From contig CAWGTX010000006.1 of the NCBI GenBank assembly GCA_963825585.1, positions 963,905-1,027,904 of the forward strand: 64,000 bases of DNA, in the 5' to 3' direction. A program made the position numbers and the translations under genes. Positions 1 to 64,000 of this stretch are shown one piece after another. The notes below the pieces were generated by a model. That model saw nothing but the letters and a program-made list of their open reading frames with translations. It did not search any database and was not told where the DNA came from. The stretch is from an uncultured bacterium. Its GTDB lineage: Bacteria > Actinomycetota > Acidimicrobiia > Spongiisociales > ZC4RG35. How positions within the stretch are numbered: the stretch's first letter is position 1; each line of letters starts with the position of its first letter.

Positions 1-741
1 CCACTCGACGTGACCGCGGACATCGCCGCGGGTTCGGTCACGCTGGCGGGGTCGGTGCCGGACGACGCCACGAAGACAAACGTGGTGGATGCCGCCATCG
101 CCGGATTCGGTGCCGGCAACGTCAGCGACCAGCTGAACGTTGCCGGCATCGAGCCCACCGCCGAGCTGACTTCAGCAGCCACCGACCTGGCCGCCCTGTT
201 GGGCGGTGCCGCTCCGGCTCTGTCCGAGGGCGCCGTCAACCTCCAGGAAACGGTCCTCACCGTTACCGGGACAGCCACCACCGTCGAGGGCGTCGGCACC
301 ATCAACGACGCACTGGCCGGGTTCACGAACGTGACGGTGACGTCCACGGTGGGGGCCGATCCCGGGCAGGCGGTCGACGCGCTCGGCGAGCTGCTGACGC
401 TGGAACCGATCACCTTCGAGTCCGGCTCCGACGTAATCACCAGCGAATCGGAAGAGACGCTGCTGACTGCCGTCGAGTATCTGACGGCGGCATTCGCCGC
501 CAACCCGGATCTGGCCGTCGAAATCGGGGGTCACACCGATGACCAGGGTGACGAAGGCTTCAACCAGGAACTCAGCCAGGCGCGGGCGAGCGCCGTGCTG
601 CAGTACCTGACCGACAGCGGCGTTCCCGCCGCCGGGCTGACCGCCACGGGGTACGGAGAGTCCGAGCCAGTGGCAGACAACGCAACATCCGAGGGGCGGG
701 CACAGAACCGTCGTATCGAGTTCACGATCGTGGAGGGCTGA
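1..741 (+). CDS. OmpA/MotB-family peptidoglycan-binding protein with N-terminal BON-like Ala/Gly/Thr-rich repeats; 5' end truncated by window
   Basis: C-terminal OmpA signature GGHTDDQGDEGFNQELSQARASAVLQYL...GYGESEPVADNATSEGRAQNRRIEF. Reading frame is open from nt 1 to stop at 741. Confidence 0.8.
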   Translation, partial: PLDVTADIAAGSVTLAGSVPDDATKTNVVDAAIAGFGAGNVSDQLNVAGIEPTAELTSAATDLAALLGGAAPALSEGAVNLQETVLTVTGTATTVEGVGTINDALAGFTNVTVTSTVGADPGQAVDALGELLTLEPITFESGSDVITSESEETLLTAVEYLTAAFAANPDLAVEIGGHTDDQGDEGFNQELSQARASAVLQYLTDSGVPAAGLTATGYGESEPVADNATSEGRAQNRRIEFTIVEG

Positions 742-745
742 GACG

Positions 746-1327
746 ATGAGGTACGTGTTCAACGAGATCTTCTGGTGGATCCTGGGAGCCCTCGTCGTGG
801 GGTTCCTGTTGGGCTGGTTGTTCTGGAAGTGTCGCGGGTGGCTGTCGGGTCGCGCCGGCGATGACAAGAACGTCGCCGAGATCACCGCACTCGCCGACAG
901 CAGAGCTGCCGAACTGGGAGACCTGCGGGTGCAGCTCGATGAGCGGTCCGCTTCGCTCGCCGAGCTGACCGCCCGAGCACAGACGACCGACTCCGAGATC
1001 CTCACGCTTCGGGCACGGGTAGCCGACCTGGAGCCGGCCCAGACCCGGGTCCGGAGGCTCGAAGCCGACGTGGCGGAACTCGGCGCTCTGAGGACGCGGG
1101 TCACAGACCTCGAGGCCGATCTACTGCGCCTACCCCAGTTGCACGATGAGGTCGGGACTCTCCAGGCCGCCAACTCCGAGATCCCCCGCCTTCGCGCCCG
1201 CATCGCCGAACTCGAAGCGGATGCTGCCGCAACGGGCACGGACCAGAGCGTGGCTCCGGGTGCCGCCATCGGGTTGGCAGGGCTCGGCTGGTGTCTCGCT
1301 CGACGGCGACGAAGAGCGGGCGGATGA
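746..1327 (+). CDS. N-terminally membrane-anchored coiled-coil protein (heptad-rich ELxxLRxRV repeats). May be fused by frameshift to the downstream HhH-repeat ORF.
   Basis: ATG 5 nt after the previous stop. Predicted TM helix IFWWILGALVVGFLLGWLFW, then a long coiled coil. Confidence 0.5.
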   Translation: MRYVFNEIFWWILGALVVGFLLGWLFWKCRGWLSGRAGDDKNVAEITALADSRAAELGDLRVQLDERSASLAELTARAQTTDSEILTLRARVADLEPAQTRVRRLEADVAELGALRTRVTDLEADLLRLPQLHDEVGTLQAANSEIPRLRARIAELEADAAATGTDQSVAPGAAIGLAGLGWCLARRRRRAGG

Positions 1328-1355
1328 GATCGAGGTTGTCGAAGTGGAACTGGAC

Positions 1356-2006
1356 ATGGAAACCGCTGCCGCGGTCCTCGGCCGGCGGATTGGACGCGAT
1401 GACCTGACCGTGGTCGAGGGCATCGGACCGAAGATCGCCGAGATCATCGAAGCCGACGGCATCGGCACCTGGCGTGCGCTGTCACGGGTCGAATCGTCAC
1501 ACATCAAGGGCCTGCTCGATGCGGCCGGACCCCGCTTCCAGATGCATGACCCGGGTACCTGGCCCGAGCAGGCCGGGCTGCTGGCCGACGGCCGGTGGGA
1601 CGAGTTCAAGGCACTGTCCGAGGTCCTCGACGGCGGTGTACGCGTCAATGGCCCTGGCGCCGAAGGTGTGGTCGGATTCGCCGGACTCGCCGCCGCGGCC
1701 GAGGTGGCTCCCGATCTCGACGCCGCCGTGGGCGTGCTGGGGTTCCGGCCCACACTCGACGATCTCAAGGTCATCGAAGGCATCGGTCCGGCCATCGAGA
1801 AGCTGATGAACGAAGCCGGAATCGGCACCTGGCGACGGATGTCGGACACAGACCCTGCGGTGCTGTCGGACATCCTCAACGAGGCCGGACCCCGCTTCCG
1901 GATCCACGATCCGGGCACCTGGCCGCGTCAGGCGGGTCTCCTCGCCGACGGGATGTGGGACGACTTCCGGCAGCTCACCGTGGACCTCAAGGGTGGCCGG
2001 GGGTAG
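1356..2006 (+). CDS. Protein with two tandem helix-hairpin-helix (DUF4332-like) motifs. Start uncertain; the ORF is open from 1146 in a different frame from 746..1327.
   Basis: Duplicated block DDLTVVEGIGPKIAEIIEADGIGTWRALS / DDLKVIEGIGPAIEKLMNEAGIGTWRRMS, each followed by GPRFxxHDPGTWPxQAGLLADGxWDxF. Confidence 0.5.
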   Translation: METAAAVLGRRIGRDDLTVVEGIGPKIAEIIEADGIGTWRALSRVESSHIKGLLDAAGPRFQMHDPGTWPEQAGLLADGRWDEFKALSEVLDGGVRVNGPGAEGVVGFAGLAAAAEVAPDLDAAVGVLGFRPTLDDLKVIEGIGPAIEKLMNEAGIGTWRRMSDTDPAVLSDILNEAGPRFRIHDPGTWPRQAGLLADGMWDDFRQLTVDLKGGRG

Positions 2007-2039
2007 CACTCCCGGCCACCGCCAACCCGCCAGCCGGTG

Positions 2040-2888
2040 TCACAGGCCTTTGGGATGCCACACGGTCTTGATCTCGGTGAAGGCTGCGATCAGATAGGGG
2101 CTCTGGGCATCCGCCTGGGGCCCCTTGACGATCCGCTTCATGTTCTCGGCGGCCGCCGTTTCGGCCTCCACCACCAACTCAGCCGGCGCTCCGGTCAGAT
2201 CGAGCACGTTGACGTCCATGTGACCGGCCATCCATGGGACCAGTTCGGCCGGCGAGCCGGTGAGCAGGTTGACCACTCCTCCGGGGACGTCGGAAACAGC
2301 CAGCGCCTCCGCCAATGCCACCGCCGGGATCGGCCTTCGCTCGGACGCCACCACCACCACGCTGTTGCCGGTCACGAGCGCCGGAGCCAACCGGGACACC
2401 AGCCCCAGCAACGGCAGTTCTGGTGGGGCGATCGTGCACACCACGCCGCTCGGCTCCGGCGTGGAGATGTTGAAGAACGGTCCCGAGACCGGGTTCAGGT
2501 TGCCGAACACCTGGGCGAACTTGTCGCACCACCCGGCGTACCAGACGAGCCGGTCGACCGTGGCGGCCACCTCGGTCTCGGAGTGACGACGCGATGAACC
2601 GGTCTCGCGCAGCTGATCCACGAACACCGCCGAACGTTCGTCGATCATCTCCGCCAGGCGGTACAGGATCTGACCGCGGTTGTAGCCGGTGCGCCCCGCC
2701 CACCCCGATTGGGCCGAACGGGCCGCCCGCACCGCGTCCCGCAGATCTTTGCGGGAGGCGAGCGCAACCCTGGCGATCACCTTGCCGTCGGAGTCGAGTG
2801 CCGGATAGGTCCGACCCGACTCGGAACGGGGGAACTGGCCTCCGATGTACAGCTTGTGGGTCTTTTTGACCCCGAGACGACCCGACAT
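2040..2888 (-). CDS. Aldehyde dehydrogenase-family paralogue lacking the catalytic domain (N-terminal NAD-binding half plus C-terminal oligomerisation tail only), 282 aa
   Basis: Starts MSGRLGVKKTHKLYIGGQF (ALDH N-terminal motif). Continues through the Rossmann region (WYAGWCDKF, TGNSVVVVAS) to NMKRIV, then straight to an ALDH-like tail AFTEIKTVW. No ELGGK or catalytic Cys block. Start ATG overlaps the upstream TGA (TGATG). Confidence 0.7.
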   Translation of the reverse strand: MSGRLGVKKTHKLYIGGQFPRSESGRTYPALDSDGKVIARVALASRKDLRDAVRAARSAQSGWAGRTGYNRGQILYRLAEMIDERSAVFVDQLRETGSSRRHSETEVAATVDRLVWYAGWCDKFAQVFGNLNPVSGPFFNISTPEPSGVVCTIAPPELPLLGLVSRLAPALVTGNSVVVVASERRPIPAVALAEALAVSDVPGGVVNLLTGSPAELVPWMAGHMDVNVLDLTGAPAELVVEAETAAAENMKRIVKGPQADAQSPYLIAAFTEIKTVWHPKGL

Positions 2889-4408
2889 CACATCCCCTCC
2901 ACATCGAGGTACGCCAACAGTCCGTGACGGCCGCCTTCGCGACCGAATCCGGACTCCTTGTATCCGCCGAAGGGGGAAGCGGGGTCGAACTTGTTGTAGG
3001 TGTTGGCCCACACCACGCCGCTCTGCAGGCGGTCGGCCATCCACAGGATGCGGCTTCCCTTCGTGGTCCACACCCCGGCGGCGAGACCGTAGGGGGTGTT
3101 GTTGGCCTTCTCCACCGCCTCCTCGGGGGTGCGAAAACTGAGGATCGACAGCACCGGCCCGAAGATCTCCTCCTGGGCGATCCGGTGACTCATCGACACT
3201 CCCGTGAACAGGGTGGGACGGAAGAAGAACCCGCGATCGGGGATGGCGCACTCGGGCTGGAACATCTCGGCGCCCTGCTCGGCCCCGGCGGCGACCAGCT
3301 CGTCGATCTTGGCGAGTTGCGCCGCCGAGTTGATGGCGCCCACGTCGGTGTTCTTGTCGAGTGGGTCGCCCACCCGGAGGGTGGCGAGACGGTTGCGCAA
3401 CTTCTCGACGAACAGGTCGTGGATCGACTCCTGGACGAAGAGCCTGGAACCGGCACAACACACGTGGCCCTGGTTGAAGAATATACCGTTGACCACGCCC
3501 TCGACCGCCTGGTCGATGGGGGCGTCGTCGAAGACGATGTGTGCACCCTTGCCTCCCAGCTCCAGCGTGAGCCGCTTGCCGGTGCCGGCGAGCTGGCGGC
3601 GGATCATCTTGCCGACTTCGGTCGACCCGGTGAAGGCGACCTTGTCGACGTCGGGGTGCGCCACCACCGCCGCCCCGGTGGCTCCGGCACCGGGTATCAC
3701 GTTGAGCACACCTGGTGGCAGTCCGGCTTCGGCGGCGATCTGGGCGAAGTGCAGTGCCGACAACGGTGTGGTCTCGGCCGGCTTCAGCACCACCGTGTTG
3801 CCGGTGGCGAGGGCCGGCGCAACCTTCCAGGCCAGCATGAGCAACGGGAAGTTCCACGGAATCACCTGACCGGCCACACCGAGCGGCTTCGGCATCGGGC
3901 CGGGAAAGGCGTACTCCAACTTGTCGGCCCATCCGGCGTAGTAGAAGAAATGGGCGGCCACCAGCGGAAGGTCGACGTCGCGGGACTCCCTGATCGGTTT
4001 ACCGCCGTCGAGCGTCTCGAGCACCGCCAGCTCCCGGGAGCGCTCTTGGACCATGCGGGCTATGCGGTAGAGGTACTTGGCACGCTCGGCGGGCACCAGC
4101 TTCGCCCAGGGCCCTGACGCCTTTCGTGCCGCCTGCACGGCCCGGTCGACATCGCGCTCGCCCGCCAGCGGAGCCTCGGCGAGGACTTCCTCTGTGGCGG
4201 GGTTGATGGTCTCGAACCACTTCTTGGAGAGTGGCGGACGGAAGTCGCCGTCGACGAAAACGCCGTAGCGATCACCGATCGAGACCATCGCGGTCGCTTC
4301 CCGGCTGGTCGCATAGGTCCAGTCGAGTGGTTCCGACGAGGGCACCGCTACGGACCCCGGGGAGTTCGCCGGGGAGCTGGCCGGGGCATTGTCGGTGGGT
4401 TCGCTCAT
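2888..4408 (-). CDS. NAD(P)+-dependent aldehyde dehydrogenase (full length, catalytic)
   Basis: ELGGKGAHIVFDDAPID and catalytic FFNQGHVCCAGSRLFV. PWNFPLLMLAWKVAPALATGNTVVLKPAE. Alternative internal start at about 4288 (MVSIGDRYGVFVDGDF). Confidence 0.9.
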   Translation of the reverse strand: MSEPTDNAPASSPANSPGSVAVPSSEPLDWTYATSREATAMVSIGDRYGVFVDGDFRPPLSKKWFETINPATEEVLAEAPLAGERDVDRAVQAARKASGPWAKLVPAERAKYLYRIARMVQERSRELAVLETLDGGKPIRESRDVDLPLVAAHFFYYAGWADKLEYAFPGPMPKPLGVAGQVIPWNFPLLMLAWKVAPALATGNTVVLKPAETTPLSALHFAQIAAEAGLPPGVLNVIPGAGATGAAVVAHPDVDKVAFTGSTEVGKMIRRQLAGTGKRLTLELGGKGAHIVFDDAPIDQAVEGVVNGIFFNQGHVCCAGSRLFVQESIHDLFVEKLRNRLATLRVGDPLDKNTDVGAINSAAQLAKIDELVAAGAEQGAEMFQPECAIPDRGFFFRPTLFTGVSMSHRIAQEEIFGPVLSILSFRTPEEAVEKANNTPYGLAAGVWTTKGSRILWMADRLQSGVVWANTYNKFDPASPFGGYKESGFGREGGRHGLLAYLDVEGM

Positions 4409-4412
4409 CGGG

Positions 4413-5369
4413 TCAGTCCTTCGTGAAGTAGTCGGGCGACTGGTAGCGGCCGGTCCGCAGATACGTCACCTGCATGAGGAGGTCGTTGAGCAGCGAGGAG
4501 GCGCCGAAGCGGAACCAGTCGGGTGACATCCAATCACGGCCGAGCGTCTCGTTCAGCACCACCAGGAAACGGATTGCCTCCTTGGAGGTTCTGATCCCGC
4601 CAGCGGGTTTCATGCCCACCTGCACTCCGGTGAGATGCCGGTAATCACGAATCGCCTCCAACATCACAAGTGTCACCGGGAGGGTGGCGGCTGGATTGAT
4701 CTTGCCGGTCGATGTCTTGATGAAGTCGGCGCCGGCTGCCATCGCAAGCATCGAGGCACGCCGCACGTCATCGAGGGTGCCCAGCTCACCGGTTTCGAGG
4801 ATCACCTTGAGATGCGCTTCGCCACACGCAGCCTTGACCGCCCTGATCTCGTCGTAGACCTCGAGGAAGCGACCCGACAGGAACGCCCCCCGGTCGATCA
4901 CCATGTCGACCTCGTCGGCGCCCATCTCGACCACTCGCCGAACCTCGTCCACCTTGATGTCGAGCGGTGCCTGCCCCGATGGGAAGTAGGTGGCGACCGA
5001 CGCCACCTTCACTCCGCTGTCGCCCAGTGCCTGGCGGGCGATCGGCACCATGTTCGGGTAGACGCAGATGGCGGCTACCGATGGGATCGACGGGTCGCTC
5101 GGATCGGGGCGGATCCCCTTGGCGGACAGTTGACGGACCTTGCCGGGCGTGTCCTTGCCTTCGAGCGTCGTGAGGTCACACATTCGGATGGCGAGCTCGA
5201 GAGCCGCCATCTTCGATTCCTTCTTGATCGACCTGGTCGACAGCGTCGCCACCCGTTCGGTGGCGGCCACCTCGTCGACCGAGGTCACACCACGCACGAA
5301 CGCATCGATCGAGGCACACGTGGCGCGTTCGCCGAGATCGCCGGGGATGGAGACGGCTGGCACGGTCAT
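4413..5369 (-). CDS. deoC: Deoxyribose-phosphate aldolase, long (about 318 aa) form
   Basis: DERA motifs VAAICVYP, GADEVDMVI, FIKTSTG, MKPAGGIRT. Sits 4 nt upstream of the ALDH gene, the classic deoC-plus-acetaldehyde-DH pairing. Confidence 0.9.
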   Translation of the reverse strand: MTVPAVSIPGDLGERATCASIDAFVRGVTSVDEVAATERVATLSTRSIKKESKMAALELAIRMCDLTTLEGKDTPGKVRQLSAKGIRPDPSDPSIPSVAAICVYPNMVPIARQALGDSGVKVASVATYFPSGQAPLDIKVDEVRRVVEMGADEVDMVIDRGAFLSGRFLEVYDEIRAVKAACGEAHLKVILETGELGTLDDVRRASMLAMAAGADFIKTSTGKINPAATLPVTLVMLEAIRDYRHLTGVQVGMKPAGGIRTSKEAIRFLVVLNETLGRDWMSPDWFRFGASSLLNDLLMQVTYLRTGRYQSPDYFTKD

Positions 5370-5430
5370 ACGGTCTGATCCTAGGTCGCCCCTCGGATCG
5401 AATGATTCCGTGACCTCATCGAACCGGACG

Positions 5431-5916
5431 TCACGACGACGTGAAGTATCGGCTGCGGAAGTAGCCGAGTGCCGCTGCCTCCGTGTCGCCCACGGAGAGT
5501 CGTTCCACCAACCCGAGGAAGATCAGGTGGTCGCCGCCCTCATACGTGGCGTGCGAACTGCACTCGAACGTCGCCAGCGCCCCCGGCAGGACCGGGAGTC
5601 CGGCGTGGCCAGGGGCCCAGTCGATACCGTCGAACCGGTCGACACCCTTGGCGGCGAAACGGATGGACAGATCCTCCTGCTCGGCTCCCAGCACGTGGAC
5701 GACGAAGCCGTTGTCGGCGGTGAACGCATCGAGGTTGGCGGAACTCCTGCCGAGCGAGAACTGAACCAGCGGCGGGTCGAGCGACACCGAGACGAAGGAG
5801 TTGGCGGTCAACCCCGAGGGAACGCCGTCGGCGTCGAGGGTGGTGACGATCGTCACCCCGGTCATGAACTGGCCGGCGGCGTTTCGGAACTCGCGCGGTT
5901 CGATCTCGTGTTCCAC
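5431..5916 (-). CDS. Flavin reductase-like (FMN-binding split-barrel) NAD(P)H:flavin oxidoreductase
   Basis: FRNAAGQFMTGVTIVTT...SFVSVSLDPPLVQFSL, typical of the HpaC/flavin reductase domain. Confidence 0.85.
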   Translation of the reverse strand: MEHEIEPREFRNAAGQFMTGVTIVTTLDADGVPSGLTANSFVSVSLDPPLVQFSLGRSSANLDAFTADNGFVVHVLGAEQEDLSIRFAAKGVDRFDGIDWAPGHAGLPVLPGALATFECSSHATYEGGDHLIFLGLVERLSVGDTEAAALGYFRSRYFTSS

Positions 5917-5987
5917 TCCCGCTCCTGCCCTCGCCGTCGACTACCAAACAACATTCTGACATGGCGACGACGCGATGCCAGGACTTC

Positions 5988-6067
5988 GAGCAACGAGCAA
6001 CGAGCAACGAGCAACGAGCAACGAGCAACGAGCAACGAGCAACGAGCAACGAGCAACGAGCAACGAG
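5988..6067. repeat. 7-bp microsatellite (GAGCAAC)n, about 11.4 tandem copies, intergenic
   Basis: Perfect tandem caacgag/gagcaac units, read directly. Produces the SLLVARC/SNEQRAT periodic artefact ORFs in both strands. Confidence 0.95.
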
Positions 6068-6111
6068 CATGTATCCACCTTCCGCGCGATGAGGTCGCCC
6101 GGATAGGGAGT

Positions 6112-6336
6112 AACTTTGTCCCCCTCGAGCTTGCGAGAGGGGGAAGGGGCCCCCACGAGGAACGAGTGGGGTAGGGGGGGCCTATCCCTCGCGAGCATGA
6201 TGACGCGTTCCTGTGCCTCGCGTCGCCTGAGGACGCGCTCCCGATCGCGTGCGAGTTCATCTCGCGGGCTTTCGACCCCCCTACCCCGTTCGTTCCTCAC
6301 GGGGACCCCTTCCCCCACTCCGTGGGGGACAAACTT
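6112..6336. repeat. MITE/REP-like GC-rich element: two about 65-bp inverted arms (6112..6180 and 6276..6336) around a 95-bp core. A solo arm copy lies at 37017..37075.
   Basis: Left arm aactttgtccccctcgag...gggggaaggggcccccacgaggaacgagtggggtaggggggg. Right arm is its near reverse complement, cccccctaccccgttcgttcctcacggggaccccttcccccactccgtgggggacaaactt. Internal G/C hairpins (ccccctc/gaggggg, ggggcccc). Confidence 0.8.
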
Positions 6337-6349
6337 GTGCGCTCTCGGA

Positions 6350-7006
6350 TCAGCCCTCAGCGCCGAGGAGAGGCAGACATGACTCGACGCCTTCGATCGT
6401 CACATCGGTCCGCCGGCCGGCTTCCCATTCGTTGCGCTCGAGCACGTAGCGTCGGATGACCGCTGCGGTTCCCCGTGGAACCTCGATGTCGAACCCGTTG
6501 TCGCGATAGCCGAGGGACCGCGTGACGCCGGTCGATGCCGGGTTGTCTTCGAACGCCTCGGTGAACGCCGTGGTCGCACCCAGGCCTTCGAATCCGAGCG
6601 TGAGAACCGCTGCCCGCATCTCCTTGCCGAGCCCCTGGCCATGGTGTCGACGCGACAGCCAGCTGCCAGTGTTGATCGCCTTTCGGGTTGCGAACGAGCG
6701 GGCGCCGATACCCTGGATGCCGATGGGACGGCCTTCCAGGTAGACGGCGAACTCGAGCCACCACTCCTCCGGCTTCCAGTTCGCCCGCCGGTTCCAGTGG
6801 TACTGGAGCGACGAGCGCCGTATCTCGTCGGGCTCGGCGTCGGTCCATGCGAACGTGAACGGCATGACCGCCGGATCATGGATGCCGTCGACGGCGACCT
6901 GCGCCAGCTCCACCAGATCCTGGTCCAACGGCAGTGCCAGCTCGAGGCGCGGCGTCGTCAGTCGGATCCCGAAGAACGGCCAGATCGCGGCGAGTTGATC
7001 CCTCAT
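6350..7006 (-). CDS. GNAT-family N-acetyltransferase (RimJ/RimL-like)
   Basis: Start MRDQLAAIWPFFGIRLTTPRLELALPLDQD; ...GQGLGKEMRAAVLTLGFEGLG. ATG 7004-7006 overlaps the upstream stop (ATGA). The 311-aa track ORF over-extends its N-terminus. Confidence 0.75.
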   Translation of the reverse strand: MRDQLAAIWPFFGIRLTTPRLELALPLDQDLVELAQVAVDGIHDPAVMPFTFAWTDAEPDEIRRSSLQYHWNRRANWKPEEWWLEFAVYLEGRPIGIQGIGARSFATRKAINTGSWLSRRHHGQGLGKEMRAAVLTLGFEGLGATTAFTEAFEDNPASTGVTRSLGYRDNGFDIEVPRGTAAVIRRYVLERNEWEAGRRTDVTIEGVESCLPLLGAEG

Positions 7007-8319
7007 CGGGGCCCGTCTGGTTCGGGACCGAGCGGCGGGGCCGGCGAATTCCGGAGCGTGCCCGCCCAGGCGGCCACTGCGGCCACATACCGATCCACGT
7101 CGCCATCGGTGATCTCCAGGGAGAGCGCGATGAACCCGCGCCTCGCGACGTAGAAGCCGGCGGCGAGGCTGGCGAAGAACCACAAGTGCCGGAGGCGTTC
7201 GTCGCCACCGACCAGGTCGTCGACCGACCGCACCGGCCCGGCGACCGGATGAACCGTGAGGATCGAGCCGACGCCAGTGGCGCACATCCCCACGGGGGCG
7301 AGCACCTCTTCGAGTCTCGCCCTGAGGTGGTCACCCCGGGCGTTGAGGGCGACCAGACGCTCGTCGTCGAGCACCTCCCCGATGGCGGCCACGCCGGCCG
7401 CCATCGAGACCACGTTGTTGTTGAAGGTCCCGGCGTGGGCCAACGATCCTCCGGTTGCCGGGTCGTACGCCGCCATGATGGAGCGTCGCCCGCCAAAGGC
7501 ACCGAAGGTCATTCCACCGGCGAGATACTTGCCGAGGGTGGTCATGTCGGGGAGCACCCCGGTGAGCTGCTGGCATCCACCCGGTGAGAGGCGGCTCGTC
7601 ATCACCTCGTCGAACACCAGGATGGCACCGTGCCGGTCACACAGCTCGCGAAGCCCCTCCAGAAAACCCGGCCCAGCCGGGATACACCCCGACGACCCTT
7701 GCATCGGCTCCACCACCACGCACCCGATGTCATTGCCGGACTCCGACATCAGCTGATCGCACGACTCCAGGTCGTTGAACCGGGCGATCGACCACCGGTG
7801 CGGCACGTTCACCTCGCGCCCATTCGACCCGAACGTCAGAACGCCACCGTGATAGCCGCCATCGAAGACGAGCACACCGCTGCGGCCGGTGTGATGGAGG
7901 GCGGTGGCGATGGCCATCAGGTTGGCCTCGGTGCCGGAGTTGGTGAAGCGCACCTGCTCGATCGATGGGAAACGACCCACGATCAGCTCGGCGAGACGAA
8001 CCTCGTCCTCGTGGACGGCGCCGTAGGCGATGCCCCGATCGACGGCCTTGTGAATGGCGCCGGTGATGTCGACCGGTGAGTGCCCGAACAGCCCGGCGGT
8101 GTAGTTGCCCAGCAGATCGATGTAGGTGTGGCCCTCGGCATCGTGGAGGTGTTTCCCCTCTGCCTGCGTGACCCGGATGGGGAACGGATCGACGTGCAGC
8201 ACCGTGCGCGTGTTGCCGCCGGGCATGACCGCCGAGGCCCGCTCCCACCAGCTCCGGCACACGGGATGAGCCGCCACGTACCGCTCATTTGCGGCGCCGA
8301 CCAGCCGATCGAGGTCCAT
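7003..8319 (-). CDS. Class-III (PLP) aminotransferase, glutamate-1-semialdehyde aminomutase-like
   Basis: GGNTRTV...AEGxHLHDAEGHTYIDLLGNY...FTNSGTEANL...VFDEVMTSR, a class III aminotransferase pattern. Confidence 0.85.
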   Translation of the reverse strand: MDLDRLVGAANERYVAAHPVCRSWWERASAVMPGGNTRTVLHVDPFPIRVTQAEGKHLHDAEGHTYIDLLGNYTAGLFGHSPVDITGAIHKAVDRGIAYGAVHEDEVRLAELIVGRFPSIEQVRFTNSGTEANLMAIATALHHTGRSGVLVFDGGYHGGVLTFGSNGREVNVPHRWSIARFNDLESCDQLMSESGNDIGCVVVEPMQGSSGCIPAGPGFLEGLRELCDRHGAILVFDEVMTSRLSPGGCQQLTGVLPDMTTLGKYLAGGMTFGAFGGRRSIMAAYDPATGGSLAHAGTFNNNVVSMAAGVAAIGEVLDDERLVALNARGDHLRARLEEVLAPVGMCATGVGSILTVHPVAGPVRSVDDLVGGDERLRHLWFFASLAAGFYVARRGFIALSLEITDGDVDRYVAAVAAWAGTLRNSPAPPLGPEPDGPR

Positions 8320-8389
8320 ACCGCGACTCTATCCTGCCGTCACGGGCGCCAACGCCGGAAGGCTTGGGGCGAACCACTACATTGCAGCC

Positions 8390-9283
8390 GTGAGCAAGCA
8401 CCCATGGACGTGGATCTGGCTGGCTGCGCTCGGGTTCGCCATCGGCTTCCCACTCATGAAGGTGATGTTCGAGTCCGGAATGGACGTGTGGCAGATCCTC
8501 GTCCCCCGATATCTGATCGGCACCGCCGTGATCGCCCTCATCGCCCGGTCGCGTTCGTTCGACTGGCGGGCTCCCGGAGCCATCCGCCGGGGTGCGGTAC
8601 TCGGGATCGTCAACGTCGCCGCGCCCACCATTCTCATGAGCCTCGGTACCGACCTGCTCCCCTCATCGGTGGCCGGGGTGCTGACCGCATTCATCCCGAT
8701 GGCCACGGTGGCCGCCGCTCACGTCGCCGTGCCGGGCGAACGCTTCTCGGTGCGGAGAGTCCCCGGTCTCATGCTGGCAACGGCCGGCGTGGTGCTGCTG
8801 GTGGTAGCCGGGCGGGGCGACGACGGCGCTCGGATCTCTCTGCTCGGGGTGATCCTGTTTCTGATCGGCGTGTCCCTGGCAGGCGTCGGTGGCGCCCTCA
8901 ACCGACGCTTTGCGATGGGAACTCCGGCGACCTCTCTCGTGCTGCCGCAGTTCGTGGGCGCCATGGCGGTGGTCACCTTCATCGGGTTGCCACTCGGCGG
9001 TAGCCGGCTGTCCGGTCTCTCCGGCGTCCAGTGGAGCCAGGTGGTGGTGTTCGGACTCGTGTGCACCGCCCTGCCGTTCTTCGCACTCCTCAAGGCCTCC
9101 GAGCTGGCTTCGGCCGCCAGGGCGTCGCTCATCGGCTACATCGTCCCGCTGCTGGCCGCCGTGATGGCGGTCTTCTTCCTGGGTGACCCCGCCTCGAACG
9201 CCCTGATGTTCGGTGGTGGCCTGATAGTGGCCGGCGTCTACGCGGCCGACCGGGCGGAGCGCCGCCTGGTACTCGCAGGCTGA
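8390..9283 (+). CDS. EamA/DMT-family transporter (10 TM)
   Basis: Two EamA-like halves, hydrophobic throughout. GTG start. Confidence 0.8.
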   Translation: MSKHPWTWIWLAALGFAIGFPLMKVMFESGMDVWQILVPRYLIGTAVIALIARSRSFDWRAPGAIRRGAVLGIVNVAAPTILMSLGTDLLPSSVAGVLTAFIPMATVAAAHVAVPGERFSVRRVPGLMLATAGVVLLVVAGRGDDGARISLLGVILFLIGVSLAGVGGALNRRFAMGTPATSLVLPQFVGAMAVVTFIGLPLGGSRLSGLSGVQWSQVVVFGLVCTALPFFALLKASELASAARASLIGYIVPLLAAVMAVFFLGDPASNALMFGGGLIVAGVYAADRAERRLVLAG

Positions 9284-9390
9284 CCGGTCCCGGCCCGAGC
9301 CCACTTCACACGGATCCACGCCGATCCGATAGAACCCGAGAGGAACGACCCACGACCTACACAATCGCCCCGCCATCAGAATCCCGCTCC

Positions 9391-10281
9391 GTGCCGTCGG
9401 TGTGGCTGCTCGTGATCGGCACCGCCGTGCTGTGGGGCGCGGGCGGCCTCGTCTCGAAAGCGCTGATCGAGAGCGATCTCGACGCCTTCACCGTCACCGC
9501 TGCCCCATTCGGCGCCGGGGCGATCGTGGCATGGCTCGTCGCCAGAAAGCTCCCGAGCCTGCCCGTCTTCGTATCGGGGTTGCTGCTCGGCACGGTCAGC
9601 ACCGCCGGGCCGGCCCTGTTCTTCAACCTCGCCTACGAGACCCTTCCCGCCGGTGTGGTGACGCTGCTGATCGCCATCGGCCCCATCATCACCGCCGTCG
9701 CCGCCCACTTCTGGTTCCCGGACGAACGCTTCACGCTCGGGAAGGGGGTCGGGCTGGCGATCTCACTGTGCGGGGTTGCGGTCCTCTCGCTCGGCCAGGG
9801 TGGCGAGAGCGGCGGGACCCCGGTCGGGGTGGTGATGGTGATCTGCGGTGCGCTTCTGGCCGGCACCACTGCCGTGTGGGGTCGGTCGGCGGCCATGCGC
9901 CACGGCGCCAAGAACCTGGTGCCCACCCAACTCACCGGCGCCGCCCTCATGCCGGTTGTCATGTCGTTCGTGCTCGATCGCGACCTGGTTCCGACGGGCG
10001 GATTCCGGGCCTGGCAGGTGCTGGGTCTGGTGGCGATCGGATCGTTTGCCAGCTTCCTCGGCTTCCGGCTCATCATGAAGGCCAACGAGGTGGGTACGAC
10101 CGGACAGGTTTCCCTGGTGGGCTATCTGCTGCCGGTGGTTGGTGTCGGCGGCGGCGCGATCTTCTTCGAAGAGCCTGTCACAGCCCCGGTGGTCATCGGA
10201 GGCGCCCTCATCCTGATGGGTGTGCTCATCACCGGTCGCTCCGGCGGCAAACCCGCCCGGGTTCTCCGCTCGGCCGGGTAG
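9391..10281 (+). CDS. EamA/DMT-family transporter (paralogue)
   Basis: Hydrophobic 296-aa protein with EamA-type repeats. GTG start. Confidence 0.8.
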   Translation: MPSVWLLVIGTAVLWGAGGLVSKALIESDLDAFTVTAAPFGAGAIVAWLVARKLPSLPVFVSGLLLGTVSTAGPALFFNLAYETLPAGVVTLLIAIGPIITAVAAHFWFPDERFTLGKGVGLAISLCGVAVLSLGQGGESGGTPVGVVMVICGALLAGTTAVWGRSAAMRHGAKNLVPTQLTGAALMPVVMSFVLDRDLVPTGGFRAWQVLGLVAIGSFASFLGFRLIMKANEVGTTGQVSLVGYLLPVVGVGGGAIFFEEPVTAPVVIGGALILMGVLITGRSGGKPARVLRSAG

Positions 10282-10291
10282 CCTCCCGTCC

Positions 10292-11974
10292 ATGTCCAAC
10301 CCGCGTCACATTCTGGTGGCGGTGGCATGGCCTTACGCCTCCGGCTCGAGACACCTCGGGCACCTGGCCGGTGCCTACCTACCCGCCGACATCTTCGCCC
10401 GGTACCACCGACAGGTCGGAAACCGCGTGCTCATGGTGTCCGGATCCGACGTGCACGGCACTCCGATCACGGTTCGGGCAGATCAGGAGGGGGTGACGCC
10501 TCAGGAGATCGTCGACCGCTACCACGCCGAGTTCGTGGAGAACTGGCAGAAGGTCGGCATCCAGTGGGAGCTCTACACCACCACGGGAACCCCAAACCAC
10601 CATGCGGTCACCCAGGACGTGTTCCTCCGCCTCGCCGAGAACGGCTACATCGCCGCCAAAGCGTCCGAGCAGCTCTTCGACCCCGAGGCGGGCCGATTCC
10701 TACCTGACCGGTACGTGGAGGGGACCTGCCCGCACTGCGGCTACGGCTCGGCCCGAGGGGACCAGTGCGACAACTGCGGGCGGCAGTTGGACCCCACCGA
10801 CCTGATCGATCCCACGTCCAAGTTCACCGGCGCAACCCCTGAACTCAGGGAGACCGAGCACTACTACCTCCTGCTGTCGAAGTTCCAGGACCGCCTGCTC
10901 GAGTGGCTTCGATCACGCCAGGGATGGCGCAAGCACGTGCAGAACATGGCGATCGGGTTCACAGAAGAAGGCCTGCAGGACCGGGCCATCACCCGGGATC
11001 TCGACTGGGGTGTCGCCATCCCCGAGCCGTACGACACGATCGGCGCCGGCAAGAAGATCTACGTGTGGTTCGACGCCGTGATCGGCTACCTGTCGGCGGC
11101 AAAGGAGTGGGCCGAGCTCAACGGTACTCCCGATGCCTGGAAGGATTGGTGGGAGCACCCTGACGCCGAGAGCTACTACTTCATCGGCAAGGACAACGTG
11201 GTGTTCCACGCCGTCATCTGGCCCTGTCAGCTGATGGGCTATGGCGGGCTCAACCTGCCAAGCGACATACCCGCCAACCAGTACGTCACGTTCAAGGGCG
11301 ACAAGGCGTCGGCCAGTCGCGGCATCGGTCGCTCCATCGGGTGGTACGCCGACCGACTCGAGCCCGACTCGCTTCGTTATGCCCTCACTTCGGTGCTTCC
11401 CGAGCAGAACGACACCGATCTCTCCGACGATCAGATCATCGAGCGGGTCAACTCAGAACTGGTGGCCACCTGGGGCAACCTCGTGAACCGGGTGCTCTCG
11501 ATGACATCGAAGAACTTCGATGGCGCCGTCCCGACACCCGGGGAACTGTCGGACACCGACCGGACGTTGCTCGAAGGGACCGACGCCGCACTCGGGGATG
11601 TCGGTCGGCTCATCGAGGGCGTGGAACTCCGGAGTGGGCTACGTCGGGCGATGGAGGCCGCCGGCGAGGTGAACGCCTATCTCAACGCCGAAGAGCCGTG
11701 GAAGGTGGTCAAGGTCGACCGTGACCGGGCCGGCACGGTGCTTTGGACGGCGGTTCAGGCCATTGCCGGGCTGCGGGTCGCGTTCAGCCCGTACCTGCCG
11801 TTCACGTCAGCCAGGATCGGCAGCCTGCTCGGAGTGGGCGCGGCCATCATCGACTGGGCTCGCGTCGAGGTGCCGGCCGGCAGCACCTTCGGGGAGATCA
11901 CCCCGCTGTTCACGAAGCTCGAGCCCGAGGTGTTCGACGAGCGAGTCGATGGAGCAACTGGCGACGACGCCTGA
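10292..11974 (+). CDS. metG: Methionine--tRNA ligase
   Basis: Class I HIGH motif (ASGSRHLGHL), zinc knuckle CPHCGYGSARGDQCDNCG, KDNVVFHAVIWP. ATG at 10292 follows the upstream TAG. Confidence 0.9.
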   Translation: MSNPRHILVAVAWPYASGSRHLGHLAGAYLPADIFARYHRQVGNRVLMVSGSDVHGTPITVRADQEGVTPQEIVDRYHAEFVENWQKVGIQWELYTTTGTPNHHAVTQDVFLRLAENGYIAAKASEQLFDPEAGRFLPDRYVEGTCPHCGYGSARGDQCDNCGRQLDPTDLIDPTSKFTGATPELRETEHYYLLLSKFQDRLLEWLRSRQGWRKHVQNMAIGFTEEGLQDRAITRDLDWGVAIPEPYDTIGAGKKIYVWFDAVIGYLSAAKEWAELNGTPDAWKDWWEHPDAESYYFIGKDNVVFHAVIWPCQLMGYGGLNLPSDIPANQYVTFKGDKASASRGIGRSIGWYADRLEPDSLRYALTSVLPEQNDTDLSDDQIIERVNSELVATWGNLVNRVLSMTSKNFDGAVPTPGELSDTDRTLLEGTDAALGDVGRLIEGVELRSGLRRAMEAAGEVNAYLNAEEPWKVVKVDRDRAGTVLWTAVQAIAGLRVAFSPYLPFTSARIGSLLGVGAAIIDWARVEVPAGSTFGEITPLFTKLEPEVFDERVDGATGDDA

Positions 11975-12022
11975 CACGCCCGACGAGGCCCTTTCGATAG
12001 GGTGCGACCTGTGGCATTGTTC

Positions 12023-12286
12023 ATGGAGATGAAACGTCCCGACGCCATCGCCCTCAAGTTGATCCGCATGACGATCGGATCATGTCTGCTCGTGCTCGGC
12101 CTCGCCGGATTGTTCATGCCGGTGGTGCCGGGATTGTTGTTGATCATCCCCGGTCTGGCGCTGCTCGCCAAGGACTTCGCCTGGGCGGAGCGACTCCACC
12201 TGTCGGTCAAGCAACGGTTCGACCGAGCGGTCGGGGCGTTCGAACAACGCCGGCTGGACCAGGACGCCGAACGCGACGCAGCCTGA
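12023..12286 (+). CDS. PGPGW-family small transmembrane protein
   Basis: GLFMPVVPGLLLIIPGLALL motif. The track ORF starts at an upstream GTG (12002). Confidence 0.6.
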   Translation: MEMKRPDAIALKLIRMTIGSCLLVLGLAGLFMPVVPGLLLIIPGLALLAKDFAWAERLHLSVKQRFDRAVGAFEQRRLDQDAERDAA

Positions 12287-12330
12287 ATCTCGCCGCTGGG
12301 GTGTTGTGCGATCCCGGCCACCCCAAACGT

Positions 12331-12361
12331 CGAAGGACCGGGCGTCGAGCCCGGTCCTTCG
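12331..12361. terminator. Bidirectional intrinsic-terminator-like hairpin between convergent PGPGW gene and sodN
   Basis: Perfect 12-bp stem cgaaggaccggg / cccggtccttcg with a 7-nt loop. A second hairpin ggggtg...cacccc lies just upstream. Confidence 0.6.
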
Positions 12362-12379
12362 TGCTGAGCGTGGTGTCCC

Positions 12380-12796
12380 CTAGGCGGGTGGGTACACACC
12401 CATCCCCTTCGCCTTCTCGGTCTGCCAGAAGATGTCGGCGATGTCGTCGATGAGCGCCAGCAGGTTCTGTGCCACGGCGGCGTCGAGGCTCTTCTTGGCG
12501 TCGCCGGCCCCCTTGATGGCCTTCCAGAACAGGTCGTCCAACTGCGGAAACTCGGCACGGTGCTCGGCGGTGAAGAAGTCGGCCCACAACACCATCAGAT
12601 GATGCTTGACCTCTTCGGCCCGCTGCTCCTTGATGATGATGGCCCGCGCCTTGAAGTGCTCATCGTCGCTGCCGTGGTACTTCTCGATGGTCTTGAGCAC
12701 CGAGAGCGCCTCGATCTTCGCCTGGGCGGGGTCGTAGACACCACAGAACAGGTCGCAATGGGCGTAAACCGGGGTGGCTGCACTGAACAGACCCAT
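12380..12796 (-). CDS. sodN: Nickel superoxide dismutase precursor
   Basis: Leader MGLFSAATPVYA, then the Ni-hook HCDLFCGVYDPAQA (His-Cys-x-x-x-Cys). GGAGG SD 6 nt upstream of ATG 12794-12796. The track ORF over-extends the N-terminus. Confidence 0.9.
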   Translation of the reverse strand: MGLFSAATPVYAHCDLFCGVYDPAQAKIEALSVLKTIEKYHGSDDEHFKARAIIIKEQRAEEVKHHLMVLWADFFTAEHRAEFPQLDDLFWKAIKGAGDAKKSLDAAVAQNLLALIDDIADIFWQTEKAKGMGVYPPA

Positions 12797-12866
12797 GGAT
12801 GAACCTCCGTCTCGTCTCGTCTGACCGACCATACTCCGCCTTGGGCGGCAGCAGAAAGACGGAACG

Positions 12867-13280
12867 GTGGACAGATTCGTTGTGCGCGAGATGTCGATGA
12901 GCCCCACGCTGCTCCCCGGCGATCACCTCGTGGCTGTCGATCGGGTGCCTCGGGTCGGTCAGATCGCCGTGTTCGCACATCCATCCGATCCCGGAATGAG
13001 GCTGGTCAAGCGGGTGGTGGCAGGACCCGGTTGGGACGTGCGGCTGGTCGACACCAGGCTCGAGCTGACCGGGCCGGCTGGGGCCGGATCGGTGATTCGA
13101 ATCCCGGCCGAACACCGCCTCAGGGTGTGGTCCCTGTCCAACGACGAGGTGTTCGCTCTGAGCGATGCAGCCGACGTCACCAGGGCCGACTCGCGAGTGT
13201 TCGGACCCGTTCCCGTCGAGACGGCGATGACCGTGGTACTCCGATATCGACCTGTGCGGCGGCTGCAGAGATTCGGCTGA
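12867..13280 (+). CDS. sodX: S26-family signal peptidase, Ni-SOD maturation protease
   Basis: SPTLLPGDHLV...LVKRVVAGPGWDV...SDNE..SxDSRVFGPV. Divergent from sodN. GTG start; alternative ATG at 12891. Confidence 0.75.
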   Translation: MDRFVVREMSMSPTLLPGDHLVAVDRVPRVGQIAVFAHPSDPGMRLVKRVVAGPGWDVRLVDTRLELTGPAGAGSVIRIPAEHRLRVWSLSNDEVFALSDAADVTRADSRVFGPVPVETAMTVVLRYRPVRRLQRFG

Positions 13281-13505
13281 TTGCGTATCCTGCCGGACCG
13301 AGAAGGCTCTGTACGTCGGTAGGAGGGATGACGGTGCCGTACGACCGGATCCGGCTGGGCTGAACGCGCTTCGACAGCGTTCCGTATCGTGGAATTGTTC
13401 CGCATGACGGTATGCGATTGGCTATCGTCGCCGTAGCAACCTGTCGCCGGACCGACCAGATCATCAACGTCCGCGACGCGATCGTGGCGAGGAGGCCTCT
13501 CACCC

Positions 13506-15269
13506 ATGTCCGCAGCCGTACCGAGCGACATCGACATCGCTCGCGCCGCCACCTTGCAGCCGATCAGTGCCATCGCCGAACGCATCGGGCTCGAGCCCGA
13601 CGAGCTCATCCCCTACGGAACGACCAAGGCAAAGGTCAATCTCGACGCACTCAAGCGGATCGCCGGCCGCCCCCGCGGCAAGTATGTGGACGTCACCGCC
13701 ATCACGCCCACGCCCCTCGGCGAGGGCAAGACCACCACCACGATCGGCCTCACCCAGGGCCTCGGCCGGTTGGGCCATGAGGCGATCGCCTGCATCCGCC
13801 AGCCTTCGATGGGCCCCACCTTCGGGATCAAGGGCGGCGCCGCCGGCGGCGGCTACAGCCAGGTGGTGCCGATGGACGAGTTCAACCTCCACCTGACCGG
13901 CGACATCCACGCCATCACCGCCGCCCACAACCTGGTGGCTGCCGCCATCGATGCCCGCTGGTACCACGAGAGTCGCATGTCCGACGAGGCACTCGAGAAG
14001 GTGGGACTGAGCCGCCTCGGCATCGACGTGTTCAACCTGCAGTGGAACCGGGTGATGGACATCAACGACCGGGCGCTCCGCAACGTGATCGTCGGCCTCG
14101 GCGGCTCGCTGGAAGGCCGCCCCCGCGAGACCGGGTTCGACATCACCGTGGCCTCCGAACTGATGGCGATCCTCGCCCTGGTCGACGGCGACAACTACGC
14201 CAGCGCCCTCCGCAACCTCCGCGAACGCGTTTCCCGGGTGGTGATCGGCAACTCGAAGACGGGCACTCCGATCACTCTGGAGGACCTGGGTGTGGCCGGA
14301 GCCGTGACGGTTCTCATGAAGGACACTCTTCACCCCACGATCATGCAGACCATCGAGGGCCAGGCCGCCTTCGTCCACGCCGGTCCGTTCGCCAACATCG
14401 CCCACGGCAACTCCTCGATCCTGGCGGATCGCCTCGCCCTCCACCTCGGCGACTACGTGATCACCGAGTCCGGATTCGGTGCGGACATGGGCATGGAGAA
14501 GTTCATGGACATCAAGTGCCGCACCTCGGGTCTGCGGCCCGACTGTGTGGTGCTGGTCGCCACCGTGCGGGCGCTCAAGACCCACGGCGGAGGCCCCAAG
14601 GTGGTGCTCGGTCGGCCGCTCGACAAGGCGTACACCGAGGAGAACCTGGCACTGCTGCAGGCAGGCATGCCCAACCTGGCCGCCCACATCAAGAACGCCA
14701 AGCGATTCGGCGTCCCGGTGGTGGTGGCCATCAACAGCTTCCCCACCGACACCTGGGCAGAGATCAACGCCATCCGTGAGGCAGCACTGGAAGCCGGCGC
14801 GTCGGACGCGGTGCTCGCCGAACACTGGGGCAAGGGCGGCGAGGGCGCCACCGACCTGGCTGCTGCCGTGGTGAAGGCGTGTGAGGAGCCGAACGAGTTC
14901 GCCTACCTGTATCCGCTGAACATGTCGATCAAGCAGAAGATCGAGATCATCGCCAAGGACATCTACGGCGCCGCCGACGTCGAGTACTCCCCCGCCGCCG
15001 AAGCCCAGATCGCCGGATTCGAGAAGGCAGGATTCGGCTACCTGCCGATCTGCATGGCCAAGACCCATCTGTCCATCAGCCACGACGCCAACCTCAAAGG
15101 CGCCCCCACCGGCTTCACGGTGCCGGTACGCGAAGTACGGGCGTCGGTCGGCGCCGGGTTCATCTACCCCCTGTTGGGTGAGATGCGCACCATGCCCGGC
15201 CTCGGGTCGACCCCGGCCTACATGAAGGTCGACATCGACGACGACGGCAACGTCGTCGGTCTCTTCTAG
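13506..15269 (+). CDS. fhs: Formate--tetrahydrofolate ligase
   Basis: PTPLGEGKTTTTIGL, EFNLHLTGDIHAITAA, FANIAHGNSS. GAGGAGG SD upstream. Confidence 0.95.
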   Translation: MSAAVPSDIDIARAATLQPISAIAERIGLEPDELIPYGTTKAKVNLDALKRIAGRPRGKYVDVTAITPTPLGEGKTTTTIGLTQGLGRLGHEAIACIRQPSMGPTFGIKGGAAGGGYSQVVPMDEFNLHLTGDIHAITAAHNLVAAAIDARWYHESRMSDEALEKVGLSRLGIDVFNLQWNRVMDINDRALRNVIVGLGGSLEGRPRETGFDITVASELMAILALVDGDNYASALRNLRERVSRVVIGNSKTGTPITLEDLGVAGAVTVLMKDTLHPTIMQTIEGQAAFVHAGPFANIAHGNSSILADRLALHLGDYVITESGFGADMGMEKFMDIKCRTSGLRPDCVVLVATVRALKTHGGGPKVVLGRPLDKAYTEENLALLQAGMPNLAAHIKNAKRFGVPVVVAINSFPTDTWAEINAIREAALEAGASDAVLAEHWGKGGEGATDLAAAVVKACEEPNEFAYLYPLNMSIKQKIEIIAKDIYGAADVEYSPAAEAQIAGFEKAGFGYLPICMAKTHLSISHDANLKGAPTGFTVPVREVRASVGAGFIYPLLGEMRTMPGLGSTPAYMKVDIDDDGNVVGLF

Positions 15270-15274
15270 ACGCC

Positions 15275-15394
15275 ATGCTGGCCGGCGTGACGGTGGACGT
15301 GAGCGACCTGGACCGCTCGAGAGCGTTCTATGCGACCGTCTTCGGCGTGCACGCCCTCCGCCGTGGCCCGTCACCGGAACTGGTGGTCAATTGA
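15275..15394 (+). pseudogene. Remnant (39 codons) of a glyoxalase/VOC-family gene
   Basis: MLAGVTVDVSDLDRSRAFYATVFGVHALRRG..., a typical VOC N-terminal beta-alpha-beta start, then stop after 39 aa. Overlaps the end of the convergent gene. Confidence 0.4.
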
Positions 15395-15791
15395 TGGCGA
15401 GCGCGGTCGTGAACACTGCGCCGATGGTGGCCATCGCCCCCACCTGCGACAGTATGAATGTCCGGGTCTGCGCTCTGAGCTCGCTGCCGAACGACTCGGA
15501 CTGCGCCCGCAAGGCCTCGAACACCATGTCCAGTCGCATTTCGACCCGCTCCATCCGCACCTCGAGCGCATCCATCCGCGCCTCGAGCGCATCCATCCGC
15601 ACTCCGAGGGCTGCGACCCTCGTCTCGAGCCCGTCGATACGGGTGCCCAGTGCGTCGGTGTCCGACCGGGTGGCCAGGTCGATCCCCTCCGGGGCGGGGA
15701 GAGCGCGCATGAGCGTCTCGGCATGCCGTTCGCCGAGAACCTCGGCCAGCTTCTGGCGCAACGCCTGTCGCGGATCAGCCATCGTTGTCAT
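15387..15791 (-). CDS. Small coiled-coil protein with C-terminal TM anchor; contains three 21-bp coding tandem repeats
   Basis: Start MTTMADPRQALRQKLAEVL with GGAGG SD. RMDALEARMDALEVRMERVEMRLD repeats; C-terminal hydrophobic segment. Confidence 0.5.
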   Translation of the reverse strand: MTTMADPRQALRQKLAEVLGERHAETLMRALPAPEGIDLATRSDTDALGTRIDGLETRVAALGVRMDALEARMDALEVRMERVEMRLDMVFEALRAQSESFGSELRAQTRTFILSQVGAMATIGAVFTTALAIN

Positions 15792-16182
15792 GGATCGTAC
15801 CTCCGGCCCTCCCGAAGCGAACGTACGAAACGGATGTGACAGAATCGGAGCAGCGAGGAGCGCGGGGCGAGGAGCGAGGAGCCGGAAGTCTGGACCGGCA
15901 GCCGAGGCGGACCAGCAGATACGCCGCCAGGCGGATCTGCAACCCGGCGCTTGCGCCGGGCGGCGTCTGTTCGGCGGGCGTCGACGAGGTGAACCCGTCA
16001 CCGTGCGGGCCGAAGTCGGCGCATAAGAAGTGAAGAGTTCGACGACAATGAAGACACGAGGGCGGCAGCCCGGGCGGACCAGCGTCTGTTCCGCCCGGCG
16101 TCAACCCACATCGGCAACATGATCCGGCAAGACGACGGCGCGGGGCGGAAGTCCGCCCGCAATAGAAAGGAGGTGATCAGAG

Positions 16183-18081
16183 ATGTCACGACGTCCACGT
16201 TTGGCGACACCATTGGTGCGTGAGGATGGGGTGCTTCGCCCGGCGAGCTGGGAGGAGGCGATCCGGCGCGCAGCCGACGGCTTCCAGGCCGTGCGGAGCG
16301 AGCACGGTCCGATGGCGTTGGGGATGTTCAGTTGTTCGAAGGCGACCAACGAGACCAACTACCTGGCGCAGAAGTTCGCACGGACCGCATTGGGCACGAA
16401 CAACATCGATTCCTGTAACCGCACTTGACACGCTCCCAGCGTCACCGGTCTGGTGGCGGTTCTCGGAGTTGGTGGCGGTACGAGTTCCTATGAGGAGATC
16501 GAGAACACCGATCTGATCATCCTCTGGGGTTCGAACGCGCGCAATGCCCATCCGATCTTTTTTCACCATCTCCTGAAGGGGGTGCACAACGGCGCACGTT
16601 TGTACACCGTCGATCCCCGCCGGAGCGAGTCGGCGCAGTGGGCCGACGTGTGGCTCGGCATCGACGTGGGTTCTGACATCGCCCTGGCCAACGCCATGGC
16701 GAAGGTGATCATCGATGAGGGTCTGGCGCACATGCCGTTCATCGAGAAGGCCACCACCGGTTTCGACGAGTACCGGGCGAACCTCGAGTCGTTCACGCTG
16801 GATCGGGCGGCCGGGATCACGGGGATCCCTGCCGAGGTGATCCGGGAGATGGCGATTGCATATGCGACGGCCGAGACGGCGCAGATCTGTTGGACGTTGG
16901 GGATCACCGAGCATCACAACGCCACCGACAACGTGCTGGCGCTGATCAGCCTGGCGTTGTTGACGGGGCACGTGGGCCGGTACGGGTCGGGGCTGGTCCC
17001 GATCCGTGGTCAGAACAACGTTCAGGGCGGCGGCGACATGGGTGCGCTGCCGAACAAGCTCCCTGGTTTCCGGGATGTGGAGAGCGATGCCGACCGGGCC
17101 GATTTCGAGGCGGTGTGGGGCCGTCCGATTCCTCCCAAGCGTGGCTGGCATCTGACGCAGATGTTCGAGGCCATGGAGGCGGGCAAGCTGCGGGCGCTGT
17201 ATGTGCTGGGCGAGAACCCGGCACAGTCGGAGGCGGATTCGCATCACACGAAGCGACGGCTGGAGGCACTGGATTTCATGGTGGTGCAGGACATCTTCCT
17301 GACGAAGACGGCCGAGATGGCCGACGTGGTGTTCCCGGCTGCCGCCGATTGGTGCGAGGGCGAGGGAACGGTCACGTCGTCGGAGCGTCGGGTGCAGCGG
17401 GTTCGTGCTGCGCTGACTCCGCCGGGTGAGGCCAGAACCGACATCGAGATCCTGTCGATGATGGCCGAAGCGCTCGATGCCGGGTGGGGCCGCCCGTCCG
17501 CCGAGGAGGTGTGGGACGAGCTGCGGAGCCTGTCTCCACCGCATCGGGGCATGAGTTATGCCCGGTTGGAGGAGTTGGGCGGCATCCAGTGGCCGTGTCC
17601 CGACGAGTCGCATCCGGGCAGCCAGTTCCTCCACGCCCGCCTGTGGGAGGATCACGTGGTGAATCCGGCGCCGTTCTTCCCCGTCGAGTGGGCTCCCCCG
17701 GTCGACCAGCTGAGCGACGAGTTCCCGCTTCGGATGACGACGGGGCGGCATCTCGACGGCTACAACACCGGTGTTCAGTCGGGTGGTTTCGATTCGCCGA
17801 TCCGGATCGGTTGCACCATCGACGTGTCTCCCGAGGACGCGGAACGTCTGGATCTGACTCCGGGTGAGATCGTGTCGGTGTGGTCGCGCCGGGGCGACAT
17901 CGAAGCTCCGGTTCGGATCGATCCGGGTCTGCGGCCCGGGCTGACGTTCATGGCGTTGCACTATCCCGACGACATCGACATCAACGAACTGACCATCGAG
18001 GCCTGGGATCCGAAGTCGGGAACCGCCGAGTTCAAGGCGACGGCCATCCGGATCGAGAAGCTGTCGGTGCCGGTGCGATGA
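16183..18081 (+). CDS. Formate dehydrogenase alpha subunit, catalytic Mo-bisPGD (MopB) part only. Contains in-frame UGA (16426..16428), a candidate selenocysteine. Lacks the N-terminal Fe-S domains.
   Basis: TNETNYLAQKFARTALGTNNIDSCNRT-[TGA]-HAPSVTGL...NTDLIILWGSNARNAHP aligns with FdhF/FdsA around Sec140. Strong SD aaaggaggtgatcagagATG. Confidence 0.8.
16441..16457 (+). promoter_or_regulatory. Candidate bacterial SECIS hairpin downstream of the in-frame UGA
   Basis: 12 nt after UGA: gucacc-GGUCU-gguggc (6-bp stem incl. one G.U, GGUCU apical loop), resembling the E. coli fdhF SECIS apex. Confidence 0.5.
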
Positions 18082-18169
18082 TCACCAGCACCACGGCCAC
18101 CAACCCGCGCTCTGGGGACGAAATCGACCGTCTGACGGTCGTTTCTGTCCCCAGTTGGGAGGAGAGGGC

Positions 18170-19900
18170 GTGGATCTGAAGCTGATCGGTGCCGAGGCGA
18201 CGCCCGAGGAGGTTGCGGCCATCGCCGCTGCCGTCCCGGCGGCCGAAACCGTGGACCTGGCTGGTCGGGTGGTCCGTACCGAATGGACGTCGCTGCGACA
18301 CCACCTGCTGCCGGCGCTCGATGCCGTCCAGTCCAGCATCGGATACGTCAGCACGGGGGCGGTCGACGAGATCGCTCGCCGTTTGCACGTGCCGCCGGCC
18401 GAGGTGTTCTCGGTGGCGTCGTTCTACGCCCTGATCGCCTTGGAGGAGTCCCCGCCGACGGTGGCTCACATCTGCGACGACACCGCCTGCCGCCTGGCCG
18501 GCGGAGCCTCGTTGCTGGCGTCGCTCGACGGCCGTGACGACGTCCACCCCACCCCCTGCATCGGTCAGTGCGACCGGGGCCCTGCCGCCTTCATCCAGCG
18601 GGCGGGCGAAGACGACCTGGTGGTCACGGCGGCGACCCGGGACGATCTGCTGGCGGTACTCGCCGGGGCCGAGAGCGAGCCGCCGCTCCCCTACATCGTC
18701 GGCGACCGGCTCCTTCAGCACGTCAACACGACCGACCCCGAGGATCTGGACTCCTACTGCTCCCGTGACGGGTACACGGCTCTGGCGCATGCCGTGGAGC
18801 TCGGTCCCGACGGTGTGATCGCCGAGATGAAAGCCTCGAATCTGCGGGGCCGCGGCGGCGCCGCCTTCCCCACCGGTGTGAAGTGGGAGGCGGTGCGAAA
18901 CCAGCCGGCCCAGCCGAAGTACGTGGCCTGCAACGCCGACGAGTCCGAGCCCGGAACGTTCAAGGACCGGGTGATCATGGAGGGCGACCCGTTCGCCCTC
19001 ATCGAGGCGATGACCATCGCCGCCTTCACCGTCGGGGCCGAGCATGGGTTCATCTACATCCGGGGCGAGTACCCGGTGGCGACCCGCCGGCTTCGCAACG
19101 CCATCGCCCAGGCCGAGGCCGCCGGTCTGCTGGGCGACGACGTGATGGGCACCGGCTTGGCGTTCCATCTGGAGGTACGGCGGGGTCAGGGCGCATACAT
19201 CTGCGGCGAGGAAACGGCGCTGTTCAACTCGATCGAGGGCTTTCGCGGTGAGCCGCGCCAGAAGCCGCCGTTCCCGGTGGAGTCCGGCCTGTTCGGAAAG
19301 CCCACGCTGCTGAACTCGGTGGAGACCTTCGCCAACGTCGCCTGGATCCTCAGCAACGGTGGCGCCGCCTTCGCCGCCATGGGCACGCCGGAGTCCACCG
19401 GTACCCGCCTCATGTGCCTGTCGGGCGACGTCGCCCGTCCCGGCGTCTACGAGGAGCCGTTCGGCACCACCCTGCGTTCGGTGTTGGGGCAGGCGGGCGG
19501 AGTGGTGGGCGAGCTGCGGGCGATCCTGCTGGGCGGCGCCGCCGGTACCTTCGTTGGGCCGGACATGCTCGACGTGCCACTGTCGTTCGAGTCGGCTCGC
19601 GCCAACGGCTTCTCGCTCGGTTCGGGGGTGGTGATGCCGTTCAACACCACCCGCGACATGGGCGACATCGTGGCCCGGATCGCCCGGTTCTTCCGTGACG
19701 AGAGCTGCGGGCAATGTGTCCCCTGCCGGGTGGGCACCGTGCGGATCGAGGAGGCGGTGGGTCGGGCCCGGGCCGGGAAGGGTGTCGACATCCCGCTGAT
19801 CGTGGAGATGGACCGGGCCATGAAGGACTCGTCGATCTGCGGGTTGGGCCACACGGCCTCGTCGGCGGTGCTGAGCGCCATGAGGATGGGGTTGGTATGA
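18170..19900 (+). CDS. Fused FdsG-FdsB (NuoE-like 2Fe-2S + NuoF-like FMN/NADH-binding 4Fe-4S) subunit of NAD-dependent formate dehydrogenase
   Basis: NuoE-type CxxxxC...CxxxC (CDDTACRLAGG...CIGQCDRGPA), then NuoF GRGGAAFPTGVKWE, ESEPGTFKDR, CGQCVPCRVGT. GTG start with GGGAGGAGAGG SD. Confidence 0.85.
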   Translation: MDLKLIGAEATPEEVAAIAAAVPAAETVDLAGRVVRTEWTSLRHHLLPALDAVQSSIGYVSTGAVDEIARRLHVPPAEVFSVASFYALIALEESPPTVAHICDDTACRLAGGASLLASLDGRDDVHPTPCIGQCDRGPAAFIQRAGEDDLVVTAATRDDLLAVLAGAESEPPLPYIVGDRLLQHVNTTDPEDLDSYCSRDGYTALAHAVELGPDGVIAEMKASNLRGRGGAAFPTGVKWEAVRNQPAQPKYVACNADESEPGTFKDRVIMEGDPFALIEAMTIAAFTVGAEHGFIYIRGEYPVATRRLRNAIAQAEAAGLLGDDVMGTGLAFHLEVRRGQGAYICGEETALFNSIEGFRGEPRQKPPFPVESGLFGKPTLLNSVETFANVAWILSNGGAAFAAMGTPESTGTRLMCLSGDVARPGVYEEPFGTTLRSVLGQAGGVVGELRAILLGGAAGTFVGPDMLDVPLSFESARANGFSLGSGVVMPFNTTRDMGDIVARIARFFRDESCGQCVPCRVGTVRIEEAVGRARAGKGVDIPLIVEMDRAMKDSSICGLGHTASSAVLSAMRMGLV

Positions 19901-20853
19901 CCGACATGGTCACCATCACCGTCGATGGCTCGCCGGTGTCGGTCCGCGCCGGTGCCACCCTGCTGGAGGCGTGTCGTTCGATCGGAAGCGACCAGCCGAC
20001 GCTGTGCTACCTCGAGACCCTGACCCCGGTGAACGTGTGCCGGGTGTGTGTGGTCGAGGTGGAGGGCAGCCGCACCCTGGTGCCTTCCTGCTCCCGGCCC
20101 GCCGAGGAGGGAATGGTGGTGCAGACCGACTCGGAACGGGTGAGACTGAGCCGCAAGGTGGTCTTCGAGTTCCTGGCGTCGTCGGTGGACATGTCGCTGG
20201 TGAACGCCGAGACCAAGGGTTGGATGTCGGAGTACGGATGTGATCCCGACCGTTTCGGACCGCCCGCTCCCCCGGTCACCGACCGCGACCGCCGCCGGAG
20301 TGGACACCACCACCCCGCCGACGGCATGGTCGTCGAGACGGTCCACCAGCCGGTCAAGGTGGACAACCAGCTCTATGTCCGCGACTACAGCCGCTGCATC
20401 CTCTGTTACAAGTGCGTGGAGGCGTGCGGCGAGGACGCCCAGAACACCTTTGCCATCGCCGTGGCGGGGCGCGGGTTCGATGCCCGCATCTCGACCGAGT
20501 TCGACACCGGTCTCACCGACTCGGCCTGCGTGTTCTGCGGCAACTGCGTGGGAGTCTGTCCCACCGGGGCGCTCATGTTCCGTTCCGAGCATGAACTCCG
20601 GAACGCCGAGATGTGGCATCCGGAGGACCAGACCGTCACCCGCACCGTCTGCTCGTACTGCGGTGTGGGGTGCAACCTGGAGTTGCACGTCCAGGACAAC
20701 CGGATCGTGAAGGTGACCTCCCCGCAGGACCATTCGGTCACCGAGGGCCACCTGTGTATCAAGGGCCGCTTCGGATACGAGTACGTCCAAGAACTGGGCG
20801 ATCTCGCCATGACCCCAATCGACGAGGTACTGGCGCGGGCGCGCCAGTCTTGA
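19897..20853 (+). CDS. Formate dehydrogenase alpha subunit, N-terminal Fe-S part (2Fe-2S, His/Cys 4Fe-4S, two ferredoxin-type 4Fe-4S, and the MopB N-terminal 4Fe-4S domain), 318 aa
   Basis: 2Fe-2S Cys pattern; CILCYKCVEAC, CVFCGNCVGVCP, CSYCGVGCNLELH...GHLCIKGRFGYEYVQ. ATG overlaps the upstream stop (ATGA). Confidence 0.85.
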   Translation: MTDMVTITVDGSPVSVRAGATLLEACRSIGSDQPTLCYLETLTPVNVCRVCVVEVEGSRTLVPSCSRPAEEGMVVQTDSERVRLSRKVVFEFLASSVDMSLVNAETKGWMSEYGCDPDRFGPPAPPVTDRDRRRSGHHHPADGMVVETVHQPVKVDNQLYVRDYSRCILCYKCVEACGEDAQNTFAIAVAGRGFDARISTEFDTGLTDSACVFCGNCVGVCPTGALMFRSEHELRNAEMWHPEDQTVTRTVCSYCGVGCNLELHVQDNRIVKVTSPQDHSVTEGHLCIKGRFGYEYVQELGDLAMTPIDEVLARARQS

Positions 20854-20885
20854 TCGCCTCCCGCAGGCCGCCATGCCAGAACCAC

Positions 20886-20932
20886 AACTGGGGACGGAAT
20901 CGACACCTGATGGGTCGACTTCGTCCCCAGTT
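20886..20932 (+). terminator. Hairpin after the FDH Fe-S gene
   Basis: Perfect 11-bp stem aactggggacg / cgtccccagtt with a 25-nt loop containing an inner gtcgac stem. No U-tract. Confidence 0.45.
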
Positions 20933-21132
20933 CGGGTTTGGAGGTCTCCTCGGAGGTTCAGACGGCGAGCGGGAGACGCTCTGTGGATGCGCGATGAACG
21001 CTCGTTCTGGAGTCTCCCTGCGCACTGGCCTCGCGGCCGCAGGCACACAGGAACGAGGTGATGTCACCATCGTGGCGACGTTCGACGCCTCTCACCTGAT
21101 AATCGGCGATCAGGACTTCGTGACTGTACGTA

Positions 21133-21315
21133 TCACACCAGACTCGGAACACGCTCCACCACCTCTTCCGGCGCCGGGGAAGCCTCGTTGGCCGCGGCAC
21201 GGCGGGCACGGCGCTGCCTCACGGCATCGGCGACGTCGCGAGCGCGATCCGCCAAGCGATGGGCTTCTTCGATCTGGGTCACTGCCAGGTAGTACAACAT
21301 CTGCGGGTGCGACAC
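21133..21315 (-). CDS. Small hypothetical protein (60 aa)
   Basis: GTG start with AAGGA SD; high GC3. Could equally be non-coding. Confidence 0.25.
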   Translation of the reverse strand: MSHPQMLYYLAVTQIEEAHRLADRARDVADAVRQRRARRAAANEASPAPEEVVERVPSLV

Positions 21316-21438
21316 GTTCGTTCCTTTTCATCGAGTTACTCTCCGGATCCTGTCGGCAGATCGCCGCCATGATTCAGAGCAGTAATGGCTCTTAACCTCT
21401 ATACCCCTTACTATACCTGAGCTAGAGTAATACCTCAA
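21316..21438. promoter_or_regulatory. Unusually AT-rich divergent promoter region with short direct repeats (ctatacc x2)
   Basis: taatggctcttaacctctataccccttactatacctgagctagagtaatacctcaag; GC content far below genome average. Confidence 0.4.
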
Positions 21439-21996
21439 GTGGACTTTTCTCATTACAGCAGCGCCCCGTTGGGACTGGTGGTCGAGCTCGTCAACACCGA
21501 CGGCAAGCTCGTAGACCGGCGCGACTCCCTCATGTTCCTGCCGGATCTCGAGTCGTTCCTCGACCGCCATCTCGACATCTGGATGGAGGACTCCCGGCCT
21601 CCGACCGAGAGCGATGTCGAGCCGGTTCGGGCACTGCGGCGTGCCCTTCGGACGGTGTTCGAGGCCACCGATCCCGACCAGGCGGCCGCCATCATCAACC
21701 AGATCCTCGCCGAGAACGGCGCTGCTCCCCGGGTCTCGACGCACGGCGGTGCGCCCCATCTCCACTTCGAGACGCCGGGTACCAGCTTCTCGCGATGGTT
21801 GGCCGTCGTTGCCGCCATGGGGCTGGCCACCGTTGTCGTCGACCAGGGCATCGGACGGCTGGGAGTCTGCGCCTCGGCTGACTGCCACGACGTGTTCCTC
21901 GACACCTCACGTAATCGATCCCGACGCCACTGCTCCTCGACCTGCTCGACCCGCGAGAACGTGGCTGCCTACCGCAAGCGACACAGAACGGCATGA
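21439..21996 (+). CDS. ABATE-domain / CGNR zinc-finger protein (putative stress-responsive regulator)
   Basis: C-terminal CASADCHDVFLDTSRNRSRRHCSSTCSTRENVAAYRKRH, the CGNR zinc-finger motif. GTG start. Confidence 0.75.
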   Translation: MDFSHYSSAPLGLVVELVNTDGKLVDRRDSLMFLPDLESFLDRHLDIWMEDSRPPTESDVEPVRALRRALRTVFEATDPDQAAAIINQILAENGAAPRVSTHGGAPHLHFETPGTSFSRWLAVVAAMGLATVVVDQGIGRLGVCASADCHDVFLDTSRNRSRRHCSSTCSTRENVAAYRKRHRTA

Positions 21997-23765
21997 CCTC
22001 GCCGGGAGTCGGCGCCCGCTTCGATGACCTGCGGCCCCGCCGACGCAGATCATTCCAACTCGACGGCCTGGTCGAGGTGTTCGAGGCAACCTCGCTCGAC
22101 GAGGTCGGTGACGTGATCGCCCGAGCAGACCGCGCCGTTCGTGCCGGCCGGTGGGTGGCCGGGTGGGTCGCCTACGAGGCAGCACCGGCCTTCGACCCGG
22201 CAATGACGGTGCGAGACACCGACCGCACCACTCTCGGCGAACTCCCGCTTGCCTGGTTCGGAGCGTTCGAATCGCGCGGTCCCACCGACCGCACCCCACC
22301 CGGCACCTACCGGCTCGGGCCGTGGGAGCCAACGGTGTCGGCGGACCAGCACGCAGCAGGTGTCGACGCCATTCGCCGCCACATCCGCAACGGCGAGACG
22401 TACCAGGTCAACTACACATTCAGGCTGCAGTCCGAGTTCGACGGTGACGCCATGGCGCTGTATCGCGAGCTCTCACAGTCACAGAACACGGCCTATGGCG
22501 CTTTCATCGACACGGGACGCTGGGTGGTTGCCTCAGCCTCCCCCGAGCTCTTCCTCGAGTGGCGCCACGGGCGCATCTCATCCAAACCGATGAAGGGCAC
22601 TACTGGGAGGGGTCTCGACATCGCCGACGACGAGGCGAGACGCTCGTGGCTGGAGCACTCGGAGAAGAACCGCGCCGAGAACCTCATGATCGTGGACATG
22701 GTCCGCAACGACCTCGGGCGGGTCGCCCGCACAGGCAGCGTCAAGGTCCCGGCGCTCTTCACCACCGAGAAGTACGACACCGTCTGGCAGCTGACGTCCA
22801 CCGTGGTCGCCGACCCCCGCCCCGGGACGGATCTGCTCGCCGTCTTCGCCGCGCTGTTCCCGTGCGCTTCGATCACAGGAGCTCCGAAGGTGGCCACCAT
22901 GCGTATCATCGCCGACCTCGAGTCCGACCCGCGCGGCGTGTACTGCGGTGCCATCGGGTTCGGGGGCCCTGGCACCGACGGCGAGCCGCAGTGGGCTTTC
23001 AACGTCGGCATCCGAACCGTCCTGGCCGATCGCCACACGGGTCGTGCCTGGTACGGGACCGGCGGCGGTGTCACCTACGACTCGACCCCCGAGGACGAGT
23101 ACCAGGAGGCGCTCCTCAAAGCTCAGGTGCTGGCCCGGCGCTCGGCGGACTTCTCGCTCCTCGAGACCATGCGGTGGGATCCGGTGGGCGGGTTCCGTCA
23201 CCTGAACCGGCACCTCCACCGACTGTCCGACTCCGCCTGGTACTTCGATGTTCCGCTCGACCCCGCCGAGGTGCGAACGGCGCTCGAACGGGCCACCCGC
23301 GGTCACGAAGCGGCGCTGCGGGTTCGACTGCTGGTCGACCGCACTGGCTGGGTGGCGGTGGAATCCGAGCCCGCCCCTCCCCGGCCGTCCCGGCCCATCA
23401 GGCTGGCGATCGACACAGTGCCGGTCGACCCCGAGGACCCGTTCCTACGACACAAGACAACCAACCGCCGTACCTACGACGAGGCACTCCGGCGACACCC
23501 CGACGCCGACGACGTCGTGCTGTGCAACACGAAGGGCGAGGCCACCGAGACCGCCATCGCCAACCTTGCGGCCCTCATAGACGGTCAGTGGCGCACACCG
23601 CCACTGGCATCCGGTTGCCTCGCCGGGGTGGAACGGGCCGTTGCGCTCGACCAGGGACGGCTGGTGGAACAACCGGTCCTCGTCACCGAACTGGTAGGCG
23701 CTGATGCGGTCGTACGCCTGAATGCCCTCCGGGGTTGGGAGCCCGCCGTGCTCATCGGCGCGTGA
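21993..23765 (+). CDS. pabB: Aminodeoxychorismate synthase component I fused to aminodeoxychorismate lyase (class-IV fold)
   Basis: Chorismate-binding signatures (PELFLEW, SSKPMKGT, IVDMVRNDL, FPCASITGAPK, YCGAIGF); C-terminal fold-IV lyase domain. ATGA overlap with the upstream gene. Confidence 0.85.
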   Translation: MTSPGVGARFDDLRPRRRRSFQLDGLVEVFEATSLDEVGDVIARADRAVRAGRWVAGWVAYEAAPAFDPAMTVRDTDRTTLGELPLAWFGAFESRGPTDRTPPGTYRLGPWEPTVSADQHAAGVDAIRRHIRNGETYQVNYTFRLQSEFDGDAMALYRELSQSQNTAYGAFIDTGRWVVASASPELFLEWRHGRISSKPMKGTTGRGLDIADDEARRSWLEHSEKNRAENLMIVDMVRNDLGRVARTGSVKVPALFTTEKYDTVWQLTSTVVADPRPGTDLLAVFAALFPCASITGAPKVATMRIIADLESDPRGVYCGAIGFGGPGTDGEPQWAFNVGIRTVLADRHTGRAWYGTGGGVTYDSTPEDEYQEALLKAQVLARRSADFSLLETMRWDPVGGFRHLNRHLHRLSDSAWYFDVPLDPAEVRTALERATRGHEAALRVRLLVDRTGWVAVESEPAPPRPSRPIRLAIDTVPVDPEDPFLRHKTTNRRTYDEALRRHPDADDVVLCNTKGEATETAIANLAALIDGQWRTPPLASGCLAGVERAVALDQGRLVEQPVLVTELVGADAVVRLNALRGWEPAVLIGA

Positions 23766-23768
23766 GCA

Positions 23769-24860
23769 TCAGCCGGGGAACGAGACCACGTTACGGAGAG
23801 CTCCACCGGATCGGACCTCCGCCACCGCCTCGGCGATCTCGACGAGCGGAACGCTACGCGTCACGAGGTTCTGGAGATCCAGTCGTCCCTCGGAGTGCAA
23901 CGACACCAACCACGGGATGTCCACACCGGGGACGGCCGAACCCATCTTCGATCCGATGATCCGCTGGCCCGCTGCCGCCAGGTATCCCAACTCGAGTTCG
24001 GTGGCGACTCCGTTGGCGGGCATCCCCACGACGCAGAGGCTGCCCCCGCGCCTCGTCATCGCCAGCCCCGAGTCGATGGCGCGGCCGCTCCCGGCTGCAA
24101 CGAACACAACGTCGGCTCCGCGGCCTCCGGTGAGCTCGCGTACCCGGTCCACCGCCACGTCGGCCTCGACGGCGGCGGTGGCCCCGAACGAGACCGCCGA
24201 CTCGAGCTTGGCGGGTGCGAGGTCGACGGCGATGATCTGCGAGGCGCCGGCGATGCGAGCGCCTTGGACAACGTTCAGTCCCACGCCGCCCACACCGATG
24301 ACGGCGACGATCGCCCCCGGCTCCACCCGGGCGGTACGAGCGACCGCACCCACACCGGTGAGCACACCGCACGCCAGCAACGAGGCCAGTTCGGGCGGCA
24401 GTTCCGGCGGGACGAGGATCACCTGGGATGAGTGGGCCACCACCTCACCGGCGAAGCCACCCACTTTCAGACCTTGTCCCACGGGCGTGCCGTCGGAGCG
24501 GTGCAGCCGGGTCTCCTCGTCGAGCGGGAATCGGGCCAAGCAGAAGGTGGGCTCGCCCGCCTGGCAGAAGAAACACTCCCCGCAGTAGCGGACCAAGGTC
24601 ACGATCACCGTGTCACCGGGTACGACGGCGGAGACCCCGGCCCCGACGGCCGAAACCACTCCCGCCGTCTCATGTCCGAACACGGCCGGCTCGAACGCTC
24701 CCCACGAACCGTCGAAGAAGGAGATGTCGCTGTGACAGATGGCAGTGGCGGTGACCCTCACCTGCACCTCGCCTGGGCCGGGCGGGTCGAGACACACTTC
24801 CTCGATCTCGAGAGGGCGATCGGGTGAGTACGAAACGGCGGCGAGTGTGGTGGTGGTCAC
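23769..24860 (-). CDS. Zinc-dependent alcohol dehydrogenase (MDR family)
   Basis: GHETAGVV, Zn Cys cluster CGECFFCQAGEPTFC, Rossmann VIGVGGVGL. GTG start overlapping the upstream TGA (GTGA). Confidence 0.85.
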   Translation of the reverse strand: MTTTTLAAVSYSPDRPLEIEEVCLDPPGPGEVQVRVTATAICHSDISFFDGSWGAFEPAVFGHETAGVVSAVGAGVSAVVPGDTVIVTLVRYCGECFFCQAGEPTFCLARFPLDEETRLHRSDGTPVGQGLKVGGFAGEVVAHSSQVILVPPELPPELASLLACGVLTGVGAVARTARVEPGAIVAVIGVGGVGLNVVQGARIAGASQIIAVDLAPAKLESAVSFGATAAVEADVAVDRVRELTGGRGADVVFVAAGSGRAIDSGLAMTRRGGSLCVVGMPANGVATELELGYLAAAGQRIIGSKMGSAVPGVDIPWLVSLHSEGRLDLQNLVTRSVPLVEIAEAVAEVRSGGALRNVVSFPG

Positions 24861-25768
24861 GTCAGCACCTCGGGGAACCCCGGCGCCCGCAGGTCGGTGC
24901 CGAGCGCGTCCTCGAGCAGCTTGACCACCTGGCTCGACCAGGCGCCGCCGCCGTACTGAGATCGGGCCCGGATGAAGATCTGTTCGACCAGGCCGGCCAG
25001 TTCGAGGGGCACTCCGAACTCGCGTCCCAGATGGTGGGCGAAGCCGAGGTCCTTGCAGGCCAGGTCCATCGTGAATCCGATGTTGTAGCTGCCGTTCAGG
25101 ATCACCTGGCTCTCGGTCTCGTGCACGAAGCTGTTGCCAGAGCTGTTGAGGATCACCTCGAAGGACTTGGCCAGGTCCAGACCGCCCCTCCTGGCCAGCA
25201 TCAGCGCCTCGCCGGCGGCGACGAGGTGGATGAAGGCGAGCATGTTGGTGATCACCTTGATGATGGCCGCACTCCCCAGCGGCCCCATGTGGATCACCGG
25301 GTCGCCCATCATCTCGAGCAGCGGCTTGACCCGCTCGAAGACCTGCTCGTCTCCTCCGGCGATCACGGTGATCTCGCCGGCCGCCGCCTTGTGCACGCCA
25401 CCGGTGACCGGTGCCTCGATACAGGAGACACCAGCCGCCGCGGCGAGTGTTGCCAGCCGCCGTGTCTCGTCGAAGTCGTTGGTGCTCATGTCCACCCACA
25501 CCATGCCGTCGCCTGCGCCCGACAGGACGCCGCCGGCGCCCGCGACCACCGCATCCACCGCCTTCGAGGACGGCAGGCACGTGAAGACGACGTCGACCCC
25601 GGCTGCCAACTCCGAGGGCGACGAAGCCCACCCGGCTCCGGCAGCGAGGAGCGGCTGTGCCGTCTCCCGGTGGAGGTCGTGAACAGTCACCTCGGCGCCG
25701 CCCCGCAGGAGGCTCGAGGCAAGGTGCAGCCCGAGGTTGCCCAGGCCGATGAATCCGCAACGTGTCAT
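24857..25768 (-). CDS. NAD-binding 3-hydroxyisobutyrate / 6-phosphogluconate dehydrogenase-like oxidoreductase (HIBADH family)
   Basis: MTRCGFIGLGNLGLHLASSLL Rossmann start; HIBADH-like body. Confidence 0.85.
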   Translation of the reverse strand: MTRCGFIGLGNLGLHLASSLLRGGAEVTVHDLHRETAQPLLAAGAGWASSPSELAAGVDVVFTCLPSSKAVDAVVAGAGGVLSGAGDGMVWVDMSTNDFDETRRLATLAAAAGVSCIEAPVTGGVHKAAAGEITVIAGGDEQVFERVKPLLEMMGDPVIHMGPLGSAAIIKVITNMLAFIHLVAAGEALMLARRGGLDLAKSFEVILNSSGNSFVHETESQVILNGSYNIGFTMDLACKDLGFAHHLGREFGVPLELAGLVEQIFIRARSQYGGGAWSSQVVKLLEDALGTDLRAPGFPEVLT

Positions 25769-25775
25769 GTCTCCC

Positions 25776-26973
25776 TCAGATCGGTCGATCCGCCATCTCG
25801 AGGTGGAGCAGATCCCCGTCGTAGGGGTTGGCCCGTGCCACCTCCTCGTCCAGTTCGATTCCCAGGCCCGGCGCCTCGGGCGGCACGATGAAGCCGTCCT
25901 CCCAGCGGATCGGCGACTTCACCACGTCGGAGTGGAACCCACCCCAGGTGCCGATGCTCTCCTGGATGAGGAAGTTGGGCGAGCAGGTGCTGAGCTGGAT
26001 GTCGGCCGCCGCCGCGATCGGGCCGCAGTAGAGGTGCGGGGCGATCTGGACATAGTGCGCCTCGGCCATCCCGGCGATCTTCTTCGCCTCCAGCAGGCCG
26101 CCCACCCGACCCAGCGCCATCTGGAGGATGGCGGCCGATCGGTGCTCGAGCACCCGGGCGAACTCGTACTTGGTGGTGAGCCGCTCGCCGGTGGCGATGG
26201 GGATCGTCGTCTGGCGGGCGACCAGGGCCATCTCCTCGGGCATCTCAGCCGGTACCGGCTCCTCCAGCCACAGCGGGTCGTACTGTTCGAGCCGCCGGGC
26301 CAGACGGATCGCTCCCGCCGGTGTCATCTGGCCATGGGTCCCGAACAGCAGGTCGCATCGTGGCCCGACCGCCTCCCGGATCGTCCGCACGAAGCGCTCC
26401 GAGAGTTCGAGAGCCTCGAGCGACAACTGCCGGGGGTCGAAGGCGCTGTAGGGGCCGGCCGGGTCGAACTTGACCGCCGTGAAGCCCTGCTCGACGTACT
26501 GAACCGCTCGTTCGGCCGCCAGGTCCGAATCGACGTAGACGTCGGCCCGGTCGCCGTCCTGGGGGTACAGGTAGGTGTAGGACCGCAGTCGGTCGTGCAC
26601 CCGGCCACCCAGCAACCTGTACACCGGTTGACCGAGCTCCTTGCCGATGATGTCCCAACAGGCCATCTCGATGCCACTGAGAACCCCCAGCAGCGAAATG
26701 TCGGGGCGCTGCCCATATCCGCTCGAATAGACGGTGCGCCACAGGCGCTCGATGTCGAACGGGTCTGTTCCCAGCACTCTCCGTTCGCACACGTCTTCGA
26801 TCATCCGCGCCACCACGGATGGATGAAAGGGAACCGAGTACACCTCGCCGTATCCGACGATGCCCGAGTCGGTGACGAGTTTGAGAAACACCCAGTACCG
26901 ACCACCGAAGTGCGGGGGCGGAACGCCGACCACGAATGTCTCGACCTGGGCGATCCGCATGGGCGCTGCCATG
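25776..26973 (-). CDS. Enolase-superfamily enzyme (mandelate racemase/muconate lactonising, dehydratase-like)
   Basis: MAAPMRIAQVETFVV...VKFDP...LWLEEP...ATGER. The track ORF over-extends about 229 codons upstream into non-coding sequence. Confidence 0.85.
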
Positions 26974-27268
26974 TTAGCCGGGGAGAAACACCGGCCCCGT
27001 ACTGGTGTCGAATACCGGACGTGACATGCCGGCGACTCTCCGACAGGCAACTCGGCGCTGGGATCAGCGACTCGCGTCCCCCACTTCGGACAGCTCGATC
27101 TGCTCCCAGCAGATGAACACGGCGTCGCACGGGATCGCCGACAGACGGTCCATCTGACGCATCGAACCCGCACTGGGTGGCGTGTTCTTGCTGGTGGTCG
27201 TGCACCTTCAGACCGTGGCTGGGTACACCGCAACCGAAGGGACGAAAACCGACGGCGAAGGCTGACGA

Positions 27269-29107
<1,839 letters not shown>

Positions 29108-29134
29108 CTCAGTGTACCGGATCGGGAGGCCGGC

Positions 29135-29680
29135 TCAGCCGAGGAGATCTGAGGGGCGGAACCCGACCCGGAATGGTTCGGCGACCTCGAACACGTCGGT
29201 GCCCGACACCCGCCGGCGCTCCACCAGCGTCCCGCCTGCCAACCCGTACTCGATCACCGTCACCGGGTCGTCGGGATCGATCACCCAGTAATGGCCGAGA
29301 CCGGCGGCGCCATACTCGGCCGGCTTGTCCACCAGGTCCACTCCACGATGCCCCGGGGAGAGGATCTCGACCGCGAGGAGCGGAGCAACGCTCAGGTAGG
29401 CGCCCGATGTCTCCCGCGGGACGACCACGACATCCGGTCGCCGAACCTCGAGCTCCGGATGGTGGCCGAGATGCCAATCGATGTCTCCCCGAACCTTCAA
29501 CCGGTGGTCGGCGAGGGCATGGCGGAAGATCGCTACAAGCTCGAACAGCACGTCCTGATGCCGCATCGTCGGTGATGGGCTCACGACGAGCTCACCCCGG
29601 ACCACCTCGAAGCGGTCTTCGGTGCCCATCCCCAGCCATTCGGGGAGGGTGACCCGGGTAGGGAGCACTCGTTCTGACAT
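29135..29680 (-). CDS. Uma2-family (DUF820) endonuclease
   Basis: Start MSERVLPTRVTLPEW...RFEVVRGELVVSP...PDVVVV. Confidence 0.8.
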   Translation of the reverse strand: MSERVLPTRVTLPEWLGMGTEDRFEVVRGELVVSPSPTMRHQDVLFELVAIFRHALADHRLKVRGDIDWHLGHHPELEVRRPDVVVVPRETSGAYLSVAPLLAVEILSPGHRGVDLVDKPAEYGAAGLGHYWVIDPDDPVTVIEYGLAGGTLVERRRVSGTDVFEVAEPFRVGFRPSDLLG

Positions 29681-29804
29681 CGCATACACAGGGTACCTCT
29701 CGTTGTCCTGCAGGGGTCGACGCCACCACCTGCGGACAAGGTACGGACCCGGTGTGACATTTCCGCCGCTACGGACGATCCAGCGCAACCCACACGAGCG
29801 AGCG

Positions 29805-30485
29805 TCAGTCGAGACACTCCGTTGCTCCCGACACCTCCCATTCGCCGGTTTGGGGTCCTCCGCCGCTGACCACGCTCACGAGCTCGCCGCGGTCGATGAT
29901 CAGATAGTTCGTGAAAGAACCGGGCGACAGCACCAGTAGCTGACCATCGTCGAGGCCCTGGAAGGATGCAACCACATCCCAACTGTCGGGGCCGGAGGGA
30001 GCTTCTGGGGAGCCCTCGTAGTCCCCCGTTGGAGAGAACTCTCCGCATGCGGGCGCCGTCCAGTCGAACGGGTCGACCTCGAACCCCTGGCAAACGTCGA
30101 GTTCAGTCACCTTCCAGCCGTCAGAGCTGCGCTTCAGGTGCGCAACGACGACCGCGACCCCGTCGACCGAGACGCTGGCTTGAGCGGCGTCCATGTCCAA
30201 ACCTCCGGATCCTGGTGACCGCGTCTCCACCGCGCCGGCGAACTCGACCACCCAGGCGGCTACCGCACTGTGCCCCACCGATCGCCAGTTGTCCGGATCG
30301 CGCACACCACGGACGCGTGGCTCCGGCAGTGCCGTCATCGGCGAACCCTCCGGGCAATCGCTCGATCGCAGCACCCCGCTGGACCCCGACGGACTTGTCA
30401 CGCAGGCCGTCATCAGTGCCAACACGACCACGGTCGAGCCGAGCACGAGCCACGCCGAAGCCTTCGTTTGCGGAGCGCCATCCAT
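29805..30485 (-). CDS. Hypothetical lipoprotein
   Basis: Signal peptide plus lipobox LALMTAC. No recognisable domain. Confidence 0.55.
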   Translation of the reverse strand: MDGAPQTKASAWLVLGSTVVVLALMTACVTSPSGSSGVLRSSDCPEGSPMTALPEPRVRGVRDPDNWRSVGHSAVAAWVVEFAGAVETRSPGSGGLDMDAAQASVSVDGVAVVVAHLKRSSDGWKVTELDVCQGFEVDPFDWTAPACGEFSPTGDYEGSPEAPSGPDSWDVVASFQGLDDGQLLVLSPGSFTNYLIIDRGELVSVVSGGGPQTGEWEVSGATECLD

Positions 30486-30702
30486 GACGGACCTCTTTCA
30501 ACATTCGCTTCCGCATCTCGTCAACCAGACGATACAGAGCTGACCGCCGAGGAACCTACGCCTGCGCAGCCTGACATGGGCCGGGGCCGCCCGCACCAAC
30601 AGCCTTGCCGTGCCAATGCGAGCCTCGATGGTCTAGTGGACGCATTCATCATCGGTGAATGCGAGTCCTTCAGGCGACGAGCCGGCAGCCGACTGGGATC
30701 AC

Positions 30703-30900
30703 ATGGACGCAGCATCCGTTGCCCAAGTGAACGCCTTCGTCGAGGCCGCCATGGCGCCTGCCCAGACGGCACAAGCGGTGAACGTCGCTGTGATGGGCCA
30801 GGCGATCGACGCCGCCAAGATCCAGAGCTCGGCGATGCTGCAGATGATGCGCGACTCGCTCAACCCTGAGGTCGGCAGCACCATCGACATCACCGGCTGA
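30703..30900 (+). CDS. YjfB-like small 'putative motility' family protein
   Basis: AAMAPAQTAQAVNVAVMGQAIDAAKIQSSAMLQMMRDSL, a pattern shared with PF14070-type proteins. Confidence 0.4.
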   Translation: MDAASVAQVNAFVEAAMAPAQTAQAVNVAVMGQAIDAAKIQSSAMLQMMRDSLNPEVGSTIDITG

Positions 30901-32427
30901 TCAGCCGACTCCACCTTCCGCGGTTCTCCTGCCGATGAAGTCGTGGAGCTCTGCGGCAGTGGCGTCGTCGAGCGGTGGCGGTTCGAAGTCGGCCAGGACC
31001 TGCTTGTAGACCCGGTGGGCGCGCTGGTCGGCCGTGAGACCGCCCGCTAGCTGCCAGTTCTCGAAGTTCTGCCAGTCCGACACGATGGGCGCGTAGAAGG
31101 CGGTTTCGTAGCGCTCGAGGGTGTGTGCCGACCCGAAGAAATGGCCGCCCGGCCCGACGTCGCCGATGGCGTCGACCGCCAGTTCCGCGGTGTCGATCTT
31201 GAGCGGCTGCATGACCTCGGCCATCATCTGGAGGAGTTCCACATCGATGACGAACTTCTCGAAGCTGGCCACCAGCCCGCCTTCCATCCACCCTGCACCA
31301 TGCATGACCAGGTTGGCGTGGCCCATGACCGCTCCCCACAGCGACATCTCGGACTCGTAGGCGGCCTGGGCATCGACTGCGTTGGAGGCGTTGGCATTCG
31401 ACGAGCGGTACGGGATCCCGTACCGCCGCGCCAGCTGGCCACCTGCCAGGGCCGCCCTCGTGTACTCGGGGGTACCGAACGCCGGGGCGCCCGATCTCAT
31501 GTCGACATTGGATGTGAATCCGCCGTAGACCACCGGAGCGCCCGGGTTGACCATCTGGGTGAACGCCAGACCGGCCAGAGCTTCGGCATTCTGCTGGGCC
31601 AGGGCCCCGGCGATGGAGGCGGGCGCCATCGCTCCTGACAGCGTGAACGGTGTGATCACCACAACCTGGTTCATGCGGGCCATCTCGATGAGCCCTTCGA
31701 TCATGGGCCCGTCGAGACGCAGCGGCGACGACGTGTTGATGATGGTGAAGAGGGACGGCTCGGCCGATAGCTGCTCTCTGGTGATTCCGCGCCCGATCCT
31801 CACGATCTCGAGCGCGTCGATGATCCGCCCTCGTCCCAGCGAGTAGGCGTGGAACACCTTGTCGGTGAGCGTGATGAACGAACCGAGCCCCGCCAGATGC
31901 CTGGTGGCGGGTGGGAGGTCGATTGGTTCCACCGGATACCCGCCAAACAGGTGGACGATGTTGAACGCCTGTCCGAGCCGCAGGAAGTCCTGGAAGTGGG
32001 CGAAGGTGCCGGGTCGGCGGCCGCCATCGAGCGACGACGAGTTCGGGGCGCTCGCCACCGAACAGAAATTGACGTTCGTGCCTCCGACGGCGAGATTGTG
32101 AGCAGGGTTGCGGGCGTGCATCGTGAACCCGGCGGGAGCCTTGGAGACGAGGTCGAGGACCAACTCACGATCGAATCGGACCCGCTCGGTTCCCGCCTCG
32201 ACGTCGGCGCCGTTGGCGGCGAGGATCTCCAGCGCCTCCGGATGGAGGAAGTCCATGCCGATCCGCTCCAGAATCTGGAGCGAGGCGTCGTGGATGGCCT
32301 CGATCTGGTCGTCCGCGAGAACGTCCATCGGCCGGAAGGGATTGGTCAGATTCCGCCACGGCAGCTGATGGAGACCGGCGCCCCGGCTGGCCCGTCGACC
32401 GGCCCGGGTGGAGCTTTCACGTGGCAT
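30901..32427 (-). CDS. Trimethylamine methyltransferase (MttB) family, non-pyrrolysine type (quaternary-amine:corrinoid methyltransferase-like)
   Basis: Full-length MttB fold with no in-frame amber. No corrinoid protein or MtxA partner in the window. Confidence 0.9.
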   Translation of the reverse strand: MPRESSTRAGRRASRGAGLHQLPWRNLTNPFRPMDVLADDQIEAIHDASLQILERIGMDFLHPEALEILAANGADVEAGTERVRFDRELVLDLVSKAPAGFTMHARNPAHNLAVGGTNVNFCSVASAPNSSSLDGGRRPGTFAHFQDFLRLGQAFNIVHLFGGYPVEPIDLPPATRHLAGLGSFITLTDKVFHAYSLGRGRIIDALEIVRIGRGITREQLSAEPSLFTIINTSSPLRLDGPMIEGLIEMARMNQVVVITPFTLSGAMAPASIAGALAQQNAEALAGLAFTQMVNPGAPVVYGGFTSNVDMRSGAPAFGTPEYTRAALAGGQLARRYGIPYRSSNANASNAVDAQAAYESEMSLWGAVMGHANLVMHGAGWMEGGLVASFEKFVIDVELLQMMAEVMQPLKIDTAELAVDAIGDVGPGGHFFGSAHTLERYETAFYAPIVSDWQNFENWQLAGGLTADQRAHRVYKQVLADFEPPPLDDATAAELHDFIGRRTAEGGVG

Positions 32428-32528
32428 GACGGCAGGTTACCCCGCCTTCCCGTCATGTGGAACGGTTCCACGAAGTGGACCAGGAGCGGCGTGTGGTCAG
32501 GGCGATGTCGACGCCGCTGGATGAAGGG

Positions 32529-32559
32529 GTCGACAAGTCAACAGGTCAACAGGTCAACC
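32529..32559. repeat. Array of four 8-bp-period GTYRACAR units (locus A of a dispersed family)
   Basis: gtcgacaa gtcaacag gtcaacag gtcaacc, in the divergent intergenic region. Confidence 0.9.
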
Positions 32560-32630
32560 AGGCGGTCCTTGCCCCCCAGGTCGATGTGCAAACACCGGAA
32601 CCGTTCAGCGGCGGATAGCGTCTCATCGCC

Positions 32631-33044
32631 ATGCACACTTCGTCTCGGGCACGCCTGGCAATCGCCGTCTTGGCCATCGGGCTCGCAGCGTGTCAAGGTG
32701 CCTCCAACGGTGACATCGCGATCTGGAACATCGAGTCGGCCGAGTCGATCACGCCCGAAGCGACGTCGTTCACCGCCCTCGTCGAGCGACTGGGGTGCGC
32801 CAACGGCGAGACGGGTCGCGTGCTCGATCCCGTCATCAACGCCGGTGAGGACGAGATCGTCATCACGTTCTCCGTCGAAGCACTCCCCGCCGGCGACTAC
32901 AACTGTCCGGGTAACGACCGTGTTTCCTATCTCATCGAGCTGGAAGAGCCGGTCGGCCAACGCAGAATCGTCGACGGTGCTTGCCGGCACGGCGACGCCG
33001 CGGAAACCTCACACTGCACCACCGAGGTCCGCTGGGAACGGTGA
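32631..33044 (+). CDS. Hypothetical lipoprotein
   Basis: Signal peptide with lipobox LAAC. Confidence 0.5.
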   Translation: MHTSSRARLAIAVLAIGLAACQGASNGDIAIWNIESAESITPEATSFTALVERLGCANGETGRVLDPVINAGEDEIVITFSVEALPAGDYNCPGNDRVSYLIELEEPVGQRRIVDGACRHGDAAETSHCTTEVRWER

Positions 33045-33047
33045 CGA

Positions 33048-33830
33048 TCAGCGACCCGTCCACACCGGCGGTCGCTTCTCGGTGAACGACCGAGGCCCTT
33101 CCTGGGCGTCATCCGACGTCAGCATCCGTTCGTAGAGTTCCATCTCACCCGTGCGCATGGCGGCGTAGCCGTCGACGATCGACATACCGTCGGTCGCCTC
33201 GATCAGCTCGAGGATGGCCCCGACCGCCAGTGGGGCTGACGCCACCACCTCCTCGGCGAGCTCACGGGCTGCGTCCATCAGTTCGGCGGCGGGGACCACC
33301 CGGTTGACGATCCCGTACCGCATCGCCTCCTCCGCCGACAGCCGCCGTCCAGCGAAGAGGACCTCGTTGGCGAGTTGCCGCGGCAGGATCTTCGGGAGCC
33401 GGATGGTGCCGGCGTCGGGGATGATGCCGATACGGGTCTCGGGGAGGAAGAACTGGGCGTGATCGGCGGCGACCACGAGGTGTGCCGCCATCGTCATCTC
33501 GAATCCGCCGCCGACGGCCATGCCATTCACGGCGAGGATCACGGGTTTGGTGAGACCGGGTAGCTCGGGGAACCCTCCGAACCCGCCGGCGCCGTAGTCG
33601 GACTCGAACTCCTCGCCCCCGGCGGCGGCGTTGAGGTCCCAACCGGCGGTGAAGAAGCGATCCCCCGCCCCGGTCAGGATCGCCACCCGGTAGGCCGGGT
33701 CGTCGCGGAACTCCTCGAACAGCGCCGACATGCGCCGTGAGGTGACGGCGTCGATGGCGTTGGCCTTGCCACGGGCGATGGTGATGACCATCACCGGTGC
33801 GTTGCGTTCGACGATCAGATCCTCGTCCAT
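33048..33830 (-). CDS. Enoyl-CoA hydratase/isomerase (crotonase), CaiD-like
   Basis: Start MDEDLIVERNAPVMVITIARGKANAID; crotonase body. GGAGG SD. The track ORF over-extends. Confidence 0.9.
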   Translation of the reverse strand: MDEDLIVERNAPVMVITIARGKANAIDAVTSRRMSALFEEFRDDPAYRVAILTGAGDRFFTAGWDLNAAAGGEEFESDYGAGGFGGFPELPGLTKPVILAVNGMAVGGGFEMTMAAHLVVAADHAQFFLPETRIGIIPDAGTIRLPKILPRQLANEVLFAGRRLSAEEAMRYGIVNRVVPAAELMDAARELAEEVVASAPLAVGAILELIEATDGMSIVDGYAAMRTGEMELYERMLTSDDAQEGPRSFTEKRPPVWTGR

Positions 33831-33843
33831 CGGAGCCTCCTGT

Positions 33844-35856
33844 TCACTGTTCCGACACGCCGAGGGCGTCGACCGCCACGGCGCCGTGCTGCATGACGAG
33901 CAGCGGGTTGACCTCGAACTCGACGAATCCCTCCCCGACCACCAACGAGGCGATGCGGACGATGGCGTCGACCGCCGCCTCGACGTCGCCACCCGGTCGG
34001 GAGCGATGCCCAGCAAGGAGCGGCCACACCCGCAGCTCCTGCAGTGCGGCCTGCACGTCGTCGTGGCCGACGGGGGCGAGCAGCGTGACTGCGTCGGCGA
34101 GCAGCTCCACCAGGACCCCGCCAGAACCGACGGTGACCGTCCATCCCACTGGCGGCTCCCGCCTGACGCCCACGACCAACTCGGCGACGGCGCCGGCGAC
34201 GAACGACTCCACCATGAACTCCGAACCGAGGGCCGCCATCGACTCTGCCGCCCGGGCGAGGTCGTCGGGACCGCCGATGCCCACGACAACGCCCCCGGCC
34301 TCGGTCTTGTGCTCCAAACCGATCGCCTTCAGCACCACCGGGTATCCGATCGCCTGGGCGGCGGCGGCGAGCCCGGAGCGCGAGACGATACGGGCCCGCG
34401 GCACGACCACACCGGCCTCCGCCAGGAACGCCTTCGCCTGGTGCTCGCCGAGCGTTGCCGGCCGACCGACCTCCTCAGGGCACGGCGCGGGCACGCTCGG
34501 TGCGGCGGGGGCAGGCCGTGCCGCCGCCTCCAACGAGTGGAGGGCGTCGTCGATACCGGGGATGGCGGGGATCGACCTGTCGGCGAGCCAGGTGGCCACA
34601 CGGGCGGGGAGGTTCTCGGGCAGCGTCGCCGTGACCACGGCCGGGGTGCCACTTCTGATGCGGGCGGCCACGAACGCCTCGAGGGTCGGCCACCACCAGG
34701 TGTCGTCTGCGCCCGGGACCGGGAAGTCGATGACCAGGATCCCGGCATCCACACCGCCCGACAACGTCTCGGTGAAGCACGCCGTCATCTTGGCGAGGTC
34801 GCCCCAGATGAACGTGTGGTAGTCGAGCGGGTTGGTGATCGGCACCCGGTTGTCGAGCGTGTCGGCGATGCGAGATGCAGCGGCGGCATCGAACGCCGGG
34901 AAGGCAACGTCGAGGCCGGCAGCGCGGTCGGCGATCAGCCCCGCCTCGCCGCCCGAGCACGACAGCGACGTGAGCCGGTTGCCTCCGAGGCGCCCGTGGG
35001 TGCCGAGCACCGCCAGCGCCCCCAGCAGCACCGGCAGCGAATCCACCTGCACCACCCCCACCCGATCGAACAGCGCCTGGTAGGCGGCCGCCGATCCGGC
35101 GAGCGAGGCGGTGTGGGTACGGGCGATGGCGGCGCCGGCGTCGGTGAGCCCGGTCTTCAGCGCCACGATCGGCTTGCCCAGCCCATGCGCCCGAACCGCC
35201 GCCTCGGCGAACCGGCCCGGGTCCGACAGTGCCTCGAGGTGGAGACCGATGGCGGTGATGCGCTCGTCGGCCACCAGCGCCTCCACGCAGTCCTCGATGC
35301 CGATCCCGGCCTGGTTGCCGAGGGTGATCACCTGGGCCAGGGGAAGGCCGCGCTGCTGCATGGTGATGTTGATGGCGAGGTTGCCGGACTGGGTCACGAT
35401 CGCCACCCCCCGCTCGATGCGACGACAACCCTGGACGTCGGGCCACAGCACCGCACCGGACAGGGCGTTGACGTAACCGTGGCAGTTGGGGCCGATCATC
35501 GGCATGTCGCCGGCGGCCTCCACCAGGCGGACCTGCAGATCCACACCCTCGGCGCCCGACTCGGCGTAGCCGGAGGCGTAACACACCACCCCGCCGCAGC
35601 CGAGCTCACGCAGCGCAGCGACCACCTCGATCGAGCGGACCCGGTCGACCGCCACGAAGGCGGCATCGGGTGCTGTCGGCAGGTCGGCCACGGCGGGGAA
35701 CGTGGCCACGCCCGCCAGGTCGGGGCGGGTCGGATTGACGGCGAATACCGTACCTTCGTACCTGAGCAGCCGCGACTGCTCGATGGCGAAGGCGGCCCGC
35801 TCGCCGCCGATGAAGGCGATCGAGGCCGGGTCGAGCAGGCGGGTGAGGTCAGCCAC
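33844..35856 (-). CDS. NDP-forming acyl-CoA synthetase (CoA-binding + succinyl-CoA-synthetase-like + ATP-grasp, fused alpha/beta)
   Basis: N-terminal LLDPASIAFIGG CoA-binding motif; ATP-grasp C-terminus. GTG start overlaps the ACAD stop by 8 nt. Confidence 0.85.
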   Translation of the reverse strand: MADLTRLLDPASIAFIGGERAAFAIEQSRLLRYEGTVFAVNPTRPDLAGVATFPAVADLPTAPDAAFVAVDRVRSIEVVAALRELGCGGVVCYASGYAESGAEGVDLQVRLVEAAGDMPMIGPNCHGYVNALSGAVLWPDVQGCRRIERGVAIVTQSGNLAINITMQQRGLPLAQVITLGNQAGIGIEDCVEALVADERITAIGLHLEALSDPGRFAEAAVRAHGLGKPIVALKTGLTDAGAAIARTHTASLAGSAAAYQALFDRVGVVQVDSLPVLLGALAVLGTHGRLGGNRLTSLSCSGGEAGLIADRAAGLDVAFPAFDAAAASRIADTLDNRVPITNPLDYHTFIWGDLAKMTACFTETLSGGVDAGILVIDFPVPGADDTWWWPTLEAFVAARIRSGTPAVVTATLPENLPARVATWLADRSIPAIPGIDDALHSLEAAARPAPAAPSVPAPCPEEVGRPATLGEHQAKAFLAEAGVVVPRARIVSRSGLAAAAQAIGYPVVLKAIGLEHKTEAGGVVVGIGGPDDLARAAESMAALGSEFMVESFVAGAVAELVVGVRREPPVGWTVTVGSGGVLVELLADAVTLLAPVGHDDVQAALQELRVWPLLAGHRSRPGGDVEAAVDAIVRIASLVVGEGFVEFEVNPLLVMQHGAVAVDALGVSEQ

Positions 35857-37009
35857 CGTGTTCGCGCAGCATCGCCCGGCTGATGATGTGGCGTTGGATC
35901 TCCGAGGTGCCGTCCCAGATCCGCTCGACCCTGGAATCACGCCAGAACCGTTCGAGCGGGAGCTCGTCCATCAAACCCATGCCACCAAGGATCTGGATGG
36001 CCTCGTCGGTGACGAAGGCGAGCATCTCGGTGGACACCAGCTTGGCCATGGCGGCGTCACTGTCGGTCATGGTCCCCTGGTCGGCCTTCCACGCCGCCCG
36101 GTAGGTGAGCAACTCGGCGGCTGCGAGCTGGGCGGCCATGTCGGCGAGCTTGAACGAGACGCCCTGGAACTTGCCGATCTGCTGGCCGAATTGGCGGCGG
36201 TTGGCGGCCCACTCTGTGGCGATGGAGATGGCCCGGTCGGCCCGGCCGAGCGAGGTGGCCGCCACCTGCAGGCGGGTGGCGCCGAGCCAGGTGTTGGCGA
36301 CGTCGAAGCCGCGGTGCTCCTCGCCGAGGATCTGGCTCACCGGGACCCGGCATCCGTCGAAGGTGAGGATCGAGTTGTGATAGCCGCGGTGGCTCACCGA
36401 GTTGTACCCCTTCTGCACCTCGAAGCCGGGGGTTCCAATGTCGACGAGGAAACTGGTGATCAGCTTGCGCGGGCCCCGCGGGGTGTCCTCCTCCCCACTG
36501 GCGGCGAACAGGATCACGTAGTCGGCCAGATCGGCGTGGCTGATGAAGTGTTTGGTCCCGGTGATCACGTACTCATCGCCGTCCCGCACCGCCCGGCACT
36601 TCATCCCGCGCACGTCGGACCCGGCATCGGGCTCGGACATCGCCAGGCATTCGACCCGCTCGCCGCGGATGGTCGGCAGCAGGTAGCTGTCGATCTGGTC
36701 GCCGACGCAGGCCCGCAGGATGTTCGATGGCCGGGCCACCACGTACTGCAGCCCGTACGACGTCTTGCCGAACTCCCGCTCGATGAGGGCGATCGTCAGG
36801 TTGTCGAGCCCTCCCCCACCCAGCTCCTCGGGCATGTTGGCGGCGTAGATCCCCGCCTCGAGCGATTTCCGCTTGATCTGCTCGACCAGCTCGGGCCGGA
36901 CGTCCCCGGTCTTCTCGACCTCGTCCTCGTACGGCATCAGTTCCTTCTCCACGAAGGCCCTGACCACGTCCACGATCATCTTCTGTTCGTCAGTGATCGA
37001 GAAGTTCAT
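35849..37009 (-). CDS. Acyl-CoA dehydrogenase
   Basis: ACAD N/M/C domain signatures. Start MNFSITDEQKM with GAGG SD. Confidence 0.9.
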   Translation of the reverse strand: MNFSITDEQKMIVDVVRAFVEKELMPYEDEVEKTGDVRPELVEQIKRKSLEAGIYAANMPEELGGGGLDNLTIALIEREFGKTSYGLQYVVARPSNILRACVGDQIDSYLLPTIRGERVECLAMSEPDAGSDVRGMKCRAVRDGDEYVITGTKHFISHADLADYVILFAASGEEDTPRGPRKLITSFLVDIGTPGFEVQKGYNSVSHRGYHNSILTFDGCRVPVSQILGEEHRGFDVANTWLGATRLQVAATSLGRADRAISIATEWAANRRQFGQQIGKFQGVSFKLADMAAQLAAAELLTYRAAWKADQGTMTDSDAAMAKLVSTEMLAFVTDEAIQILGGMGLMDELPLERFWRDSRVERIWDGTSEIQRHIISRAMLREHGG

Positions 37010-37016
37010 TCCGTAC

Positions 37017-37075
37017 CTCTTGTCCCCCACGAAGTGGGGGAAGGGGCCCCCACGAAGTGGGGTAGGGGGGTGGAG
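37017..37075. repeat. Solo copy of the GC-rich hairpin element seen at 6112..6336
   Basis: tgtcccccacgaagtgggggaaggggcccccacgaagtggggtaggggggtgg; two cccccac-gaa-gtggggg hairpins. Confidence 0.8.
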
Positions 37076-37091
37076 AACCCGTCCGAAAGCG

Positions 37092-38558
37092 TCATACGCG
37101 AGAAACCTCCATCACGGCCTTCGCCGGCCGCTCCATCTGGGAATGGACCTTCCAGATCTCGTCGAGGACCGCCTTCGGTCCGTCCAGCGTGTTCGCCGAC
37201 CGTCCCGCCTCCATGTCGACGTGCACCAGCACCTGCTCGTTGGTGCAGAGCAGATCGCCGGTGTCGCCGTGGTACATGGCGTGGAAGATGTGGAGCCGCT
37301 TGTGGTCGTGGCCGAGCAGCTGGGTGGTGAACCGCAGCGGCTCACCGGTCGAGCACTCCTTGGTGTAGACGAGATGGCTCTCGACGGTGTAGAACGAGTG
37401 CTTGGCGGCCCGGTAGTCCTCGTCGATACCGATGTACCGGAAGAAGGCGTCCGACGCCCATCCGAACGCCAGCAGGTACGCCGACTCGGTCATGTGGTCG
37501 TTGTAGTCCACCCAGTCGGGCGCCACCCGGCACTGGTAGAGGGGCAGCGGCGTGTCGATCGCCATCCCCGGCGTCCAGCGGGTGGGTGCGGCCCGGTCGA
37601 CGGTGCGGCCTTCGCGCCGGGCGATGATCGCCCCCGCCCCGAGCTTGGACTCACGAAGCGAGTACATCACCGAGATCAGGGAGTCGTCACGCAGCCGCTC
37701 CAGCTCGGCGATCGAGCGTCCCGCCGCCTGTGCCTGGGTGCCCTCGACCATTCGGTCGATGAGGGTGTCGGTGAGCGGGGGCGCCACCAGCTTGGTCCAC
37801 GGCCACTCGAGGGCCGGTCCGAACTGTTCGAGCATGTGCCGCATCCCCGCCTCGCCGCCGGCCAGGTGGTAGATCAGGTTGGTCCCCATCGCCGCCCAGC
37901 GGATGCCGGGGCCGTACACGATCGAGTCGTCGAGCTCACCGGTGGTGGCGACGTTCTCGGAGATCATGTGGAGGATCTCCCGCCACAAGGCCTCCTGCAG
38001 CCGGTCGGCCAGGAAGCCGTCCACCTCGGTGCGGACGTGGAGGGCGTACATGTCGAGGTCGTCGTACACGATGAGCGCCCGCTCGACGACGTCCGGCGAT
38101 GTCTTCGCACCGCCGAGCACTTCCACCAGCGGCAGTAGATAGACGGGGTTGAACGGGTGTCCCACCACCATCCGCTCCGGATGGCGCATCCCGTCCTGCA
38201 GCTCGCTGGGCAACAGCCCTGAGGTGGACGATCCGATGATCACCTCGGGCCCGGCGGTGGCGTCGATGGCCCGCAGCACCCGTTGTTTCAACCCGACGTT
38301 CTCGGGCGCCGACTCCTGCACGAAGTCGGCCTGCTCACCCACCTCCTCGGGCGAAGCGACGAACGTGACCCGGCCGGGATCGGCACCCGGATACAGCCCG
38401 ATCTTGCGAACCGACGGCCAGGCACGCTCGATCGAGGCGTGGAGCCGGTCCTCCGCTCCGGGGGCCGGGTCGCTGGCGACCACGTCCCAGCCTCGCGAGA
38501 GGGCGCGGACCGCCCAGCCGGCGCCGATCACGCCGGTCCCCACCACGCCGAATCGCAT
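37092..38558 (-). CDS. lcdH: L-carnitine dehydrogenase-like (3-hydroxyacyl-CoA-dehydrogenase NAD domain fused to C-terminal hotdog thioesterase-like domain)
   Basis: MRFGVVGTGVIGAGWA Rossmann start; 3HCDH body; C-terminal about 150-aa 4HBT-like region. Confidence 0.7.
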   Translation of the reverse strand: MRFGVVGTGVIGAGWAVRALSRGWDVVASDPAPGAEDRLHASIERAWPSVRKIGLYPGADPGRVTFVASPEEVGEQADFVQESAPENVGLKQRVLRAIDATAGPEVIIGSSTSGLLPSELQDGMRHPERMVVGHPFNPVYLLPLVEVLGGAKTSPDVVERALIVYDDLDMYALHVRTEVDGFLADRLQEALWREILHMISENVATTGELDDSIVYGPGIRWAAMGTNLIYHLAGGEAGMRHMLEQFGPALEWPWTKLVAPPLTDTLIDRMVEGTQAQAAGRSIAELERLRDDSLISVMYSLRESKLGAGAIIARREGRTVDRAAPTRWTPGMAIDTPLPLYQCRVAPDWVDYNDHMTESAYLLAFGWASDAFFRYIGIDEDYRAAKHSFYTVESHLVYTKECSTGEPLRFTTQLLGHDHKRLHIFHAMYHGDTGDLLCTNEQVLVHVDMEAGRSANTLDGPKAVLDEIWKVHSQMERPAKAVMEVSRV

Positions 38559-39496
38559 CAGAAGTTGACCTGGTCGATGCCCTTGAGACCGAGGACCTCA
38601 CGGGTCTCGTCGGCGGTCATCGGCTCACGCGAGAGCTCGTCGAGGATGCGGACGATCTTCTCGACCTGGTCGGCGTTCGACTCGGCCAGCTTGCCCTTGC
38701 GCAGGTAGATCGAGTCCTCCAGACCCACCCGAACGTTGCCGCCCAGGGTGGCGCCGGCCGTGATCAGGTCGAACTGGGCGCGACCGCCACCGAGGATGCC
38801 CCATTCGGCATCGTTGCCGAACAGCCGGGTGGCGGCCTCCTTCATGTGGAACACGTTCTCGACATCGGCGCCGATCCCACCGAGGGTGCCGATCACGAAC
38901 TGCATGAAGATGGGTGTCGGCACCAGCCCCTGATCGGCGAAGAACGCCAGCGTGTAGAGGTGGCCGATGTCGTAGGCCTCGAACTCGAAACGGCAGCCCG
39001 TCTCGGCGGCCAACACGGTGAGCATGTATTCGATGTCGGAGAACCGGCTGACGAACGGCTCGTCCTTGGTGGAGGCGAGGTAGGGCTCCTCCCAGTCGTA
39101 CTTCCAGCGACCCTCGTACCTGGGGATCATCTGGAACAGGCCGTAGTTCATGGTGCCCAGGTTGCAGGTGGCGAGCTCGGGCTTGAGATCCCGCACCACC
39201 TGGAGCCGTTCCTCCACGCTCTGGCCGGTGGCGCCACCGGTGGTGATCGAGATCACCGCGTCGGAGCGTTCCTTGATGCCGGCGCAGTACTCCCTGAAGA
39301 CTCCCGGGTCCGACACGGGCCGCCCATCCCGGGGGTCACGGGCGTGGAGGTGGATGACACCGGCACCCGCTTCGGCAGCGGCCACGGACTGTTCGACGTG
39401 ATCCTCGATGGTCATCGGGATGTCGTTGTTCATGGTGGGCGTGTGCGCCGATCCCGTCACCGCACACGTCACGATCACCTTGCCGGCCGGCCGCAT
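38558..39496 (-). CDS. BKACE-family (3-keto-5-aminohexanoate cleavage enzyme, DUF849) protein; candidate 3-dehydrocarnitine cleavage enzyme
   Basis: Start MRPAGKVIVTCAVTGS...HLHARD... TIM-barrel BKACE signatures. Stop overlaps the lcdH start (TGATG). Confidence 0.85.
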   Translation of the reverse strand: MRPAGKVIVTCAVTGSAHTPTMNNDIPMTIEDHVEQSVAAAEAGAGVIHLHARDPRDGRPVSDPGVFREYCAGIKERSDAVISITTGGATGQSVEERLQVVRDLKPELATCNLGTMNYGLFQMIPRYEGRWKYDWEEPYLASTKDEPFVSRFSDIEYMLTVLAAETGCRFEFEAYDIGHLYTLAFFADQGLVPTPIFMQFVIGTLGGIGADVENVFHMKEAATRLFGNDAEWGILGGGRAQFDLITAGATLGGNVRVGLEDSIYLRKGKLAESNADQVEKIVRILDELSREPMTADETREVLGLKGIDQVNF

Positions 39497-39532
39497 GATG
39501 TCTCCCTCGCCCGAGCTACATGTCCCGACAGT

Positions 39533-39551
39533 CGTTCCGCGATTCGGAACG
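39533..39551. promoter_or_regulatory. Palindromic candidate operator (7-N5-7) in the divergent IclR / BKACE-lcdH promoter region
   Basis: cgttccg-cgatt-cggaacg. Confidence 0.5.
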
Positions 39552-39596
39552 TTCTGTATAGTGGACCACGATATCGCACGGGGAGACGGCGCGTCA

Positions 39597-40343
39597 ATGG
39601 CCGACAACGTTCAATCGGTGCTCCGAGCCTTCGACATCCTCCGGGTCCTGGCCGCTCACTCCGAGGTCCAGCTCCGCCACCTGGCCGCTGAGACCGGGCT
39701 ACCCAAATCGACCCTGTCCCGACTGCTGGCCACGATGGAGTCGATCGGGATGGTGGCTCGTGGTGTTTCGGAAGGCAGCTACACCTCGGGACCGGGGCTC
39801 CCCGCCATCACCGGTTCGGCCCAGCGCCCATCGCAGTTGCTCGGGGTGGCCCACGCCTACCTGGCAGAGCTGACGGACCGCTACGGCGAGGATTCAGCCC
39901 TCGCCGTCGCCGACGGCGAGGCGGTCATCTACACCGTGCAGGTGCGGAGCGACAACCCAATCCAGGTCCCCAACTGGACCCGCCAACGGTTCCGGCCGCA
40001 CACCGTCGCCGCCGGGTTCGTGCTGATGGCGTGGTGGCCGGCGGAGCGCCTCGACGCCTACCTCGAGACACCACTCGACGCCCCCACTCCGAAGACGATG
40101 ACCGCTCCAAGCGCCATCCGGCGCCGCTCGGCCGACATCCGCCGTCGCGGTTACGGCTGGGCCTTCGACGAGTGGCTCGAGGGCATCAGCGCCGTCGCAG
40201 CCCCCGTTCTCGACGGCTCCGACAACCTGGTGGCGATGGTCAGCACCTTCGGTCCCAGCTACCGCTTCCCGGGCGACCGCGACCCCGACCAGATCGGCCG
40301 AGACCTGGCCGAGACCGGACGGTTGCTGTCACGACACCTCTGA
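39597..40343 (+). CDS. IclR-family transcriptional regulator
   Basis: N-terminal wHTH (VLRAFDILRVLAAHSEVQLRHLAAETGLPKSTLSRLL) plus IclR effector domain. GGGAGA SD. Confidence 0.85.
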   Translation: MADNVQSVLRAFDILRVLAAHSEVQLRHLAAETGLPKSTLSRLLATMESIGMVARGVSEGSYTSGPGLPAITGSAQRPSQLLGVAHAYLAELTDRYGEDSALAVADGEAVIYTVQVRSDNPIQVPNWTRQRFRPHTVAAGFVLMAWWPAERLDAYLETPLDAPTPKTMTAPSAIRRRSADIRRRGYGWAFDEWLEGISAVAAPVLDGSDNLVAMVSTFGPSYRFPGDRDPDQIGRDLAETGRLLSRHL

Positions 40344-40411
40344 AGACCTGAGAGCCGTAGACATCGAGGTCGCGATAGGGGATCTTACGGTGGGATCCTC
40401 TCGGCGGAGCG

Positions 40412-40497
40412 ATCAACAGGTCAATCGGTCAACCGGTCAACGGGACCGGAATCGCGGGTTTGACCTGTTGACTTGTCGACCTGTTGACTTGTTGACC
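40412..40497. repeat. Inverted pair of 8-bp-period GTYRACAR arrays (locus B; 4 units, 15-bp spacer, about 5 units in opposite orientation)
   Basis: atcaacaggtcaatcggtcaaccggtcaacgg ... tttgacctgttgacttgtcgacctgttgacttgttgacc. Confidence 0.9.
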
Positions 40498-40694
40498 ATC
40501 CCTGCACAGGTCCGCTCAGCCGTCCCAGTCTGCTCAACCTCATTTTGCTGATTATCTCGTAGACATTTTGTGGAGCAGCCGAGCGCCGAGACGGTATGAG
40601 TGCGCGGTCCCGGATGAACCTCGGGATCGGAATTTGCCGGGCGCCTGATCTGGAATTGCCGGCCGTCGATGGGGTGGCCGACGGCGAACCGAAC

Positions 40695-42065
40695 TCAGGG
40701 GAGGTAGACCTCTTCGACAGCCACGATCTCTCCACCCTGCACCGTGACCCAGTAGGGCAACGCTCCGGCGCCGTACCACTCGAAATCGATGACACTGCTG
40801 TCGCCCTCGATCAGCAGCAACCACTGGGCGAGCGTCACCGGCTCGAGGCCGATTCCGGCTTGGAGGACGTTGCCCTGGATGCGGATGTCGGGGTCGTCCG
40901 CCAACGGAATCGGGGTCGTGTCCTCGGTGGTGTTGCGGATGAAGAAGTCGTTGGGCGGGGGTGACTCCTCCCCCGCCGCTTCGGCTGCGGCGGCGGCGTC
41001 CTCCCCGGTGAGGAAATCGGCTTCGTCGAACTCGATGGAGCCGGCACCGGCCGACCGGACCCATCCGAAGAACCGACCGTCGATGATCTGCTCGACGCCT
41101 GGACCCGTGTAGGCACGCGTCGAGCGGTCGAAGCTGAATCGCACGCCGACCGGGCCGACGAACGCCGTCCCGGAGGTGAGATCGAGCAGGAACGACTGGT
41201 CGCCGACCATGCCCGCCACCCACTCGCCGTCGGTGTCGAGGCGGGTGATGGGCCCTTCCACCGGGAGCGGGATGGCCGCCGCCGGTCCCTGACTGCCTAC
41301 CGGCAACGTGTAGACGTCGCTGTCGTCGGCGTCGGTGGAGAAGACCAGGGTCGAACCGTCGGGGGTGAGGACCACCGATAGGGGAGCCCCGTCGGTGAGC
41401 AGGTCGAGGGTGGAGGTCGATCCGTCGGATCCGACCTCGGTGACGAGCGACTCACCGCCGGCACCGCGCACCACCACCATTCTGCCCGACCCGTAGGACG
41501 CTCCGGTCACCTCGCCGGAACCCTGGTAGAGCAGCGTCGCCGAGCCGGTGGCGAGATCGACGGCCTGCACCCGGCCCCCGTCGAAGGTGATGGCCACAGG
41601 GAAGGCGCCGGCGACGGCCACGTCGGCGAGTTCCCCCAGGCCCGAGGCCGCCACCCCGTCGCCGAGCACCACGGTTCCGGCTGCCCCGTGCACCAGCCCG
41701 GCGGGGGTCACAACCGCCAGGGGCGGTTCGTCGAATGGCCCGTCGGCGTAGGTCGTCAATGGGCCGGCCACCCACACGCCGTCGGTGCGCTGCCACGTGC
41801 GGAACCCCGTCCCCACCGAGGCGGTGACCGCCGGGGCGTCGACGAGCGATTCGAGGAAGTCACCGGTCGGGTCGACGAGCGTGGTGGTGGTCGTCTCCGG
41901 CTCGCTGGAAGCAGTCGTCGAAGCGACTGACGTCGTGGCCGTCGTGTCGGCCGGGATCGTCTCGACGACGGGCGGGATGGCATCACCGGTGGGAGTCACG
42001 GGGGTGCACGCAACGAGCACGACCGAGATGACGATCGCAATCGTCTTTGGAGCGCGCGGTCTCAT
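40695..42065 (-). CDS. Secreted lipoprotein, Thr-rich linker plus probable beta-propeller-like domain (hypothetical)
   Basis: Start MRPRAPKTIAIVISVVLVACTP (lipobox). Start codon uncertain; the ORF is open to 42149. Confidence 0.55.
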   Translation of the reverse strand: MRPRAPKTIAIVISVVLVACTPVTPTGDAIPPVVETIPADTTATTSVASTTASSEPETTTTTLVDPTGDFLESLVDAPAVTASVGTGFRTWQRTDGVWVAGPLTTYADGPFDEPPLAVVTPAGLVHGAAGTVVLGDGVAASGLGELADVAVAGAFPVAITFDGGRVQAVDLATGSATLLYQGSGEVTGASYGSGRMVVVRGAGGESLVTEVGSDGSTSTLDLLTDGAPLSVVLTPDGSTLVFSTDADDSDVYTLPVGSQGPAAAIPLPVEGPITRLDTDGEWVAGMVGDQSFLLDLTSGTAFVGPVGVRFSFDRSTRAYTGPGVEQIIDGRFFGWVRSAGAGSIEFDEADFLTGEDAAAAAEAAGEESPPPNDFFIRNTTEDTTPIPLADDPDIRIQGNVLQAGIGLEPVTLAQWLLLIEGDSSVIDFEWYGAGALPYWVTVQGGEIVAVEEVYLP

Positions 42066-42120
42066 ATGCTTCCAACGTAGCGCAACCCGGTGCCGGTTCC
42101 GGGGCCGCGGCCGTACACTC

Positions 42121-42810
42121 ATGTCCATGGAGCGGCTCCGTATGGTCACCTATCTGGGCTCCAACACCCTCCCCATCGCCGGCGAGCTCGCCGCCACGCT
42201 CGGGATGGACCTGATCTCGACCGATGTGCTCGAACCCATCGAACGGGGCGCAGGCGACCTCTACTGGATGTGCGGTCTGCTCACGGTCGAGTTGCTCGAC
42301 TCCGGACGTCTCGACGCCGAGATCGTGGCCGCACCCGTGTTCCGCGGACAGAGCGGCCCGGTGTACCACTCCGTGGTCATCGCCACCTCGCCCGCCGCCG
42401 ACGTCACCGACCTCCCCGGGCGACGCCTCGTGATCAACGAGGTGGGGTCGTGGTCGGGCAACCATGCCCTTCGGGTCCATCTGGCGGACTCTCCGATCTC
42501 GTTCGGCTCGGTCCTCGAATCGGGCGCACACACCCGTTCGATCGACATGCTCCTGGCCGGTGAGGCCGAAGTCGCCGCCATCGATCACACCATCTGGGAG
42601 CATCGCCTGGCGACGGACCCGGCTGTGCACTCGCTGGTCGTGGTCGACCGCACCCGGGACTGGCCCGCTCCCCCGTTCAGCATGAGCCGACGACTCGCTG
42701 ACACCGATGCGCTGCGCCGCGCCCTCACCGCCGCGGCACCCGCCGGCCTGGACCGCATCGTGGAGGCGACCTCGACCGACTACGACCCCATTCGGGTTGC
42801 CATGCGCTGA
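42121..42810 (+). CDS. PhnD/SsuA-like periplasmic-binding-protein-fold domain protein without signal peptide
   Basis: LRMVTYLGSNTLPIAGELAATLGMDLIST... resembles phosphonate/ABC substrate-binding fold. No N-terminal signal. Confidence 0.5.
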   Translation: MSMERLRMVTYLGSNTLPIAGELAATLGMDLISTDVLEPIERGAGDLYWMCGLLTVELLDSGRLDAEIVAAPVFRGQSGPVYHSVVIATSPAADVTDLPGRRLVINEVGSWSGNHALRVHLADSPISFGSVLESGAHTRSIDMLLAGEAEVAAIDHTIWEHRLATDPAVHSLVVVDRTRDWPAPPFSMSRRLADTDALRRALTAAAPAGLDRIVEATSTDYDPIRVAMR

Positions 42811-42818
42811 CGACTCCA

Positions 42819-42854
42819 GGTGACCTGTTGACTTGTTGACCTGTCGACCTGTCC
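42819..42854. repeat. Array of four 8-bp-period GTYRACAR units (locus C, minus orientation), abutting the DMGDH stop codon
   Basis: ggtgacctgttgacttgttgacctgtcgacctgtcc. Confidence 0.9.
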
Positions 42855-45323
42855 TTACGCCTTCATCCGCCCCATCTTGGGATCGAACAGGGGGTCGGGC
42901 GCCACCGTCGCACCGATCCGCCGACCGAAGTACTCGATCTCGAGACGGGTGCCCTCGGTGGCGAGCCGGGCGGGCAGGTAGCCGTAGACGATGTACCCAC
43001 CGACCGAGTAGCCGTAGTTGCCGCTGGTGACGTACCCGACACAGTCCTCGCCCTCGAGGATGGGCTCGTACCCGAAAGCAGCCCCACCCTCGTCGAGCAC
43101 GAGACAGGAAAGCGTGCGCTCGGGTGGCGTGGCCGCCAACCGTTCGGAGGCCTCCCTGCCCACGAAGGCGGGCTTGTCGAGCCGGACCGTCCATCCGAGG
43201 CCGGCCTCGTAGGCGGTGTACTCGGTGTGGACGTCGCTCCCCCATCCCCGGTATCCCTTTTCGAGTCGGAGCGAGTCGAACGCCCCCATCCCGGCGGGGA
43301 TGATGCCGTGTCCGGAGCCGGCCGCCCACAGGGCGTCCCACACCGTGAGGGCGGCGTCGACCGGCATGTGCAATTCCCAGCCGAGCTCGCCGGCATAGGA
43401 GACACGCAGCGCCAGCACGCGGGCCATGCCGACGTCGATCCAGCGGGCGGCGAAATAGGGGAACGCCTCGTTGCTGACGTCGGCGGAGGTGACCTGGGAG
43501 AGCACCTCCCGGGCGTTCGGGCCCCACAGGCCGACCGCCGACCAGGCGTCGGAGATGTCGGTGATGGCGACGTCGGTGAAGCCGCCCTCATCCGCGACCA
43601 CTTCCATCCACCGAAGGTCCTGTGGTCTGGTGCCCTCGCCCACGAAGAACCAGAAGGTGTCGTCGGCGAGTCGGGCCACCGCCAGGTCGCGCTTGACCCC
43701 GCCTCTGGGGGTGAGCCAGGTGGTGTAGACGAGCGTCCCCGCCTTCCGGTCGACGTTGTTCGAACACAGGTGCTGGGCGTAGGCGGCAGCGCTCGCACCC
43801 TTGGCCTCGATGATCGACAGCCCGTGCAGGTCGAACAACGCCACGTCGTCACGGGTGGCGAGATGCTCCGCCCCCTGGATGGGAGACCAGAACTCGGCCT
43901 CCCAGCCGGTGCGCTCCGGGATGCGATCGGCGCAGCGGCCGACGAGGGTGCTGTTGGACTCGAACCAGTTGGGGAGTTCGATCCCGGCGAAGGCGGTGAA
44001 CACCGCCCCGTTGTCGAGGTGACGCTGGTGGAACGGTGACAACCGCACGTTGCGGGGCGAGGTGATCGGCTGACGCGGGTGGATGATCTCGTAGACCTCG
44101 GCGTAGTTCTTGTCGCACACCGCCGCCATGTACGCCGGAGTGGCCTGGAACCCGTGGAAGCGGTGAAGGCTCACCTGGCGGGGATCCCACTCCGAGTCGC
44201 CGTCCACCATCATCTCGGCGGTCATCTTCCCGACGCCGGCCCCGTGTGTGAGCCAGGCCGCCGTCGACACCCACAGCCCCTTGGTTCGGGCCTCGCCGAT
44301 GATGGGCATGCCGTCGACAGAGAAGGCGAACATGCCGTTGAACTTGGTGGGGAACGTGGCGGGGTCGAGTCCCCGGAAGAACGGCAGCACCCGCTGGGCG
44401 GTGTCCCAGGCTTGACCGAGGAAGTCGTCAAGGGTGAAGGGGTTCATGGCGGTGGTGCCCAACGTGTGCGAGCTCACCCTGATCGGGCGATGGCGGTAGC
44501 TCCCGATCCCGTAGGCGTTCCAATGCTGTCGGTAGTACATGAAGGTGTCGAGCTCCCGCATGGTCGGGAACGTCACCTCGTGGTCCTGGTCGGTCGGGTC
44601 GAAGTGGGCGAGCTCGGGAAGAGGCGGGGAGATCAGGTACTGGTGGTCGTAGGCGTGGAGCGGGATCGGAACGCCAACCTTGTCGCCGAGCACCGGACCC
44701 CAGATGTTCGTGGAGATCACCACCTGCTCGGTCTCGATGCGCCGGTGGTCGGCATTGGCGGTGAGAACGGCGGTGACGTGGCCATCCGCCACCTCGACGT
44801 CGGTGACCTCGGTGTCGGCCAGCCAGGTGACCGTCGGCCCGCACGCCGCCTGGAGGGCGGCGTTGAGGTGGGCGGCAGCCACGAGCTGTCCCCGCTCCAT
44901 GAACAACGAACCCACCAGGGCATCGGGGTTGAGGTGCGGCATGACCTCGAGGGTCTCGTCGACGGTGAGTATCCGGGACGATGCGTGATAACTCTTCGCC
45001 TCGCCGTTCAACCGACGGAGGTCTGTGAGCCGGCGTTCGGAGATGGCCAGCTCGAGCCCACCGAAGGAATTCACGGTTCGCCGACCCGGGTCGAACTGCG
45101 GCAGCGACTGGTACAGGTCCGCCCCGTAGTGACCCATCTGGGTGAGCAGCTTCGAATGCCCCAACGCCACCACACCTCCGGGGGCATGCGAGGTCGACCC
45201 GTGGTTGTGGGCGATCGGGCCCTTGTCCACCACGACGATCCCGTCCCATCCAAGTTTCACCAGGTGGTAGGCGATCGAGGATCCGACGATCCCCGACCCC
45301 ACGATGACGACCCGAGCCTGCAT
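42855..45323 (-). CDS. Dimethylglycine/sarcosine dehydrogenase family (FAD oxidoreductase + GcvT-like folate-binding aminomethyltransferase domains)
   Basis: Start MQARVVIVGSGIVGSSIAYHL (FAD GxGxxG). C-terminal GcvT-fold (SYAGELGWELH). Confidence 0.9.
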   Translation of the reverse strand: MQARVVIVGSGIVGSSIAYHLVKLGWDGIVVVDKGPIAHNHGSTSHAPGGVVALGHSKLLTQMGHYGADLYQSLPQFDPGRRTVNSFGGLELAISERRLTDLRRLNGEAKSYHASSRILTVDETLEVMPHLNPDALVGSLFMERGQLVAAAHLNAALQAACGPTVTWLADTEVTDVEVADGHVTAVLTANADHRRIETEQVVISTNIWGPVLGDKVGVPIPLHAYDHQYLISPPLPELAHFDPTDQDHEVTFPTMRELDTFMYYRQHWNAYGIGSYRHRPIRVSSHTLGTTAMNPFTLDDFLGQAWDTAQRVLPFFRGLDPATFPTKFNGMFAFSVDGMPIIGEARTKGLWVSTAAWLTHGAGVGKMTAEMMVDGDSEWDPRQVSLHRFHGFQATPAYMAAVCDKNYAEVYEIIHPRQPITSPRNVRLSPFHQRHLDNGAVFTAFAGIELPNWFESNSTLVGRCADRIPERTGWEAEFWSPIQGAEHLATRDDVALFDLHGLSIIEAKGASAAAYAQHLCSNNVDRKAGTLVYTTWLTPRGGVKRDLAVARLADDTFWFFVGEGTRPQDLRWMEVVADEGGFTDVAITDISDAWSAVGLWGPNAREVLSQVTSADVSNEAFPYFAARWIDVGMARVLALRVSYAGELGWELHMPVDAALTVWDALWAAGSGHGIIPAGMGAFDSLRLEKGYRGWGSDVHTEYTAYEAGLGWTVRLDKPAFVGREASERLAATPPERTLSCLVLDEGGAAFGYEPILEGEDCVGYVTSGNYGYSVGGYIVYGYLPARLATEGTRLEIEYFGRRIGATVAPDPLFDPKMGRMKA

Positions 45324-45481
45324 GAAGACCTCATTTCCAATGCTCTGGACAGTTCTGTACATGCTAAAACGTGAACGACGCGAATCCACATGCCGATCCC
45401 GCCATATGTCGAGTTGGCGACGTTTCTCAAGCCCGACGAATCGATACCGATACCGAACACAGAACGGAGGTCACACGGTCC

Positions 45482-46162
45482 ATGACGGTGAAACTGCTCA
45501 GCCCCGGCCAATCGGTGAAGGGGAGGCCGTTCACATCACCCACGCTGTACGAACGGGATCTTCAGATCCTGGGCTACATGCTCGAGGATGTGCGGGGTCT
45601 GATGGGCGAACTGTACGAAGGCGCCATCTCGATCCGGCCGTACGAACCCCTCTACTGGCGCGTTCACGGACTGGGACGCCGCACCGTATTGTGCGATCCG
45701 ATGCGACTGGGGGAACGTCGGGACATCTGCGTGGTCGGGTTCTTCGGTGAGCGGCTCTTCGGACCAGATGCCACCGCCCTCGAGAAGGCCGACGCCGCCG
45801 TGGTGCTCGAGTTCCAGCACTATCCCGGCATTCTGATCTACAGCTCGATGGAGCTGTCGGACGGCAACTGGGGCAATCTGGTGCTGCACACCGCCCCGGA
45901 GGACCGAGAAGCGTGGAGGGGCGGAGACACCCATGCCAGAGCCGTGGCAGAGCTGGTCCCAATCCACTTCCGGACCGTTCGAATCCACAACGGAACATTG
46001 TCCGGCGGTCTAGCGGGCGGGAAGGCGATCCGGGTCGAGCGCACCAAGTACTGGGACTACCGGAGCCCCCGGGTGTGGCAGGCCGTGCGGGAGCTGTCAG
46101 CTCAACCGGCGGCGGGTTCGGCGACCGGCGGCGGTTCCGACAATGTCGCCACATCGAGGTGA
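45482..46162 (+). CDS. Hypothetical protein (226 aa)
   Basis: GGAGGT SD before ATG 45482. No recognisable motifs. 3' end overlaps the convergent ABC ATPase by 60 nt. Confidence 0.45.
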   Translation: MTVKLLSPGQSVKGRPFTSPTLYERDLQILGYMLEDVRGLMGELYEGAISIRPYEPLYWRVHGLGRRTVLCDPMRLGERRDICVVGFFGERLFGPDATALEKADAAVVLEFQHYPGILIYSSMELSDGNWGNLVLHTAPEDREAWRGGDTHARAVAELVPIHFRTVRIHNGTLSGGLAGGKAIRVERTKYWDYRSPRVWQAVRELSAQPAAGSATGGGSDNVATSR

Positions 46163-47130
46163 CAGCGGGACAGATGCCCCGGGGCCAACTCGATCGGCTC
46201 GGGCTCGGTGACATCACACAGCCCCATCACAACGCGGTGACACCGGGTGTGGAACACACAACCCGCCGGAGGGTTGGCCGGGCTGGGTACCTCACCGGTC
46301 AGTGGGATGCGCGTACGGACTTCGCCGTCGACGCTGGGAACGGCCGACAACAACGCCTCGGTGTAGGGATGGTTCGGACCGTCCTCGAACACCTGATTGG
46401 TGGTGCCGATCTCCATGATCCGACCGAGGTACATCACGGCGATTCGATCGGCGAGGTACCGCACGACACCCATGTCGTGGGTGATGAAGACGTAGCTGGT
46501 CCGATTCTCGTACTGGAGTGAGGCCAACAGGTTGAGGATCGCCGCCTGCACCGACACGTCGAGGGCGCTGGTGGGTTCGTCACACACCACGATCCGGGGG
46601 TCGCCGGCGAAGGCTCGAGCGATGGCCACCCGTTGTTTCAGCCCTCCCGACAGCTGACGGGGTTTCAGATCGAGATGGCGGGGCGTGAGCCTCAGGTGGG
46701 CCGCCAATGCCTCCACCTTGCGATTGGCCTCCTCGCCGGCCACTCCGGTCAGCTTCTGCATGCTCCGCAGCAGGATCCGCCGCACCGACCAACTCCGGTT
46801 GAGCGCCGAGTCGGGATTCTGGAAGACCATCTGCATCGCCCGCTTGGATTCTGTCGATCGATCGTCCGTGCCCGCGGCGAGGCCGGAGCCGTCGAGCGAC
46901 ACGAGTCCACCTTCGTCGGCTGATTCGATCCCGAGGATGGTCTTCGCCAGGGTCGACTTGCCCGACCCCGACTCACCCACGATTCCGAGAGTGTCTCCCG
47001 CCGCCAGAACCAGGTCGACGTCGACGAGTGCCGGCACGTCGTGACCCCGCTGACGGAAGGTCTTCGAAACCGAGTTCAGCTCGAGGACCTCCGGCCGGTC
47101 GGCCGATGGCGAAAGGACGCTGATCTGCAC
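46102..47130 (-). CDS. ABC transporter ATP-binding protein (OppF/DppF-like NBD). Possibly the second half of a fused two-NBD protein.
   Basis: Walker A GESGSGKST, signature LSGGLKQRV, C-terminal peptide-ABC extension. Proposed GTG start at 47130. Confidence 0.7.
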   Translation of the reverse strand: MQISVLSPSADRPEVLELNSVSKTFRQRGHDVPALVDVDLVLAAGDTLGIVGESGSGKSTLAKTILGIESADEGGLVSLDGSGLAAGTDDRSTESKRAMQMVFQNPDSALNRSWSVRRILLRSMQKLTGVAGEEANRKVEALAAHLRLTPRHLDLKPRQLSGGLKQRVAIARAFAGDPRIVVCDEPTSALDVSVQAAILNLLASLQYENRTSYVFITHDMGVVRYLADRIAVMYLGRIMEIGTTNQVFEDGPNHPYTEALLSAVPSVDGEVRTRIPLTGEVPSPANPPAGCVFHTRCHRVVMGLCDVTEPEPIELAPGHLSRCHLDVATLSEPPPVAEPAAG

Positions 47131-48164
47131 GGCGTCCAGTTCCGCCTCGATCTCGCCGATTCGGTCCGTGTGATGACACCGAGCGAATCCCCCCCGTCCT
47201 CGATCGGAACCTCGGGCGGGACCTGGGTGCGACACAACTGGTCGGCGATCGCACAGCGATCGACGTACACGCATGTCGGCAGAGCCGTCCCGATCTGGGG
47301 GAGGATTCCTGGGATCGTGGCGAGAGCCGCTCGTGTCTTGTGGGCGCCGTGGCGGGGCAGGGATCGCAGCAGACCCACCGTGTAGGGATGCTTGGGGTTG
47401 TCGAACACGTCGCCGCTCGGGCCTTCCTCGACCACTTTGCCGGCGTACATGACACCCACCCGGTCGCACAGCGAACGGATGATGCCGAGGTTGTGAGCGA
47501 TCATGACGACCGCGGCGTCGCTCTCCTGTCGGAGCACCCTCACCAGGTCGAGGACCTCGGCTTCGACGGTTGCGTCGAGACCGGTGGTGGGCTCGTCGAG
47601 CACCAGCAGCTTCGGGTTGCAGGCGAGCGCCATGGCGATGACGACACGCTGCTGCATGCCCCCCGACAACTGGAACGGGTATCTGTCCATCACCCGGGCG
47701 GGGTCGGCGATCCGGACCTTCCGGAGCGCGTCCATGGCCGAGGACCGCGCCTGATCCTTGCTTTCGCCGAGCAGCGTGAAACTCTCGATCACCTGCGTCC
47801 CGATCCGAAGGGTGGGGTTGAGCGCCTGTGCCGGATCCTGGTACACCATCGACGCCTCACGAGCGCGGAACTCCTGCAGCTCCCGGTTCGACATCGCTGT
47901 GACATCGCGCCCTCCCACGCGAACGTGCCCGCTGACGATTCGACCGTTGCGCGGCAGGTAGCGGACGGCGGCGAAGGCCGTTGTCGACTTTCCGCAGCCA
48001 GACTCCCCCACCAGACCGAACGCCTCGCCCGGGGCGACGGTGAACGAAACCCCCCGCAACACCTCGCGGTCTACTCCGCGGACCGTGTACACGACCCTCA
48101 GATCGTCGACCTCGAGCGCGGCCTGCGGCGTGGCGGCGGATCGGTCGATCATCGGGTCGGTCAT
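47076..48164 (-). CDS. ABC transporter ATP-binding protein (OppD/DppD-like NBD)
   Basis: Walker A GESGCGKST, LSGGMQQRV, CxxxxRC C-terminal motif. ATG overlaps the permease stop (ATGA). Confidence 0.8.
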   Translation of the reverse strand: MTDPMIDRSAATPQAALEVDDLRVVYTVRGVDREVLRGVSFTVAPGEAFGLVGESGCGKSTTAFAAVRYLPRNGRIVSGHVRVGGRDVTAMSNRELQEFRAREASMVYQDPAQALNPTLRIGTQVIESFTLLGESKDQARSSAMDALRKVRIADPARVMDRYPFQLSGGMQQRVVIAMALACNPKLLVLDEPTTGLDATVEAEVLDLVRVLRQESDAAVVMIAHNLGIIRSLCDRVGVMYAGKVVEEGPSGDVFDNPKHPYTVGLLRSLPRHGAHKTRAALATIPGILPQIGTALPTCVYVDRCAIADQLCRTQVPPEVPIEDGGDSLGVITRTESARSRRNWTPCRSASFRHRPTGRRSSS

Positions 48165-49069
48165 GAGTCCCCCAATACCGATTGGATGGAGTCGGCGATG
48201 AGGTTCACCGCAACCACCAAACTGGCGATGGCACCCGCCGGGAAGAACGTCGACCACCAGAACCCGGCCACGATCGAGTTGTAGTTGTCGCTGACCTGCG
48301 AGCCCCAGTCGGGTGACGGCGGGGGGGGCCCCGCCCCGAGGAAGGACAGGGTGGCGACGGTGAACACGGCGTAGCCGATCCGGATCGTGAGCTCCACCAC
48401 GATCGGTCCCGTCACGTTGGGGAGGATCTCACGGAACATGATGAACGAACCCGACTCGCCGCGCAGGCGCGCCGAGGTCACATAGTCGAGGTCCCGCTCG
48501 GCGAGAACCGCGGCCCGCACCGTACGGGCCACGATCGGAGTGAACAACGTCGCTACGACACCGATCACCACCCAGTTCGAGTTGCCGAGTGTGGTCACCG
48601 CCAGAAGACCGAGGAGCACGACGGGCAGCGAGATGAAGGCCTCCACTACCCGGCTGGCCAAGACGTCGAAGCGGCCGCGGAGATACCCCATCAGCATCCC
48701 CAGGATGACACCGCCGATGACCCCCAGCAGAGCGGCGAGTGGGGCGATCCTGAGCACGTCGCGTGCGCCTGCGATCACCCTGGAGAACACGTCGCGCCCG
48801 CCCTTGTCGGTACCGAAGAGGTGATCCCATGATGGGGGCTGGTTGAGACCGGCACGGAAGTTCAGCGGGTCGTAGGGGGCGAGGATGTTCGGGAACAGGG
48901 CACAGACCACCCAAACCGTGACGATCACCACCCCGATGATGAACGAAGGCCGGCGTCTGATCTGGCGCCAGCTCTCCTTGCGGGCGAGCTTGCGTTCGCT
49001 CACGCCGATGGCAACGGCCAACGTCTGGGCGTCGTCCTCTCCGGTTCCGGGCAGCGTCGTCTCGCTCAT
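48161..49069 (-). CDS. ABC transporter permease (OppC/DppC-like)
   Basis: Six TM helices; EAA-like loop. Confidence 0.85.
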   Translation of the reverse strand: MSETTLPGTGEDDAQTLAVAIGVSERKLARKESWRQIRRRPSFIIGVVIVTVWVVCALFPNILAPYDPLNFRAGLNQPPSWDHLFGTDKGGRDVFSRVIAGARDVLRIAPLAALLGVIGGVILGMLMGYLRGRFDVLASRVVEAFISLPVVLLGLLAVTTLGNSNWVVIGVVATLFTPIVARTVRAAVLAERDLDYVTSARLRGESGSFIMFREILPNVTGPIVVELTIRIGYAVFTVATLSFLGAGPPPPSPDWGSQVSDNYNSIVAGFWWSTFFPAGAIASLVVAVNLIADSIQSVLGDS

Positions 49070-50049
49070 CGGTCACCGTCCAGTCGGATTCGGGGATTGA
49101 GGTAGGCGATCATCAGGTCGGCCAGCAGTGTGGACAGCATGTAGATCATCCCCACCATCAGAACCGAGGCCTGAAGCACGGGGATGTCCTTCTTGCCCAC
49201 CGCGTTGAGCATCATGGTGCCAAGCCCCGGGTAGTTGAACACCTTCTCGACGCCGACGATGCCGCCGAAGAGGTATCCGATCTGAACGCTGATCACCGTG
49301 ATGGTGGGGGCGAGGGCGTTGCGAAGGACGTGGCGTCGCATCACCTGCCCCGAATCCATGCCCTTCATGGTCGCCGTCCGGGTGTAGTCGGCATGGAGGG
49401 CACCGATCACACCAGCCCTCGTCATCCGGGCGATGTACCCGAAATACGACACCACCATCGCCATCGCCGGAAGCAACAGGAACTCGAGCTGCCCGATCAG
49501 GCTCGTGCCTTCGGGCACATTGGCGTACACACTGCCCACCTGGAGCTGCACGGCGAACACCGCCAGCAACACCGATGCCGTGACGAACTCCGGGACCGAG
49601 GTCGATGCCAGGCCGATGTTCACCATGACACGATCGGCGAGGCGATCCTGGCGCCGCGCCGCGTAGATGCCCGCCGCAAGCGAGATGGGAATGGTGATGA
49701 CGAAGGCCAGGATGGCCAGCTTCGCCGATCGGCCCAACGCCGGGAGCAACAGGTCCACCGCCGGCCCCCCGGTCTGGAACGACTCGCCGAAGTCGAGCGT
49801 GAACACACGTCGCAACGACTCCACGTACTGCTCCGGCAACGGGCGATCGGTACCCAAGCGGGTGTTGAACGCCGCCACGTCTTCAGCGTTCGCCGTCGGC
49901 CCGAGCACCCGCCGCCCCACGTCCCCGGGCAACACGTTGACCAGCACGAAGACGATCGTGGCCAACAGCCACAACGTGATGAGGATCGACCCGACTCGTC
50001 TCAGGAGGAAACGGGGCACGGCCTCAGACCGCCACGTGCCGTACGCCAT
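49066..50049 (-). CDS. ABC transporter permease (OppB/DppB-like)
   Basis: BPD_transp_1 fold. ATGA coupling with the next gene. Confidence 0.85.
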   Translation of the reverse strand: MAYGTWRSEAVPRFLLRRVGSILITLWLLATIVFVLVNVLPGDVGRRVLGPTANAEDVAAFNTRLGTDRPLPEQYVESLRRVFTLDFGESFQTGGPAVDLLLPALGRSAKLAILAFVITIPISLAAGIYAARRQDRLADRVMVNIGLASTSVPEFVTASVLLAVFAVQLQVGSVYANVPEGTSLIGQLEFLLLPAMAMVVSYFGYIARMTRAGVIGALHADYTRTATMKGMDSGQVMRRHVLRNALAPTITVISVQIGYLFGGIVGVEKVFNYPGLGTMMLNAVGKKDIPVLQASVLMVGMIYMLSTLLADLMIAYLNPRIRLDGDR

Positions 50050-50103
50050 GGTCCGACCATGTCATACGACCTGTCGCAGGTGGCCGGAGGCCGTGCCGAC
50101 GCT

Positions 50104-51753
50104 TCATGCCGTGAAGCCCGCCGAGCCGAGGTAGTAGTGCCCCAGCCCAGTGTGAACGACTCCCACCACGTTGTTGGCGTACGCCGTGAGCGTGTTGTAG
50201 AAGTAGGGGATCACGTACGGGATGTCGCGGTGGGCGATCTCCTGAACCGGCTTGATCGCTTCCTTCCGCTCGTCGAGCGTCACCGACGCCTGGTACGCAG
50301 CCACGGCGGCATTGAACTCCTCGGAGTTGTAGTGAGCCGAGTTCCACTCCCCGGTGGCGTAGGCCTTCACCAGGTACACGTCGGGAGTGGCGCGGTTGCC
50401 GTAGTCGACGATGCCGAACTCCTCGCCGCCGTCGCATCCGGCCGGTTCGTTGGTGGAGTCGTACACCGCACACCACCGGTCGTAGAACGTGGATGTGCTC
50501 TCGACGTTGAGTGTGATGTTCATCCCGATCTCGGCGAGTTGGGACTGCACCACCTCCGCCAGCAGGGCGATCTCCTGCAGCTCAGGCGCGTGGAGGGTCA
50601 GTGAGATCCCGGCCGCTCCGGCCTCCTCGAGCAGCGCCATCGCCCGTTCGATGTCACGTTGGCGCTGCGGCTGGCTCGCATCGAAGAACTCGTAGGCCGG
50701 TGAGATCGGATGGTCGTTTCCGATGTCGCCTCGTCCCTGCAGCACCGTGTCCACCAGGGCCTGACGGTCGATCCCGAGGGCGACCGCTTCCCGGATCTTG
50801 GCGCCGTTCTCTCCTGCGAACGTCCCTTCACGGACGTTGAACCAGATCTGGCGGTGACCGGCACCCGAGATCGAGTCGACGGTGACGTCGGGATTGGCGA
50901 AGATCGCCTCCGAGTCGCTGACTCCGAACTGGATGACGGCGTCGGCCTGGCCGCCGAGGAGACCGTTGATCTGGGTGGCGTTGTCGTCCGAGAAGATCAA
51001 CTCGACGCCTTCGAACGCCACCTGGCCGCCCCACCACTCGTCGAACCGCACGTATTTGGCCCCGGTGGCCAGGTCATAGGACTCGAGCTTGAAGGCGCTG
51101 GTGCCGTCGGGCGCCTGATCGAAGAACGTGCCCAGAGCGAAGCTCGCCGGGGTGATGCACGACTGCGGGTTGTACGGTGACACTTGGTAGGGGAACTGAC
51201 CGTCGGGGGCGTTGAGCGTGACCTCGACGGTGTAGTCGTCGACCGCCACGGCGGAACCCGGGGCGATGTAGGCCGCGAGATTCGTTGGCGCCAGCCGATC
51301 GAGGGTGGCGACGACATCGGCAGCCGTGAAGTCGTTGCCGCTGTGCCATTTCACGCCCTGCCGAAGCGTGAACGTCCACACGCTCCCATCGTCGTTCGGT
51401 GCCCACTCCTCGGCCAGCATCGGAGCGAGAGCGAAACCCTCACCGGGTCCGCACAGGTATTCCATCGACATCACTACCGGCGTGTACGACCCGATGTTGT
51501 CCATGGCGACCGGATCGAGCGGGCTGCCAGGCCGCTGGGCTGCGATCCGCAGCACACCGCCAGGGATGATCCCACCGGCTGCTCCTGGTGCGGTGGTGGC
51601 CGAGGACCCGTCGGCGGTGGTGTCCGAACCACCGGTTGACCCAGCGGTCGTATCCGACGAACCGTCACCACCGCAAGCGGCGATGACCGAGCCCAGGAAC
51701 GGGACCGAGAGGCCCACCACGGTGCCGCGGCGCAGGAACTCGCGCCGGCTCAT
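50104..51753 (-). CDS. ABC transporter substrate-binding protein, family 5 (Dpp/Opp/Nik-like), Tat-type signal plus lipobox
   Basis: MSRREFLRRGTVVGL...IAACGG; SBP_bac_5 body. AAGGGGAA SD. Confidence 0.85.
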   Translation of the reverse strand: MSRREFLRRGTVVGLSVPFLGSVIAACGGDGSSDTTAGSTGGSDTTADGSSATTAPGAAGGIIPGGVLRIAAQRPGSPLDPVAMDNIGSYTPVVMSMEYLCGPGEGFALAPMLAEEWAPNDDGSVWTFTLRQGVKWHSGNDFTAADVVATLDRLAPTNLAAYIAPGSAVAVDDYTVEVTLNAPDGQFPYQVSPYNPQSCITPASFALGTFFDQAPDGTSAFKLESYDLATGAKYVRFDEWWGGQVAFEGVELIFSDDNATQINGLLGGQADAVIQFGVSDSEAIFANPDVTVDSISGAGHRQIWFNVREGTFAGENGAKIREAVALGIDRQALVDTVLQGRGDIGNDHPISPAYEFFDASQPQRQRDIERAMALLEEAGAAGISLTLHAPELQEIALLAEVVQSQLAEIGMNITLNVESTSTFYDRWCAVYDSTNEPAGCDGGEEFGIVDYGNRATPDVYLVKAYATGEWNSAHYNSEEFNAAVAAYQASVTLDERKEAIKPVQEIAHRDIPYVIPYFYNTLTAYANNVVGVVHTGLGHYYLGSAGFTA

Positions 51754-51920
51754 GTTCCCCTTGGTATACGACTCGACGACGTCCATTTGGACTTGCGATT
51801 CGATCTGCCGACCCTTGTTCAAGCGTTTGAAGTCCATTGAATGGTCCTTTCACGGTTCGTTCGACCCAGCCCAGCGGCGAGAACAGTACAACTCCGCCGT
51901 TCGCCGCGCACGGTGGTTCC

Positions 51921-51955
51921 ACGATGTGGCACGCACGCTCTTACGATGTGGCACG
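51921..51955. promoter_or_regulatory. Two 13-bp direct repeats (acgatgtggcacg) 22 bp apart in the promoter region of the SBP operon, downstream of the TetR gene
   Basis: Read directly: acgatgtggcacg-cacgctctt-acgatgtggcacg. Confidence 0.45.
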
Positions 51956-51967
51956 GAGTCGAGCCAA

Positions 51968-52579
51968 TCACGGTGTCCGACGCTCGACGTACGCTGAGAC
52001 CGCCGCCTGGTCCGGGGTCGACCCCGTATACGCGGCGACGTAGTCACCTGCGTAGGACAGCCTCGACTCCAGCGACTCCCCCAAATCCAACGCGTAGTAT
52101 CCGATCTGGCTGAAGTACAACACTCTGGCCCGCACGAAGGCATCACGGCTCTCGAACCCGTGCCGTTCGAACATCGATGTGATGGCCGCAAGCCTGGAAT
52201 CGTCAGCCGACCGCACTGCCTCCTGGATCTCTCGTGAACGTCGAGCCCACTCCCGGATCGCGAAGTCCAATCTGGCGTCGAACAGCGAGACGTCCGTCCA
52301 GCACTCGAACACCGCCAACACCGCCCCGGTGATGTCGTCGGTCCGCCGGGCAGCGTGCTCGACCACCGTGCGGGTGTTGGTGTTCTGCCAGTGCTCCAGA
52401 AGCACCTCGAGCAACTGGTCGCGGTTGGTGAAGTACCAATAGAAGCTCGACCGCGCCACCTCGAGGCGTTCGGCGAGCGGCAGGATCTTCACTGCCTCCA
52501 CACCGTGCTCGACGAGCACATCCAGGGCGGCGGCGATCCAGTCGTCCCGGGTGGCCTTGATCTGAGGAACGCCCACCAT
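51968..52579 (-). CDS. TetR-family transcriptional regulator
   Basis: HTH LAERLEVARSSFYWYFTNRDQLL. Confidence 0.85.
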   Translation of the reverse strand: MVGVPQIKATRDDWIAAALDVLVEHGVEAVKILPLAERLEVARSSFYWYFTNRDQLLEVLLEHWQNTNTRTVVEHAARRTDDITGAVLAVFECWTDVSLFDARLDFAIREWARRSREIQEAVRSADDSRLAAITSMFERHGFESRDAFVRARVLYFSQIGYYALDLGESLESRLSYAGDYVAAYTGSTPDQAAVSAYVERRTP

Positions 52580-52690
52580 CCCGGTCGATCTTGGCCGAGG
52601 ACACCACCAATGTCCAGCGAAGCGCCAACCGTTGTCCTCTCTGGATCGACTCTGGCAGGCACGCTACCCGCCGACCATGATTCGAACACG

Positions 52691-53845
52691 ATGGCCACAA
52701 CGATCGCCCGCATCACCGCAACGCCCGTGAACGTTCCCATGGTCGCCCCCTACCGGTTTGCGTTCGGGTGGATGACGAACTTCACGACCACGATCATCGA
52801 GGTGGAGGATGCCGACGGCGCCGTCGGCATCGGCGAGTCTCCGCACGGAGATCTCTCAGGGTCGGTGGAGAGACTCGCCGAACACCTCCTCGGCCGACCG
52901 GTCGACGACGCCAACGGAAACGAGAGGGTCAGCCTGCCCGCGCATGGGTTCAGCGTGTGGCAGGACGGGGCCGCCGATCGTCGCGCCTTCGGAGGGATCG
53001 AGATCGCGCTGTTCGATCTTCGCGCACGGCGCCAGAATCGCCCGCTGGTGGACCTCCTCGGAGGGCGGGTCCGCGACCAGGTGGCCTTCACCGAGTACTT
53101 CGCCCTTCGGGAGGGCGCCGAGGAGACGCCTGCTCAGCTCATCGACTACTGCGTTCGAATGGCGAACGAGCACGGATCGCCCTGGTTCGAGGGCAAACTC
53201 GGCGTCCTCGACGTCGAGACGGAGATGAGCATGGTCGCCGGCCTGGTCTCGGCGCTCGGTCCTGGCGTGGTGACCCGCCTCGACGCCAACGGGGCCTACA
53301 CCGTACCCACCGCCCGTCAGGTGATCCCCCGTCTGGCCGACCAGGGGATCGGTTGGCTCGAGGACCCGTGCCGCAGCCTCGACGAGATGGCCGCTCTCCG
53401 GGCCGACGGCGTGCCGATCAGCTTCTCCACCCACGAGGCCGACTTCACCGGTGCCGCCCGCCGAGGCGTCCCCGACGGGTTCTGCCTCGACATCGCAGAG
53501 CTCGGCGGCATCCGCCGAACCCAGGACTTCCTGCGGGCCTGTGCGCTCATCGGCACCGACTTCTGGTGTTACTCGGGCGACGCCGGGATCATGACCGCCG
53601 CCTATCTCCACCTCACGGCGTCCGAGCCGTCGATGATCCGACCGCACCAGTCGCTGTTTCGATTCACCGGGGATGTGGCTATCGAGCAGGGCCACTACTC
53701 GCCAACGGCGGGACTGCTCGAACTCCCCGACGGACCCGGCCTCGGCGTGACGATCGATCGCTCGGCACTGGCACGGATGCACCACCGGTACCTTTCCGAG
53801 GGGTCGATGGGGTCGGGCTACGGCGAGGGCTACCGACGCTGGTGA
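52691..53845 (+). CDS. Enolase-superfamily (mandelate racemase/muconate lactonising enzyme family) protein
   Basis: Start MATTIARITATPVNVPMV; MR/MLE N- and C-domain pattern. Divergent from the TetR gene. Upstream alternative ATG at 52610. Confidence 0.8.
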   Translation: MATTIARITATPVNVPMVAPYRFAFGWMTNFTTTIIEVEDADGAVGIGESPHGDLSGSVERLAEHLLGRPVDDANGNERVSLPAHGFSVWQDGAADRRAFGGIEIALFDLRARRQNRPLVDLLGGRVRDQVAFTEYFALREGAEETPAQLIDYCVRMANEHGSPWFEGKLGVLDVETEMSMVAGLVSALGPGVVTRLDANGAYTVPTARQVIPRLADQGIGWLEDPCRSLDEMAALRADGVPISFSTHEADFTGAARRGVPDGFCLDIAELGGIRRTQDFLRACALIGTDFWCYSGDAGIMTAAYLHLTASEPSMIRPHQSLFRFTGDVAIEQGHYSPTAGLLELPDGPGLGVTIDRSALARMHHRYLSEGSMGSGYGEGYRRW

Positions 53846-53950
53846 CTTCACAGGTCAACGAGGTCAAGCGACGAGTCGACGAGCGACGAGCGACGAGCGA
53901 CGAGCGACGAGCGACGAGCGACGAAGCAATCCTCCGCCCTCCTCCGCCCT
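53841..53950. repeat. Composite repeat: degenerate GTCAAC-type units (locus D), then 7-bp microsatellite (CGACGAG) about 8 copies (53869..53925), then 10-bp direct duplicate cctccgccct x2
   Basis: ggtgacttcacaggtcaacgaggtcaagcg acgagt cgacgag x6 cgacgaa gc aat cctccgccct cctccgccct. Confidence 0.9.
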
Positions 53951-54133
53951 CCTATGGTGATGCCCAGGGGGGACGACCCCCCTTCAACCCCCCGCCGGTG
54001 CTGGTCTGCGGCCTCCGCCTTGCGGGCCGGTGGTGGCTGAGGTATCGGGGGCAGCGGTTGCCACGTTCCGGATTCCGGGCCTCCGGCCTCTGGCCGCCTG
54101 CTTCGAGCATACTTCTGATGCCCTCCTCCGCCT

Positions 54134-54841
54134 TTACCCCACCCGGAGCCACGCCCTGCGGGCGGCGAGGTAGGTGACTGCCGAGAACCCGAGGTGAGCC
54201 AGCCACGGTGCGATCAGGCTCCCCGACCTGGCTCTCAGCCGGTCGAACAGGAGACCGGCGACGGTGGTGATGGCGACACCGGCCACCGTTGCCGCCGTCC
54301 GCTCACCGACCAGGGTCTCGCTCCTGCCTCCGGCCATGTCGGGATACAGGCGGGCGGTGGGGAGGATGTGCCACGCTCCGAACGCCACGGCCGTCACCGT
54401 CCGAGCGGTTCGCTCACCTGATCGCCGGGTCCAGAGGGCGTTGAGCACCCCCCGAAAGGCCACCTCCTCGTACAGGGCGGTACCGAGCGGGAACCTGATC
54501 AGGAGCTGCCGAGCGGCGTCGGCCCGACCGTGCCCGCGGGCCCGACCATCGAGCAGCAGCCGGGAAAGCCGTGGAGACGCCTCCGCCACCGAGGTTGCCA
54601 GGGCCGTGGCCGCCACCGTGCCGGCACCCATCAGCAGTCCCCGACCGAGATCTCCCCGGGTCAACCCCAGCTCGGCGCAGGACACACCCGACCGGCGGGC
54701 GTACGCCACCAGGCCGGCAGTGACGGCCAGGTTGGCGGGAACGTACCAACGCTCCGCGACCACCAGGTTCTGGACGGCGTTGTAGGTGCCCACCGCCGCC
54801 AGCGCAACCGAGGCCGGGTCCGGGGTCACAGACCGGGTCAT
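54134..54841 (-). CDS. CPBP-family (CAAX) intramembrane metalloprotease
   Basis: EEVAFRGVL...FGAWH motifs. ATG overlaps the upstream stop (ATGA). Confidence 0.75.
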   Translation of the reverse strand: MTRSVTPDPASVALAAVGTYNAVQNLVVAERWYVPANLAVTAGLVAYARRSGVSCAELGLTRGDLGRGLLMGAGTVAATALATSVAEASPRLSRLLLDGRARGHGRADAARQLLIRFPLGTALYEEVAFRGVLNALWTRRSGERTARTVTAVAFGAWHILPTARLYPDMAGGRSETLVGERTAATVAGVAITTVAGLLFDRLRARSGSLIAPWLAHLGFSAVTYLAARRAWLRVG

Positions 54842-55920
54842 CGGTACCTGGGCGACCCTCGCTCGGCCAGCAGGCGATCGACCCGCCGCTGGGCGGCGAC
54901 CAGCGGCGGCACGTCGTGGGCATCGGCATCGACGAGGATCTCGGCGACGCGGGGCCCGATTCTGCCCACCTCCCGCATCAGCACCTCGATGTCGCGCACA
55001 CCCTGGCTCATGCGGGTCACGGCGAACGCGCCCCCGGCGTTGATGATGTAGTCGGGGACCACCACGATCCCGGTGTCGTGCGCCCGATTGGCGTCGTCGG
55101 GCGTTGCGAACTGGTTGTTGGCCGACCCGGCCACGATGGAACACCGCAACCGGCTGATGACGTCGGCACAGAGCGTTCCCCCCAACGCGCACGGGGCGTA
55201 GACGTCGCACTCGGTGTCATAGATGTGGTCGACGTCGACCGGGGTGGCGTTCCATCTGGCTTTCGCCGCCGCGGTCCGCTGCGGGTCGATGTCGGAAACG
55301 AGCAGGTCGGCGCCACGCCGGACGAGTTCGTCGACCAGTGGACCTCCCACGTCACCCAGGCCCTGGACCAGGATCGATACGCCCGCCAGCCCGCGCCCCT
55401 GGACAACGTCGACGGCTGCCTCGATCCCGGCGGCCACGCCATGGGCGGTGAAGATCCCCGGATCAGGAGCATCGCCGTCGACTGCTCCCACCACCCACCG
55501 GGTGTGCCGGGCGACCATCGCCATCCGATCGGGACCCATTCCGACGTCGGGGCCGGTTGCGAATGCCCCGCGGAGCGACTCGAGGAGTCGACCGTAGCGT
55601 GCGAAGAGTTCCGGCAGCTCGGAGTCGAGAGGTGGTCGTTCGAGGGCGATCACCGCCTTTCCGCCCCCCTGGTCCATTCCCACACCGGCCCATTTGTAGG
55701 TCATGCCCTCAGCCAGGCGCATGGCGTCCGCCAGCCCCTCACCGGGAGATGCGTACACCTTCATCCGTGTGCCGCCGGCGGCGGGGCCCAGCGTGGTGTC
55801 GTGGATCGCTACGAACATCCAAGAGCCGGTCTCGGTGTCGTACCGGGTGACGACCGAATCCCCGTTCCAGGCTGCGATGAGGCCGGCGATGGAGTCACTC
55901 ACCCGCCGAACGATAGACAC
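54838..55920 (-). CDS. Glu/Leu/Phe/Val dehydrogenase family (leucine dehydrogenase-like)
   Basis: AIHDTTLGPAAGGTRM...GGGK..., Rossmann GLGDVGG. GTG start with AGGA SD. Confidence 0.8.
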   Translation of the reverse strand: MSIVRRVSDSIAGLIAAWNGDSVVTRYDTETGSWMFVAIHDTTLGPAAGGTRMKVYASPGEGLADAMRLAEGMTYKWAGVGMDQGGGKAVIALERPPLDSELPELFARYGRLLESLRGAFATGPDVGMGPDRMAMVARHTRWVVGAVDGDAPDPGIFTAHGVAAGIEAAVDVVQGRGLAGVSILVQGLGDVGGPLVDELVRRGADLLVSDIDPQRTAAAKARWNATPVDVDHIYDTECDVYAPCALGGTLCADVISRLRCSIVAGSANNQFATPDDANRAHDTGIVVVPDYIINAGGAFAVTRMSQGVRDIEVLMREVGRIGPRVAEILVDADAHDVPPLVAAQRRVDRLLAERGSPRYR

Positions 55921-56038
55921 GCTGTCCTGGACCGCACCCGTGCTCCGGCGACGGCAGCGTTGCATGGATGGGAACGGTGGAGCACGGTCCCCCGTCCGCT
56001 GTACACACGTGTCGAGATCTGCGATATTCTCGCCTCCG

Positions 56039-58222
56039 ATGCGGCTGGTCCTCAACGACAACCCGATCGAGTGCGTCGAGGGTGACGACCTGCTGACCGC
56101 CGCCGTGCGCAACCGTGTGATCCCACCCGGGTCGCTGTGCGGCACCGGCGACTGCCCGAACTGTCTCGCCGTGGTCGACGGCGTCGCCTACACACGTATG
56201 TGTCGCACGCCCGCTCGGCCCGGCATGGTGGCCGCCACCCAACAGGTCAAGGACTATCCCACCCTGCCTGAGTCGCCACTGGGCATGCAGGTCGGTTCGC
56301 GCCTCGTCACCACCGACGTCGCCATCGTCGGTGGTGGAGAGTCCGGCCTGGCGGAAGCCGATCGGCTCCGCGCCGAGGGCCGGATGGTCACGATCTTCGA
56401 CGACGGCCGCGGCGAGCACGTCGCCGGGGTGTACGAAGGCCCCGAACTGCTGATCCGCACCCCGGACGGAATGCTTCGGTGCGAGGCGAACGAGGTGGTG
56501 ATCGCCACCGGCGCCATGGAGATCCACCCGGTGTGCCCGGGAAGCGGCCTGGCGGGCATCTTCACCGCCCGGGCGGCGGCGTGGCTGCTCGAAGCGGGGG
56601 TGGACCTGGGCACGATGGTGGCGGTCGGCACTCCGCCGGACGGCTTCACCGGCATCGTGGCCCGTGGCGACCTGATGGGGTTCGAGGGAGAGACGAGCGT
56701 CACAGCCGTGGTCGTGCGTACCCCCGAGGGCGGCGAATCGCGGGTCGAGTGTGACTCGGTGTCCGTCGGCCTGGGGCTGATGCCGCGCGACCTGCTGGCC
56801 CGCATGGGCGCCGGCCTCCCGGTACGCATCGTCGGTGACGCCGCCCAGCCCGGTGTGCTGCCCGCCTGCCCAACCGCCGGCATCGTGTGCCCCTGCTCGG
56901 AGGTCTCCGTCGACGCCCTTTCTTCGGTGTGGGAGCGTGGGTTCCACGAGCTCGAACTGGTGAAGCGCTCCACCCTGGTCGGGACCGGCACATGCCAGGG
57001 GGCGGTGTGCATGCCCCACGTTCGGGCGTTCATGGCCGAGCGGGGCGCGCCCACGACGACATCGTTCACCGCTCGGCCGCTGGCCCGCCAGCTCACCATG
57101 GCCGAAGCGGCCGCCGGATGGGCGCCGCCGGCGTTCCGGCGCACCGGACTGCACGACGAGCACCTCACCCTGGGTGGACGGATGGACCGCTTCGGAGGCT
57201 GGTGGCGGCCGTGGCGCTACGGCGCCCCCGCCCAGGAGTACTGGGCGGTCCGCCAGGGTGTGTCGCTGGGCGACGTGGGGACCCTCGGGAAGTTCATCGT
57301 GTCCGGGCCCGACGTGGTCGAGTTCCTCGAACGGATCTACCCGACCCGGATCGCCGACATCAAGCCGGGACGTTCCCGCTACGTGCTCAACCTGGCCGAG
57401 TCGGGTGGCGTGATCGACGACGGCATGGTGTGTCGGGTCGACGACACCAGGTTCATCCTCACCTTCACCTCGGGTGGCGCCAGTTTCGCCGAGGCATGGA
57501 TGCGGGACTGGGCATCCACCTTCGGAACCAAGGTTCACATCCTCGACCGCACCCACGCCTGGGGCGCCATCAACGTCACCGGCCCTCTCGCCTCCGAGCT
57601 GCTCGCCCGGGCCGGGTTCGACCAACCACCTTCGTTCATGGGTCACACCACCGCCGAGATCGCCGGGGTGCCGTGCCGGGTGTTCCGACTCAGCTTCACG
57701 GGCGAGGCGTCCTTCGAGCTCCATCACCCCTCCGACCGCTCGGGCGAGCTGTGGGGGGCACTCATGCGCCTCGGGCGCCCGCTCGGCGTCAAACCCCACG
57801 GCATCGACGTGCTGTTCACCCTGCGGCTCGAGAAAGGCCACATCATCGTGGGCATGGACACCGAGTCCGACTCGACCCCCCGCCGGCTCGGGATGGACTG
57901 GGCGGTGAAGATGGACAAACCGAACTTCATCGGGCGGCCGGCGCTGGAGCGCACCGCCCGATTCCCCCTCGACAAACGGTCGATGGGGCTGACCATGGAC
58001 GGGCCACCTCCCGAGGAGGGTTCGATCATCCGGTCCGGGTCCGACTATGCCGGCTACGTGACGTCGGCCCGCTTCTCCCCCATGCTCGGCCACACCGTCA
58101 TGCTCGGCTGGGTACGCCTGGAAGAGGGCGAAGCGGTGGGCGATCTCACCGTCGACGGCCGGCCGGCAGTCGTCGCCCCAACTCCCTTCTACGACCCGGA
58201 TGGCGCCCGTGCCCGAGCCTGA
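56039..58222 (+). CDS. soxA: Sarcosine oxidase alpha subunit family (short, 727 aa)
   Basis: N-terminal Cys-rich region, FAD/NAD-binding VAIVGGGESGL, C-terminal GcvT-like folate-binding fold. Confidence 0.8.
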   Translation: MRLVLNDNPIECVEGDDLLTAAVRNRVIPPGSLCGTGDCPNCLAVVDGVAYTRMCRTPARPGMVAATQQVKDYPTLPESPLGMQVGSRLVTTDVAIVGGGESGLAEADRLRAEGRMVTIFDDGRGEHVAGVYEGPELLIRTPDGMLRCEANEVVIATGAMEIHPVCPGSGLAGIFTARAAAWLLEAGVDLGTMVAVGTPPDGFTGIVARGDLMGFEGETSVTAVVVRTPEGGESRVECDSVSVGLGLMPRDLLARMGAGLPVRIVGDAAQPGVLPACPTAGIVCPCSEVSVDALSSVWERGFHELELVKRSTLVGTGTCQGAVCMPHVRAFMAERGAPTTTSFTARPLARQLTMAEAAAGWAPPAFRRTGLHDEHLTLGGRMDRFGGWWRPWRYGAPAQEYWAVRQGVSLGDVGTLGKFIVSGPDVVEFLERIYPTRIADIKPGRSRYVLNLAESGGVIDDGMVCRVDDTRFILTFTSGGASFAEAWMRDWASTFGTKVHILDRTHAWGAINVTGPLASELLARAGFDQPPSFMGHTTAEIAGVPCRVFRLSFTGEASFELHHPSDRSGELWGALMRLGRPLGVKPHGIDVLFTLRLEKGHIIVGMDTESDSTPRRLGMDWAVKMDKPNFIGRPALERTARFPLDKRSMGLTMDGPPPEEGSIIRSGSDYAGYVTSARFSPMLGHTVMLGWVRLEEGEAVGDLTVDGRPAVVAPTPFYDPDGARARA

Positions 58223-58586
58223 GATCCTCACCGGACGCCGCATCGTGGCCGACCCCGCCGCCATCGACGCCATCGCCTGGCCTGCGGGAGTGCGGGTGGT
58301 GCGCATCGCCCCCGACGACGTGTTCGCCATCGGCGCCGGCGGGCCCGTGGCGATCGCAGACCCCCATGCCATCGACGAGCCTGAGACCATGTTCTCAGGT
58401 GTGTGGCTCACCACTGCCGCCGTCGAGGAGTGGGTGGCGACCAACGCCGACTGGCACCTCCCCCATCGTGACGGCCTGGCCCAGGGCATGGTGGCCGCCC
58501 TGCCGGTCAAGATCCTGGTGGAGGGAGCGCAGTCACTGGTCATGGTGCCGGTGTCGTTCGCAGCCGAGTTGGAGGAGCGCCTGTGA
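58200..58586 (+). CDS. soxG: Sarcosine oxidase gamma subunit-like
   Basis: Small 128-aa protein between soxA and soxB. Weak family resemblance; overlaps soxA by 23 nt. Confidence 0.55.
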   Translation: MAPVPEPEILTGRRIVADPAAIDAIAWPAGVRVVRIAPDDVFAIGAGGPVAIADPHAIDEPETMFSGVWLTTAAVEEWVATNADWHLPHRDGLAQGMVAALPVKILVEGAQSLVMVPVSFAAELEERL

Positions 58587-59791
58587 ACGAGTTCGTCGAA
58601 GCCAAGGTGGCACTCACCTGGGCCGAACAGAAACCCTCCTACGACGTCGTCATCATCGGTGGCGGTGGCCACGGGTTGGCCACCGCCTACTACCTGGCCA
58701 GCCGCCACGGCATCACCAACGTGGCCGTCATCGAACGCGGTTACATCGGATCCGGCAACTCGGGCCGCAACACCACCATCATCCGGGCCAACTACGGCAT
58801 CCCCGCCTCGGTGGAGTTCTATCAGCATTCGCTCGAGCTCTATCAGACACTCGAAGCCGAAACCGACCGGTGGGTCATGCACCAGGAGAAGGGCCTGCTG
58901 TGGATGCATCACACCGAGATGGGCATCCGCACCGAACGGGCGCGAGCGCACATGAACAAGGCGTTCGGGGCCGAAACCACCTTCATCGGCCCCGAGGAGA
59001 TCAAGCGGATCGTCCCCGAAGTCGACCTGACCGGCGGCGGCCGGTATCCGGTGCTCGGTGGCTCGTATCACGTGGCCGGGGCCACCGCCCGGCACGATCG
59101 GGTGGTGTGGGCCTACGCCGAAGGTGCCATGAACCGCGGGGTGGACGTGCTCCAACGCACCACCGCCACCGGGATCCGAACTTCGAACGGACGGGTGACG
59201 GGCGTGGAGACCGACCGCGGGTTCATCGCCACCGGCACGGTTCTGTCGGCCACCGCCGGGCAGACGACCACCATCACCGACATGGTGGGCTTGCGCATGC
59301 CGATCCGCACCCATCCCCTCCAGGCGCTGGTCACCAACCACTACCGGCAGACCTTCGAGCCGATCGTGGCCTCGGCCGAACTCGCCTTCTACGTGTCACA
59401 GACGCCACGCGGCGAGATGCTGATGGGGGCCGAATGGGAACGCCAGCCCAGCTACTCGTACCGGTCGGGGTCGGAGTTCCTGCGTTCGTGCACCGCCAAG
59501 GCGATCATGCTGCTGCCCTTCCTGGCGGATCTACGGGTCCTGCGCCAGTGGACGGGCGTGTGTGACATCTCCCCCGACTCGTCGCCGATCATGGGCACCA
59601 CCCCGGTCGACGGCTTCCTGGTGTCCACCGGTTGGGGAACATGGGGGTTCAAGGCGATCCCCGCCGGCGGCGAGCAGCTGGCCTTGCTCATCGCCACCGG
59701 CCGAGTGCCGGATCTGATCGCCCCATTCAGCCTCGACCGGTTCGCCGAAGACCGCATCCTGGCCGACGCCGGATCGGCAGGTACCCAGTGA
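58583..59791 (+). CDS. soxB: Sarcosine oxidase beta subunit (FAD-dependent)
   Basis: DVVIIGGGGHGLATAYYLA; SoxB-like body. GTG start overlapping the soxG stop (GTGA). Confidence 0.9.
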   Translation: MNEFVEAKVALTWAEQKPSYDVVIIGGGGHGLATAYYLASRHGITNVAVIERGYIGSGNSGRNTTIIRANYGIPASVEFYQHSLELYQTLEAETDRWVMHQEKGLLWMHHTEMGIRTERARAHMNKAFGAETTFIGPEEIKRIVPEVDLTGGGRYPVLGGSYHVAGATARHDRVVWAYAEGAMNRGVDVLQRTTATGIRTSNGRVTGVETDRGFIATGTVLSATAGQTTTITDMVGLRMPIRTHPLQALVTNHYRQTFEPIVASAELAFYVSQTPRGEMLMGAEWERQPSYSYRSGSEFLRSCTAKAIMLLPFLADLRVLRQWTGVCDISPDSSPIMGTTPVDGFLVSTGWGTWGFKAIPAGGEQLALLIATGRVPDLIAPFSLDRFAEDRILADAGSAGTQ

Positions 59792-60003
59792 AGTTGACGT
59801 GCCCCACCTGCGGAAACCGATCGGTGGAGGAGTTCCGCTACGGCGAGATCCCCCGGGTGCCGGATTCGATCACCGACCCCGCCGCCCGCGACGTCGACCG
59901 CATCTTCATGAAGGCCAACCCCCACGGAACCACCCGGGAAGCCTGGTTCCACGACTTCGGCTGCCGCCGCTGGTTCGTCGTCGACCGCGACACGAGGACC
60001 TGA
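59788..60003 (+). CDS. soxD: Sarcosine oxidase delta subunit
   Basis: VKLTCPTCGNRSVEEFRYGE, a Zn-ribbon-like SoxD start. GTGA overlap with soxB. Confidence 0.75.
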   Translation: MKLTCPTCGNRSVEEFRYGEIPRVPDSITDPAARDVDRIFMKANPHGTTREAWFHDFGCRRWFVVDRDTRT

Positions 60004-60063
60004 GGAGCAAACCCAGGGTTGTAGACCACACCACGTGTAGTCGTGAGCCCACGGTTCGACCCG

Positions 60064-61809
60064 TCAGTCCACGTAGCGGCGAACGCGGACCCGTCTGCCC
60101 CGCAGGCTCGCCTGTGCCATGCGGCGGACGACGAAGTCGACGGCATCCTCGGGCACACCGACGACCGAGTAGTGGTCGCTGATACGGATGGGGCCGATCT
60201 GGCTACCGGGGATCTCGGCCGAGTTGGCGATGGCGCCGACGAGATCGCCGGGGCGGACGCCGGCGTTGCGGCCGAGGCTGAAGTACAACAGACCGGTGCC
60301 CGGCGATGGCCCGGGACCGGCTTCACGGCCGCGCTGTGGCCTGTCACGCTCCGCTCTGTCCCGCGGCGGCCGCTGACGGTCGAATGCGTCTGGGATCTCG
60401 ACCTCGTCGAGGATCGCACCGTCGGCCTCGTGCACCAGCTTGATGGCGGCCAGAGCGATGCGACGCACGCGGTCCTCGCCGACCCCTTCGACCAGCGCGG
60501 CGTCGTCGAGCACCGTCGCATAGGTCTCGAGGTCGTCGGCCGCCAGCGCGTCACGGATCGCCTCGACCGTCAACTCGAGCTGGCGGGCCCGCAGGTCGCC
60601 AACGGTGGGGACCTTCTTGACGGCGATGTTCTGTTTGGTGAGCCGTTCGATGTTGTCGAGCAGACGCCGCTGGCGCGGCTCGGCGAGGGTGATGGCGGTG
60701 CCTTCGCGACCCGCCCTCCCAACCCGGCCGATCCGATGGACGTAGGTGGCGGGGGCTGCCGGCACCTCGAAGTTGATGACGTGCGTCAAACGGTCGACGT
60801 CGAGGCCCCGGGCCGCCACGTCGGTGGCGATGAGCAGCTCGGCGGTGCCGTCGCGGAGCCGGCCCATCACCCGGTCACGCTGAGCCTGGTTGAGCCCCCC
60901 GTGCAGGGCTTCGGCCCGGTAACCACGCCCGTTCATCGTCTCGGTCAACTCGTCCACCTCGGTTCGTGTCCGGCAGAAGACCAGCGCCGCCACCGGCGCC
61001 TCGATGTCGAGGACCCGGGCCAGGGCAGATGGCTTGTGCTGGCGGTGCACGAAGTAGACCGACTGGGCGATGGTGCCAGACCCCAGATCGTCGTCCCCGC
61101 GACCCAGTTCGACCCGGGCCGGGTTCCGCTGATGCCGCTTGGCGATGGCGTTGATGCGGGGAGGCATCGTGGCAGAGAACAGCACCGTCTGGCGATCGGC
61201 CGGGGTCTGCTCCAGGATGGTCTCGATGTCCTCGGCGAACCCCATGTCGAGCATCTCGTCGGCCTCGTCGAGAACCACCGTGCGGATCGTGTCGAGTCTG
61301 AGCGAACCCCGGTTGATGTGATCGATCGCCCGGCCGGGTGTCGCCACCACCACATGGACACCACGATCGAGCATCTGCAGCTGGCGCCCGATCAGCTGCC
61401 CCCCGTAGATGGGTGCCACCCTGATCCGCTGTTCACTGCCGTACTTGAACATCGCCTCGCTGACCTGCATGGCCAGCTCCCTGGTCGGTACCAGGACCAG
61501 CACCGTGGGCACGATCGGGTCGTCGGGGTCGATGCGATTGATCGCCGGGAGGGCGAACGCCGCAGTCTTCCCCGTTCCGGTCGCCGCCTGGCCCAGGAGG
61601 TCACCACCCGAGAGGAGCAGGGGAATCGTCTCCCGCTGGATCGGCGTCGGCTCCTCGTATCCGAGCTTCGTCAACGCTCTCAGGATCTCCGGTCGGAGTC
61701 CGAGAGCGGCGAAGCCGTCGAGCGGCTCGGGGTCGCCGGTCGATCGGTCGGCTTGGGTCTCGGAGCCGTCGGTGTCGTTCATCGGATACTCGTTCGTGGG
61801 GGAAGCCAT
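60064..61809 (-). CDS. DEAD-box ATP-dependent RNA helicase with C-terminal DbpA-type RNA-binding domain
   Basis: Q-motif, AQTGTGKT (ATGTGKT), PTRELA, DEAD (VLDEAD), SAT, HRIGRxGR. Start codon choice uncertain (61809 vs 61782). Confidence 0.9.
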   Translation of the reverse strand: MASPTNEYPMNDTDGSETQADRSTGDPEPLDGFAALGLRPEILRALTKLGYEEPTPIQRETIPLLLSGGDLLGQAATGTGKTAAFALPAINRIDPDDPIVPTVLVLVPTRELAMQVSEAMFKYGSEQRIRVAPIYGGQLIGRQLQMLDRGVHVVVATPGRAIDHINRGSLRLDTIRTVVLDEADEMLDMGFAEDIETILEQTPADRQTVLFSATMPPRINAIAKRHQRNPARVELGRGDDDLGSGTIAQSVYFVHRQHKPSALARVLDIEAPVAALVFCRTRTEVDELTETMNGRGYRAEALHGGLNQAQRDRVMGRLRDGTAELLIATDVAARGLDVDRLTHVINFEVPAAPATYVHRIGRVGRAGREGTAITLAEPRQRRLLDNIERLTKQNIAVKKVPTVGDLRARQLELTVEAIRDALAADDLETYATVLDDAALVEGVGEDRVRRIALAAIKLVHEADGAILDEVEIPDAFDRQRPPRDRAERDRPQRGREAGPGPSPGTGLLYFSLGRNAGVRPGDLVGAIANSAEIPGSQIGPIRISDHYSVVGVPEDAVDFVVRRMAQASLRGRRVRVRRYVD

Positions 61810-61914
61810 GCACACTAGGCCGATCAACAGTGGCCCAGAATCGCGGCAGTGGTCGACCATTGCCCAGCCGGGTCAGGTCGACAGTGACCAGTCGGCTGAC
61901 CTCGATCAGCAGGT

Positions 61915-62517
61915 TCAGGCAAACACCGCTTCGGCGAAGGCGACGCTGAACGCCCTGCAGTAGATGAGGACGCTTTCGACCTGCGCCAGATCCACGTCGG
62001 CGGGGATGTCGTAGTTCTGGTCGCCGACGTTTCCGGTCAACACACCCAGATCCACCATCGAACCGTCGGAGAGCACCAGGTTCACCCGCAGGTCGGGCCC
62101 GTTGGTGACCTCGAAGTCCTCGAACCGGAGCACCGTCGACCCGTCGACGTCGTACACCATGGCACTTCCGGTGCCGTCGTAGCGGGGAGAACTGCTGGCG
62201 AACGATCCCGTCAAGAGTGCAGCCGGAGCGGCCGGAGCGTCGGTCGCCTCGGCGGTCGGCTCGCCGGCCGTCACATCCACCGGCTCGGAGGGGACCGTCT
62301 CTTCCCCGATGGTTGGAGCGGACACCTCTTCGGCGGGGGCGGCGGCAGCGGGTGCGGGGAACGCCTCGTCGACCGTCCGGTCGAGGAAGAGCGGCGAGCC
62401 CAACCACCAGGCGATCACGAGGGCGGGGATGGCGCCGATCAACACGGTGCGACGAAACCAGGTCCGCTTCCAGATCGGAGCAGCCGTGTCGCGTCGGGAA
62501 TCCTCGGTGATGGTCAT
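61915..62517 (-). CDS. Membrane-anchored DM13-domain protein
   Basis: TM anchor, then GSAMVYDVDGSTVLRFEDFEVTNGPDLRVNL. AAAGAGGA SD. Confidence 0.7.
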   Translation of the reverse strand: MTITEDSRRDTAAPIWKRTWFRRTVLIGAIPALVIAWWLGSPLFLDRTVDEAFPAPAAAAPAEEVSAPTIGEETVPSEPVDVTAGEPTAEATDAPAAPAALLTGSFASSSPRYDGTGSAMVYDVDGSTVLRFEDFEVTNGPDLRVNLVLSDGSMVDLGVLTGNVGDQNYDIPADVDLAQVESVLIYCRAFSVAFAEAVFA

Positions 62518-62672
62518 GATGTCCTCTTTCACAAACTCGGTGACACCACGACCAACCGTCTCCCGACGAGCCCCCTTCCCCCAGAGCGGTGAACAATCCA
62601 GAAACGAGGAGAGGGGCCACCGGACGGCGACCCCTCTCCTGTCACGAATGATTCACGAACGATCCGCGACGC

Positions 62673-63686
62673 TCACGGCAGCCAGGCGCTCCACACGGCC
62701 TCGTTGGCGGCGATCCACTCGGCTGCCACCTCATCGACGGGACGCTGGTCGATCTCCGCCCCAGGCAGCATCGACAGCTGGTCCTCACTCGTCAGCTGGA
62801 AGTTCTGCAGGAACGTCCACACGTCGGGTGCCTTCGCCTCGAGCGCCGACGATGCCAGCTTCTGCAGCACGTCCTCGGGGTACTCGCAGTCGACCCCTCC
62901 GTCGCCGGCGGCGGCGCTGGCGCCGCACTCCTCGGTGTAGGCGGGCAGTTCCACTTTCACCAGGTCGTACTTGGCGACGGCCGCCGTCGGCGTCCACCAG
63001 TACATCAGGATCGGCTCGCCGGCGGCCACCCGGGCGTCCAGTTCGGCCACGGTGGTCGCCTCCGAACCCGAGTACTCAACCTGGAACGGCAGTTCGAGGT
63101 TGGCGATGATCTGCTCGTCGAAGGTCGAGTACGAGGGATCGGTGCCGAGGAACCGTCCCAGCTCACCGCTCGACGCCGTGGCGAACAGGGCGGCGGCATC
63201 GGCCGACGCGTAGCCTTCCCACGACGCCAGGTCCGGGTTCTCGTCGATCACATACGAGGGAACGAACCAGCCGATCTCACCGACCGCGCCGAGCTCACCG
63301 ATGTTGGTGACCGATCCGTCGTCGATGAAGGCCTGCTCATCCTCGGTGATCCCCGACGGCCACACTTCGAGCACTGCGTCGAGGCTGCCATCGGCGAGCC
63401 CGGTGAACATGATGTTCTCGTCGATCGTCACCTCTTCCACCTCGTAGCCGAGTTCGCTCTCGATCAGCTGGGCGGCAACGGCGGTGTTCAGCGCCGAGGC
63501 AGTCCAGGCGTTCACCACCAGGTTGATCGTGGGCTTGTCGCCATCGGTGGACGGCTCGGCGGCTGCAGTGGTCGCGCTCGCCCCCTCGGCACCGGTGTCG
63601 TCTGCTGCATCGGTTCCGCCACCACAGGCAGCGACGACGAGAGCGAGGGCTCCCATCAGCAGCATCCAGGTTTTCTTGGTCCTCAT
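62673..63686 (-). CDS. proX: Glycine betaine/proline betaine ABC transporter substrate-binding lipoprotein
   Basis: Signal plus lipobox LVVAACGG; OpuAC-like fold. AGGAG SD. Confidence 0.85.
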   Translation of the reverse strand: MRTKKTWMLLMGALALVVAACGGGTDAADDTGAEGASATTAAAEPSTDGDKPTINLVVNAWTASALNTAVAAQLIESELGYEVEEVTIDENIMFTGLADGSLDAVLEVWPSGITEDEQAFIDDGSVTNIGELGAVGEIGWFVPSYVIDENPDLASWEGYASADAAALFATASSGELGRFLGTDPSYSTFDEQIIANLELPFQVEYSGSEATTVAELDARVAAGEPILMYWWTPTAAVAKYDLVKVELPAYTEECGASAAAGDGGVDCEYPEDVLQKLASSALEAKAPDVWTFLQNFQLTSEDQLSMLPGAEIDQRPVDEVAAEWIAANEAVWSAWLP

Positions 63687-63705
63687 GTGTACTCCTGATC
63701 GATGG

Positions 63706-63726
63706 CCGTTCAGCGGTCGCGAACGG
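63706..63726. promoter_or_regulatory. Palindrome ccgttc-N9-gaacgg in the divergent proX/proV promoter region
   Basis: ccgttcagcggtcgcgaacgg. Confidence 0.35.
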
Positions 63727-63751
63727 TTCCGGCTCGGTACATTACCGAGAC

Positions 63752-64000
63752 ATGCCTGTACAGACCGGCCCAACACCGAATGAGGTTTCCCTGTCTGTCG
63801 AGGGCGTCTGGAAGATCTTCGGACCCAAGCCCGACCGAGCGCTCGAACTGGCGAGCACCGGCTCCCGGCGTTCCGAGATCCTCGACGCCACCGGGTGCAC
63901 GATCGGCGTCCGTGACGTCTCGTTCTCGGTGGACCGGGGCGAGACATTCGTGGTCATGGGGCTGTCGGGCTCAGGGAAGTCGACCCTCGTACGGTGTGCG
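63752..64000 (+). CDS. proV: Glycine betaine/proline ABC transporter ATP-binding protein, N-terminal part (3' truncated by window)
   Basis: ...GETFVVMGLSGSGKSTLVRC, Walker A in the ProV/OpuAA context. Confidence 0.85.
   Translation, partial: MPVQTGPTPNEVSLSVEGVWKIFGPKPDRALELASTGSRRSEILDATGCTIGVRDVSFSVDRGETFVVMGLSGSGKSTLVRCA

Follow-up and report, generated by a model that had tools for sequence, protein, structure and literature searches.

A dispersed intergenic hairpin repeat of Acidimicrobiia that resembles REP-type elements

The stretch of DNA analysed here, referred to below as the window, comprises 64,000 nucleotides of an uncultured bacterium of the Acidimicrobiia and carries three copies of a GC-rich repeat at two loci, both of which lie between co-directional genes of the minus strand. 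At the first locus, an inverted pair of copies occupies a 433-nt spacer that separates a GNAT acetyltransferase gene (stop at 6350) from a flavin reductase gene (start at 5916). At the second, a solo copy is found in a spacer of 82 nt that extends from the stop of a 3-hydroxyacyl-CoA dehydrogenase/thioesterase gene (37092-38558, minus strand) to the ATG of an acyl-CoA dehydrogenase gene (35849-37009, minus strand). The G-rich strand of this solo copy is antisense to both adjoining genes and its 5' end lies directly upstream of an AGAGG ribosome-binding site. Best matches of the proteins encoded in the window were found in MAGs of Acidimicrobiia. Next to the inverted pair, a tandem heptamer (GCAACGA, 11.9 copies; 5987-6069) is located outside the repeat, 43 nt past the 5' end of the first unit. 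Heptamer tracts were also seen at the 5' ends of units in several other MAGs, as well as in the same place in an orthologous GNAT-flavin reductase locus (L112) that does not carry the inverted pair.

Base-by-base reading places the first unit, unit A, at 6112-6180 of the plus strand; in an alignment with 54 other copies, it corresponds to them column by column. Its 5' end AACTTTGT (6112-6119) is followed by hairpin 1 (C5 at 6120-6124, insert at 6125-6138 and G5 at 6139-6143), a linker AA-GGGG-C (6144-6150), hairpin 2 (C4 at 6151-6154, insert at 6155-6167 and G4 at 6168-6171) and a tail TA-G7 (6172-6180). Unit B (6276-6336, minus strand) is inverted with respect to unit A, tail to tail, and reads AAGTTTGT-C5-ACGGAGT-G5-AA-G4-T-C4-GTGAGGAACGAAC-G4-TA-G6 on the minus strand. 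The 95-bp core in between (6181-6275) is itself an imperfect palindrome (CCTATCCCTCGCGAG...GACGCGTTCC // GGAACGCGT...CTCGCGGGCTTTCGA) that pairs inside the long hairpin of the predicted fold of the whole composite. An inverted-repeat search recovered two arms of 45 nt (6135-6179 and 6276-6320), 87% complementary and 96 nt apart, together with outer arms at 6112-6142 and 6306-6336. The inverted pair of ca. 65-bp arms around a 95-bp core that had been reported in the initial annotation is thus located as described.

The solo copy, unit C (37017-37070, plus strand), was delimited by sequence reading and a covariance model. It reads CTCTTGT-C5-ACGAAGT-G5-AA-G4-C-C4-ACGAAGT-G4-TA-G6, displays C(GAA)G tips on both hairpins and matches copies from other MAGs (L041, L076, L091) with 94-100% identity along 50-53 nt. 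A family-typical tail (GGAGAACCCGTCC) extends it to about 37085, and classification of the 3' flank assigned 37071-37091 (plus strand) to a 3' tail (TGGAGAACCCGTCCGAAAGCG) resembling the GCCGAACCCGT module that occurs after many units elsewhere. A third copy of the arm had indeed been noted earlier and was attributed to the 5' UTR of the acyl-CoA dehydrogenase gene; the copy exists, but it sits in the short intergenic spacer described above rather than in a free-standing 5' UTR.

The three copies differ from one another by changes on both sides of their stems: the pairs adjacent to the runs of hairpin 2 are AC/GT in units A and C versus GT/AC in unit B, and those of hairpin 1 are TCG/CGA versus AC/GT. 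When the window was searched with the 18-mer GGGGGAAGGGGCCCCCAC, allowing up to three mismatches, three matches were obtained that correspond to the three copies, with 0.38 expected and none of 100 shuffled sequences reaching three. A covariance model built from 55 copies gave scores of 73.4, 72.7 and 62.7 bits for units A, B and C, respectively, and 11.1 bits for the next-best match within the window. A fourth candidate copy at 62571-62582, with 11.1 bits by the same model, was rejected as a chance occurrence of GGGGGAAGGGGG.

Copies beyond these three, which the initial annotation proposed to count, were searched for with an exact pattern (GGGGGAAGGGGNCCCC-N5-30-GGGGTAGGGG) in one genome per species. 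At least 100 stretches match this pattern and, among the matches listed, they derive from 15 MAG assemblies that are all classified as Acidimicrobiia, Acidimicrobiales, Acidimicrobiaceae or, once, Actinomycetota. The stretches among the matches listed contain at least 123 strict unit matches. The number of loci per assembly amounts to at least 30 in DATFFO01, at least 18 in CAVUUV01 and at least 11 in JBHJOH01, and the exact pattern had no match in viral contigs. A terminator duplicated locally and limited to this region of the genome would agree with the presence of just three copies in 64 kb; this explanation can practically be dismissed given the more than 100 further copies that 15 other assemblies contain, where the adjacent genes are unrelated. 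The three copies of the window almost certainly belong to a dispersed repeat family.

On its G-rich strand, the unit of this family, which is roughly 60-70 nt long in the inverted pair of the window, can be written as aGCTTTGT-CCCCC-[insert 1]-GGGGG-AA-GGGG-N-CCCC-[insert 2]-GGGG-TA-G5-7, in which the C5/G5 and C4/G4 runs are the feet of two hairpins whose stems are lengthened, and whose loops are provided, by the inserts. Two hairpins of 17-40 nt each occur per unit, and three are found elsewhere. The stem extensions vary and covary; the runs and linkers are constant, with an invariance of the G and C motifs that is over-stated because the search pattern partly imposed them, only TTTGT-C5 and the stem covariation being independent of this pattern. 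The motif TTTGTCCCCC lies outside the pattern yet is almost invariant, and the 5' end of the unit (aGCTTTGT) is set by an abrupt loss of conservation 4-5 nt upstream of this motif. Such a sharply bounded 5' end, combined with covarying hairpins, represents the kind of terminal structure whose absence, had only these copies existed, would have spoken against a mobile element according to the initial annotation. Every copy further contains a GTAG within GGGG-TA-GGGG, between hairpins 2 and 3 and immediately after the former; this tetranucleotide was part of the search pattern, does not lie at an end of the unit and contributes its first G to the pairing of hairpin 2.

Sequences located 3' of the G tail are modular and vary between copies. 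They correspond to a third hairpin with variable but compensated stems, to a GCCGAACCCGT(G)GCGGAC tail, a version of which is found in the solo copy of the window, or to lineage-specific spacers linking two inverted units. The whole composite of the window (225 bp; arm, 95-bp core, arm) occurs at no fewer than six places in the MAG JBHJOH01 (L045, L058, L064, L082, L090 and L009) with 73-91% identity, the core being conserved together with both arms and showing an internal indel of ca. 40 nt between copies. In the MAG DATFFO01, a different tail-to-tail dimer is found that has an asymmetric spacer of 56 nt. Overall, unit pairs located within 150 nt of each other are tail to tail in 9 cases, head to head in 4 and in direct orientation in 6, and tandem partial arms are frequent, for instance TTTGTCCCCC with half a stem occurring two to five times.

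Orthologous sites were then compared between the window and its relatives; because filled and empty sites differ by 10-25% at the protein level, the compared genomes are too divergent for exact ends and target sequence to be defined. In four orthologous operons (L108, L109, L110 and L111), whose acyl-CoA dehydrogenase is 84-91% identical to that of the window, the two genes either overlap (TGATG) or are separated by 5 nt, versus 82 nt in the window. The additional 82 nt (37010-37070 plus the tail at 37071-37091), which these four relatives lack, are essentially one unit and its tail. Through the repeat, spacers between genes become longer and genes of an operon may become uncoupled, this acyl-CoA dehydrogenase operon being a case in point. 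In the GNAT-flavin reductase ortholog L112, just a stub of hairpin 1 (TTTGTCCCCCACGGAGCGGAGTGGGGGA) is present at the same position, 16 nt past the GNAT stop codon, followed by unrelated 40-nt repeats. For this GNAT-flavin reductase locus, the flavin reductase retrieved by a metagenome scan only relatives with at most 47% protein identity, which is too distant for an empty-site comparison. A third orthologous spacer contains no unit in the window (4289-4412), one in L016 and two in L026, and no full unit was detected in about 54 kb of the closest relatives. This gain and loss of copies between relatives is typical of a repeat that is, or recently was, mobile and not of a conserved regulatory site, and the family is very probably mobile or formerly mobile. 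It would also serve as a marker for strain typing and for checks of MAG binning in Acidimicrobiia. In addition, a sister family with the same architecture and a different sequence was observed in L108, in a spacer of 585 nt that measures about 13 nt in the window.

The gene context of 125 units was analysed at the listed loci with a simple gene caller based on GC content by codon position. Units were found between tandem genes (43), convergent genes (29) or divergent genes (5), or overlapped gene ends (5), and the remaining 43 were near the end of the fetched stretch. In several cases this end coincided with that of a contig, which is what one would expect of a repeat at which short-read assemblies are interrupted. 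Units are nearly always located outside genes, at a median distance of 66 nt past the upstream stop codon and of 124 nt before the next start codon, and copies are tolerated mainly just downstream of genes. The Pfam families represented among the 150 nearest genes, 202 in total, are ordinary and have at most four members each; neither protein clustering nor a Pfam scan of these 150 flanking genes revealed a recurrent neighbour, which indicates a non-coding, non-autonomous element. Among the units located between tandem genes, 20 have their G-rich strand on the same strand as the genes and 23 have it on the other, so that the orientation bias relative to flanking genes that a transcript-level module would be expected to show is not observed. 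Orientation did not follow local GC skew either, with which 44 of 86 units were concordant, this being a weak test on 8-kb pieces.

These data bear on the proposal, put forward in the initial annotation, that the feature is a terminator or a stable RNA module. A module selected by the host, acting as a factor-independent terminator or as a stabiliser of mRNA 3' ends and spread through its usefulness, would fit the bias towards gene 3' ends (29 convergent versus 5 divergent contexts, median of 66 nt past the stop), the very stable hairpins and the presence of G.U-compatible pairs, and REPs elsewhere are thought to act on transcripts (PMC3733652). Such a role is nevertheless unlikely to explain the family. 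The G-rich strand is as often opposite to the genes as not, yet the stabilising features occur on one strand only (see below), and the conserved unpaired motifs are left unexplained. Neither a sigma-70 promoter pattern nor a T-tract terminator pattern was found at either locus of the window, and no T/U tract is present there. The solo copy separates two genes of one operon whose relatives show translational coupling, and termination at such a place would be harmful. Finally, an Rfam scan, one of the checks proposed initially, yielded no match at the gathering threshold on the whole window, and the best hits of an E-value scan of two composites were plant miRNA precursor hairpins with 49 bits versus a gathering threshold of 137.

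In silico folding, also proposed at the outset, gave -147.8 kcal/mol for the composite (246 nt) compared with -104.3 +/- 5.6 for shuffled sequences (z = -7.8). Single units form two hairpins on either strand, at 1.4-3.3 sd better than shuffles, and the z-scores obtained for single units overall (-0.8 to -3.3) are only modest, since good folding is common to all sequences with so many G and C runs. When folded as DNA, unit A was predicted to form its first hairpin and unit B both. The two-hairpin structure was also assessed by comparison of copies. In the 55-copy alignment, 87.7% of the cells correspond to standard pairs versus 75.4% after shuffling, 104 cells are changed on both sides versus 33, and the covariation score is 0.228 versus 0.077 for shuffles and 0.014-0.027 for slid partners; separate counts on 105 copies agree, with the proviso that compensatory stem changes can arise in one step by template switching in quasi-palindromes and do not by themselves establish selection for structure.

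The two strands of the unit are not equivalent in this respect. Tips of the C(GNA)G type occur on the G-rich strand of 74 of 105 copies for hairpin 1 and of 87 of 105 for hairpin 2, as compared with 2 and 14 copies, respectively, for the complementary C(TNC)G tip. The longer GCGNAGC is found 40 times in hairpin 1 and 47 times in hairpin 2, versus 0 and 7 for the complementary type. Non-Watson-Crick pairs are likewise one-sided (23 G.T versus 5 A.C), and 104 cells at paired positions are G.A or A.G, as tandem or loop-closing purine pairs. GCGNAGC and C-G-closed d(GNA) loops are presented as extraordinarily stable DNA mini-hairpins in two reports (PMC13037366, PMC3201870). This asymmetry points to the G-rich strand as the one whose fold matters. 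Since the stabilising features are confined to one strand and the G-rich strand is not preferentially transcribed, we infer that it is at the level of single-stranded DNA that folding would act.

G-quadruplexes had been evoked as well. Each unit has four tracts of G4-G7 (G5-AA-G4 ... G4-TA-G5-7), and a G4Hunter-type score of 1.5-1.6 for the 35-41-nt part with the G tracts sustains this potential at the sequence level only; owing to competition from the C runs, the score of the whole unit falls to 0.6-0.7, and hairpins that involve these C runs are the folds predicted. It is very improbable that the repeats are not mobile DNA but serve the chromosome, as G-quadruplex or protein-binding sites involved for instance in nucleoid organisation or replication pausing. 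The four G tracts with their score and the unpaired motifs strictly conserved across species would suit such sites, the conservation of the G motifs being partly set by the search pattern. In every copy, however, two of the four G tracts are engaged in pairing with the C5 and C4 runs, the central loop of a quadruplex would measure 13-35 nt, and the sharp differences in copy number between close relatives are ill-suited to a general chromosomal function.

Target-site duplications, whose presence the initial annotation had considered as informative, were not found at six aligned composite copies, as would be expected for an insertion of the HUH or IS110 type. A classical MITE, derived by internal deletion from an IS with a DDE transposase and moved by cut-and-paste via terminal inverted repeats, would have several of the properties of the composite: terminal inverted repeats are present in the form of arms with 87% complementarity, the outermost AGCTTTGT/ACAAAGCT ends are common to the composite copies, and the element is intergenic, 225 bp long and present in multiple copies. 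Besides the missing duplications, several observations make this origin improbable: no transposase gene was found between paired units in the loci examined, units occur singly or in direct tandem as often as in inverted pairs, and the strand-specific features of the hairpins would have no role in the recognition of double-stranded terminal inverted repeats.

A gene that might mobilise the units in trans was searched for in about 0.9 Mb of loci and in the window. No Y1/HUH gene (RAYT, IS200-like) was detected there, either with phmmer, whose RAYT/IS200 seeds confer limited sensitivity, or with published HuH and Y motifs (PMC6006769), nor did one appear among the genes flanking the units. None of the copies in the loci examined is adjoined by a tnpA or tnpB gene, and none of these loci contains a transposase gene bracketed by two units; genes enclosed by paired units encode an ATPase/cyclase, an MFS transporter, a metallo-beta-lactamase or hypothetical proteins. 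RAYT genes are usually single-copy, so that a sample of about 0.9 Mb could easily miss one.

Taken with the copy number of at least 100 stretches, the covarying hairpins and orthologous sites that are empty or vary in unit number, these findings uphold the view that the feature is a non-autonomous repeat of the MITE/REP kind. More precisely, it is probably a high-copy, hairpin-forming intergenic repeat of Acidimicrobiia that is REP/BIME/REPIN-like. In the mechanism that may be proposed, the G-rich strand would be handled as folded single-stranded DNA, and a single-strand DNA enzyme with structural specificity would copy it in trans, whether a RAYT-like HUH tyrosine transposase or some equivalent; effects on transcripts, such as hairpins at 3' ends and the uncoupling of operon genes, would be by-products. 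The restriction of C(GNA)G tips, tandem G.A pairs and G.T wobbles to the G-rich strand suggests that copying may be performed by an enzyme acting on single-stranded DNA, and a mechanism based on single-strand DNA and HUH chemistry is put forward here as a tentative possibility. Should the genomes truly be devoid of RAYT, the family would offer a tractable case for finding a new mechanism of single-strand DNA mobilisation. A still more speculative scenario, which is rather doubtful, would extend the family to an Acidimicrobiia-wide superfamily of multi-hairpin repeats with sister families such as that of L108. Its members would form ultra-stable single-stranded DNA mini-hairpins on one strand and would spread by means other than a canonical RAYT (an unrecognised HUH enzyme, another single-strand DNA recombinase or hairpin-primed copying), with G tracts that may switch between hairpin and quadruplex and with heptamer tracts as a possible footprint.

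The repeat shares most of the descriptive features of REP, BIME and REPIN sequences. As with these, it consists of short, GC-rich imperfect palindromes that are extragenic, in high copy and mostly downstream of genes (PMC3733652, PMC3116915, PMC1525189), and it occurs as singletons, as head-to-head or tail-to-tail dimers and as clusters. Compensatory stem changes, G.T pairs, the lack of target-site duplication, an abundance that depends on the lineage and targeting by IS of the IS110 family (see below) are further common traits; a GTAG beside the stem recalls REPs as well, with the reservation that the search pattern imposed it. Its build is different in that the unit is an array of two to three hairpins with conserved G-tract linkers and not a single palindrome of 20-40 bp, and in that GTAG is found between hairpins, within GGGG-TA-GGGGG, instead of at the end of the element. 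The dimer of the window, about 225 bp in length with a 95-bp palindromic core, also departs from a typical REPIN, which is smaller, and unlike REPIN-RAYT systems no RAYT was found in the DNA sampled (about 0.9 Mb and the window). The repeat is therefore considered REP-like by its behaviour and a candidate member only. A survey of GTAG/CGTC REPs lists GTAG REPs in Proteobacteria, Cyanobacteria, Chloroflexi and the PVC group, with no mention of Actinobacteria (PMC3733652). Most work on REP-type repeats and the associated transposases has dealt with Proteobacteria and Cyanobacteria, and the same life-style is met here in uncultured Actinomycetota of soil and water. Text searches for the motifs or for repeats of Acidimicrobiia retrieved no description, and the family, with a build that differs from that of known REP-type repeats, also by its tips of the DNA mini-hairpin type, is apparently undescribed.

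Other systems share part of these properties. Bacterial MITEs (Correia, ERIC, Nezha, RPE) are similarly small, non-coding, repeated and intergenic, and the composite resembles them by its terminal inverted repeats and by the folding of the whole element into a long hairpin; it differs by the lack of target-site duplication and, in the loci sampled, of a parent IS, and by common half-elements and tandem partial arms. The ends of IS200/IS605 elements and PATEs rely on subterminal hairpins that function on one strand and insert without duplication, which would match the one-strand bias seen here, but no TnpA or TnpB gene was seen beside the copies in the loci examined and no conserved tetra- or pentanucleotide flank for cleavage is definable. 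BOX elements of Streptococcus pneumoniae are modular and composed of a few types of cassettes that vary in number and order. Hairpins 1, 2 and 3, tails and spacers combine just as variously in the present family, although the two have no sequence relationship and differ greatly in base composition and host. Integron attC sites recombine in a folded, single-stranded form in which unpaired motifs are conserved and stems vary; the present units differ from them in that they form no gene-cassette arrays, have no integrase nearby and lack R/L core sites.

Finally, the only transposases seen in the loci belong to the IS110 family, and they are inserted into units instead of being bounded by them. 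In L031, an element of ca. 1.28 kb that encodes a DEDD/IS110 transposase (Pfam) interrupts a unit directly after CCCCTTCCCCC, the remainder of hairpin 1 (CTGCGTGGGGGACAAAG) being found beyond the element. In L080/L085, a second IS110-family element (Pfam) splits CCCCTCCCCCTTGAC|AAAACCAGG, and an uninterrupted copy is located next door. Neither insertion displays a duplication. In other bacteria, REPs are known targets of IS110-family elements (PMC1525189; 2025 ISPpu9 preprint), which choose their sites by a bridge RNA (PMC11208160). These insertions are a behavioural parallel with REPs and no evidence that IS110 moves the units, which act here as landing sites for such bridge RNA elements. In both cases, the site of insertion lies inside hairpin 1.

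Two insertion sequences of the IS110 family, found in two different MAGs, each lie within hairpin 1 of a repeat unit. The first occupies positions 181-1458 of L031 (loci designated L were fetched from other Acidimicrobiia or Actinomycetota MAGs) and the second extends from about position 6875 to 8000 of L080, running on into L085 (1-204). Both display the DEDD_Tnp_IS110 and Transposase_20 domains, their right ends have CTTGACA..ATAGGAG in common, and no target duplication was found at either insertion. These elements are probably bridge-RNA elements for which the repeat unit serves as target.

The number of units varies at a spacer located between an aldehyde dehydrogenase-like gene and a DeoC-family aldolase gene and syntenic across three genomes, with two units in L026 (1054-1328), one in L016 (1190-1337) and none in the window (4289-4412), where a 12-nt tandem repeat, CCGGGGAGCTCG, occurs instead in 2.5 copies (4357-4386). 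Incomplete units were also detected. Tandem partial 5' arms composed of TTTGTCCCCC and the left half of hairpin 1 adjoin complete units in 2 to 5 copies (L010 60-100, L011 4340-4380, L031 1740-1850, and L023, L028, L043 and L087), and arrays of right halves are present as well (L032 2750-2805). Together, these two kinds of array suggest slippage or breakage at the hairpin tips.

A sister repeat family having the architecture of the unit and a different sequence was found in two loci that also carry an ortholog of the acyl-CoA dehydrogenase operon (L108 7873-8457 and L109 3990-4220), with the layout CTTGTCTC(T)CCCCC-...GCGAAGC...-TTGGGGGGAG-CCGGC GCA GCCGG-GAGGGGGG. The spacer that it occupies measures 585 nt in L108, its counterpart in the window being of about 13 nt (33831-33843).

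Tandem heptamer tracts are frequent in the intergenic DNA of these Acidimicrobiia and include (GCAACGA)12, (AGCGACG)8, (CGGAAGT)n, (AGACGGA)n and (CACGTCT)n. Such tracts occur in the window (5987-6069, 15852-15882 and 53867-53924) and in other loci (L004 6542-6601, L013 696-720, L019 453-495, L031 1546-1573, L074 7940-7984, L084 5164-5244 and L092 1180-1205), often 3-50 nt from the TTTGT 5' end of a unit and seldom at its 3' end. The tracts occur independently of the repeat unit because L112, the ortholog of the GNAT-flavin reductase locus, has (GGTCGCTCGTCGCT)n at the equivalent position upstream of the flavin reductase gene and lacks the composite, the inverted unit pair.

Upstream of flavin reductase orthologs, a repeat of roughly 40 nt containing the palindrome TTGCACAnTGTGCA (CACCTTTTGCACATTGTGCAG) occurs in tandem in up to 4 copies (L112 5740-5880, L113 380-470 and the flanks of L064 and L077) and resembles an operator-site array; the corresponding spacer in the window lacks this repeat. 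Finally, TRF detected period-8 tandem repeats (TCAACCGG, TTGACCTG, TGACCTGT and GTCAACAG) at three sites of the window (32537-32558, 40413-40497 and 42821-42852).

Follow-up and report, generated by a model that had tools for sequence, protein, structure and literature searches.

Three consecutive genes (genes 1 to 3) within the window, a 64-kb stretch of bacterial DNA, probably encode a soluble NAD(+)-linked formate dehydrogenase (FDH) that carries Mo- or W-bisPGD, consists of three polypeptides and represents a large, conserved and uncharacterised clade. This reading is drawn throughout from sequence and synteny. The alignments show that the FDH alpha subunit has been cut at the boundary between its proximal 4Fe-4S domain and its MopB body, with the two pieces placed in swapped order around an FdsG/FdsB-like fusion. 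The split layout is that of a widespread, conserved family and is no peculiarity of the host genome. Features of the locus are collected in Table 1.

Table 1. Features of the split FDH locus (positions are those of the window)
Feature	Coordinates	Strand	Basis
Formate-tetrahydrofolate ligase (FTHFS) gene; product supplies or consumes formate	13506..15269	+	Pfam FTHFS, 848 bits
Shine-Dalgarno AGGAGG (16168-16173), then in-frame TGA (16174-16176)	16168..16176	+	read from sequence
Gene 1, predicted selenocysteine-containing Mo/W-bisPGD FDH catalytic body (MopB domains II-IV)	16183..18081	+	Pfam, TIGR01591
In-frame UGA predicted to be read as selenocysteine (Sec), codon 82	16426..16428	+	alignment to 1aa6_A, homologues
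Predicted bacterial SECIS hairpin	16432..16469	+	covariation among relatives
Palindromic hairpin copy 1, 43 nt, in gene 1-gene 2 spacer	18112..18154	+	dG -33.1 kcal/mol, z -4.8
Gene 2, NuoE/FdsG-like [2Fe-2S] plus NuoF/FdsB-like FMN, NAD(H), [4Fe-4S] fusion	18170..19900	+	Pfam, NCBIfam
Gene 3, Fe-S 'wire' subunit	19897..20853	+	Pfam, FdsA alignment, ligand conservation
Palindromic hairpin copy 2, 35 nt past gene 3 stop	20888..20930	+	dG -36.1 kcal/mol, z -6.0

Gene 1 comprises 632 codons, the UGA included, and its closest solved structures are HDCR FdhF, E. coli FdhF and FdsA. Pfam detects the pterin-binding MopB domain (PF00384 Molybdopterin, 230.7 bits) and the C-terminal dinucleotide-binding domain (PF01568 Molydop_binding, 80 bits), and finds no match to PF04879 (Molybdop_Fe4S4) in gene 1, which thus lacks its own proximal 4Fe-4S (FS0) domain. 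An earlier note on this DNA had proposed that the catalytic portion is encoded first, without the N-terminal 4Fe-4S domain, and that gene 1 has its own Shine-Dalgarno sequence, and both proposals are borne out. The in-frame TGA immediately after that sequence closes the frame upstream and so excludes an N-terminal (Fe4S4-domain) extension. A search upstream of 16183 for the N-terminal 4Fe-4S Cys motif, whose presence would have contradicted the proposed split, found none.

Gene 1 is not an uninterrupted reading frame: the same note overlooked a second in-frame TGA at 16426, where mechanical ORF calling splits the gene into pieces of 81 aa and about 542-543 aa. This TGA aligns with the Sec position ('x') of E. 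coli FdhF (1aa6_A), and a TGA is present there in 72/72 gene 1 homologues. The surrounding motif, DSCNRT*HAPS, fits C-x-R-x-(U/C)-H-x-P-S and is invariant in all 63 aligned relatives. Equally invariant are U82, H83 and R275, the equivalents of FdhF Sec140, His141 and Arg333; R275 sits in PIRGQNNVQG, which corresponds to the active-site Arg motif PxRGQNNVQG (FdhF R333). Substitutions are biased toward third codon positions both 5' and 3' of the TGA, as expected of coding constraint on both sides.

A predicted bacterial SECIS hairpin lies 11-12 nt 3' of the UGA. Its apical stem pairs 16441-16446 with 16452-16457 and encloses an invariant GGUCU loop (16447-16451), and a lower stem pairs 16432-16436 with 16465-16469. 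Among relatives, 93% of cells are paired at the hairpin, compared with 30-67% in slid controls, and three pairs of the apical stem show compensatory double changes (CG to GC in 10 sequences, GC to AU in 7 and CG to UA in 3). Single-sequence folding of this region of the window is no better than that of shuffled sequence (z = 0.30) and Rfam returned no match to it, so the case for a SECIS element stands on covariation. The SECIS of E. coli fdhF is likewise a hairpin with a GGUC loop located 3' of the UGA. Gene 1 is accordingly a predicted selenoprotein gene, with a UGA-Sec codon and a SECIS element.

Genes for selenium metabolism adjoin several related operons. In one locus (L060), tRNA-SeC and selD adjoin gene 1, in another (L030) selD-selB-selA lies downstream of gene 3, and selD is near the operon in six relatives' loci. 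FdhD-family genes are found beside the operon in 24 related loci and MobA-like genes in 17. Neither fdsC/fdhD nor fdsD, the maturation genes named in the earlier note, is found in the window. Because selA/B/C/D, fdhD and mobA are all absent from the 64 kb, they must lie elsewhere in the genome.

Gene 2 encodes the fused FdsG-FdsB protein that had been recognized between the two halves. Its Pfam domains are those of NuoE and NuoF (2Fe-2S_thioredx PF01257, Complex1_51K PF01512, SLBB PF10531 and NADH_4Fe-4S PF10589), it scores 435 bits against NCBIfam nuoF_fam, and CxxxxC...CxxxC and CxxCxxC motifs are visible in its translation, which terminates directly past the NuoF 4Fe-4S motif. The start codon is most likely GTG 18170 rather than TTG 18155, judging from the Shine-Dalgarno sequence GGGAGGAG at 18158-18165 ahead of the GTG and from homologue alignments that start at residue 6 of the TTG model. 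The stop codon overlaps the gene 3 start in an ATGA at 19897-19900, the coupling reported earlier.

Gene 3 carries Fer2_4, Fer4_7 (2x4Fe-4S ferredoxin) and Molybdop_Fe4S4 (78 bits) domains in Pfam. Ligands are assigned to a [2Fe-2S] cluster (C37, 48, 51, 65), to two ferredoxin-type [4Fe-4S] clusters (C167/170/173/177 and C211/214/217/221) and to a C-terminal FS0 [4Fe-4S] domain (C252/255/259/287, with K289). These clusters agree with the earlier description of the Fe-S portion, which also listed a His/Cys cluster. However, no HxxxCxxCxxxxxC motif and no PF10588 match is found in gene 3, and the His-ligated cluster is missing from every one of the 81 family members; opposite FdsA H117/C121/C124/C130, the gene 3 sequence is SSVDMSLVNAETKG. 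Fused relatives, unlike the gene 3 family, retain PF10588. In R. capsulatus FDH (RcFDH) this cluster, A4, is at the dimer interface and off the main electron path (PMC7171172).

From this set of modules we infer that the three proteins assemble into one complex, in which the metal may be molybdenum or tungsten. To translate gene 1, the cell would need SelB, guided by the hairpin at 16441-16457, to decode UGA 16426, and formate would be oxidised at the selenocysteine-ligated metal site of the product (U82, H83, R275). Electrons would exit through FS0, supplied in trans by the C-terminal 55-residue domain of gene 3 with Lys289. Gene 3 would relay them over its two ferredoxin-type clusters and its 2Fe-2S cluster, and gene 2, with its [4Fe-4S] cluster and FMN, would hand them on to NAD+.

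The genomic context suggests the direction in which such an enzyme might run. In most Acidimicrobiia loci the gene 1 homologue directly follows FTHFS, and in several other Actinomycetota loci FTHFS is close by but on the other strand. Neighbors in the window include FTHFS, MttB, DMGDH-like and SoxAB-like proteins, OpuAC (betaine uptake) and a carnitine-type cluster. The combination of FTHFS with methyl-amine demethylases points to formate oxidation, and the enzyme most likely burns formate that FTHFS releases from the methyl groups of betaine, dimethylglycine and sarcosine. Alternatively, the same complex might run as an NAD(P)H-dependent CO2 reductase that delivers formate to FTHFS for C1 assimilation of a reductive glycine or methyl-branch type. 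FTHFS is an immediate neighbor, members of the family come from many lineages whose physiology is unknown, and Sec-containing metal FDHs are reversible, with RcFDH reducing CO2 (cited in PMC8808070). This direction is nevertheless unlikely, given that the window has many genes for THF-linked, methyl-group-oxidising enzymes and for betaine uptake, which yield C1 units for disposal, that no CO2-fixation genes are seen in the 64 kb, and that NAD-linked CO2 reduction is thermodynamically uphill.

It is also conceivable that the products of genes 2 and 3 are a self-contained diaphorase of the HoxFU kind, with a vestigial N7-like Fe4S4 domain, and that the FS0-less gene 1 protein has some other partner or makes only loose or transient contact. 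NuoG-like and HoxU-like Fe-S modules that lack a MopB body are known, gene 3 matches HoxU and the NiFe hydrogenase subunit 7t2r_A, and one Armatimonadota locus (L070) has a gene 3 homologue with neither gene 1 nor gene 2 within 8 kb. Moreover, 0.6-3.6 kb separate gene 1 from gene 2 in seven Chloroflexota loci, with unrelated genes in the gap in all three examined, so co-transcription is not universal.

Several observations render a separate diaphorase very improbable. The two halves are colinear with R. capsulatus FdsA (6tg9_A) and meet exactly: gene 3 residues 5-299 align to FdsA residues 25-305, and gene 1 residues 4-625 align to residues 306-932. On the NCBIfam profile TIGR01591, gene 3 matches the FDH-specific start, positions 1-51 (60.7 bits), and gene 1 matches positions 50-672 (649.6 bits); neither reaches the curated equivalog cutoff of 666.25 bits, and their sum, 710 bits, exceeds it. 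The alignment to FdsA that the earlier note had proposed as a check thus places the end of gene 3 and the start of gene 1 at one point in homology, as it had claimed, and the alignment to E. coli FdhF matches the Sec site of gene 1 to that of FdhF. The 16 Cys and K289, the equivalent of FdhF Lys44, are invariant in 81/81 gene 3 sequences. Genes 1 and 3 co-occur in 72 of 73 scored loci and co-evolve, with their pairwise identities correlated at r = 0.77 (shuffled maximum, 0.13). No second MopB gene or Fe4S4 domain was found in the window.

The one-complex reading also draws on the conservation of the layout, which was compared in the best 80 related loci and scored for gene order in the 73 with enough flank. 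The order gene 1-gene 2-gene 3 is found in 72 of these, L070 being the exception, and is on one strand in every locus that holds a gene 1 homologue (72/72). The 72 loci are from Actinomycetota, Acidobacteriota, Chloroflexota, Planctomycetota, Dormibacterota, Eisenbacteria and Myxococcota; three further loci from other assemblies have the same order, and the split layout is found in at least nine phyla. No contiguous fdsA-type gene, which the earlier note had named as a refuting find, occurs among the 80 best loci, and two protein searches gave, as their best 120 matches each, proteins of 303-392 aa and no fused form. The nearest fused relatives are merely 37-45% identical, whereas the split family is 58-82% identical across phyla. 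It includes >8000 protein clusters and is carried by >550 species, with many soil and marine lineages. The split had been called unusual, which holds relative to characterised enzymes and does not hold as a statement of rarity.

This distribution bears on the possibility that a contiguous fdsA was broken by misassembly, rearrangement or decay, with the TGA as an inactivating mutation. Gene 1 does contain a stop codon in frame and comes out of ORF calling in two pieces, and frameshifted pieces of gene 1 or gene 2 occur in some MAG loci (L017, L029, L035, L041, L072 and L073). Yet 72 independent genomes, each at species level, share the order and the breakpoint, and they include contigs of megabase size as well as assembled chromosomes (for example OZ241841.1, OZ253507.1 and a 3.48-Mb contig). 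Furthermore, the TGA is invariant exactly at the catalytic position and is followed by the covarying hairpin, the third-position bias continues on both sides of it, and 149/632 gene 1 positions are invariant among the 63 aligned relatives. An artefact or a pseudogene is therefore extremely improbable, and the recurrence of the order agrees with the earlier judgment that this is not a simple frameshift.

The layout had been described as circularly permuted. A permuted protein in the strict sense is rejected, since each segment has its own gene and a 1.7-kb gene stands between the two; the arrangement is a gene fission with inverted gene order and involves no permuted chain. Split inteins can join protein halves in any gene order, and trans-splicing of this kind, or translational recoding, might produce one FdsA-like chain here, which is scarcely credible because the 0-30 (rarely up to about 80) poorly conserved residues past the gene 3 Fe4S4 domain in relatives and the only about 5 residues ahead of the gene 1 homology are far too short for intein halves, and because readthrough or frameshifting cannot fuse halves of which the C-terminal one is encoded first. 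The gene 3 stop itself is 20 codons past the Molybdop_Fe4S4 domain, and in relatives gene 3 always ends shortly past this domain.

Several characterised enzymes resemble the predicted complex. Methylobacterium extorquens FDH1 is NAD-linked, and its beta subunit is a NuoE-NuoF fusion like gene 2. The alpha subunit of this tungsten enzyme (Fdh1AB; PDB 7VW6/7E5Z) aligns to both halves; however, it is a single chain of about 990 aa with Cys in place of Sec, and the gene order is unpermuted. The NAD+-dependent Mo-FDH FdsABG(D) of Rhodobacter capsulatus and Cupriavidus necator (PDB 6TGA/6TG9) has the same module set as genes 1 to 3, namely a NuoE-like 2Fe-2S module, a NuoF-like FMN/NAD/4Fe-4S module, a HoxU/NuoG-like Fe-S module and FS0 with an FdhF-like MopB body, and FdsA is the best solved match for gene 3. 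In contrast to the single 958-aa FdsA chain, the protein here is cut between FdsA residues 305 and 306 with the C-terminal piece encoded first, Sec replaces Cys386 of the FdsA active site, A4 is absent, FdsG and FdsB are fused, and the operon has no fdsD or fdsC; identity is about 40%. The fdsGBACD order of the FdsABG operon (PMC7171172), with its single fdsA, is not retained, the order here being MopB body, G/B fusion and Fe-S module.

The top-scoring solved relatives of gene 1 are E. coli FdhF and the FdhF of Thermoanaerobacter kivui HDCR (PDB 1AA6, 7QV7; 472-500 bits), which share its Sec-His motif and catalytic Arg. Unlike gene 1, they have an FS0 of their own, N-terminal in the chain (residues 1 to about 58), and their partners are hydrogenase modules instead of a NuoEF diaphorase. 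Separate Fe-S and catalytic polypeptides also occur in the HylCBA-FdhF2 type (Gottschalkia/Clostridium acidurici), in which an Fe-S 'Y-junction' module docks with a separate catalytic subunit (PMC5736913), and in other FDHs with a separate NuoG-like subunit. In these enzymes, the cut falls one domain earlier, so that the catalytic subunit retains FS0, and they are of bifurcating type, with extra clusters on the NuoF-like subunit, whereas gene 2 ends at the NuoF 4Fe-4S motif. Formylmethanofuran dehydrogenase FwdB/FwdD (FmdB/D) is a precedent for a MopB unit in two polypeptides, but it is split at the opposite end, with domain IV separate and FS0 still on the body, and its complex and substrate differ. 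In M. wolfeii, an additional subunit replaces the C-terminus of the FdsA homologue (PMC7171172). No published description of the split layout was found and, as far as could be established, this would be the first MopB-family enzyme with the proximal 4Fe-4S cluster and the pterin site on different polypeptides.

The ancestor may have been an fdsG-B-A type operon, in which the adjacency of the diaphorase and Fe-S modules was retained (as the ATGA overlap suggests) while the MopB body was severed at the domain boundary and came to lie upstream; one such route would be a tandem duplication of the operon followed by loss of its outer parts. This operon-level fission and reordering, a clean case of its kind, was perhaps fixed once and then spread horizontally. 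It is doubtful, though conceivable, that the placement of FS0 on a separate polypeptide is a functional design and not a neutral accident of rearrangement. Under a functional design, the Sec/pterin body would be made first and matured alone by FdhD and MobA, and would then plug onto a pre-assembled Fe-S/diaphorase module, so that only a cofactor-loaded subunit completes the wire, as an assembly checkpoint or an exchangeable 'plug-in' module. Such a design would account for the clade having stayed intact while spreading horizontally over at least nine phyla and, if true, would define an unrecognised, globally abundant and systematically under-annotated FDH class.

The split FDH is a natural experiment on assembly of the FS0/pterin interface, and its modular build is a ready starting point for engineered CO2/formate catalysts. 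Automatic annotation mostly gives it wrong names, with gene 3 relatives appearing as 'HndD', 'YjgC' or '2Fe-2S cluster-binding protein'. Because gene 1 is cut at the UGA, each half falls under the FDH cutoff and gene 3 is mislabeled, formate oxidation and selenium dependence are probably under-counted in metagenomic surveys.

The two copies of the palindromic hairpin flanking genes 2 and 3 (Table 1) are the only ones in the window. Copy 2 is probably the 3' end structure of the operon.

The earlier note read the formate dehydrogenase (FDH) operon as encoding an alpha subunit split between two genes in swapped order, and alignment of both pieces to E. coli FdhF and to FdsA bears this out: the end of gene 3, the Fe-S subunit, coincides with the start of gene 1, the catalytic body. 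In solved-structure alignments, residues 25-305 of Rhodobacter capsulatus FdsA (6tg9_A) correspond to gene 3 residues 5-299, and residues 306-932 of the chain correspond to gene 1 residues 4-625. The counterpart of gene 1 residue 4 in FdhF is residue 59. The NCBIfam profile for Fdh-alpha, TIGR01591 (672 positions; cutoff 666.25 bits), is covered at positions 1-51 by gene 3 residues 250-300 (60.7 bits) and at positions 50-672 by gene 1 (649.6 bits, slightly below the cutoff). Because of this coverage of FdsA and TIGR01591, genes 1 and 3 are exact complements. The cut site is the boundary between the proximal 4Fe-4S domain (FS0) and the remainder of the MopB fold. No second copy of the MopB body or of the Fe4S4 part was found within the 64-kb window.

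In a mechanical ORF listing, gene 1 appears as two ORFs in the same frame, 16183-16428 (81 aa) and 16453-18081 (542 aa), which are divided by one TGA at 16426-16428; these are followed by an ORF at 18155-19900 and another ending at 20853. The four Pfam domains of gene 2 identify it as a NuoE+NuoF fusion. The gene 3 stop lies 20 codons beyond Molybdop_Fe4S4. An AGGAGG sequence is located 9 nt upstream of the gene 1 ATG (16183), and an in-frame TGA between the two, 9 nt upstream, rules out additional N-terminal sequence in gene 1. For gene 2 the most likely start is GTG 18170, preceded by GGGAGGAG; the stop of this gene overlaps the gene 3 start as ATGA. The window has a GC content of ~67%. A scan for sigma-70 promoters and terminators gave nothing beyond chance level.

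Features of the FDH operon and its surroundings (window positions)
Feature	Position (strand)	Content
Gene 1, TGA read through	16183-18081 (+)	Pfam Molybdopterin and Molydop_binding; without Molybdop_Fe4S4
Gene 2	18170-19900 (+)	Pfam 2Fe-2S_thioredx, Complex1_51K, SLBB, NADH_4Fe-4S
Gene 3, from ATG 19897	19897-20853 (+)	Pfam Fer2_4, two-cluster ferredoxin domain, Molybdop_Fe4S4
43-nt near-perfect palindromic hairpin, copy 1	18112-18154	dG -33 kcal/mol, z -4.8
43-nt near-perfect palindromic hairpin, copy 2	20888-20930	dG -36 kcal/mol, z -6.0
PabB-PabC fusion	21993-23765	
Methylated-amine/C1 set, joint coordinates	30901-32436(-), 35849-39610(-), 42855-45470(-), 55700-59791(+), 62673-63953(-)	

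The split arrangement is found in many phyla. A scan with one genome per species recovered relatives of gene 3 in >550 species, and the closest relatives of the window are Acidimicrobiia genomes. Taxonomically, the 80 best loci span Acidimicrobiia and other Actinomycetota, Acidobacteriota, Chloroflexota, Planctomycetota, Dormibacterota, Eisenbacteria, Myxococcota and Armatimonadota. Among these, the order gene 1-gene 2-gene 3 on one strand is present in 72 of the 73 loci with enough upstream sequence, and gene 3 homologues always end soon after the Fe4S4 domain. Loci with the conserved order include megabase contigs, among them one of 3.48 Mb (ERZ25072999), and assembled chromosomes such as OZ241841.1, and three further assemblies have an identical gene order. 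Two protein-database searches, each with >8000 matches, add Gemmatimonadota to the range; the best 120 matches of each are 303-392 aa long and lack a MopB domain. Identity among family members across phyla is 58-82%, and identity to the nearest fused relatives is just 37-45%. Pairwise identities of gene 1 and gene 3 are correlated (r = 0.77; shuffled maximum 0.13), which fits co-inheritance and horizontal spread as a unit. Neither an assembly artefact nor a rearrangement of recent date can account for the split.

The only exception to the order is a Chthonomonadaceae MAG (L070), in which the 8 kb on each side of a full-length gene 3 homologue (8001-8951, 68% identical) lack homologues of genes 1 and 2. 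In eight MAG loci (L017, L029, L035, L041, L051, L065, L072 and L073), homologues of genes 1, 2 or 3 are interrupted by a stop or fall into shifted tblastn pieces, and assembly indel errors are a more probable cause than loss of gene function.

The TGA within gene 1, which the earlier note passed over, is a selenocysteine (Sec) codon. It is codon 82, lies in the motif DSCNRT*HAPS, and aligns with the Sec position ('x') of FdhF. TGA occupies this position in 72 of 72 gene 1 homologues, and U82, H83 and R275 (FdhF R333) are invariant. Nucleotide differences from relatives are enriched at third codon positions both before and after the TGA, and therefore both parts of gene 1 are translated. A hairpin of 6-7 bp with an invariant GGUCU loop is located 11-12 nt 3' of the TGA. 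Pairing is preserved in 93% of cells across 71 distinct sequences, compared with 30-67% when partners are slid, and three apical pairs exhibit compensatory double changes that even change the amino acids encoded (T..V, A..A, V..A). No Rfam family, and hence no curated SECIS model, matched 15300-21500 at E <= 1. Because a single-sequence fold of the region after the UGA is not better than that of shuffled sequence, the case for a SECIS element rests on covariation. Genes for Sec machinery are absent from the 64-kb window. Among related loci, selD is found in six; one Chloroflexota locus (L060) carries tRNA-SeC and selD directly upstream of gene 1, and another locus (L030) carries selD-selB-selA directly after gene 3. 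All three matches in L030 exceed curated cutoffs.

Sixteen Cys residues are invariant in 81 gene 3 sequences, with four each for a 2Fe-2S cluster, for each of two ferredoxin-type 4Fe-4S clusters, and for FS0. Lys289, which corresponds to FdhF Lys44, does not vary either. A His(Cys)3 cluster had been ascribed to gene 3 as well, and this is missing throughout the 81 sequences. The segment aligned to H117/C121/C124/C130 of R. capsulatus FDH (RcFDH) has no Cys, and gene 3 has no match to PF10588, whereas fused relatives do. In RcFDH this His-ligated cluster, A4, is at the dimer interface and off the main electron path (PMC7171172), so its loss need not break the electron wire. The loss nevertheless suggests that the quaternary structure is different.

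Accessory genes were identified by clustering the neighbours of all related loci. In 24 loci an FdhD/NarQ-family gene adjoins the operon, immediately upstream of gene 1 or immediately downstream of gene 3, and in 17 a MobA-like nucleotidyltransferase gene immediately follows gene 3; these are expected maturation factors of a bis-MGD FDH. The anticipated maturation genes are thus present in relatives, but neither fdhD nor a mobA-like gene occurs in the 64-kb window. In seven Chloroflexota loci (L034, L046, L052, L059, L060, L062 and L072), gene 1 is separated from genes 2 and 3 by 0.6-3.6 kb, and there it must be transcribed independently. The inserts in the three of these that were checked (L034, L059 and L060) hold no maturation genes and only unrelated ones (methyltransferase, Na/Ca exchanger, glyoxalase, lytic transglycosylase).

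The three proteins should assemble into a complex resembling FdsABG, where the gene 3 C-terminal domain would supply FS0 in trans to the pterin site. The tight coupling of genes 2 and 3 mirrors the fdsB-fdsA adjacency of fdsGBACD operons (PMC7171172). The present order could have arisen by fission of fdsA and movement of its 3' part upstream, or by tandem duplication of the operon and subsequent loss of the outer parts. Alternatively, because gene 1 scores better against FdhF-type enzymes than against FdsA, the two halves might have a chimeric origin, in which an FdhF-like body without its FS0 came together with an FdsA-like module without its body. A frameshift or readthrough fusion of the halves is ruled out by the gene order, split-intein trans-splicing by terminal extensions that are too short, and an electron-bifurcating Bfu/Hyl-type enzyme by the lack of extra ferredoxin domains in gene 2.

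Two relatives have other layouts. P0133 (1405 aa) contains two tandem FdsA-like units in one ORF (Fe-S module, MopB, Fe-S module and so on), which is the intermediate type that permutation by duplication requires. P0128 (511 aa) looks like a gene 2-gene 3 fusion, with the C-terminal part of NuoF followed by a module like gene 3, which also stops after Fe4S4.

The kind of enzyme is already known, and the operon does not represent a new type of system. What is new is the architecture: FS0 in trans, an inverted gene order, no A4 cluster, and Sec in every case. Full-text literature searches recovered no account of an FDH whose FS0 is carried by a separate subunit, or of such a gene order, although an earlier one is possible. 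The split FDH is a conserved, abundant and testable oddity in molybdoenzyme assembly. It also has practical consequences for annotation; database names for the operon parts are generic or wrong.

The gene for formate-THF ligase (FTHFS) is upstream of the operon in the window and adjoins it in most Acidimicrobiia relatives. The window is dense in genes for methylated-amine and C1 catabolism, which encode an MttB-family methyltransferase, a dimethylglycine-dehydrogenase-like DAO+GCV_T protein, SoxA/SoxB-like sarcosine oxidase subunits, an OpuAC glycine-betaine binding protein, and a carnitine-type BKACE/3-hydroxyacyl-CoA DH/acyl-CoA DH cluster. The simplest reading is that methyl groups are converted via THF to formate and then to CO2, with a gain of NADH. 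It is possible that the operon runs in the reverse direction, from CO2 to formate.

The two 43-nt hairpins (CTGGGGACGrAATCGAC...GTCG..TTC.GTCCCCAG) flank genes 2 and 3, and the 64 kb contain no further copies. They are absent from all 80 related loci, and so are genome-specific and outside the conserved design. One possibility is a REP-like element; another is U-less terminators or attenuators that set separate expression levels for gene 1 and for genes 2 and 3.

The spacer between FTHFS and gene 1 (15270-16182) is ~900 bp, compared with ~44 bp in close relatives (L082). It contains a possible minus-strand ORF (15387-16100, 237 aa, GC3 0.76) whose match to DUF7310 is only sub-threshold. Just 3' of gene 3, a small minus-strand ORF is syntenic in close relatives (L082, 9023-9232(-); L083, 5706-5915(-)), where it encodes 69 aa with no Pfam match. 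In the window it is at about 20958-21327(-), ahead of a gene for an ABATE/CGNR zinc-finger regulator (21439-21996).

Follow-up and report, generated by a model that had tools for sequence, protein, structure and literature searches.

An in-frame UGA, very probably read as selenocysteine, and its SECIS-like hairpin in the split formate dehydrogenase of an Acidimicrobiia bacterium

FDH3 (FdhA3/FdhB3/FdhC3) of Actinomycetospora chiangmaiensis DSM 45062 is a cytoplasmic, NAD+-dependent, selenocysteine (Sec, U)-containing formate dehydrogenase (Rohwerder et al. 2020, PMC7176365). A SECIS was predicted for it, and formate oxidation was found to be selenium-dependent in vivo (PMC7176365). Its alpha subunit (640 aa, U80) comprises the metallopterin part only, its beta subunit is a NuoE/NuoF fusion of 614 aa, and its gamma subunit (316 aa), a distinct Fe-S protein, has its homologue in the N-terminal part of FdsA-type alpha subunits. 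The locus described here, fdhABC, lies in a window of 64 kb (the whole stretch of DNA that was analysed) from a bacterium of the Acidimicrobiia that has its closest relative in a stromatolite metagenome. Judged from published sizes, domains and Sec position, its products appear to match FDH3: FdhA is likewise the metallopterin part alone (632 aa, U82), FdhB is the same fusion (576 aa) and FdhC has 318 aa. The two systems differ in the class of the host (Acidimicrobiia here, Pseudonocardiales for FDH3) and in gene context, which is fhs with C1/methylamine genes here and 2-HIBA and formyl-CoA metabolism for FDH3.

FdhF of Escherichia coli (PDB 1AA6/1FDO) carries U-H in the same motif (CARV-U-HGPSVAGL, compared with CNRT-U-HAPSVTGL here; E = 1.6e-140). 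It consists of one polypeptide that includes an N-terminal Fe4S4 domain, and it acts within formate-hydrogen lyase rather than with NAD+, whereas the enzyme considered here is split. The FdsA-type enzymes, namely FdsGBA of Rhodobacter capsulatus (6TG9), FoDH1 of Methylorubrum extorquens (7VW6/7E5Z) and YjgC/ForCE of Bacillus subtilis (8RQZ), share their modules with FdhABC (NuoE/F-like, NuoG-N-like Fe-S, FS0 and Mo/W-bisPGD), and fdhA aligns with their C-terminal ~620 residues (E = 1e-119 to 1e-127). However, they hold the Fe-S/FS0 and catalytic parts in one polypeptide of ~960-1000 aa and use a Cys ligand. In contrast, FdhABC is cut exactly between the FS0 and Mo domains, has a predicted Sec ligand and shows a permuted gene order, the catalytic part coming first and the Fe-S part last. 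Cys-type orthologues with the same three-gene operon and split architecture (63-65% identity) occur in the actinomycetes Thermopolyspora flexuosa, Streptomyces sp. NBC_01187, Saccharopolyspora antimicrobica, Nonomuraea, Marinactinospora and Actinomadura. At the TGA position these have TGC or TGT, and they lack the SECIS fold and its codon constraint; FdhD is usually adjacent, and oxalate/formyl-CoA genes are often nearby.

Table 1. Coordinates of the features of the fdhABC locus within the window
Feature	Position	Strand	Basis
fhs, formate-tetrahydrofolate ligase	13506..15269	+	Translation and synteny; PF01268 FTHFS in L088
Shine-Dalgarno GGAGG for fdhA	16169..16173	+	9 nt before ATG 16183; read from sequence
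fdhA, catalytic Mo/W-bisPGD subunit of formate dehydrogenase	16183..18081	+	632 residues, predicted Sec at position 82
UGA codon 82, very probably read as selenocysteine (metal ligand), catalytic His next	16426..16428	+	Cys/Sec column alignment
Putative bacterial SECIS, whole element	16432..16469	+	RNAalifold, covariation, codon constraint
SECIS lower stem, 5 bp	16432-16436 / 16465-16469	+	RNAalifold
SECIS upper stem, 6-7 bp	16441-16446 / 16452-16457, plus C16440-G16458	+	RNAalifold
SECIS apical loop GGUCU	16447-16451	+	Invariant GGT-CTG codons
fdhB, NuoE/NuoF-like fusion (2Fe-2S, FMN/NAD site, 4Fe-4S), 576 aa	18170..19900	+	NCBIfam nuoF_fam 435 bits, and NuoE
fdhC, 318-aa Fe-S subunit, NuoG-N-like	19897..20853	+	NCBIfam NuoG N-terminus; TIGR01591 positions 1-51 at C-end

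The frame of fdhA runs from ATG 16183 to a TGA ending at 18081, over 632 codons with a single internal TGA. Extension upstream is blocked by an in-frame TGA (16174-16176) two codons before the ATG, and the start residue is the same in homologues. A Pfam search found Molybdopterin (PF00384, 230.7 bits) and Molydop_binding (PF01568, 80 bits), and the PDB matches were FdhF-type enzymes (E 1e-149 to 1e-120). With the Fdh-alpha model TIGR01591 the score was 649.6 bits against a curated equivalog cut-off of 666.25; it covers positions 50-672 of 672, since the chain lacks the Fe4S4 domain, to which the first 49 positions correspond. In the same Pfam search the N-terminal Fe4S4 (FS0) domain PF04879 was absent from fdhA. 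The first-pass annotation had aligned the Sec motif with that of FdhF. This alignment held, but a full FdhF is not encoded, the N-terminal Fe4S4 domain being supplied in trans.

The enzyme is split, and the FS0 domain missing from fdhA sits at the C-terminus of fdhC. The latter carries a 2Fe-2S and two ferredoxin-type 4Fe-4S motifs followed by the Molybdop_Fe4S4 (FS0) domain, with a CSYCGVGC...C motif, and PF04879 was found in its orthologues. The fdhC ATG overlaps the fdhB stop (ATGA), and fdhB starts with GTG preceded by GGAGG; the same 576-aa call was found in the near-identical contig L088. The order fdhA, fdhB, fdhC was kept in every locus that extended far enough.

When the peptide around the internal TGA (...NNIDSCNRT*HAPSVTGL...) was aligned with known structures, codon 82 and His83 fell on C-H of 7QV7_S and 7BKB_D, and on U140-H141 of E. 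coli FdhF (TGA at codon 140, NC_000913.3). For comparison, 80 related loci were fetched from species-representative genomes, giving 81 sequences together with the query. TGA was present at codon 82 in 80/80 of these loci (65-95% protein identity), i.e. in 81/81 sequences. The ~70 nearest database proteins all start downstream of the TGA, and the homologues at 63-65% identity are full-length. The earlier claim of an in-frame UGA at the conserved Sec position of formate dehydrogenase was upheld by these results, the codon lying on the catalytic Cys/Sec column and being kept in all 80 related loci. As for the suggested comparison of Cys and TGA among orthologues, TGA is universal in the near loci, and TGC or TGT was found in six fetched homologues at 63-65% identity.

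One wrong base would suffice to turn TGC or TGT into this TGA, whether in sequencing or in assembly, and nothing specific speaks in favour of this. The near-identical assemblies L088-L090, which come from two different sequencing runs, show the same split into 81 and 542 aa, the codon recurs in the 80 other assemblies, and it is accompanied by SECIS-specific codons. On the evidence of the independent assemblies and of these codons an error was rejected, its probability being negligible.

The dN/dS ratio was 0.09-0.26 over the 81 codons upstream of the TGA and 0.05-0.25 over the 550 downstream, which shows purifying selection before as well as after it. This bears on the pseudogene reading, in which the TGA is a nonsense mutation and the formate dehydrogenase gene is decaying. 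That public gene callers cut fdhA in two (81 aa and 542 aa) is in line with decay, and the absent N-terminal Fe4S4 domain could resemble it. However, the TGA is retained over wide divergence, and that domain is intact in fdhC at every locus, including the Cys forms from cultured actinomycetes. The further disruptions that the first-pass annotation had associated with a degraded pseudogene were not found in fdhA, and dN/dS lies well below 1 on either side of the TGA. Conservation and selection between them effectively refute decay, and we give it scarcely any credence. Position and conservation of the TGA, with purifying selection around it, are plain from the alignments.

The 16183..16428 and 16453..18081 reading frames had been proposed to be one gene, and this was borne out. 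The count of 542 conserved codons past the TGA was in error: 550 sense codons follow it, and 542 is the length of the mis-called frame from GTG 16453. Alternatively, and this is what the annotation track implies, translation might end at the UGA and restart at this GTG, the resulting 81-aa peptide and 542-aa protein then associating non-covalently. The GTG sits 8 codons past the TGA in this genome, and split subunits do occur in the family (fdhA/fdhC). Yet the aligned codon is GCG, ACG or GCA in 71/81 relatives, so GTG 16453 cannot be a conserved start, and it is not preceded by a Shine-Dalgarno sequence. The 8 codons between (HAPSVxGL), including the catalytic His, are conserved, and the product would be devoid of the metal-ligand residue. 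Moreover, each Cys orthologue is one uninterrupted chain, in which Cys takes the very position of codon 82. Restart at the GTG was rejected on the start-codon, Shine-Dalgarno and Cys-orthologue evidence, and we regard it as most improbable.

Bacterial SECIS elements are described as a stem-loop directly 3' of an in-frame UGA, with a stem of 6-8 bp and a loop G ~20 nt on (PMC4605307). The fdhA hairpin agrees with this, having a stem of 6-7 bp and loop Gs at +19/+20 nt from the UGA. The hairpin GUCACC-GGUCU-GGUGGC had been noted earlier; it was located at 16441-16457, starting 12 nt past the UGA, and the C16440-G16458 pair adds to its stem. Folding of the single 42-nt segment gave -17.9 kcal/mol (z = -2.3, 5/200 shuffles being as good), which is modest evidence; it is the comparison among relatives that decides. 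When the alignment was submitted to RNAalifold, both helices were obtained independently, in agreement with our own structure. Of the alignment cells in the stems 92% were paired, compared to 31-69% with slid partners, and compensatory exchanges (GC/AU, CG/UA, UG/UA) were seen. Pair 19-29 was GC in 70 and AU in 10 of the 81 sequences (67 and 10 of 78 distinct rows); the independent compensatory events are few, because the A-U variant of this pair lies largely within one clade.

The codons of the element were constrained as well. The loop Gly-Leu codons were GGT-CTG in 81/81 genes, against backgrounds of 14.5% for GGT, as a share of the other Gly codons in these genes, and 40% for CTG; GTC was found in 80/81, and GCT in 64/81 against a background of 6.8%. 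In the six Cys orthologues the peptide CHAPSVAGL is written with GGC/GGG/GGA for Gly and CTC/TTG/CTG for Leu. The energy of the SECIS structure was -1 to -8 kcal/mol in these six and averaged -15.5 in the Sec forms, and a covariance model scored 76 bits at fdhA and 32-47 bits in the Cys forms. These comparisons support the view that the hairpin behaves as a bacterial SECIS conserved by selection, with the fold apparently confined to the UGA forms, six Cys orthologues having been compared.

The likeness to the apex of the E. coli fdhF SECIS stood in part. In E. coli GGU CUG, the source of the loop GGUC, lies 18 nt after the UGA, in identical register to fdhA. In the E. coli element, however, an A-U pair closes a GGUC tetraloop and a bulged U is important for function, whereas the element here is bulge-less and its loop, the pentaloop GGUCU, is closed by C-G. 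Of the two determinants, established for E. coli SelB only, GGUC is invariant in the fdhA loop and the bulged U is absent. A possible parallel is the Moorella thermoacetica fdhA SECIS, the element in the SelB co-crystals, which may share this GGUCU loop. The covariance model placed the E. coli fdhF SECIS correctly but not significantly (10.7 bits, E = 4.9), so no family-level RNA homology is claimed from it. Rfam gave nothing relevant at gathering thresholds over the window, nor at E <= 10 over 15250-16600.

A UGA may also be read without Sec machinery, by near-cognate insertion of Trp or Cys or under a reassigned code, in a genome devoid of sel genes. The full sel system that the first-pass annotation had predicted does not lie within the 64-kb window, where ARAGORN and tblastn revealed neither selA, selB, selD nor tRNA-Sec, as such a reading would have it; the tblastn queries were E. 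coli SelA/B/D sequences, and the window and the 80 loci were searched. However, TGA is the stop codon in 30/35 ORFs of the window, fdhA among them, so the code is not reassigned, and that variant was rejected, TGA being a normal stop here. A hairpin of SECIS geometry with a GGUC-containing loop, under strong RNA-level selection in the TGA forms only, likewise argues against non-Sec readthrough. Furthermore, two relatives have sel genes beside the operon: L068 encodes SelD there, and L074 encodes SelA and SelB. SelD and SelB pass the NCBIfam cut-offs, while the L074 SelA is truncated and does not. Sec machinery has been reported in another Acidimicrobiia order (bioRxiv 10.64898/2026.04.03.716425). 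Readthrough of this kind is very unlikely, and recoding of codon 82 of fdhA (TGA 16426-16428) as selenocysteine is very probably the correct reading. A GC3-based scan of the window for other in-frame TGAs returned adjacent genes sharing a frame and nothing else; the scan is insensitive and missed fdhA itself.

A mechanism may be proposed. With the UGA in the A site of the ribosome, SelB·GTP·Sec-tRNA(Sec) would bind the hairpin just downstream and so deliver Sec in competition with RF2. Judged by homology, Sec inserted at codon 82 would form, with His83, the Mo/W-bis-PGD active site at which formate is oxidised. Electrons would then exit via the FS0 [4Fe-4S] cluster at the C-terminus of the separate subunit FdhC and cross the FdhC clusters to the FMN of the NuoE/F-like FdhB, reducing NAD+. 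This coupling, like the physiological role of FdhABC, is predicted from sequence. The neighbouring fhs gene, found upstream of fdhA in many Acidimicrobiia loci, is likely a source or sink of formate, and together with the methyl-group/THF genes it suggests that the formate may come from C1 oxidation. The window also carries methyl-group/THF and C1/methylamine genes.

The enzyme type is already known and the Sec call is, on our reading, correct; knowledge of Sec recoding and of the enzyme class is left unchanged. Two mis-called ORFs become one selenoprotein gene, and the error is clade-wide in the databases, the gene being cut at the UGA in ~70 clusters of proteins and in 80 species-representative genomes. 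By implication, formate oxidation in the Acidimicrobiia host would require selenium as well as a sel system. The covariation-supported alignment and covariance model also provide a resource for bacterial SECIS elements of the fdhA type outside Rfam.

The SECIS, bulge-less and with a GGUCU pentaloop, is invariant over the 81 sequences, whose labels span several phyla. One could speculate, and we consider it rather doubtful, that the Sec form of the split enzyme is a laterally mobile cassette, and that SECIS invariance reflects a shared SelB recognition code. Were this so, the SECIS code would force coupled changes in the active-site loop (Thr..Val vs Ala/Val..Ala), and an FS0 domain in trans might let the catalytic subunit switch between Sec and Cys, or be exchanged, with the electron-transfer module untouched. 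The hairpin 3' of fdhA might then uncouple the selenoprotein from fdhBC expression under selenium scarcity. This hairpin is very stable. The predicted tryptic peptide across Sec82 is T-U-HAPSVTGLVAVLGVGGGTSSYEEIENTDLIILWGSNAR.

Translation of the fdhA region gave a single frame of 632 codons, in which the only stops were a terminal TGA and one internal TGA at codon 82, the latter read directly from the window sequence (...TCC TGT AAC CGC ACT TGA CAC GCT CCC AGC GTC ACC GGT CTG GTG GCG...). A longer N-terminus is ruled out by an in-frame stop two codons 5' of the ATG. The first-pass annotation had placed a TGA at the selenocysteine position of formate dehydrogenase and merged two track ORFs into one gene, and both proposals were borne out. 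Its count of 542 codons after the TGA was wrong: there are 550 sense codons, 542 being the length of the mis-called ORF from GTG 16453.

Features of the formate dehydrogenase region and its surroundings (window coordinates)
Feature	Position	Strand	Remark
fdhA	16183-18081	+	632-codon frame
Shine-Dalgarno GGAGG	16169-16173	+	ahead of ATG 16183
In-frame TGA	16426-16428	+	codon 82
Hairpin GUCACC-GGUCU-GGUGGC	16441-16457		12 nt 3' of UGA
Upper helix	16441-16446 with 16452-16457	+	alignment columns 16-21 with 27-32; RNAalifold; GGUCU loop
Lower helix	16432-16436 with 16465-16469	+	alignment columns 7-11 with 40-44; RNAalifold
fdhB	18170-19900	+	NuoE/NuoF fusion; next gene after fdhA
fdhC	19897-20853	+	318 aa; NuoG-N-like; C-end, TIGR01591 positions 1-51
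Palindromic hairpin, copy 1	18112-18157		between fdhA and fdhB
Palindromic hairpin, copy 2	20885-20935		just 3' of fdhC
38-nt direct repeat	15896-15933 and 16063-16100		5' of fdhA
AT-rich patch	21330-21460		
Methyl-group/C1 genes	30901-32436, 42855-45470, 38558-39610	-	
Methyl-group/C1 gene	13506-15269	+	
sodN	12380-12922	-	nickel superoxide dismutase

The read-through product carried the Molybdopterin and Molydop_binding domains (Pfam) and lacked the N-terminal Fe4S4 (FS0) domain. It matched TIGR01591 (NCBIfam, formate dehydrogenase alpha) over positions 50-672 of 672 with 649.6 bits, slightly below the cut-off of 666.25 because the first 49 model positions are missing. FdhF-type solved structures were also matched (T. 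kivui HDCR FdhF, 5.8e-149; 7BKB_D; E. coli FdhH 1AA6, 1.6e-140), and codon 82 aligned with their catalytic Cys/Sec column, with the conserved His next to it. In E. coli fdhF (NC_000913.3) the TGA is codon 140, in ...CARV*HGPSVAGL..., and GGT CTG codons follow it in identical register.

A scan of species-representative genomes yielded 80 loci (65-95% protein identity), mostly from Acidimicrobiia MAGs; the remaining labels included Gaiellales, Thermoleophilia, Acidobacteriota and Dehalococcoidia, and part of these non-Acidimicrobiia labels may be due to mis-binning. When codon 82 was compared among orthologues, as had been suggested, all 80 loci had TGA, within ...(N/S)N(I/V/L)DSCNRT*HAPSV..., and six fetched orthologues were Cys-type. 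For the window against 12 relatives, dN/dS (Nei-Gojobori) was 0.09-0.26 over the 81 codons 5' of the TGA and 0.05-0.25 over the 550 codons 3' of it. A pseudogene is excluded by this conservation together with the low dN/dS on both sides, and a sequencing error at codon 82 by the TGA in 80/80 other loci. Of the window's 35 ORFs with GC3 support, 30 end in TGA, and so does fdhA itself; the code is therefore the standard one, which excludes reassignment of UGA.

Synonymous sites are the strongest signal for the hairpin. In an alignment of 60 nt starting at the TGA (81 sequences: the window and the 80 loci), Gly +7 was GGT in 81/81 and Leu +8 was CTG in 81/81, codons that make up 14.5% of Gly and 40% of Leu codons elsewhere in these genes. 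Likewise, Val +5 was GTC in 80/81 (47% elsewhere), Ala +2 was GCT in 64/81 (6.8%) and Gly +13 was GGA in 54/81 (13%). The six Cys-type orthologues served as control; they encode the identical peptide CHAPSVAGL, but with GGC/GGG/GGA and CTC/TTG/CTG codons. The energy of the SECIS structure was -1 to -8 kcal/mol for them, compared with -10 to -19 (mean -15.5) for the TGA forms.

The hairpin reported in the first pass was located again, and RNAalifold added a lower helix. Standard pairs made up 92% on this structure against 31-69% when the partners were slid, and the observed covariation score was reached by 0/500 shuffles. At pair 19-29, 70 sequences had G-C and 10 had A-U; pair 20-28 was C-G, U-G or U-A, and pair 18-30 showed a single double-synonymous change from C-G to U-A, in locus L079. 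The A-U variant of pair 19-29 occurs mostly in the window's own clade and thus represents few independent events; it is coupled to amino-acid changes (Thr..Val vs Ala/Val..Ala). Folded alone, the 42-nt window segment was only moderately unusual (z = -2.3); the case for a SECIS rests on comparison, not on a single-sequence fold. A covariance model built from the alignment gave 76 bits for the window element, no other significant match in the window, and 32-47 bits for the Cys forms, which score because of coding homology, with their pairs broken. The E. coli fdhF element was recovered by this model at only 10.7 bits. The claimed resemblance to its apex held for the GGUC loop identity but not for the bulged U of the enterobacterial element (PMC4489274), which is absent here. 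The geometry agrees with what has been generalised for bacterial SECIS elements, whose stem has 6-8 bp and whose loop carries a conserved G ~20 nt 3' of the UGA (PMC4605307). The alignment and model are a practical resource for a class that lacks Rfam coverage.

Judged from sequence, UGA-82 of the catalytic subunit of this split, probably NAD-linked FdhABC-type formate dehydrogenase is very probably recoded in a SelB/SECIS-dependent manner. The proposed mechanism is standard and the kind of enzyme known; the Acidimicrobiia member is new. No SelA, SelB or SelD homologue was found in the 64-kb window, where the sole SelB match was a weak one to the TypA GTPase domain, nor was any tRNA gene. SelD lies divergently, directly upstream of a TGA-containing fdhA, in a Solirubrobacterales MAG (L068 4777-5796, -; 371 bits vs cut-off 125), and a truncated SelA (1-723, +) and SelB (726-2780, +; 275 bits vs cut-off 242) lie upstream of another in a Streptosporangiaceae MAG (L074). 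Sec machinery has been reported in a different Acidimicrobiia order (bioRxiv 10.64898/2026.04.03.716425), and among bacterial selenoproteins the most widespread is formate dehydrogenase alpha, whose gene often has sel genes as neighbours (PMC5029168).

The FS0 domain missing from FdhA forms the C-terminus of FdhC, with a CSYCGVGC...C motif; the break in the classical alpha chain thus falls exactly between the FS0 and Mo domains, and the two parts stand in permuted order (catalytic first, Fe-S/FS0 last). The order fdhA-fdhB-fdhC was kept at every locus extending far enough, in Sec and Cys forms alike (86 related loci). Many Acidimicrobiia loci have fhs upstream of fdhA; FdhD is frequently adjacent to the operon in other loci, with none in the window. 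The same architecture is already published for Actinomycetospora chiangmaiensis FDH3: FdhA3 (640 aa, U80), FdhB3 (614 aa, NuoE/F) and FdhC3 (316 aa, separate Fe-S domain). For that enzyme a SECIS was predicted with bSECISearch, formate removal depended on selenium, and the protein was detected by proteomics (PMC7176365).

The nearest ~70 database homologues (72-100% identity) were 536-552 aa long and covered 85% of the query, the gene-caller start lying after the TGA; full-length homologues (633-655 aa, 63-65% identity) came from cultured actinomycetes. Public gene calls systematically divide the selenoprotein gene into 81-aa and ~540-aa fragments (~70 protein clusters; 9731-9976 and 10001-11629 in the near-identical contig L088). 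The mis-annotation extends to the whole clade, and so does the correction, which is the practical value of the finding. Highly similar operons occur on contigs (L029, L080, L017, L058) labelled Betaproteobacteria, Candidatus Nitrosopolaris (an archaeon), Gemmatimonadota or Eisenbacteria, an indication of either lateral transfer or mis-binned MAGs.

Two copies of a highly stable, palindromic ~46-nt hairpin (CTGGGGACGaAATCGAC-N9-GTCG..GTCCCCAG; -34 and -40 kcal/mol) lie in the operon region, the first overlapping the fdhB ribosome-binding region. Elsewhere in the window there was no convincing copy, the one additional match, at 62748-62764, having 3 mismatches. In the closest relative, L001, the two positions are conserved (7918-7960, 10686-10728), with both arms changing together; the hairpins may act as terminators, stabilise the mRNA or serve to uncouple expression. 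The ~340-nt GC-rich leader of fdhA contains a direct repeat of 76% identity (CGGCAGCC..GGCGGACCAGC...) without Rfam match, and an AT-rich patch (…ctcttaacctctataccccttactatacctgagctagagtaatacc…; genome ~67% GC) separates the operon from a CGNR zinc-finger (ABATE) gene.

The window also holds a methyl-group/C1 gene cluster, comprising an MttB-family methyltransferase without in-frame stop (non-pyrrolysine type), a DAO-FAO_M-GCV_T dehydrogenase (dimethylglycine/sarcosine-like), a BKACE enzyme and fhs, which suggests that the formate oxidised by FdhABC derives from THF-linked demethylation. Contigs near-identical to the FDH region, L088 among them, come from a stromatolite metagenome and span no more than this neighbourhood. 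The window carries sodN, and in L088 sodN and its S26-type maturation peptidase, a pair typical of marine and of actinobacterial genomes, lie just upstream of fhs.

Follow-up and report, generated by a model that had tools for sequence, protein, structure and literature searches.

A predicted IclR-controlled operon for gamma-butyrobetaine and L-carnitine breakdown in uncultured Acidimicrobiia, a homologue of the bco/cdh cluster of S. meliloti

The closest described counterpart of the locus reported here is the bcoA/B, bcoC and bcoD cluster of Sinorhizobium meliloti. The S. meliloti pathway is said to have been characterised by Bazire and colleagues in 2019 (J Bacteriol 201:e00772-18), and a ligase of the ADP-forming type was reportedly published that year as part of an aerobic route. 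Contigs whose ligase is exactly P0128 of S. meliloti have an AraC regulator gene divergent from genes for BKACE (a Zn-dependent beta-keto acid cleavage enzyme), L-carnitine dehydrogenase (CDH) with a 4HBT_2 domain, acyl-CoA dehydrogenase (ACAD), ligase and enoyl-CoA hydratase (ECH), followed by an SBP_bac_5 ABC transporter. In Pseudomonas the thioesterase is a separate gene and the regulator, CdhR, is of the AraC/GlxA type; we know of no ligase, ACAD and hydratase module for gamma-butyrobetaine in the carnitine system of that genus. The cdhCAB/CdhR system of P. aeruginosa, with dhcAB, uses CDH and BKACE to take carnitine through betainyl-CoA to glycine betaine (PMC12482172). The E. coli caiTABCDE system is anaerobic and reductive.

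Within the window (the whole 64,000-nucleotide stretch of DNA that was analysed), positions 33048-40343 hold the Acidimicrobiia version of the S. meliloti five-enzyme operon for conversion of gamma-butyrobetaine and carnitine to glycine betaine. All six genes named in the preliminary description are present with the domains given there, as judged with Pfam and NCBIfam profiles (Table 1). The five enzyme genes lie on the minus strand in the order BKACE, CDH-thioesterase, ACAD, ligase and hydratase, and the IclR gene is divergent and upstream. The gene set, domain architectures, order, conservation and operator can be read directly from the DNA, and GC3 is 0.84-0.90 in all six genes, typical for real genes in a 67% G+C genome. 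Overlapping stops and starts, described earlier for the whole operon, are present at two of the four junctions: the BKACE stop and CDH start share 1 nt (TGATG), and the ACAD stop and the GTG start of the ligase share 8 nt (GTGGCTGA), but the ligase-ECH junction is a 13-nt spacer with AGGAGG, and CDH and ACAD are separated by 61-82 nt, depending on which ACAD start is chosen (an alternative lies upstream at 37030). The CDH-ACAD spacer contains two identical hairpin-forming repeats, with three matches seen in 0/100 shuffles; their folding is no better than that of shuffled sequence of the same composition (z = -0.72), and an Rfam search of the whole window gave no RNA families. The operon itself contains no transporter genes.

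Table 1. Features of the operon and its surroundings, in window coordinates.
Feature	Position	Strand	Evidence
MttB-superfamily non-pyrrolysine methyltransferase, predicted quaternary amine substrate	30901-32427	-	PF06253 E=9e-199
ECH_1 hydratase, CaiD-like/BcoD-like	33048-33830	-	Pfam, NCBIfam
NDP-forming ligase, fused alpha/beta, BcoA/B-like	33844-35856	-	CoA_binding_2 + Succ_CoA_lig + ATP-grasp_5
Acyl-CoA dehydrogenase, BcoC-like	35849-37009	-	Acyl-CoA_dh_N/M/1
CDH-ACAD spacer: hairpin-forming repeat CCCCACTTCGTGGGG, two identical copies	37025-37062	-	Repeat search
CDH + hotdog thioesterase fusion	37092-38558	-	3HCDH_N, 3HCDH, 4HBT_2
BKACE	38558-39496	-	PF05853 E=1e-96
Candidate IclR operator: perfect palindrome GTTCCGCGATTCGGAAC, then degenerate second site	39534-39567	.	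Palindrome conservation
IclR-family regulator	39597-40343	+	HTH_IclR + IclR_C

The S. meliloti cluster has the same five domain architectures as the window, including the CDH-thioesterase fusion and the single-polypeptide NDP-forming ligase. Its genes follow one another on a single strand as BKACE-CDH-ACAD-ligase-ECH, again as in the window, and in both the regulator gene is divergent. Identity to the S. meliloti proteins over their full length is 45% for CDH (43-45% over both domains when the R. leguminosarum fusion is included), 65% for ACAD (as also to the R. leguminosarum enzyme), 44% for the ligase (P0128) and 46% for the hydratase; BKACE, at 29%, is of another subfamily. Gene order is as in the window in Sinorhizobium sp. 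K101 and on plasmid p5 of R. leguminosarum, with 'carnitine 3-dehydrogenase' and 'carnitinyl-CoA dehydratase' among the names given by PGAP. The departures from the known S. meliloti version are that BKACE and the regulator, AraC/GlxA in S. meliloti and IclR here, are of different lineages, that the SBP_bac_5 ABC transporter directly downstream in S. meliloti is absent from that position in the window, where an MttB-family gene lies nearby instead, and that the host, unlike S. meliloti, belongs to the Acidimicrobiia.

Aerobic use of an ADP-forming ligase had been put forward as a departure from the textbook pathway, and this implied novelty is not upheld, the cluster being very widespread as well as present in S. 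meliloti with identical architectures and order. Ligase relatives, apparently with the CDH-ACAD-ligase-hydratase block, occur at about 600 genome loci in Bacteroidota, Actinomycetota, Alphaproteobacteria and Gammaproteobacteria, and also on 185 plasmids. Among the 80 genome loci that were fetched for gene-order comparison, ACAD is upstream of the ligase in 74/74, CDH lies within 5 kb upstream of it in 64/68, and ECH is downstream in 68/71 (61 within 0.8 kb and 7 more within about 1.5 kb). Chance does not account for the grouping of these genes, since the CDH-ACAD-ligase-ECH order is repeated across these 80 loci and several phyla. The pathway is already known, and the main value of the locus is for annotation and ecology: uncultured Acidimicrobiia of marine, sediment and sponge origin are added to the bacteria with this route to glycine betaine from gamma-butyrobetaine and carnitine. 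Database names for the ligase homologues are functionally uninformative, 'acetate--CoA ligase family protein' being used even for the S. meliloti enzyme, and BKACE is possibly mislabelled; as a result, metagenomic surveys will overlook or mislabel a route that is widespread.

We consider it likely that the locus is an operon under IclR control whose products convert gamma-butyrobetaine and L-carnitine aerobically to glycine betaine, with enzyme substrates proposed from homology and gene context. The NDP-forming synthetase would convert gamma-butyrobetaine to its CoA thioester, the ACAD would oxidise gamma-butyrobetainyl-CoA to crotonobetainyl-CoA, and the CaiD-like hydratase would then give L-carnitinyl-CoA. 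The ligase has the CoA-binding, ligase-CoA (flavodoxin-like) and ATP-grasp domains and the conserved histidine of the NDP-forming acyl-CoA synthetase (ACD) superfamily. In the homologue alignment neither H248, which lies within an HTASLAG segment, nor T249 varies; we take this HT(G/A)SLAG segment to be the phosphohistidine loop. The predicted role of the enzyme as a gamma-butyrobetaine-CoA ligase is in keeping with S. meliloti BcoAB, which according to the methods section of 10.1101/2021.01.25.428109, where Bazire et al. 2019 is cited, forms gamma-butyrobetainyl-CoA from gamma-butyrobetaine with ATP and CoA. The ACAD, predicted to act on gamma-butyrobetainyl-CoA, is the best conserved protein of the set, with 63-94% identity across the 80 loci; it scores 199.1 bits against the CaiA model NF002885 (cut-off 540), and its top NCBIfam match is an acryloyl-CoA reductase model, under that model's cut-off. 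The predicted crotonobetainyl-CoA hydratase (ECH_1, E=2e-61 in Pfam) has the CaiD model NF002936 as its top NCBIfam match, at 334.8 bits against a cut-off of 500, and the hydratase and ACAD of the rhizobial cluster likewise fall under the CaiD and CaiA cut-offs. The best model for the hydratase, the S. meliloti match and BcoAB all favour the route from gamma-butyrobetaine to carnitinyl-CoA proposed in the preliminary description.

That scheme omits hydrolysis of carnitinyl-CoA to carnitine. The fused thioesterase, according to Bazire et al., reportedly also performs this reaction, and by homology the hotdog domain of the window fusion would do the same; the CDH domain with NAD+ would then oxidise L-carnitine to 3-dehydrocarnitine, BKACE would convert 3-dehydrocarnitine and acetyl-CoA to acetoacetate and betainyl-CoA, and the thioesterase domain would act again, releasing glycine betaine. 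A double role for this domain, on carnitinyl-CoA and betainyl-CoA, is a prediction. The CDH half scores 435.2 bits against the L-carnitine dehydrogenase model NF005471, above the curated equivalog cut-off of 414, and this, together with the S. meliloti match, supports the CDH, BKACE and thioesterase route from carnitine to glycine betaine as first proposed. Against the fused carnitine 3-dehydrogenase model NF005716 the whole protein aligns end to end (3-485 of 488) at 525.6 bits, under the cut-off of 592; the R. leguminosarum protein scores 942.6.

The operon is like that of P. aeruginosa in its CDH and BKACE logic. It is like E. coli caiTABCDE in the chemistry predicted for its CaiD-like hydratase and CaiA-like ACAD on crotonobetainyl-CoA and gamma-butyrobetainyl-CoA, but it is predicted to run oxidatively, from gamma-butyrobetaine to carnitine, and the CaiB CoA-transferase, CaiC AMP-forming ligase, CaiT antiporter and CaiE are absent from it. 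No domains of CaiB (type III CoA transferase), CaiC or CaiT were found in the six genes or in the other window ORFs scanned.

The CDH/BKACE pair was also described as matching the known route of 3-dehydrocarnitine cleavage. This holds for the reaction logic but fails on orthology, because BKACE lies outside the group known for dehydrocarnitine cleavage; its identity to the dehydrocarnitine-type BKACE of the rhizobial cluster is no more than 28-29%, and the two types have different nearest PDB relatives. In a published BKACE screen, dehydrocarnitine activity was detected 52 times in group G5 and once in the group of the window BKACE (Bastard et al. 2014), and we infer that the rhizobial type corresponds to G5. 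By its sequence, the window BKACE is closest to the "3,5-dioxohexanoate" BKACE group, of which it and its CDH-linked relatives appear to form an offshoot. Its closest solved structures are 3E02, 3LOT, 3E49 and 8RIO (BKACE15), with which it shares its length, an insertion near residues 124-147 and an identity of about 55-60%, as estimated from HMMER alignments. It scores 431.2 bits against NF053538 (3,5-dioxohexanoate:acetyl-CoA acetone transferase; cut-off 430); CDH-linked relatives score 421-462, straddling the cut-off, and unlinked relatives 528-545, so that the linked enzymes stand about 100 bits under the NF053538-type BKACEs on that model. Curated models may at present misname CDH-linked BKACEs, for example as the 3,5-dioxohexanoate enzyme.

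Linkage to CDH follows BKACE identity closely. All relatives at least 60% identical and with enough downstream DNA have CDH next, 29 directly and 5 after a gap of 0.5-0.8 kb (at locus L115 the downstream match is thioesterase-only). CDH is next in 0/26 relatives with identities of up to 57%. Among the unlinked relatives examined, the nearest, from Azospirillum, adjoins other dehydrogenases, not a carnitine cluster. About 15 positions separate linked from unlinked BKACEs, including R157Y, R231E, K272E, F70Y and F118Y, and the pocket of the CDH-linked enzymes may have been remodelled by loss of Arg, Lys and His and gain of Glu and Tyr. Acidic gains at D25 and D243, seen against the four PDB sequences only, were not confirmed in the larger linked-versus-unlinked comparison. 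The chances seem to us evenly balanced that the CDH-linked clade is a second, independent recruitment of BKACE to quaternary-ammonium chemistry, from the neutral-substrate 3,5-dioxohexanoate group, with an IclR regulon that also links an MttB-family methyltransferase and formate-THF ligase. The BKACE swap offers a natural experiment in specificity shift within one family and supplies candidate specificity residues.

The unusual BKACE lends itself to other explanations. An operon with the same logic could act on another quaternary-ammonium substrate, for example delta-valerobetaine or a different omega-trimethylammonio acid, with BKACE cleaving the corresponding beta-keto acid. The different BKACE subfamily, its clade-specific residues near conserved motifs, and an adjacent MttB homologue in which the glycine-betaine motif lacks its two aromatic residues would agree with this, but CDH scores above the L-carnitine dehydrogenase equivalog cut-off, and ACAD, CDH, ligase and ECH are orthologous, at similar identity, whichever BKACE type accompanies them, from which one shared substrate is argued; we regard a different substrate as unlikely. 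BKACE could instead have kept a neutral, 3,5-dioxohexanoate-type activity outside carnitine breakdown, with dehydrocarnitine handled elsewhere or decarboxylating spontaneously. The marginal NF053538 score and the similarity to structures of that group point this way; against it stand the overlap of the BKACE stop with the CDH start, the strict association with CDH among close relatives and the separation of linked from unlinked BKACEs on NF053538, and we think such an activity quite improbable here.

A generic short-chain fatty-acid beta-oxidation operon, lacking trimethylammonium specificity, is also conceivable in that every domain family here is found in ordinary fatty-acid metabolism and the ACAD's best NCBIfam model is the acryloyl-CoA reductase. 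We rejected this reading as very improbable: the operon has no thiolase, its dehydrogenase is of the carnitine type with a fused thioesterase that would be futile in beta-oxidation, synteny with the rhizobial carnitine clusters is strict, and the genomic context is one of methylated-amine metabolism.

The predicted operon for gamma-butyrobetaine and carnitine breakdown is separated by 100 bp from the divergent regulator gene, whose product belongs to the IclR family, not to the AraC/GlxA (CdhR-like) type found at rhizobial and many proteobacterial loci. At related Acidimicrobiia loci, and on metagenome contigs, the equivalent position is likewise taken by an IclR homologue. The spacer contains a candidate operator with the conserved consensus GTTCCG-N5-CGGAAC; the palindrome recurs with 0 or 1 mismatch in the regulator-operon spacers of five loci (L001, L002, L005, L011 and L023) whose IclR proteins are 33-93% identical to that of the window. 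IclR may control a small regulon joining gamma-butyrobetaine and carnitine breakdown to the MttB-family methyltransferase and formate-THF ligase.

Elsewhere in the window are genes for a dimethylglycine (DMG) oxidase-like protein, for SoxA/SoxB-like proteins of the sarcosine oxidase type, for formate-THF ligase, and for an OpuAC binding protein and an Opp-type ABC transporter. The SBP_bac_5 protein of the window, at 24% identity to its counterpart next to the rhizobial cluster, is too distant to be informative. These surrounding genes, with transporters of betaine type among them, would fit onward breakdown of glycine betaine, which would probably be demethylated by neighbouring gene products with C1 units passing to the folate pool. 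The MttB homologue, for which MtgB (2QNE, 9YCE) and 4YYC from S. meliloti are the nearest structures, is probably associated with the operon; in L001 the MttB gene directly follows the hydratase gene, with an IclR-box-like site between them.

The G+C content of the window is about 67%, which makes long spurious open reading frames abundant; real genes were told from these by third-position G+C. The region 33048–40343 holds five genes on the minus strand and one on the plus strand, and all six genes named in the preliminary description are present with the domains claimed for them. [quoted passage not shown] The CDH–ACAD spacer contains two small, identical 15-nt hairpin-forming repeats, CCCCACTTCGTGGGG, with a UUCG-type loop, and a further copy, differing by a single mismatch, is found at a distance of 31 kb; the copy number is above chance (0 of 100 shuffles) and the folding energy is unremarkable.

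Positions of the operon genes, neighbouring genes and sequence elements in the window
Feature	Position	Strand	Details
Formate-THF ligase	13506-15269
Formate-dehydrogenase-like subunits	16453-20853
MttB-superfamily gene	30901-32427	-	uninterrupted (non-pyrrolysine), just past hydratase; also in homologous locus L001, ~13011 onward
Predicted lipoprotein	32631-33044	+
Crotonase-fold hydratase	33048-33830	-	260 aa; ECH_1
Acyl-CoA synthetase (ligase)	33844-35856	-	670 aa; CoA_binding_2, Succ_CoA_lig, ATP-grasp_5
ACAD	35849-37009	-	386 aa; Acyl-CoA_dh_N/M/1
3-hydroxyacyl-CoA-dehydrogenase-type enzyme with 4HBT_2 hotdog domain (CDH fusion)	37092-38558	-	488 aa; 3HCDH_N, 3HCDH, 4HBT_2
BKACE	38558-39496	-	312 aa; PF05853, E=1e-96
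IclR-family regulator	39597-40343	+	248 aa; HTH_IclR, IclR_C
Predicted lipoprotein	40695-42065	-
Phosphonate-bd protein	42121-42810	+	~229 aa
Dimethylglycine-oxidase-like gene	42855-45389
Opp-type ABC transporter	46102-51837
SoxA-like gene	55703-58222
SoxB-like gene	58583-59791
OpuAC-type binding protein	62673-63947
Hairpin repeats, CDH-ACAD spacer	37025-37039, 37048-37062
Hairpin repeat, third copy	6313-6327
Perfect palindrome	39534-39550
Operator-like sites	13379-13413

Only the CDH is assigned at equivalog quality, the dehydrogenase half reaching 435 bits against the L-carnitine dehydrogenase model NF005471 (curated equivalog cut-off 414); assignment of the remaining enzymes depends on their context. 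Against the model for the fused 'carnitine 3-dehydrogenase', the window fusion aligns from end to end and scores 525.6, below the cut-off of 592. CaiD is the top-scoring model for the hydratase (334.8, cut-off 500), the match of the ACAD to CaiA is weak (199, cut-off 540), and for the ligase the matches are to archaeal-type models of ADP-forming acetate-, 3-hydroxypropionate- and 4-hydroxybutyrate-CoA ligases, at scores far under their cut-offs.

On contigs encoding exactly the S. meliloti ligase P0128, an AraC regulator is divergent from BKACE (300 aa), a 3HCDH and 4HBT_2 fusion (496 aa), ACAD (386 aa), ligase (687 aa) and a crotonase-fold hydratase (260 aa), followed by an SBP_bac_5 ABC transporter. 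Full-length identities between the window and this cluster are 45% for CDH, 65% for ACAD, 44% for the ligase and 46% for the hydratase. The S. meliloti cluster was reportedly characterized in vitro by Bazire et al. (J Bacteriol 2019), with five enzymes that convert gamma-butyrobetaine to glycine betaine in seven steps; the ligase is said to be BcoA/B, the dehydrogenase BcoC and the hydratase BcoD, with BKACE as a further enzyme, and the CDH–thioesterase is said to hydrolyse carnitinyl-CoA, oxidise carnitine and hydrolyse betainyl-CoA. The methods section of 10.1101/2021.01.25.428109 describes preparation of gamma-butyrobetainyl-CoA using 'S. meliloti BcoAB' with ATP, MgCl2, CoA and gamma-butyrobetaine. 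From the name, the described gene context and the cluster itself, BcoAB is very likely the 687-aa ligase. The proposed pathway from gamma-butyrobetaine and carnitine to glycine betaine thus agrees with the published S. meliloti biochemistry, as reported for Bazire et al. and as given in the BcoAB methods, and the use of an ADP-forming-type ligase in aerobic carnitine breakdown cannot be regarded as unreported. The functional reading is supported and the system itself is already known; the window locus departs from it in BKACE origin, regulator and host phylum.

Homologues of the ligase number in the thousands, the closest (76–90% identical) being from uncultured Acidimicrobiia. When one genome per species was scanned with an alignment of diverse ligase homologues as query, at least 598 loci were obtained, and the best 80, from Acidimicrobiia, Hyphomicrobiales, Rhodobacterales, Gammaproteobacteria and Flavobacteriales, were fetched for neighbourhood comparison. 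Among those of the best 80 with sufficient flanking DNA, 74 of 74 have ACAD immediately upstream of the ligase, 64 of 68 have a CDH homologue no more than 5 kb upstream, and 68 of 71 have the hydratase on the downstream side. The ligase is also present on 185 plasmids or chromids, mostly of Rhizobium. On R. leguminosarum plasmid p5 a GlxA-family regulator is divergent from 'BKACE', 'carnitine 3-dehydrogenase' (496 aa) and ACAD, followed by 'acetate--CoA ligase family protein', 'carnitinyl-CoA dehydratase' and an Opp-type ABC transporter, and the arrangement is the same in Sinorhizobium sp. K101, which has a ligase sharing 99% identity with S. meliloti proteins. In public databases the Sinorhizobium ligases P0121–P0139 and the window-ligase homologues, S. 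meliloti included, are all named 'acetate--CoA ligase family protein' or 'acyl-CoA synthetase (NDP forming)'; the published function is so far absent from database annotation. On the Ruegeria pomeroyi DSS-3 megaplasmid (L081) the genes next to a GlxA regulator are limited to those for ACAD, ligase, a DJ-1/PfpI protein and 'carnitinyl-CoA dehydratase', and CDH and BKACE are not adjacent to this group.

The window BKACE is only 28–29% identical to the BKACE of the rhizobial and S. meliloti clusters, and the nearest solved structures differ (3E02, 3LOT, 3E49 and 8RIO for the window protein, 3C6C and 9ZSC for the rhizobial one). It scores 431.2, barely at the equivalog cut-off of 430, with the NCBIfam model '3,5-dioxohexanoate:acetyl-CoA acetone transferase' (NF053538). 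In the family-wide screen by Bastard et al. 2014, for which PMC4922564 gives a table, dehydrocarnitine detections number 52 in G5, one in G1 and one in G3, and 3,5-dioxohexanoate detections none in G5, 10 in G1 and four in G3; the NetSyn preprint likewise assigns carnitine contexts to G5. Across 82 loci (the best 80 of at least 598 genome loci plus two plasmid loci), the BKACE by CDH is of the rhizobial type in 42 and the window type in 11, with none in reach in 29. All 11 window-type loci are from Acidimicrobiia, with BKACE directly upstream of CDH in every one. These loci form two basal groups within the Acidimicrobiia clade when a neighbour-joining tree is built from ACAD, ligase and CDH, so the other operon genes are orthologous under either BKACE. 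A sub-clade of Acidimicrobiia loci with CDH, ACAD, ligase and hydratase (L008, L012, L017, L019, L021, L026, L027, L038, L048, L059 and L066), all with full flanks, has neither BKACE type within about 7 kb.

We also asked the reciprocal question on metagenome contigs, whether CDH comes after BKACE relatives with enough downstream DNA. Where the BKACE is at least 60% identical to that of the window, CDH follows in every instance, directly in 29 and after a 0.5–0.8 kb gap in five, and in a further case (L115) the downstream match is to the thioesterase part only; among relatives at most 57% identical, CDH is downstream in 0 of 26. Linked BKACEs score 421–462 bits with NF053538 and unlinked ones 528–545. 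The closest plasmid-borne relative, from Azospirillum (54.5% identical), neighbours other dehydrogenases and no carnitine cluster. Linked and unlinked proteins are told apart by about 15 positions, including (unlinked to linked) F70Y, N83S, M92Q, M113L, F118Y, R157Y, H166T, C174A, I204T, R231E and K272E; C174A is adjacent to the catalytic Glu in the motif FEFE(A/C)YD (compare E171 of BKACE15). Linked proteins have fewer basic and more acidic and tyrosine residues, and we hypothesize that this trend is that expected for accommodating a trimethylammonium group. The CDH-linked clade is the one point that a specialist might pursue.

Proteobacterial clusters have an AraC/GlxA regulator, whereas the window and its relatives have IclR. 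The 100-bp divergent spacer contains a perfect palindrome, GTTCCGCGATTCGGAAC, with a degenerate second copy abutting it. In the single window it is not significant (a match in 29 of 100 shuffles), but it recurs with no or one mismatch in the equivalent spacer of five homologous loci (L001, L002, L005, L011 and L023) in which the IclR protein has only 33–93% identity to that of the window, and because of this conservation it is a credible candidate IclR operator. Two adjacent operator-like sites, GTTCCGTATCGTGGAAT and GTTCCGCATGACGGTAT, with two mismatches each, precede the formate-THF ligase gene by about 100 nt, and L001 has a one-mismatch site (12901) between hydratase and MttB genes; these sites hint at a shared regulon.

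The window reads as an island of methylated-amine and C1 metabolism (table), and these surroundings fit a scheme in which glycine betaine would be demethylated onward by the neighbouring gene products and the C1 units oxidised via folate. Demethylation of glycine betaine by the MttB-family protein MtgB with corrinoid partners is now known from aerobic bacteria (PMC12478193). In pairwise alignment with MtgB (residues from PMC13080624), the window MttB homologue keeps the carboxylate-binding R312 and H348 and has Ala and Gly at the cation-pi positions Y97 and F356, and because of these replacements it is perhaps not a glycine-betaine enzyme of the canonical kind. Among the window ORFs scanned, none encodes a recognizable corrinoid-binding protein. 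Between the larger lipoprotein gene and the dimethylglycine-oxidase-like gene is a gene for a PhnD-like 'Phosphonate-bd' domain protein lacking an obvious signal peptide. The two predicted lipoproteins that flank the operon have lipobox-like N-termini (LAAC and LVAC) and gave no match in Pfam and NCBIfam; the larger is kept beside the IclR gene in L001 (77% identity) and L002 (56%).
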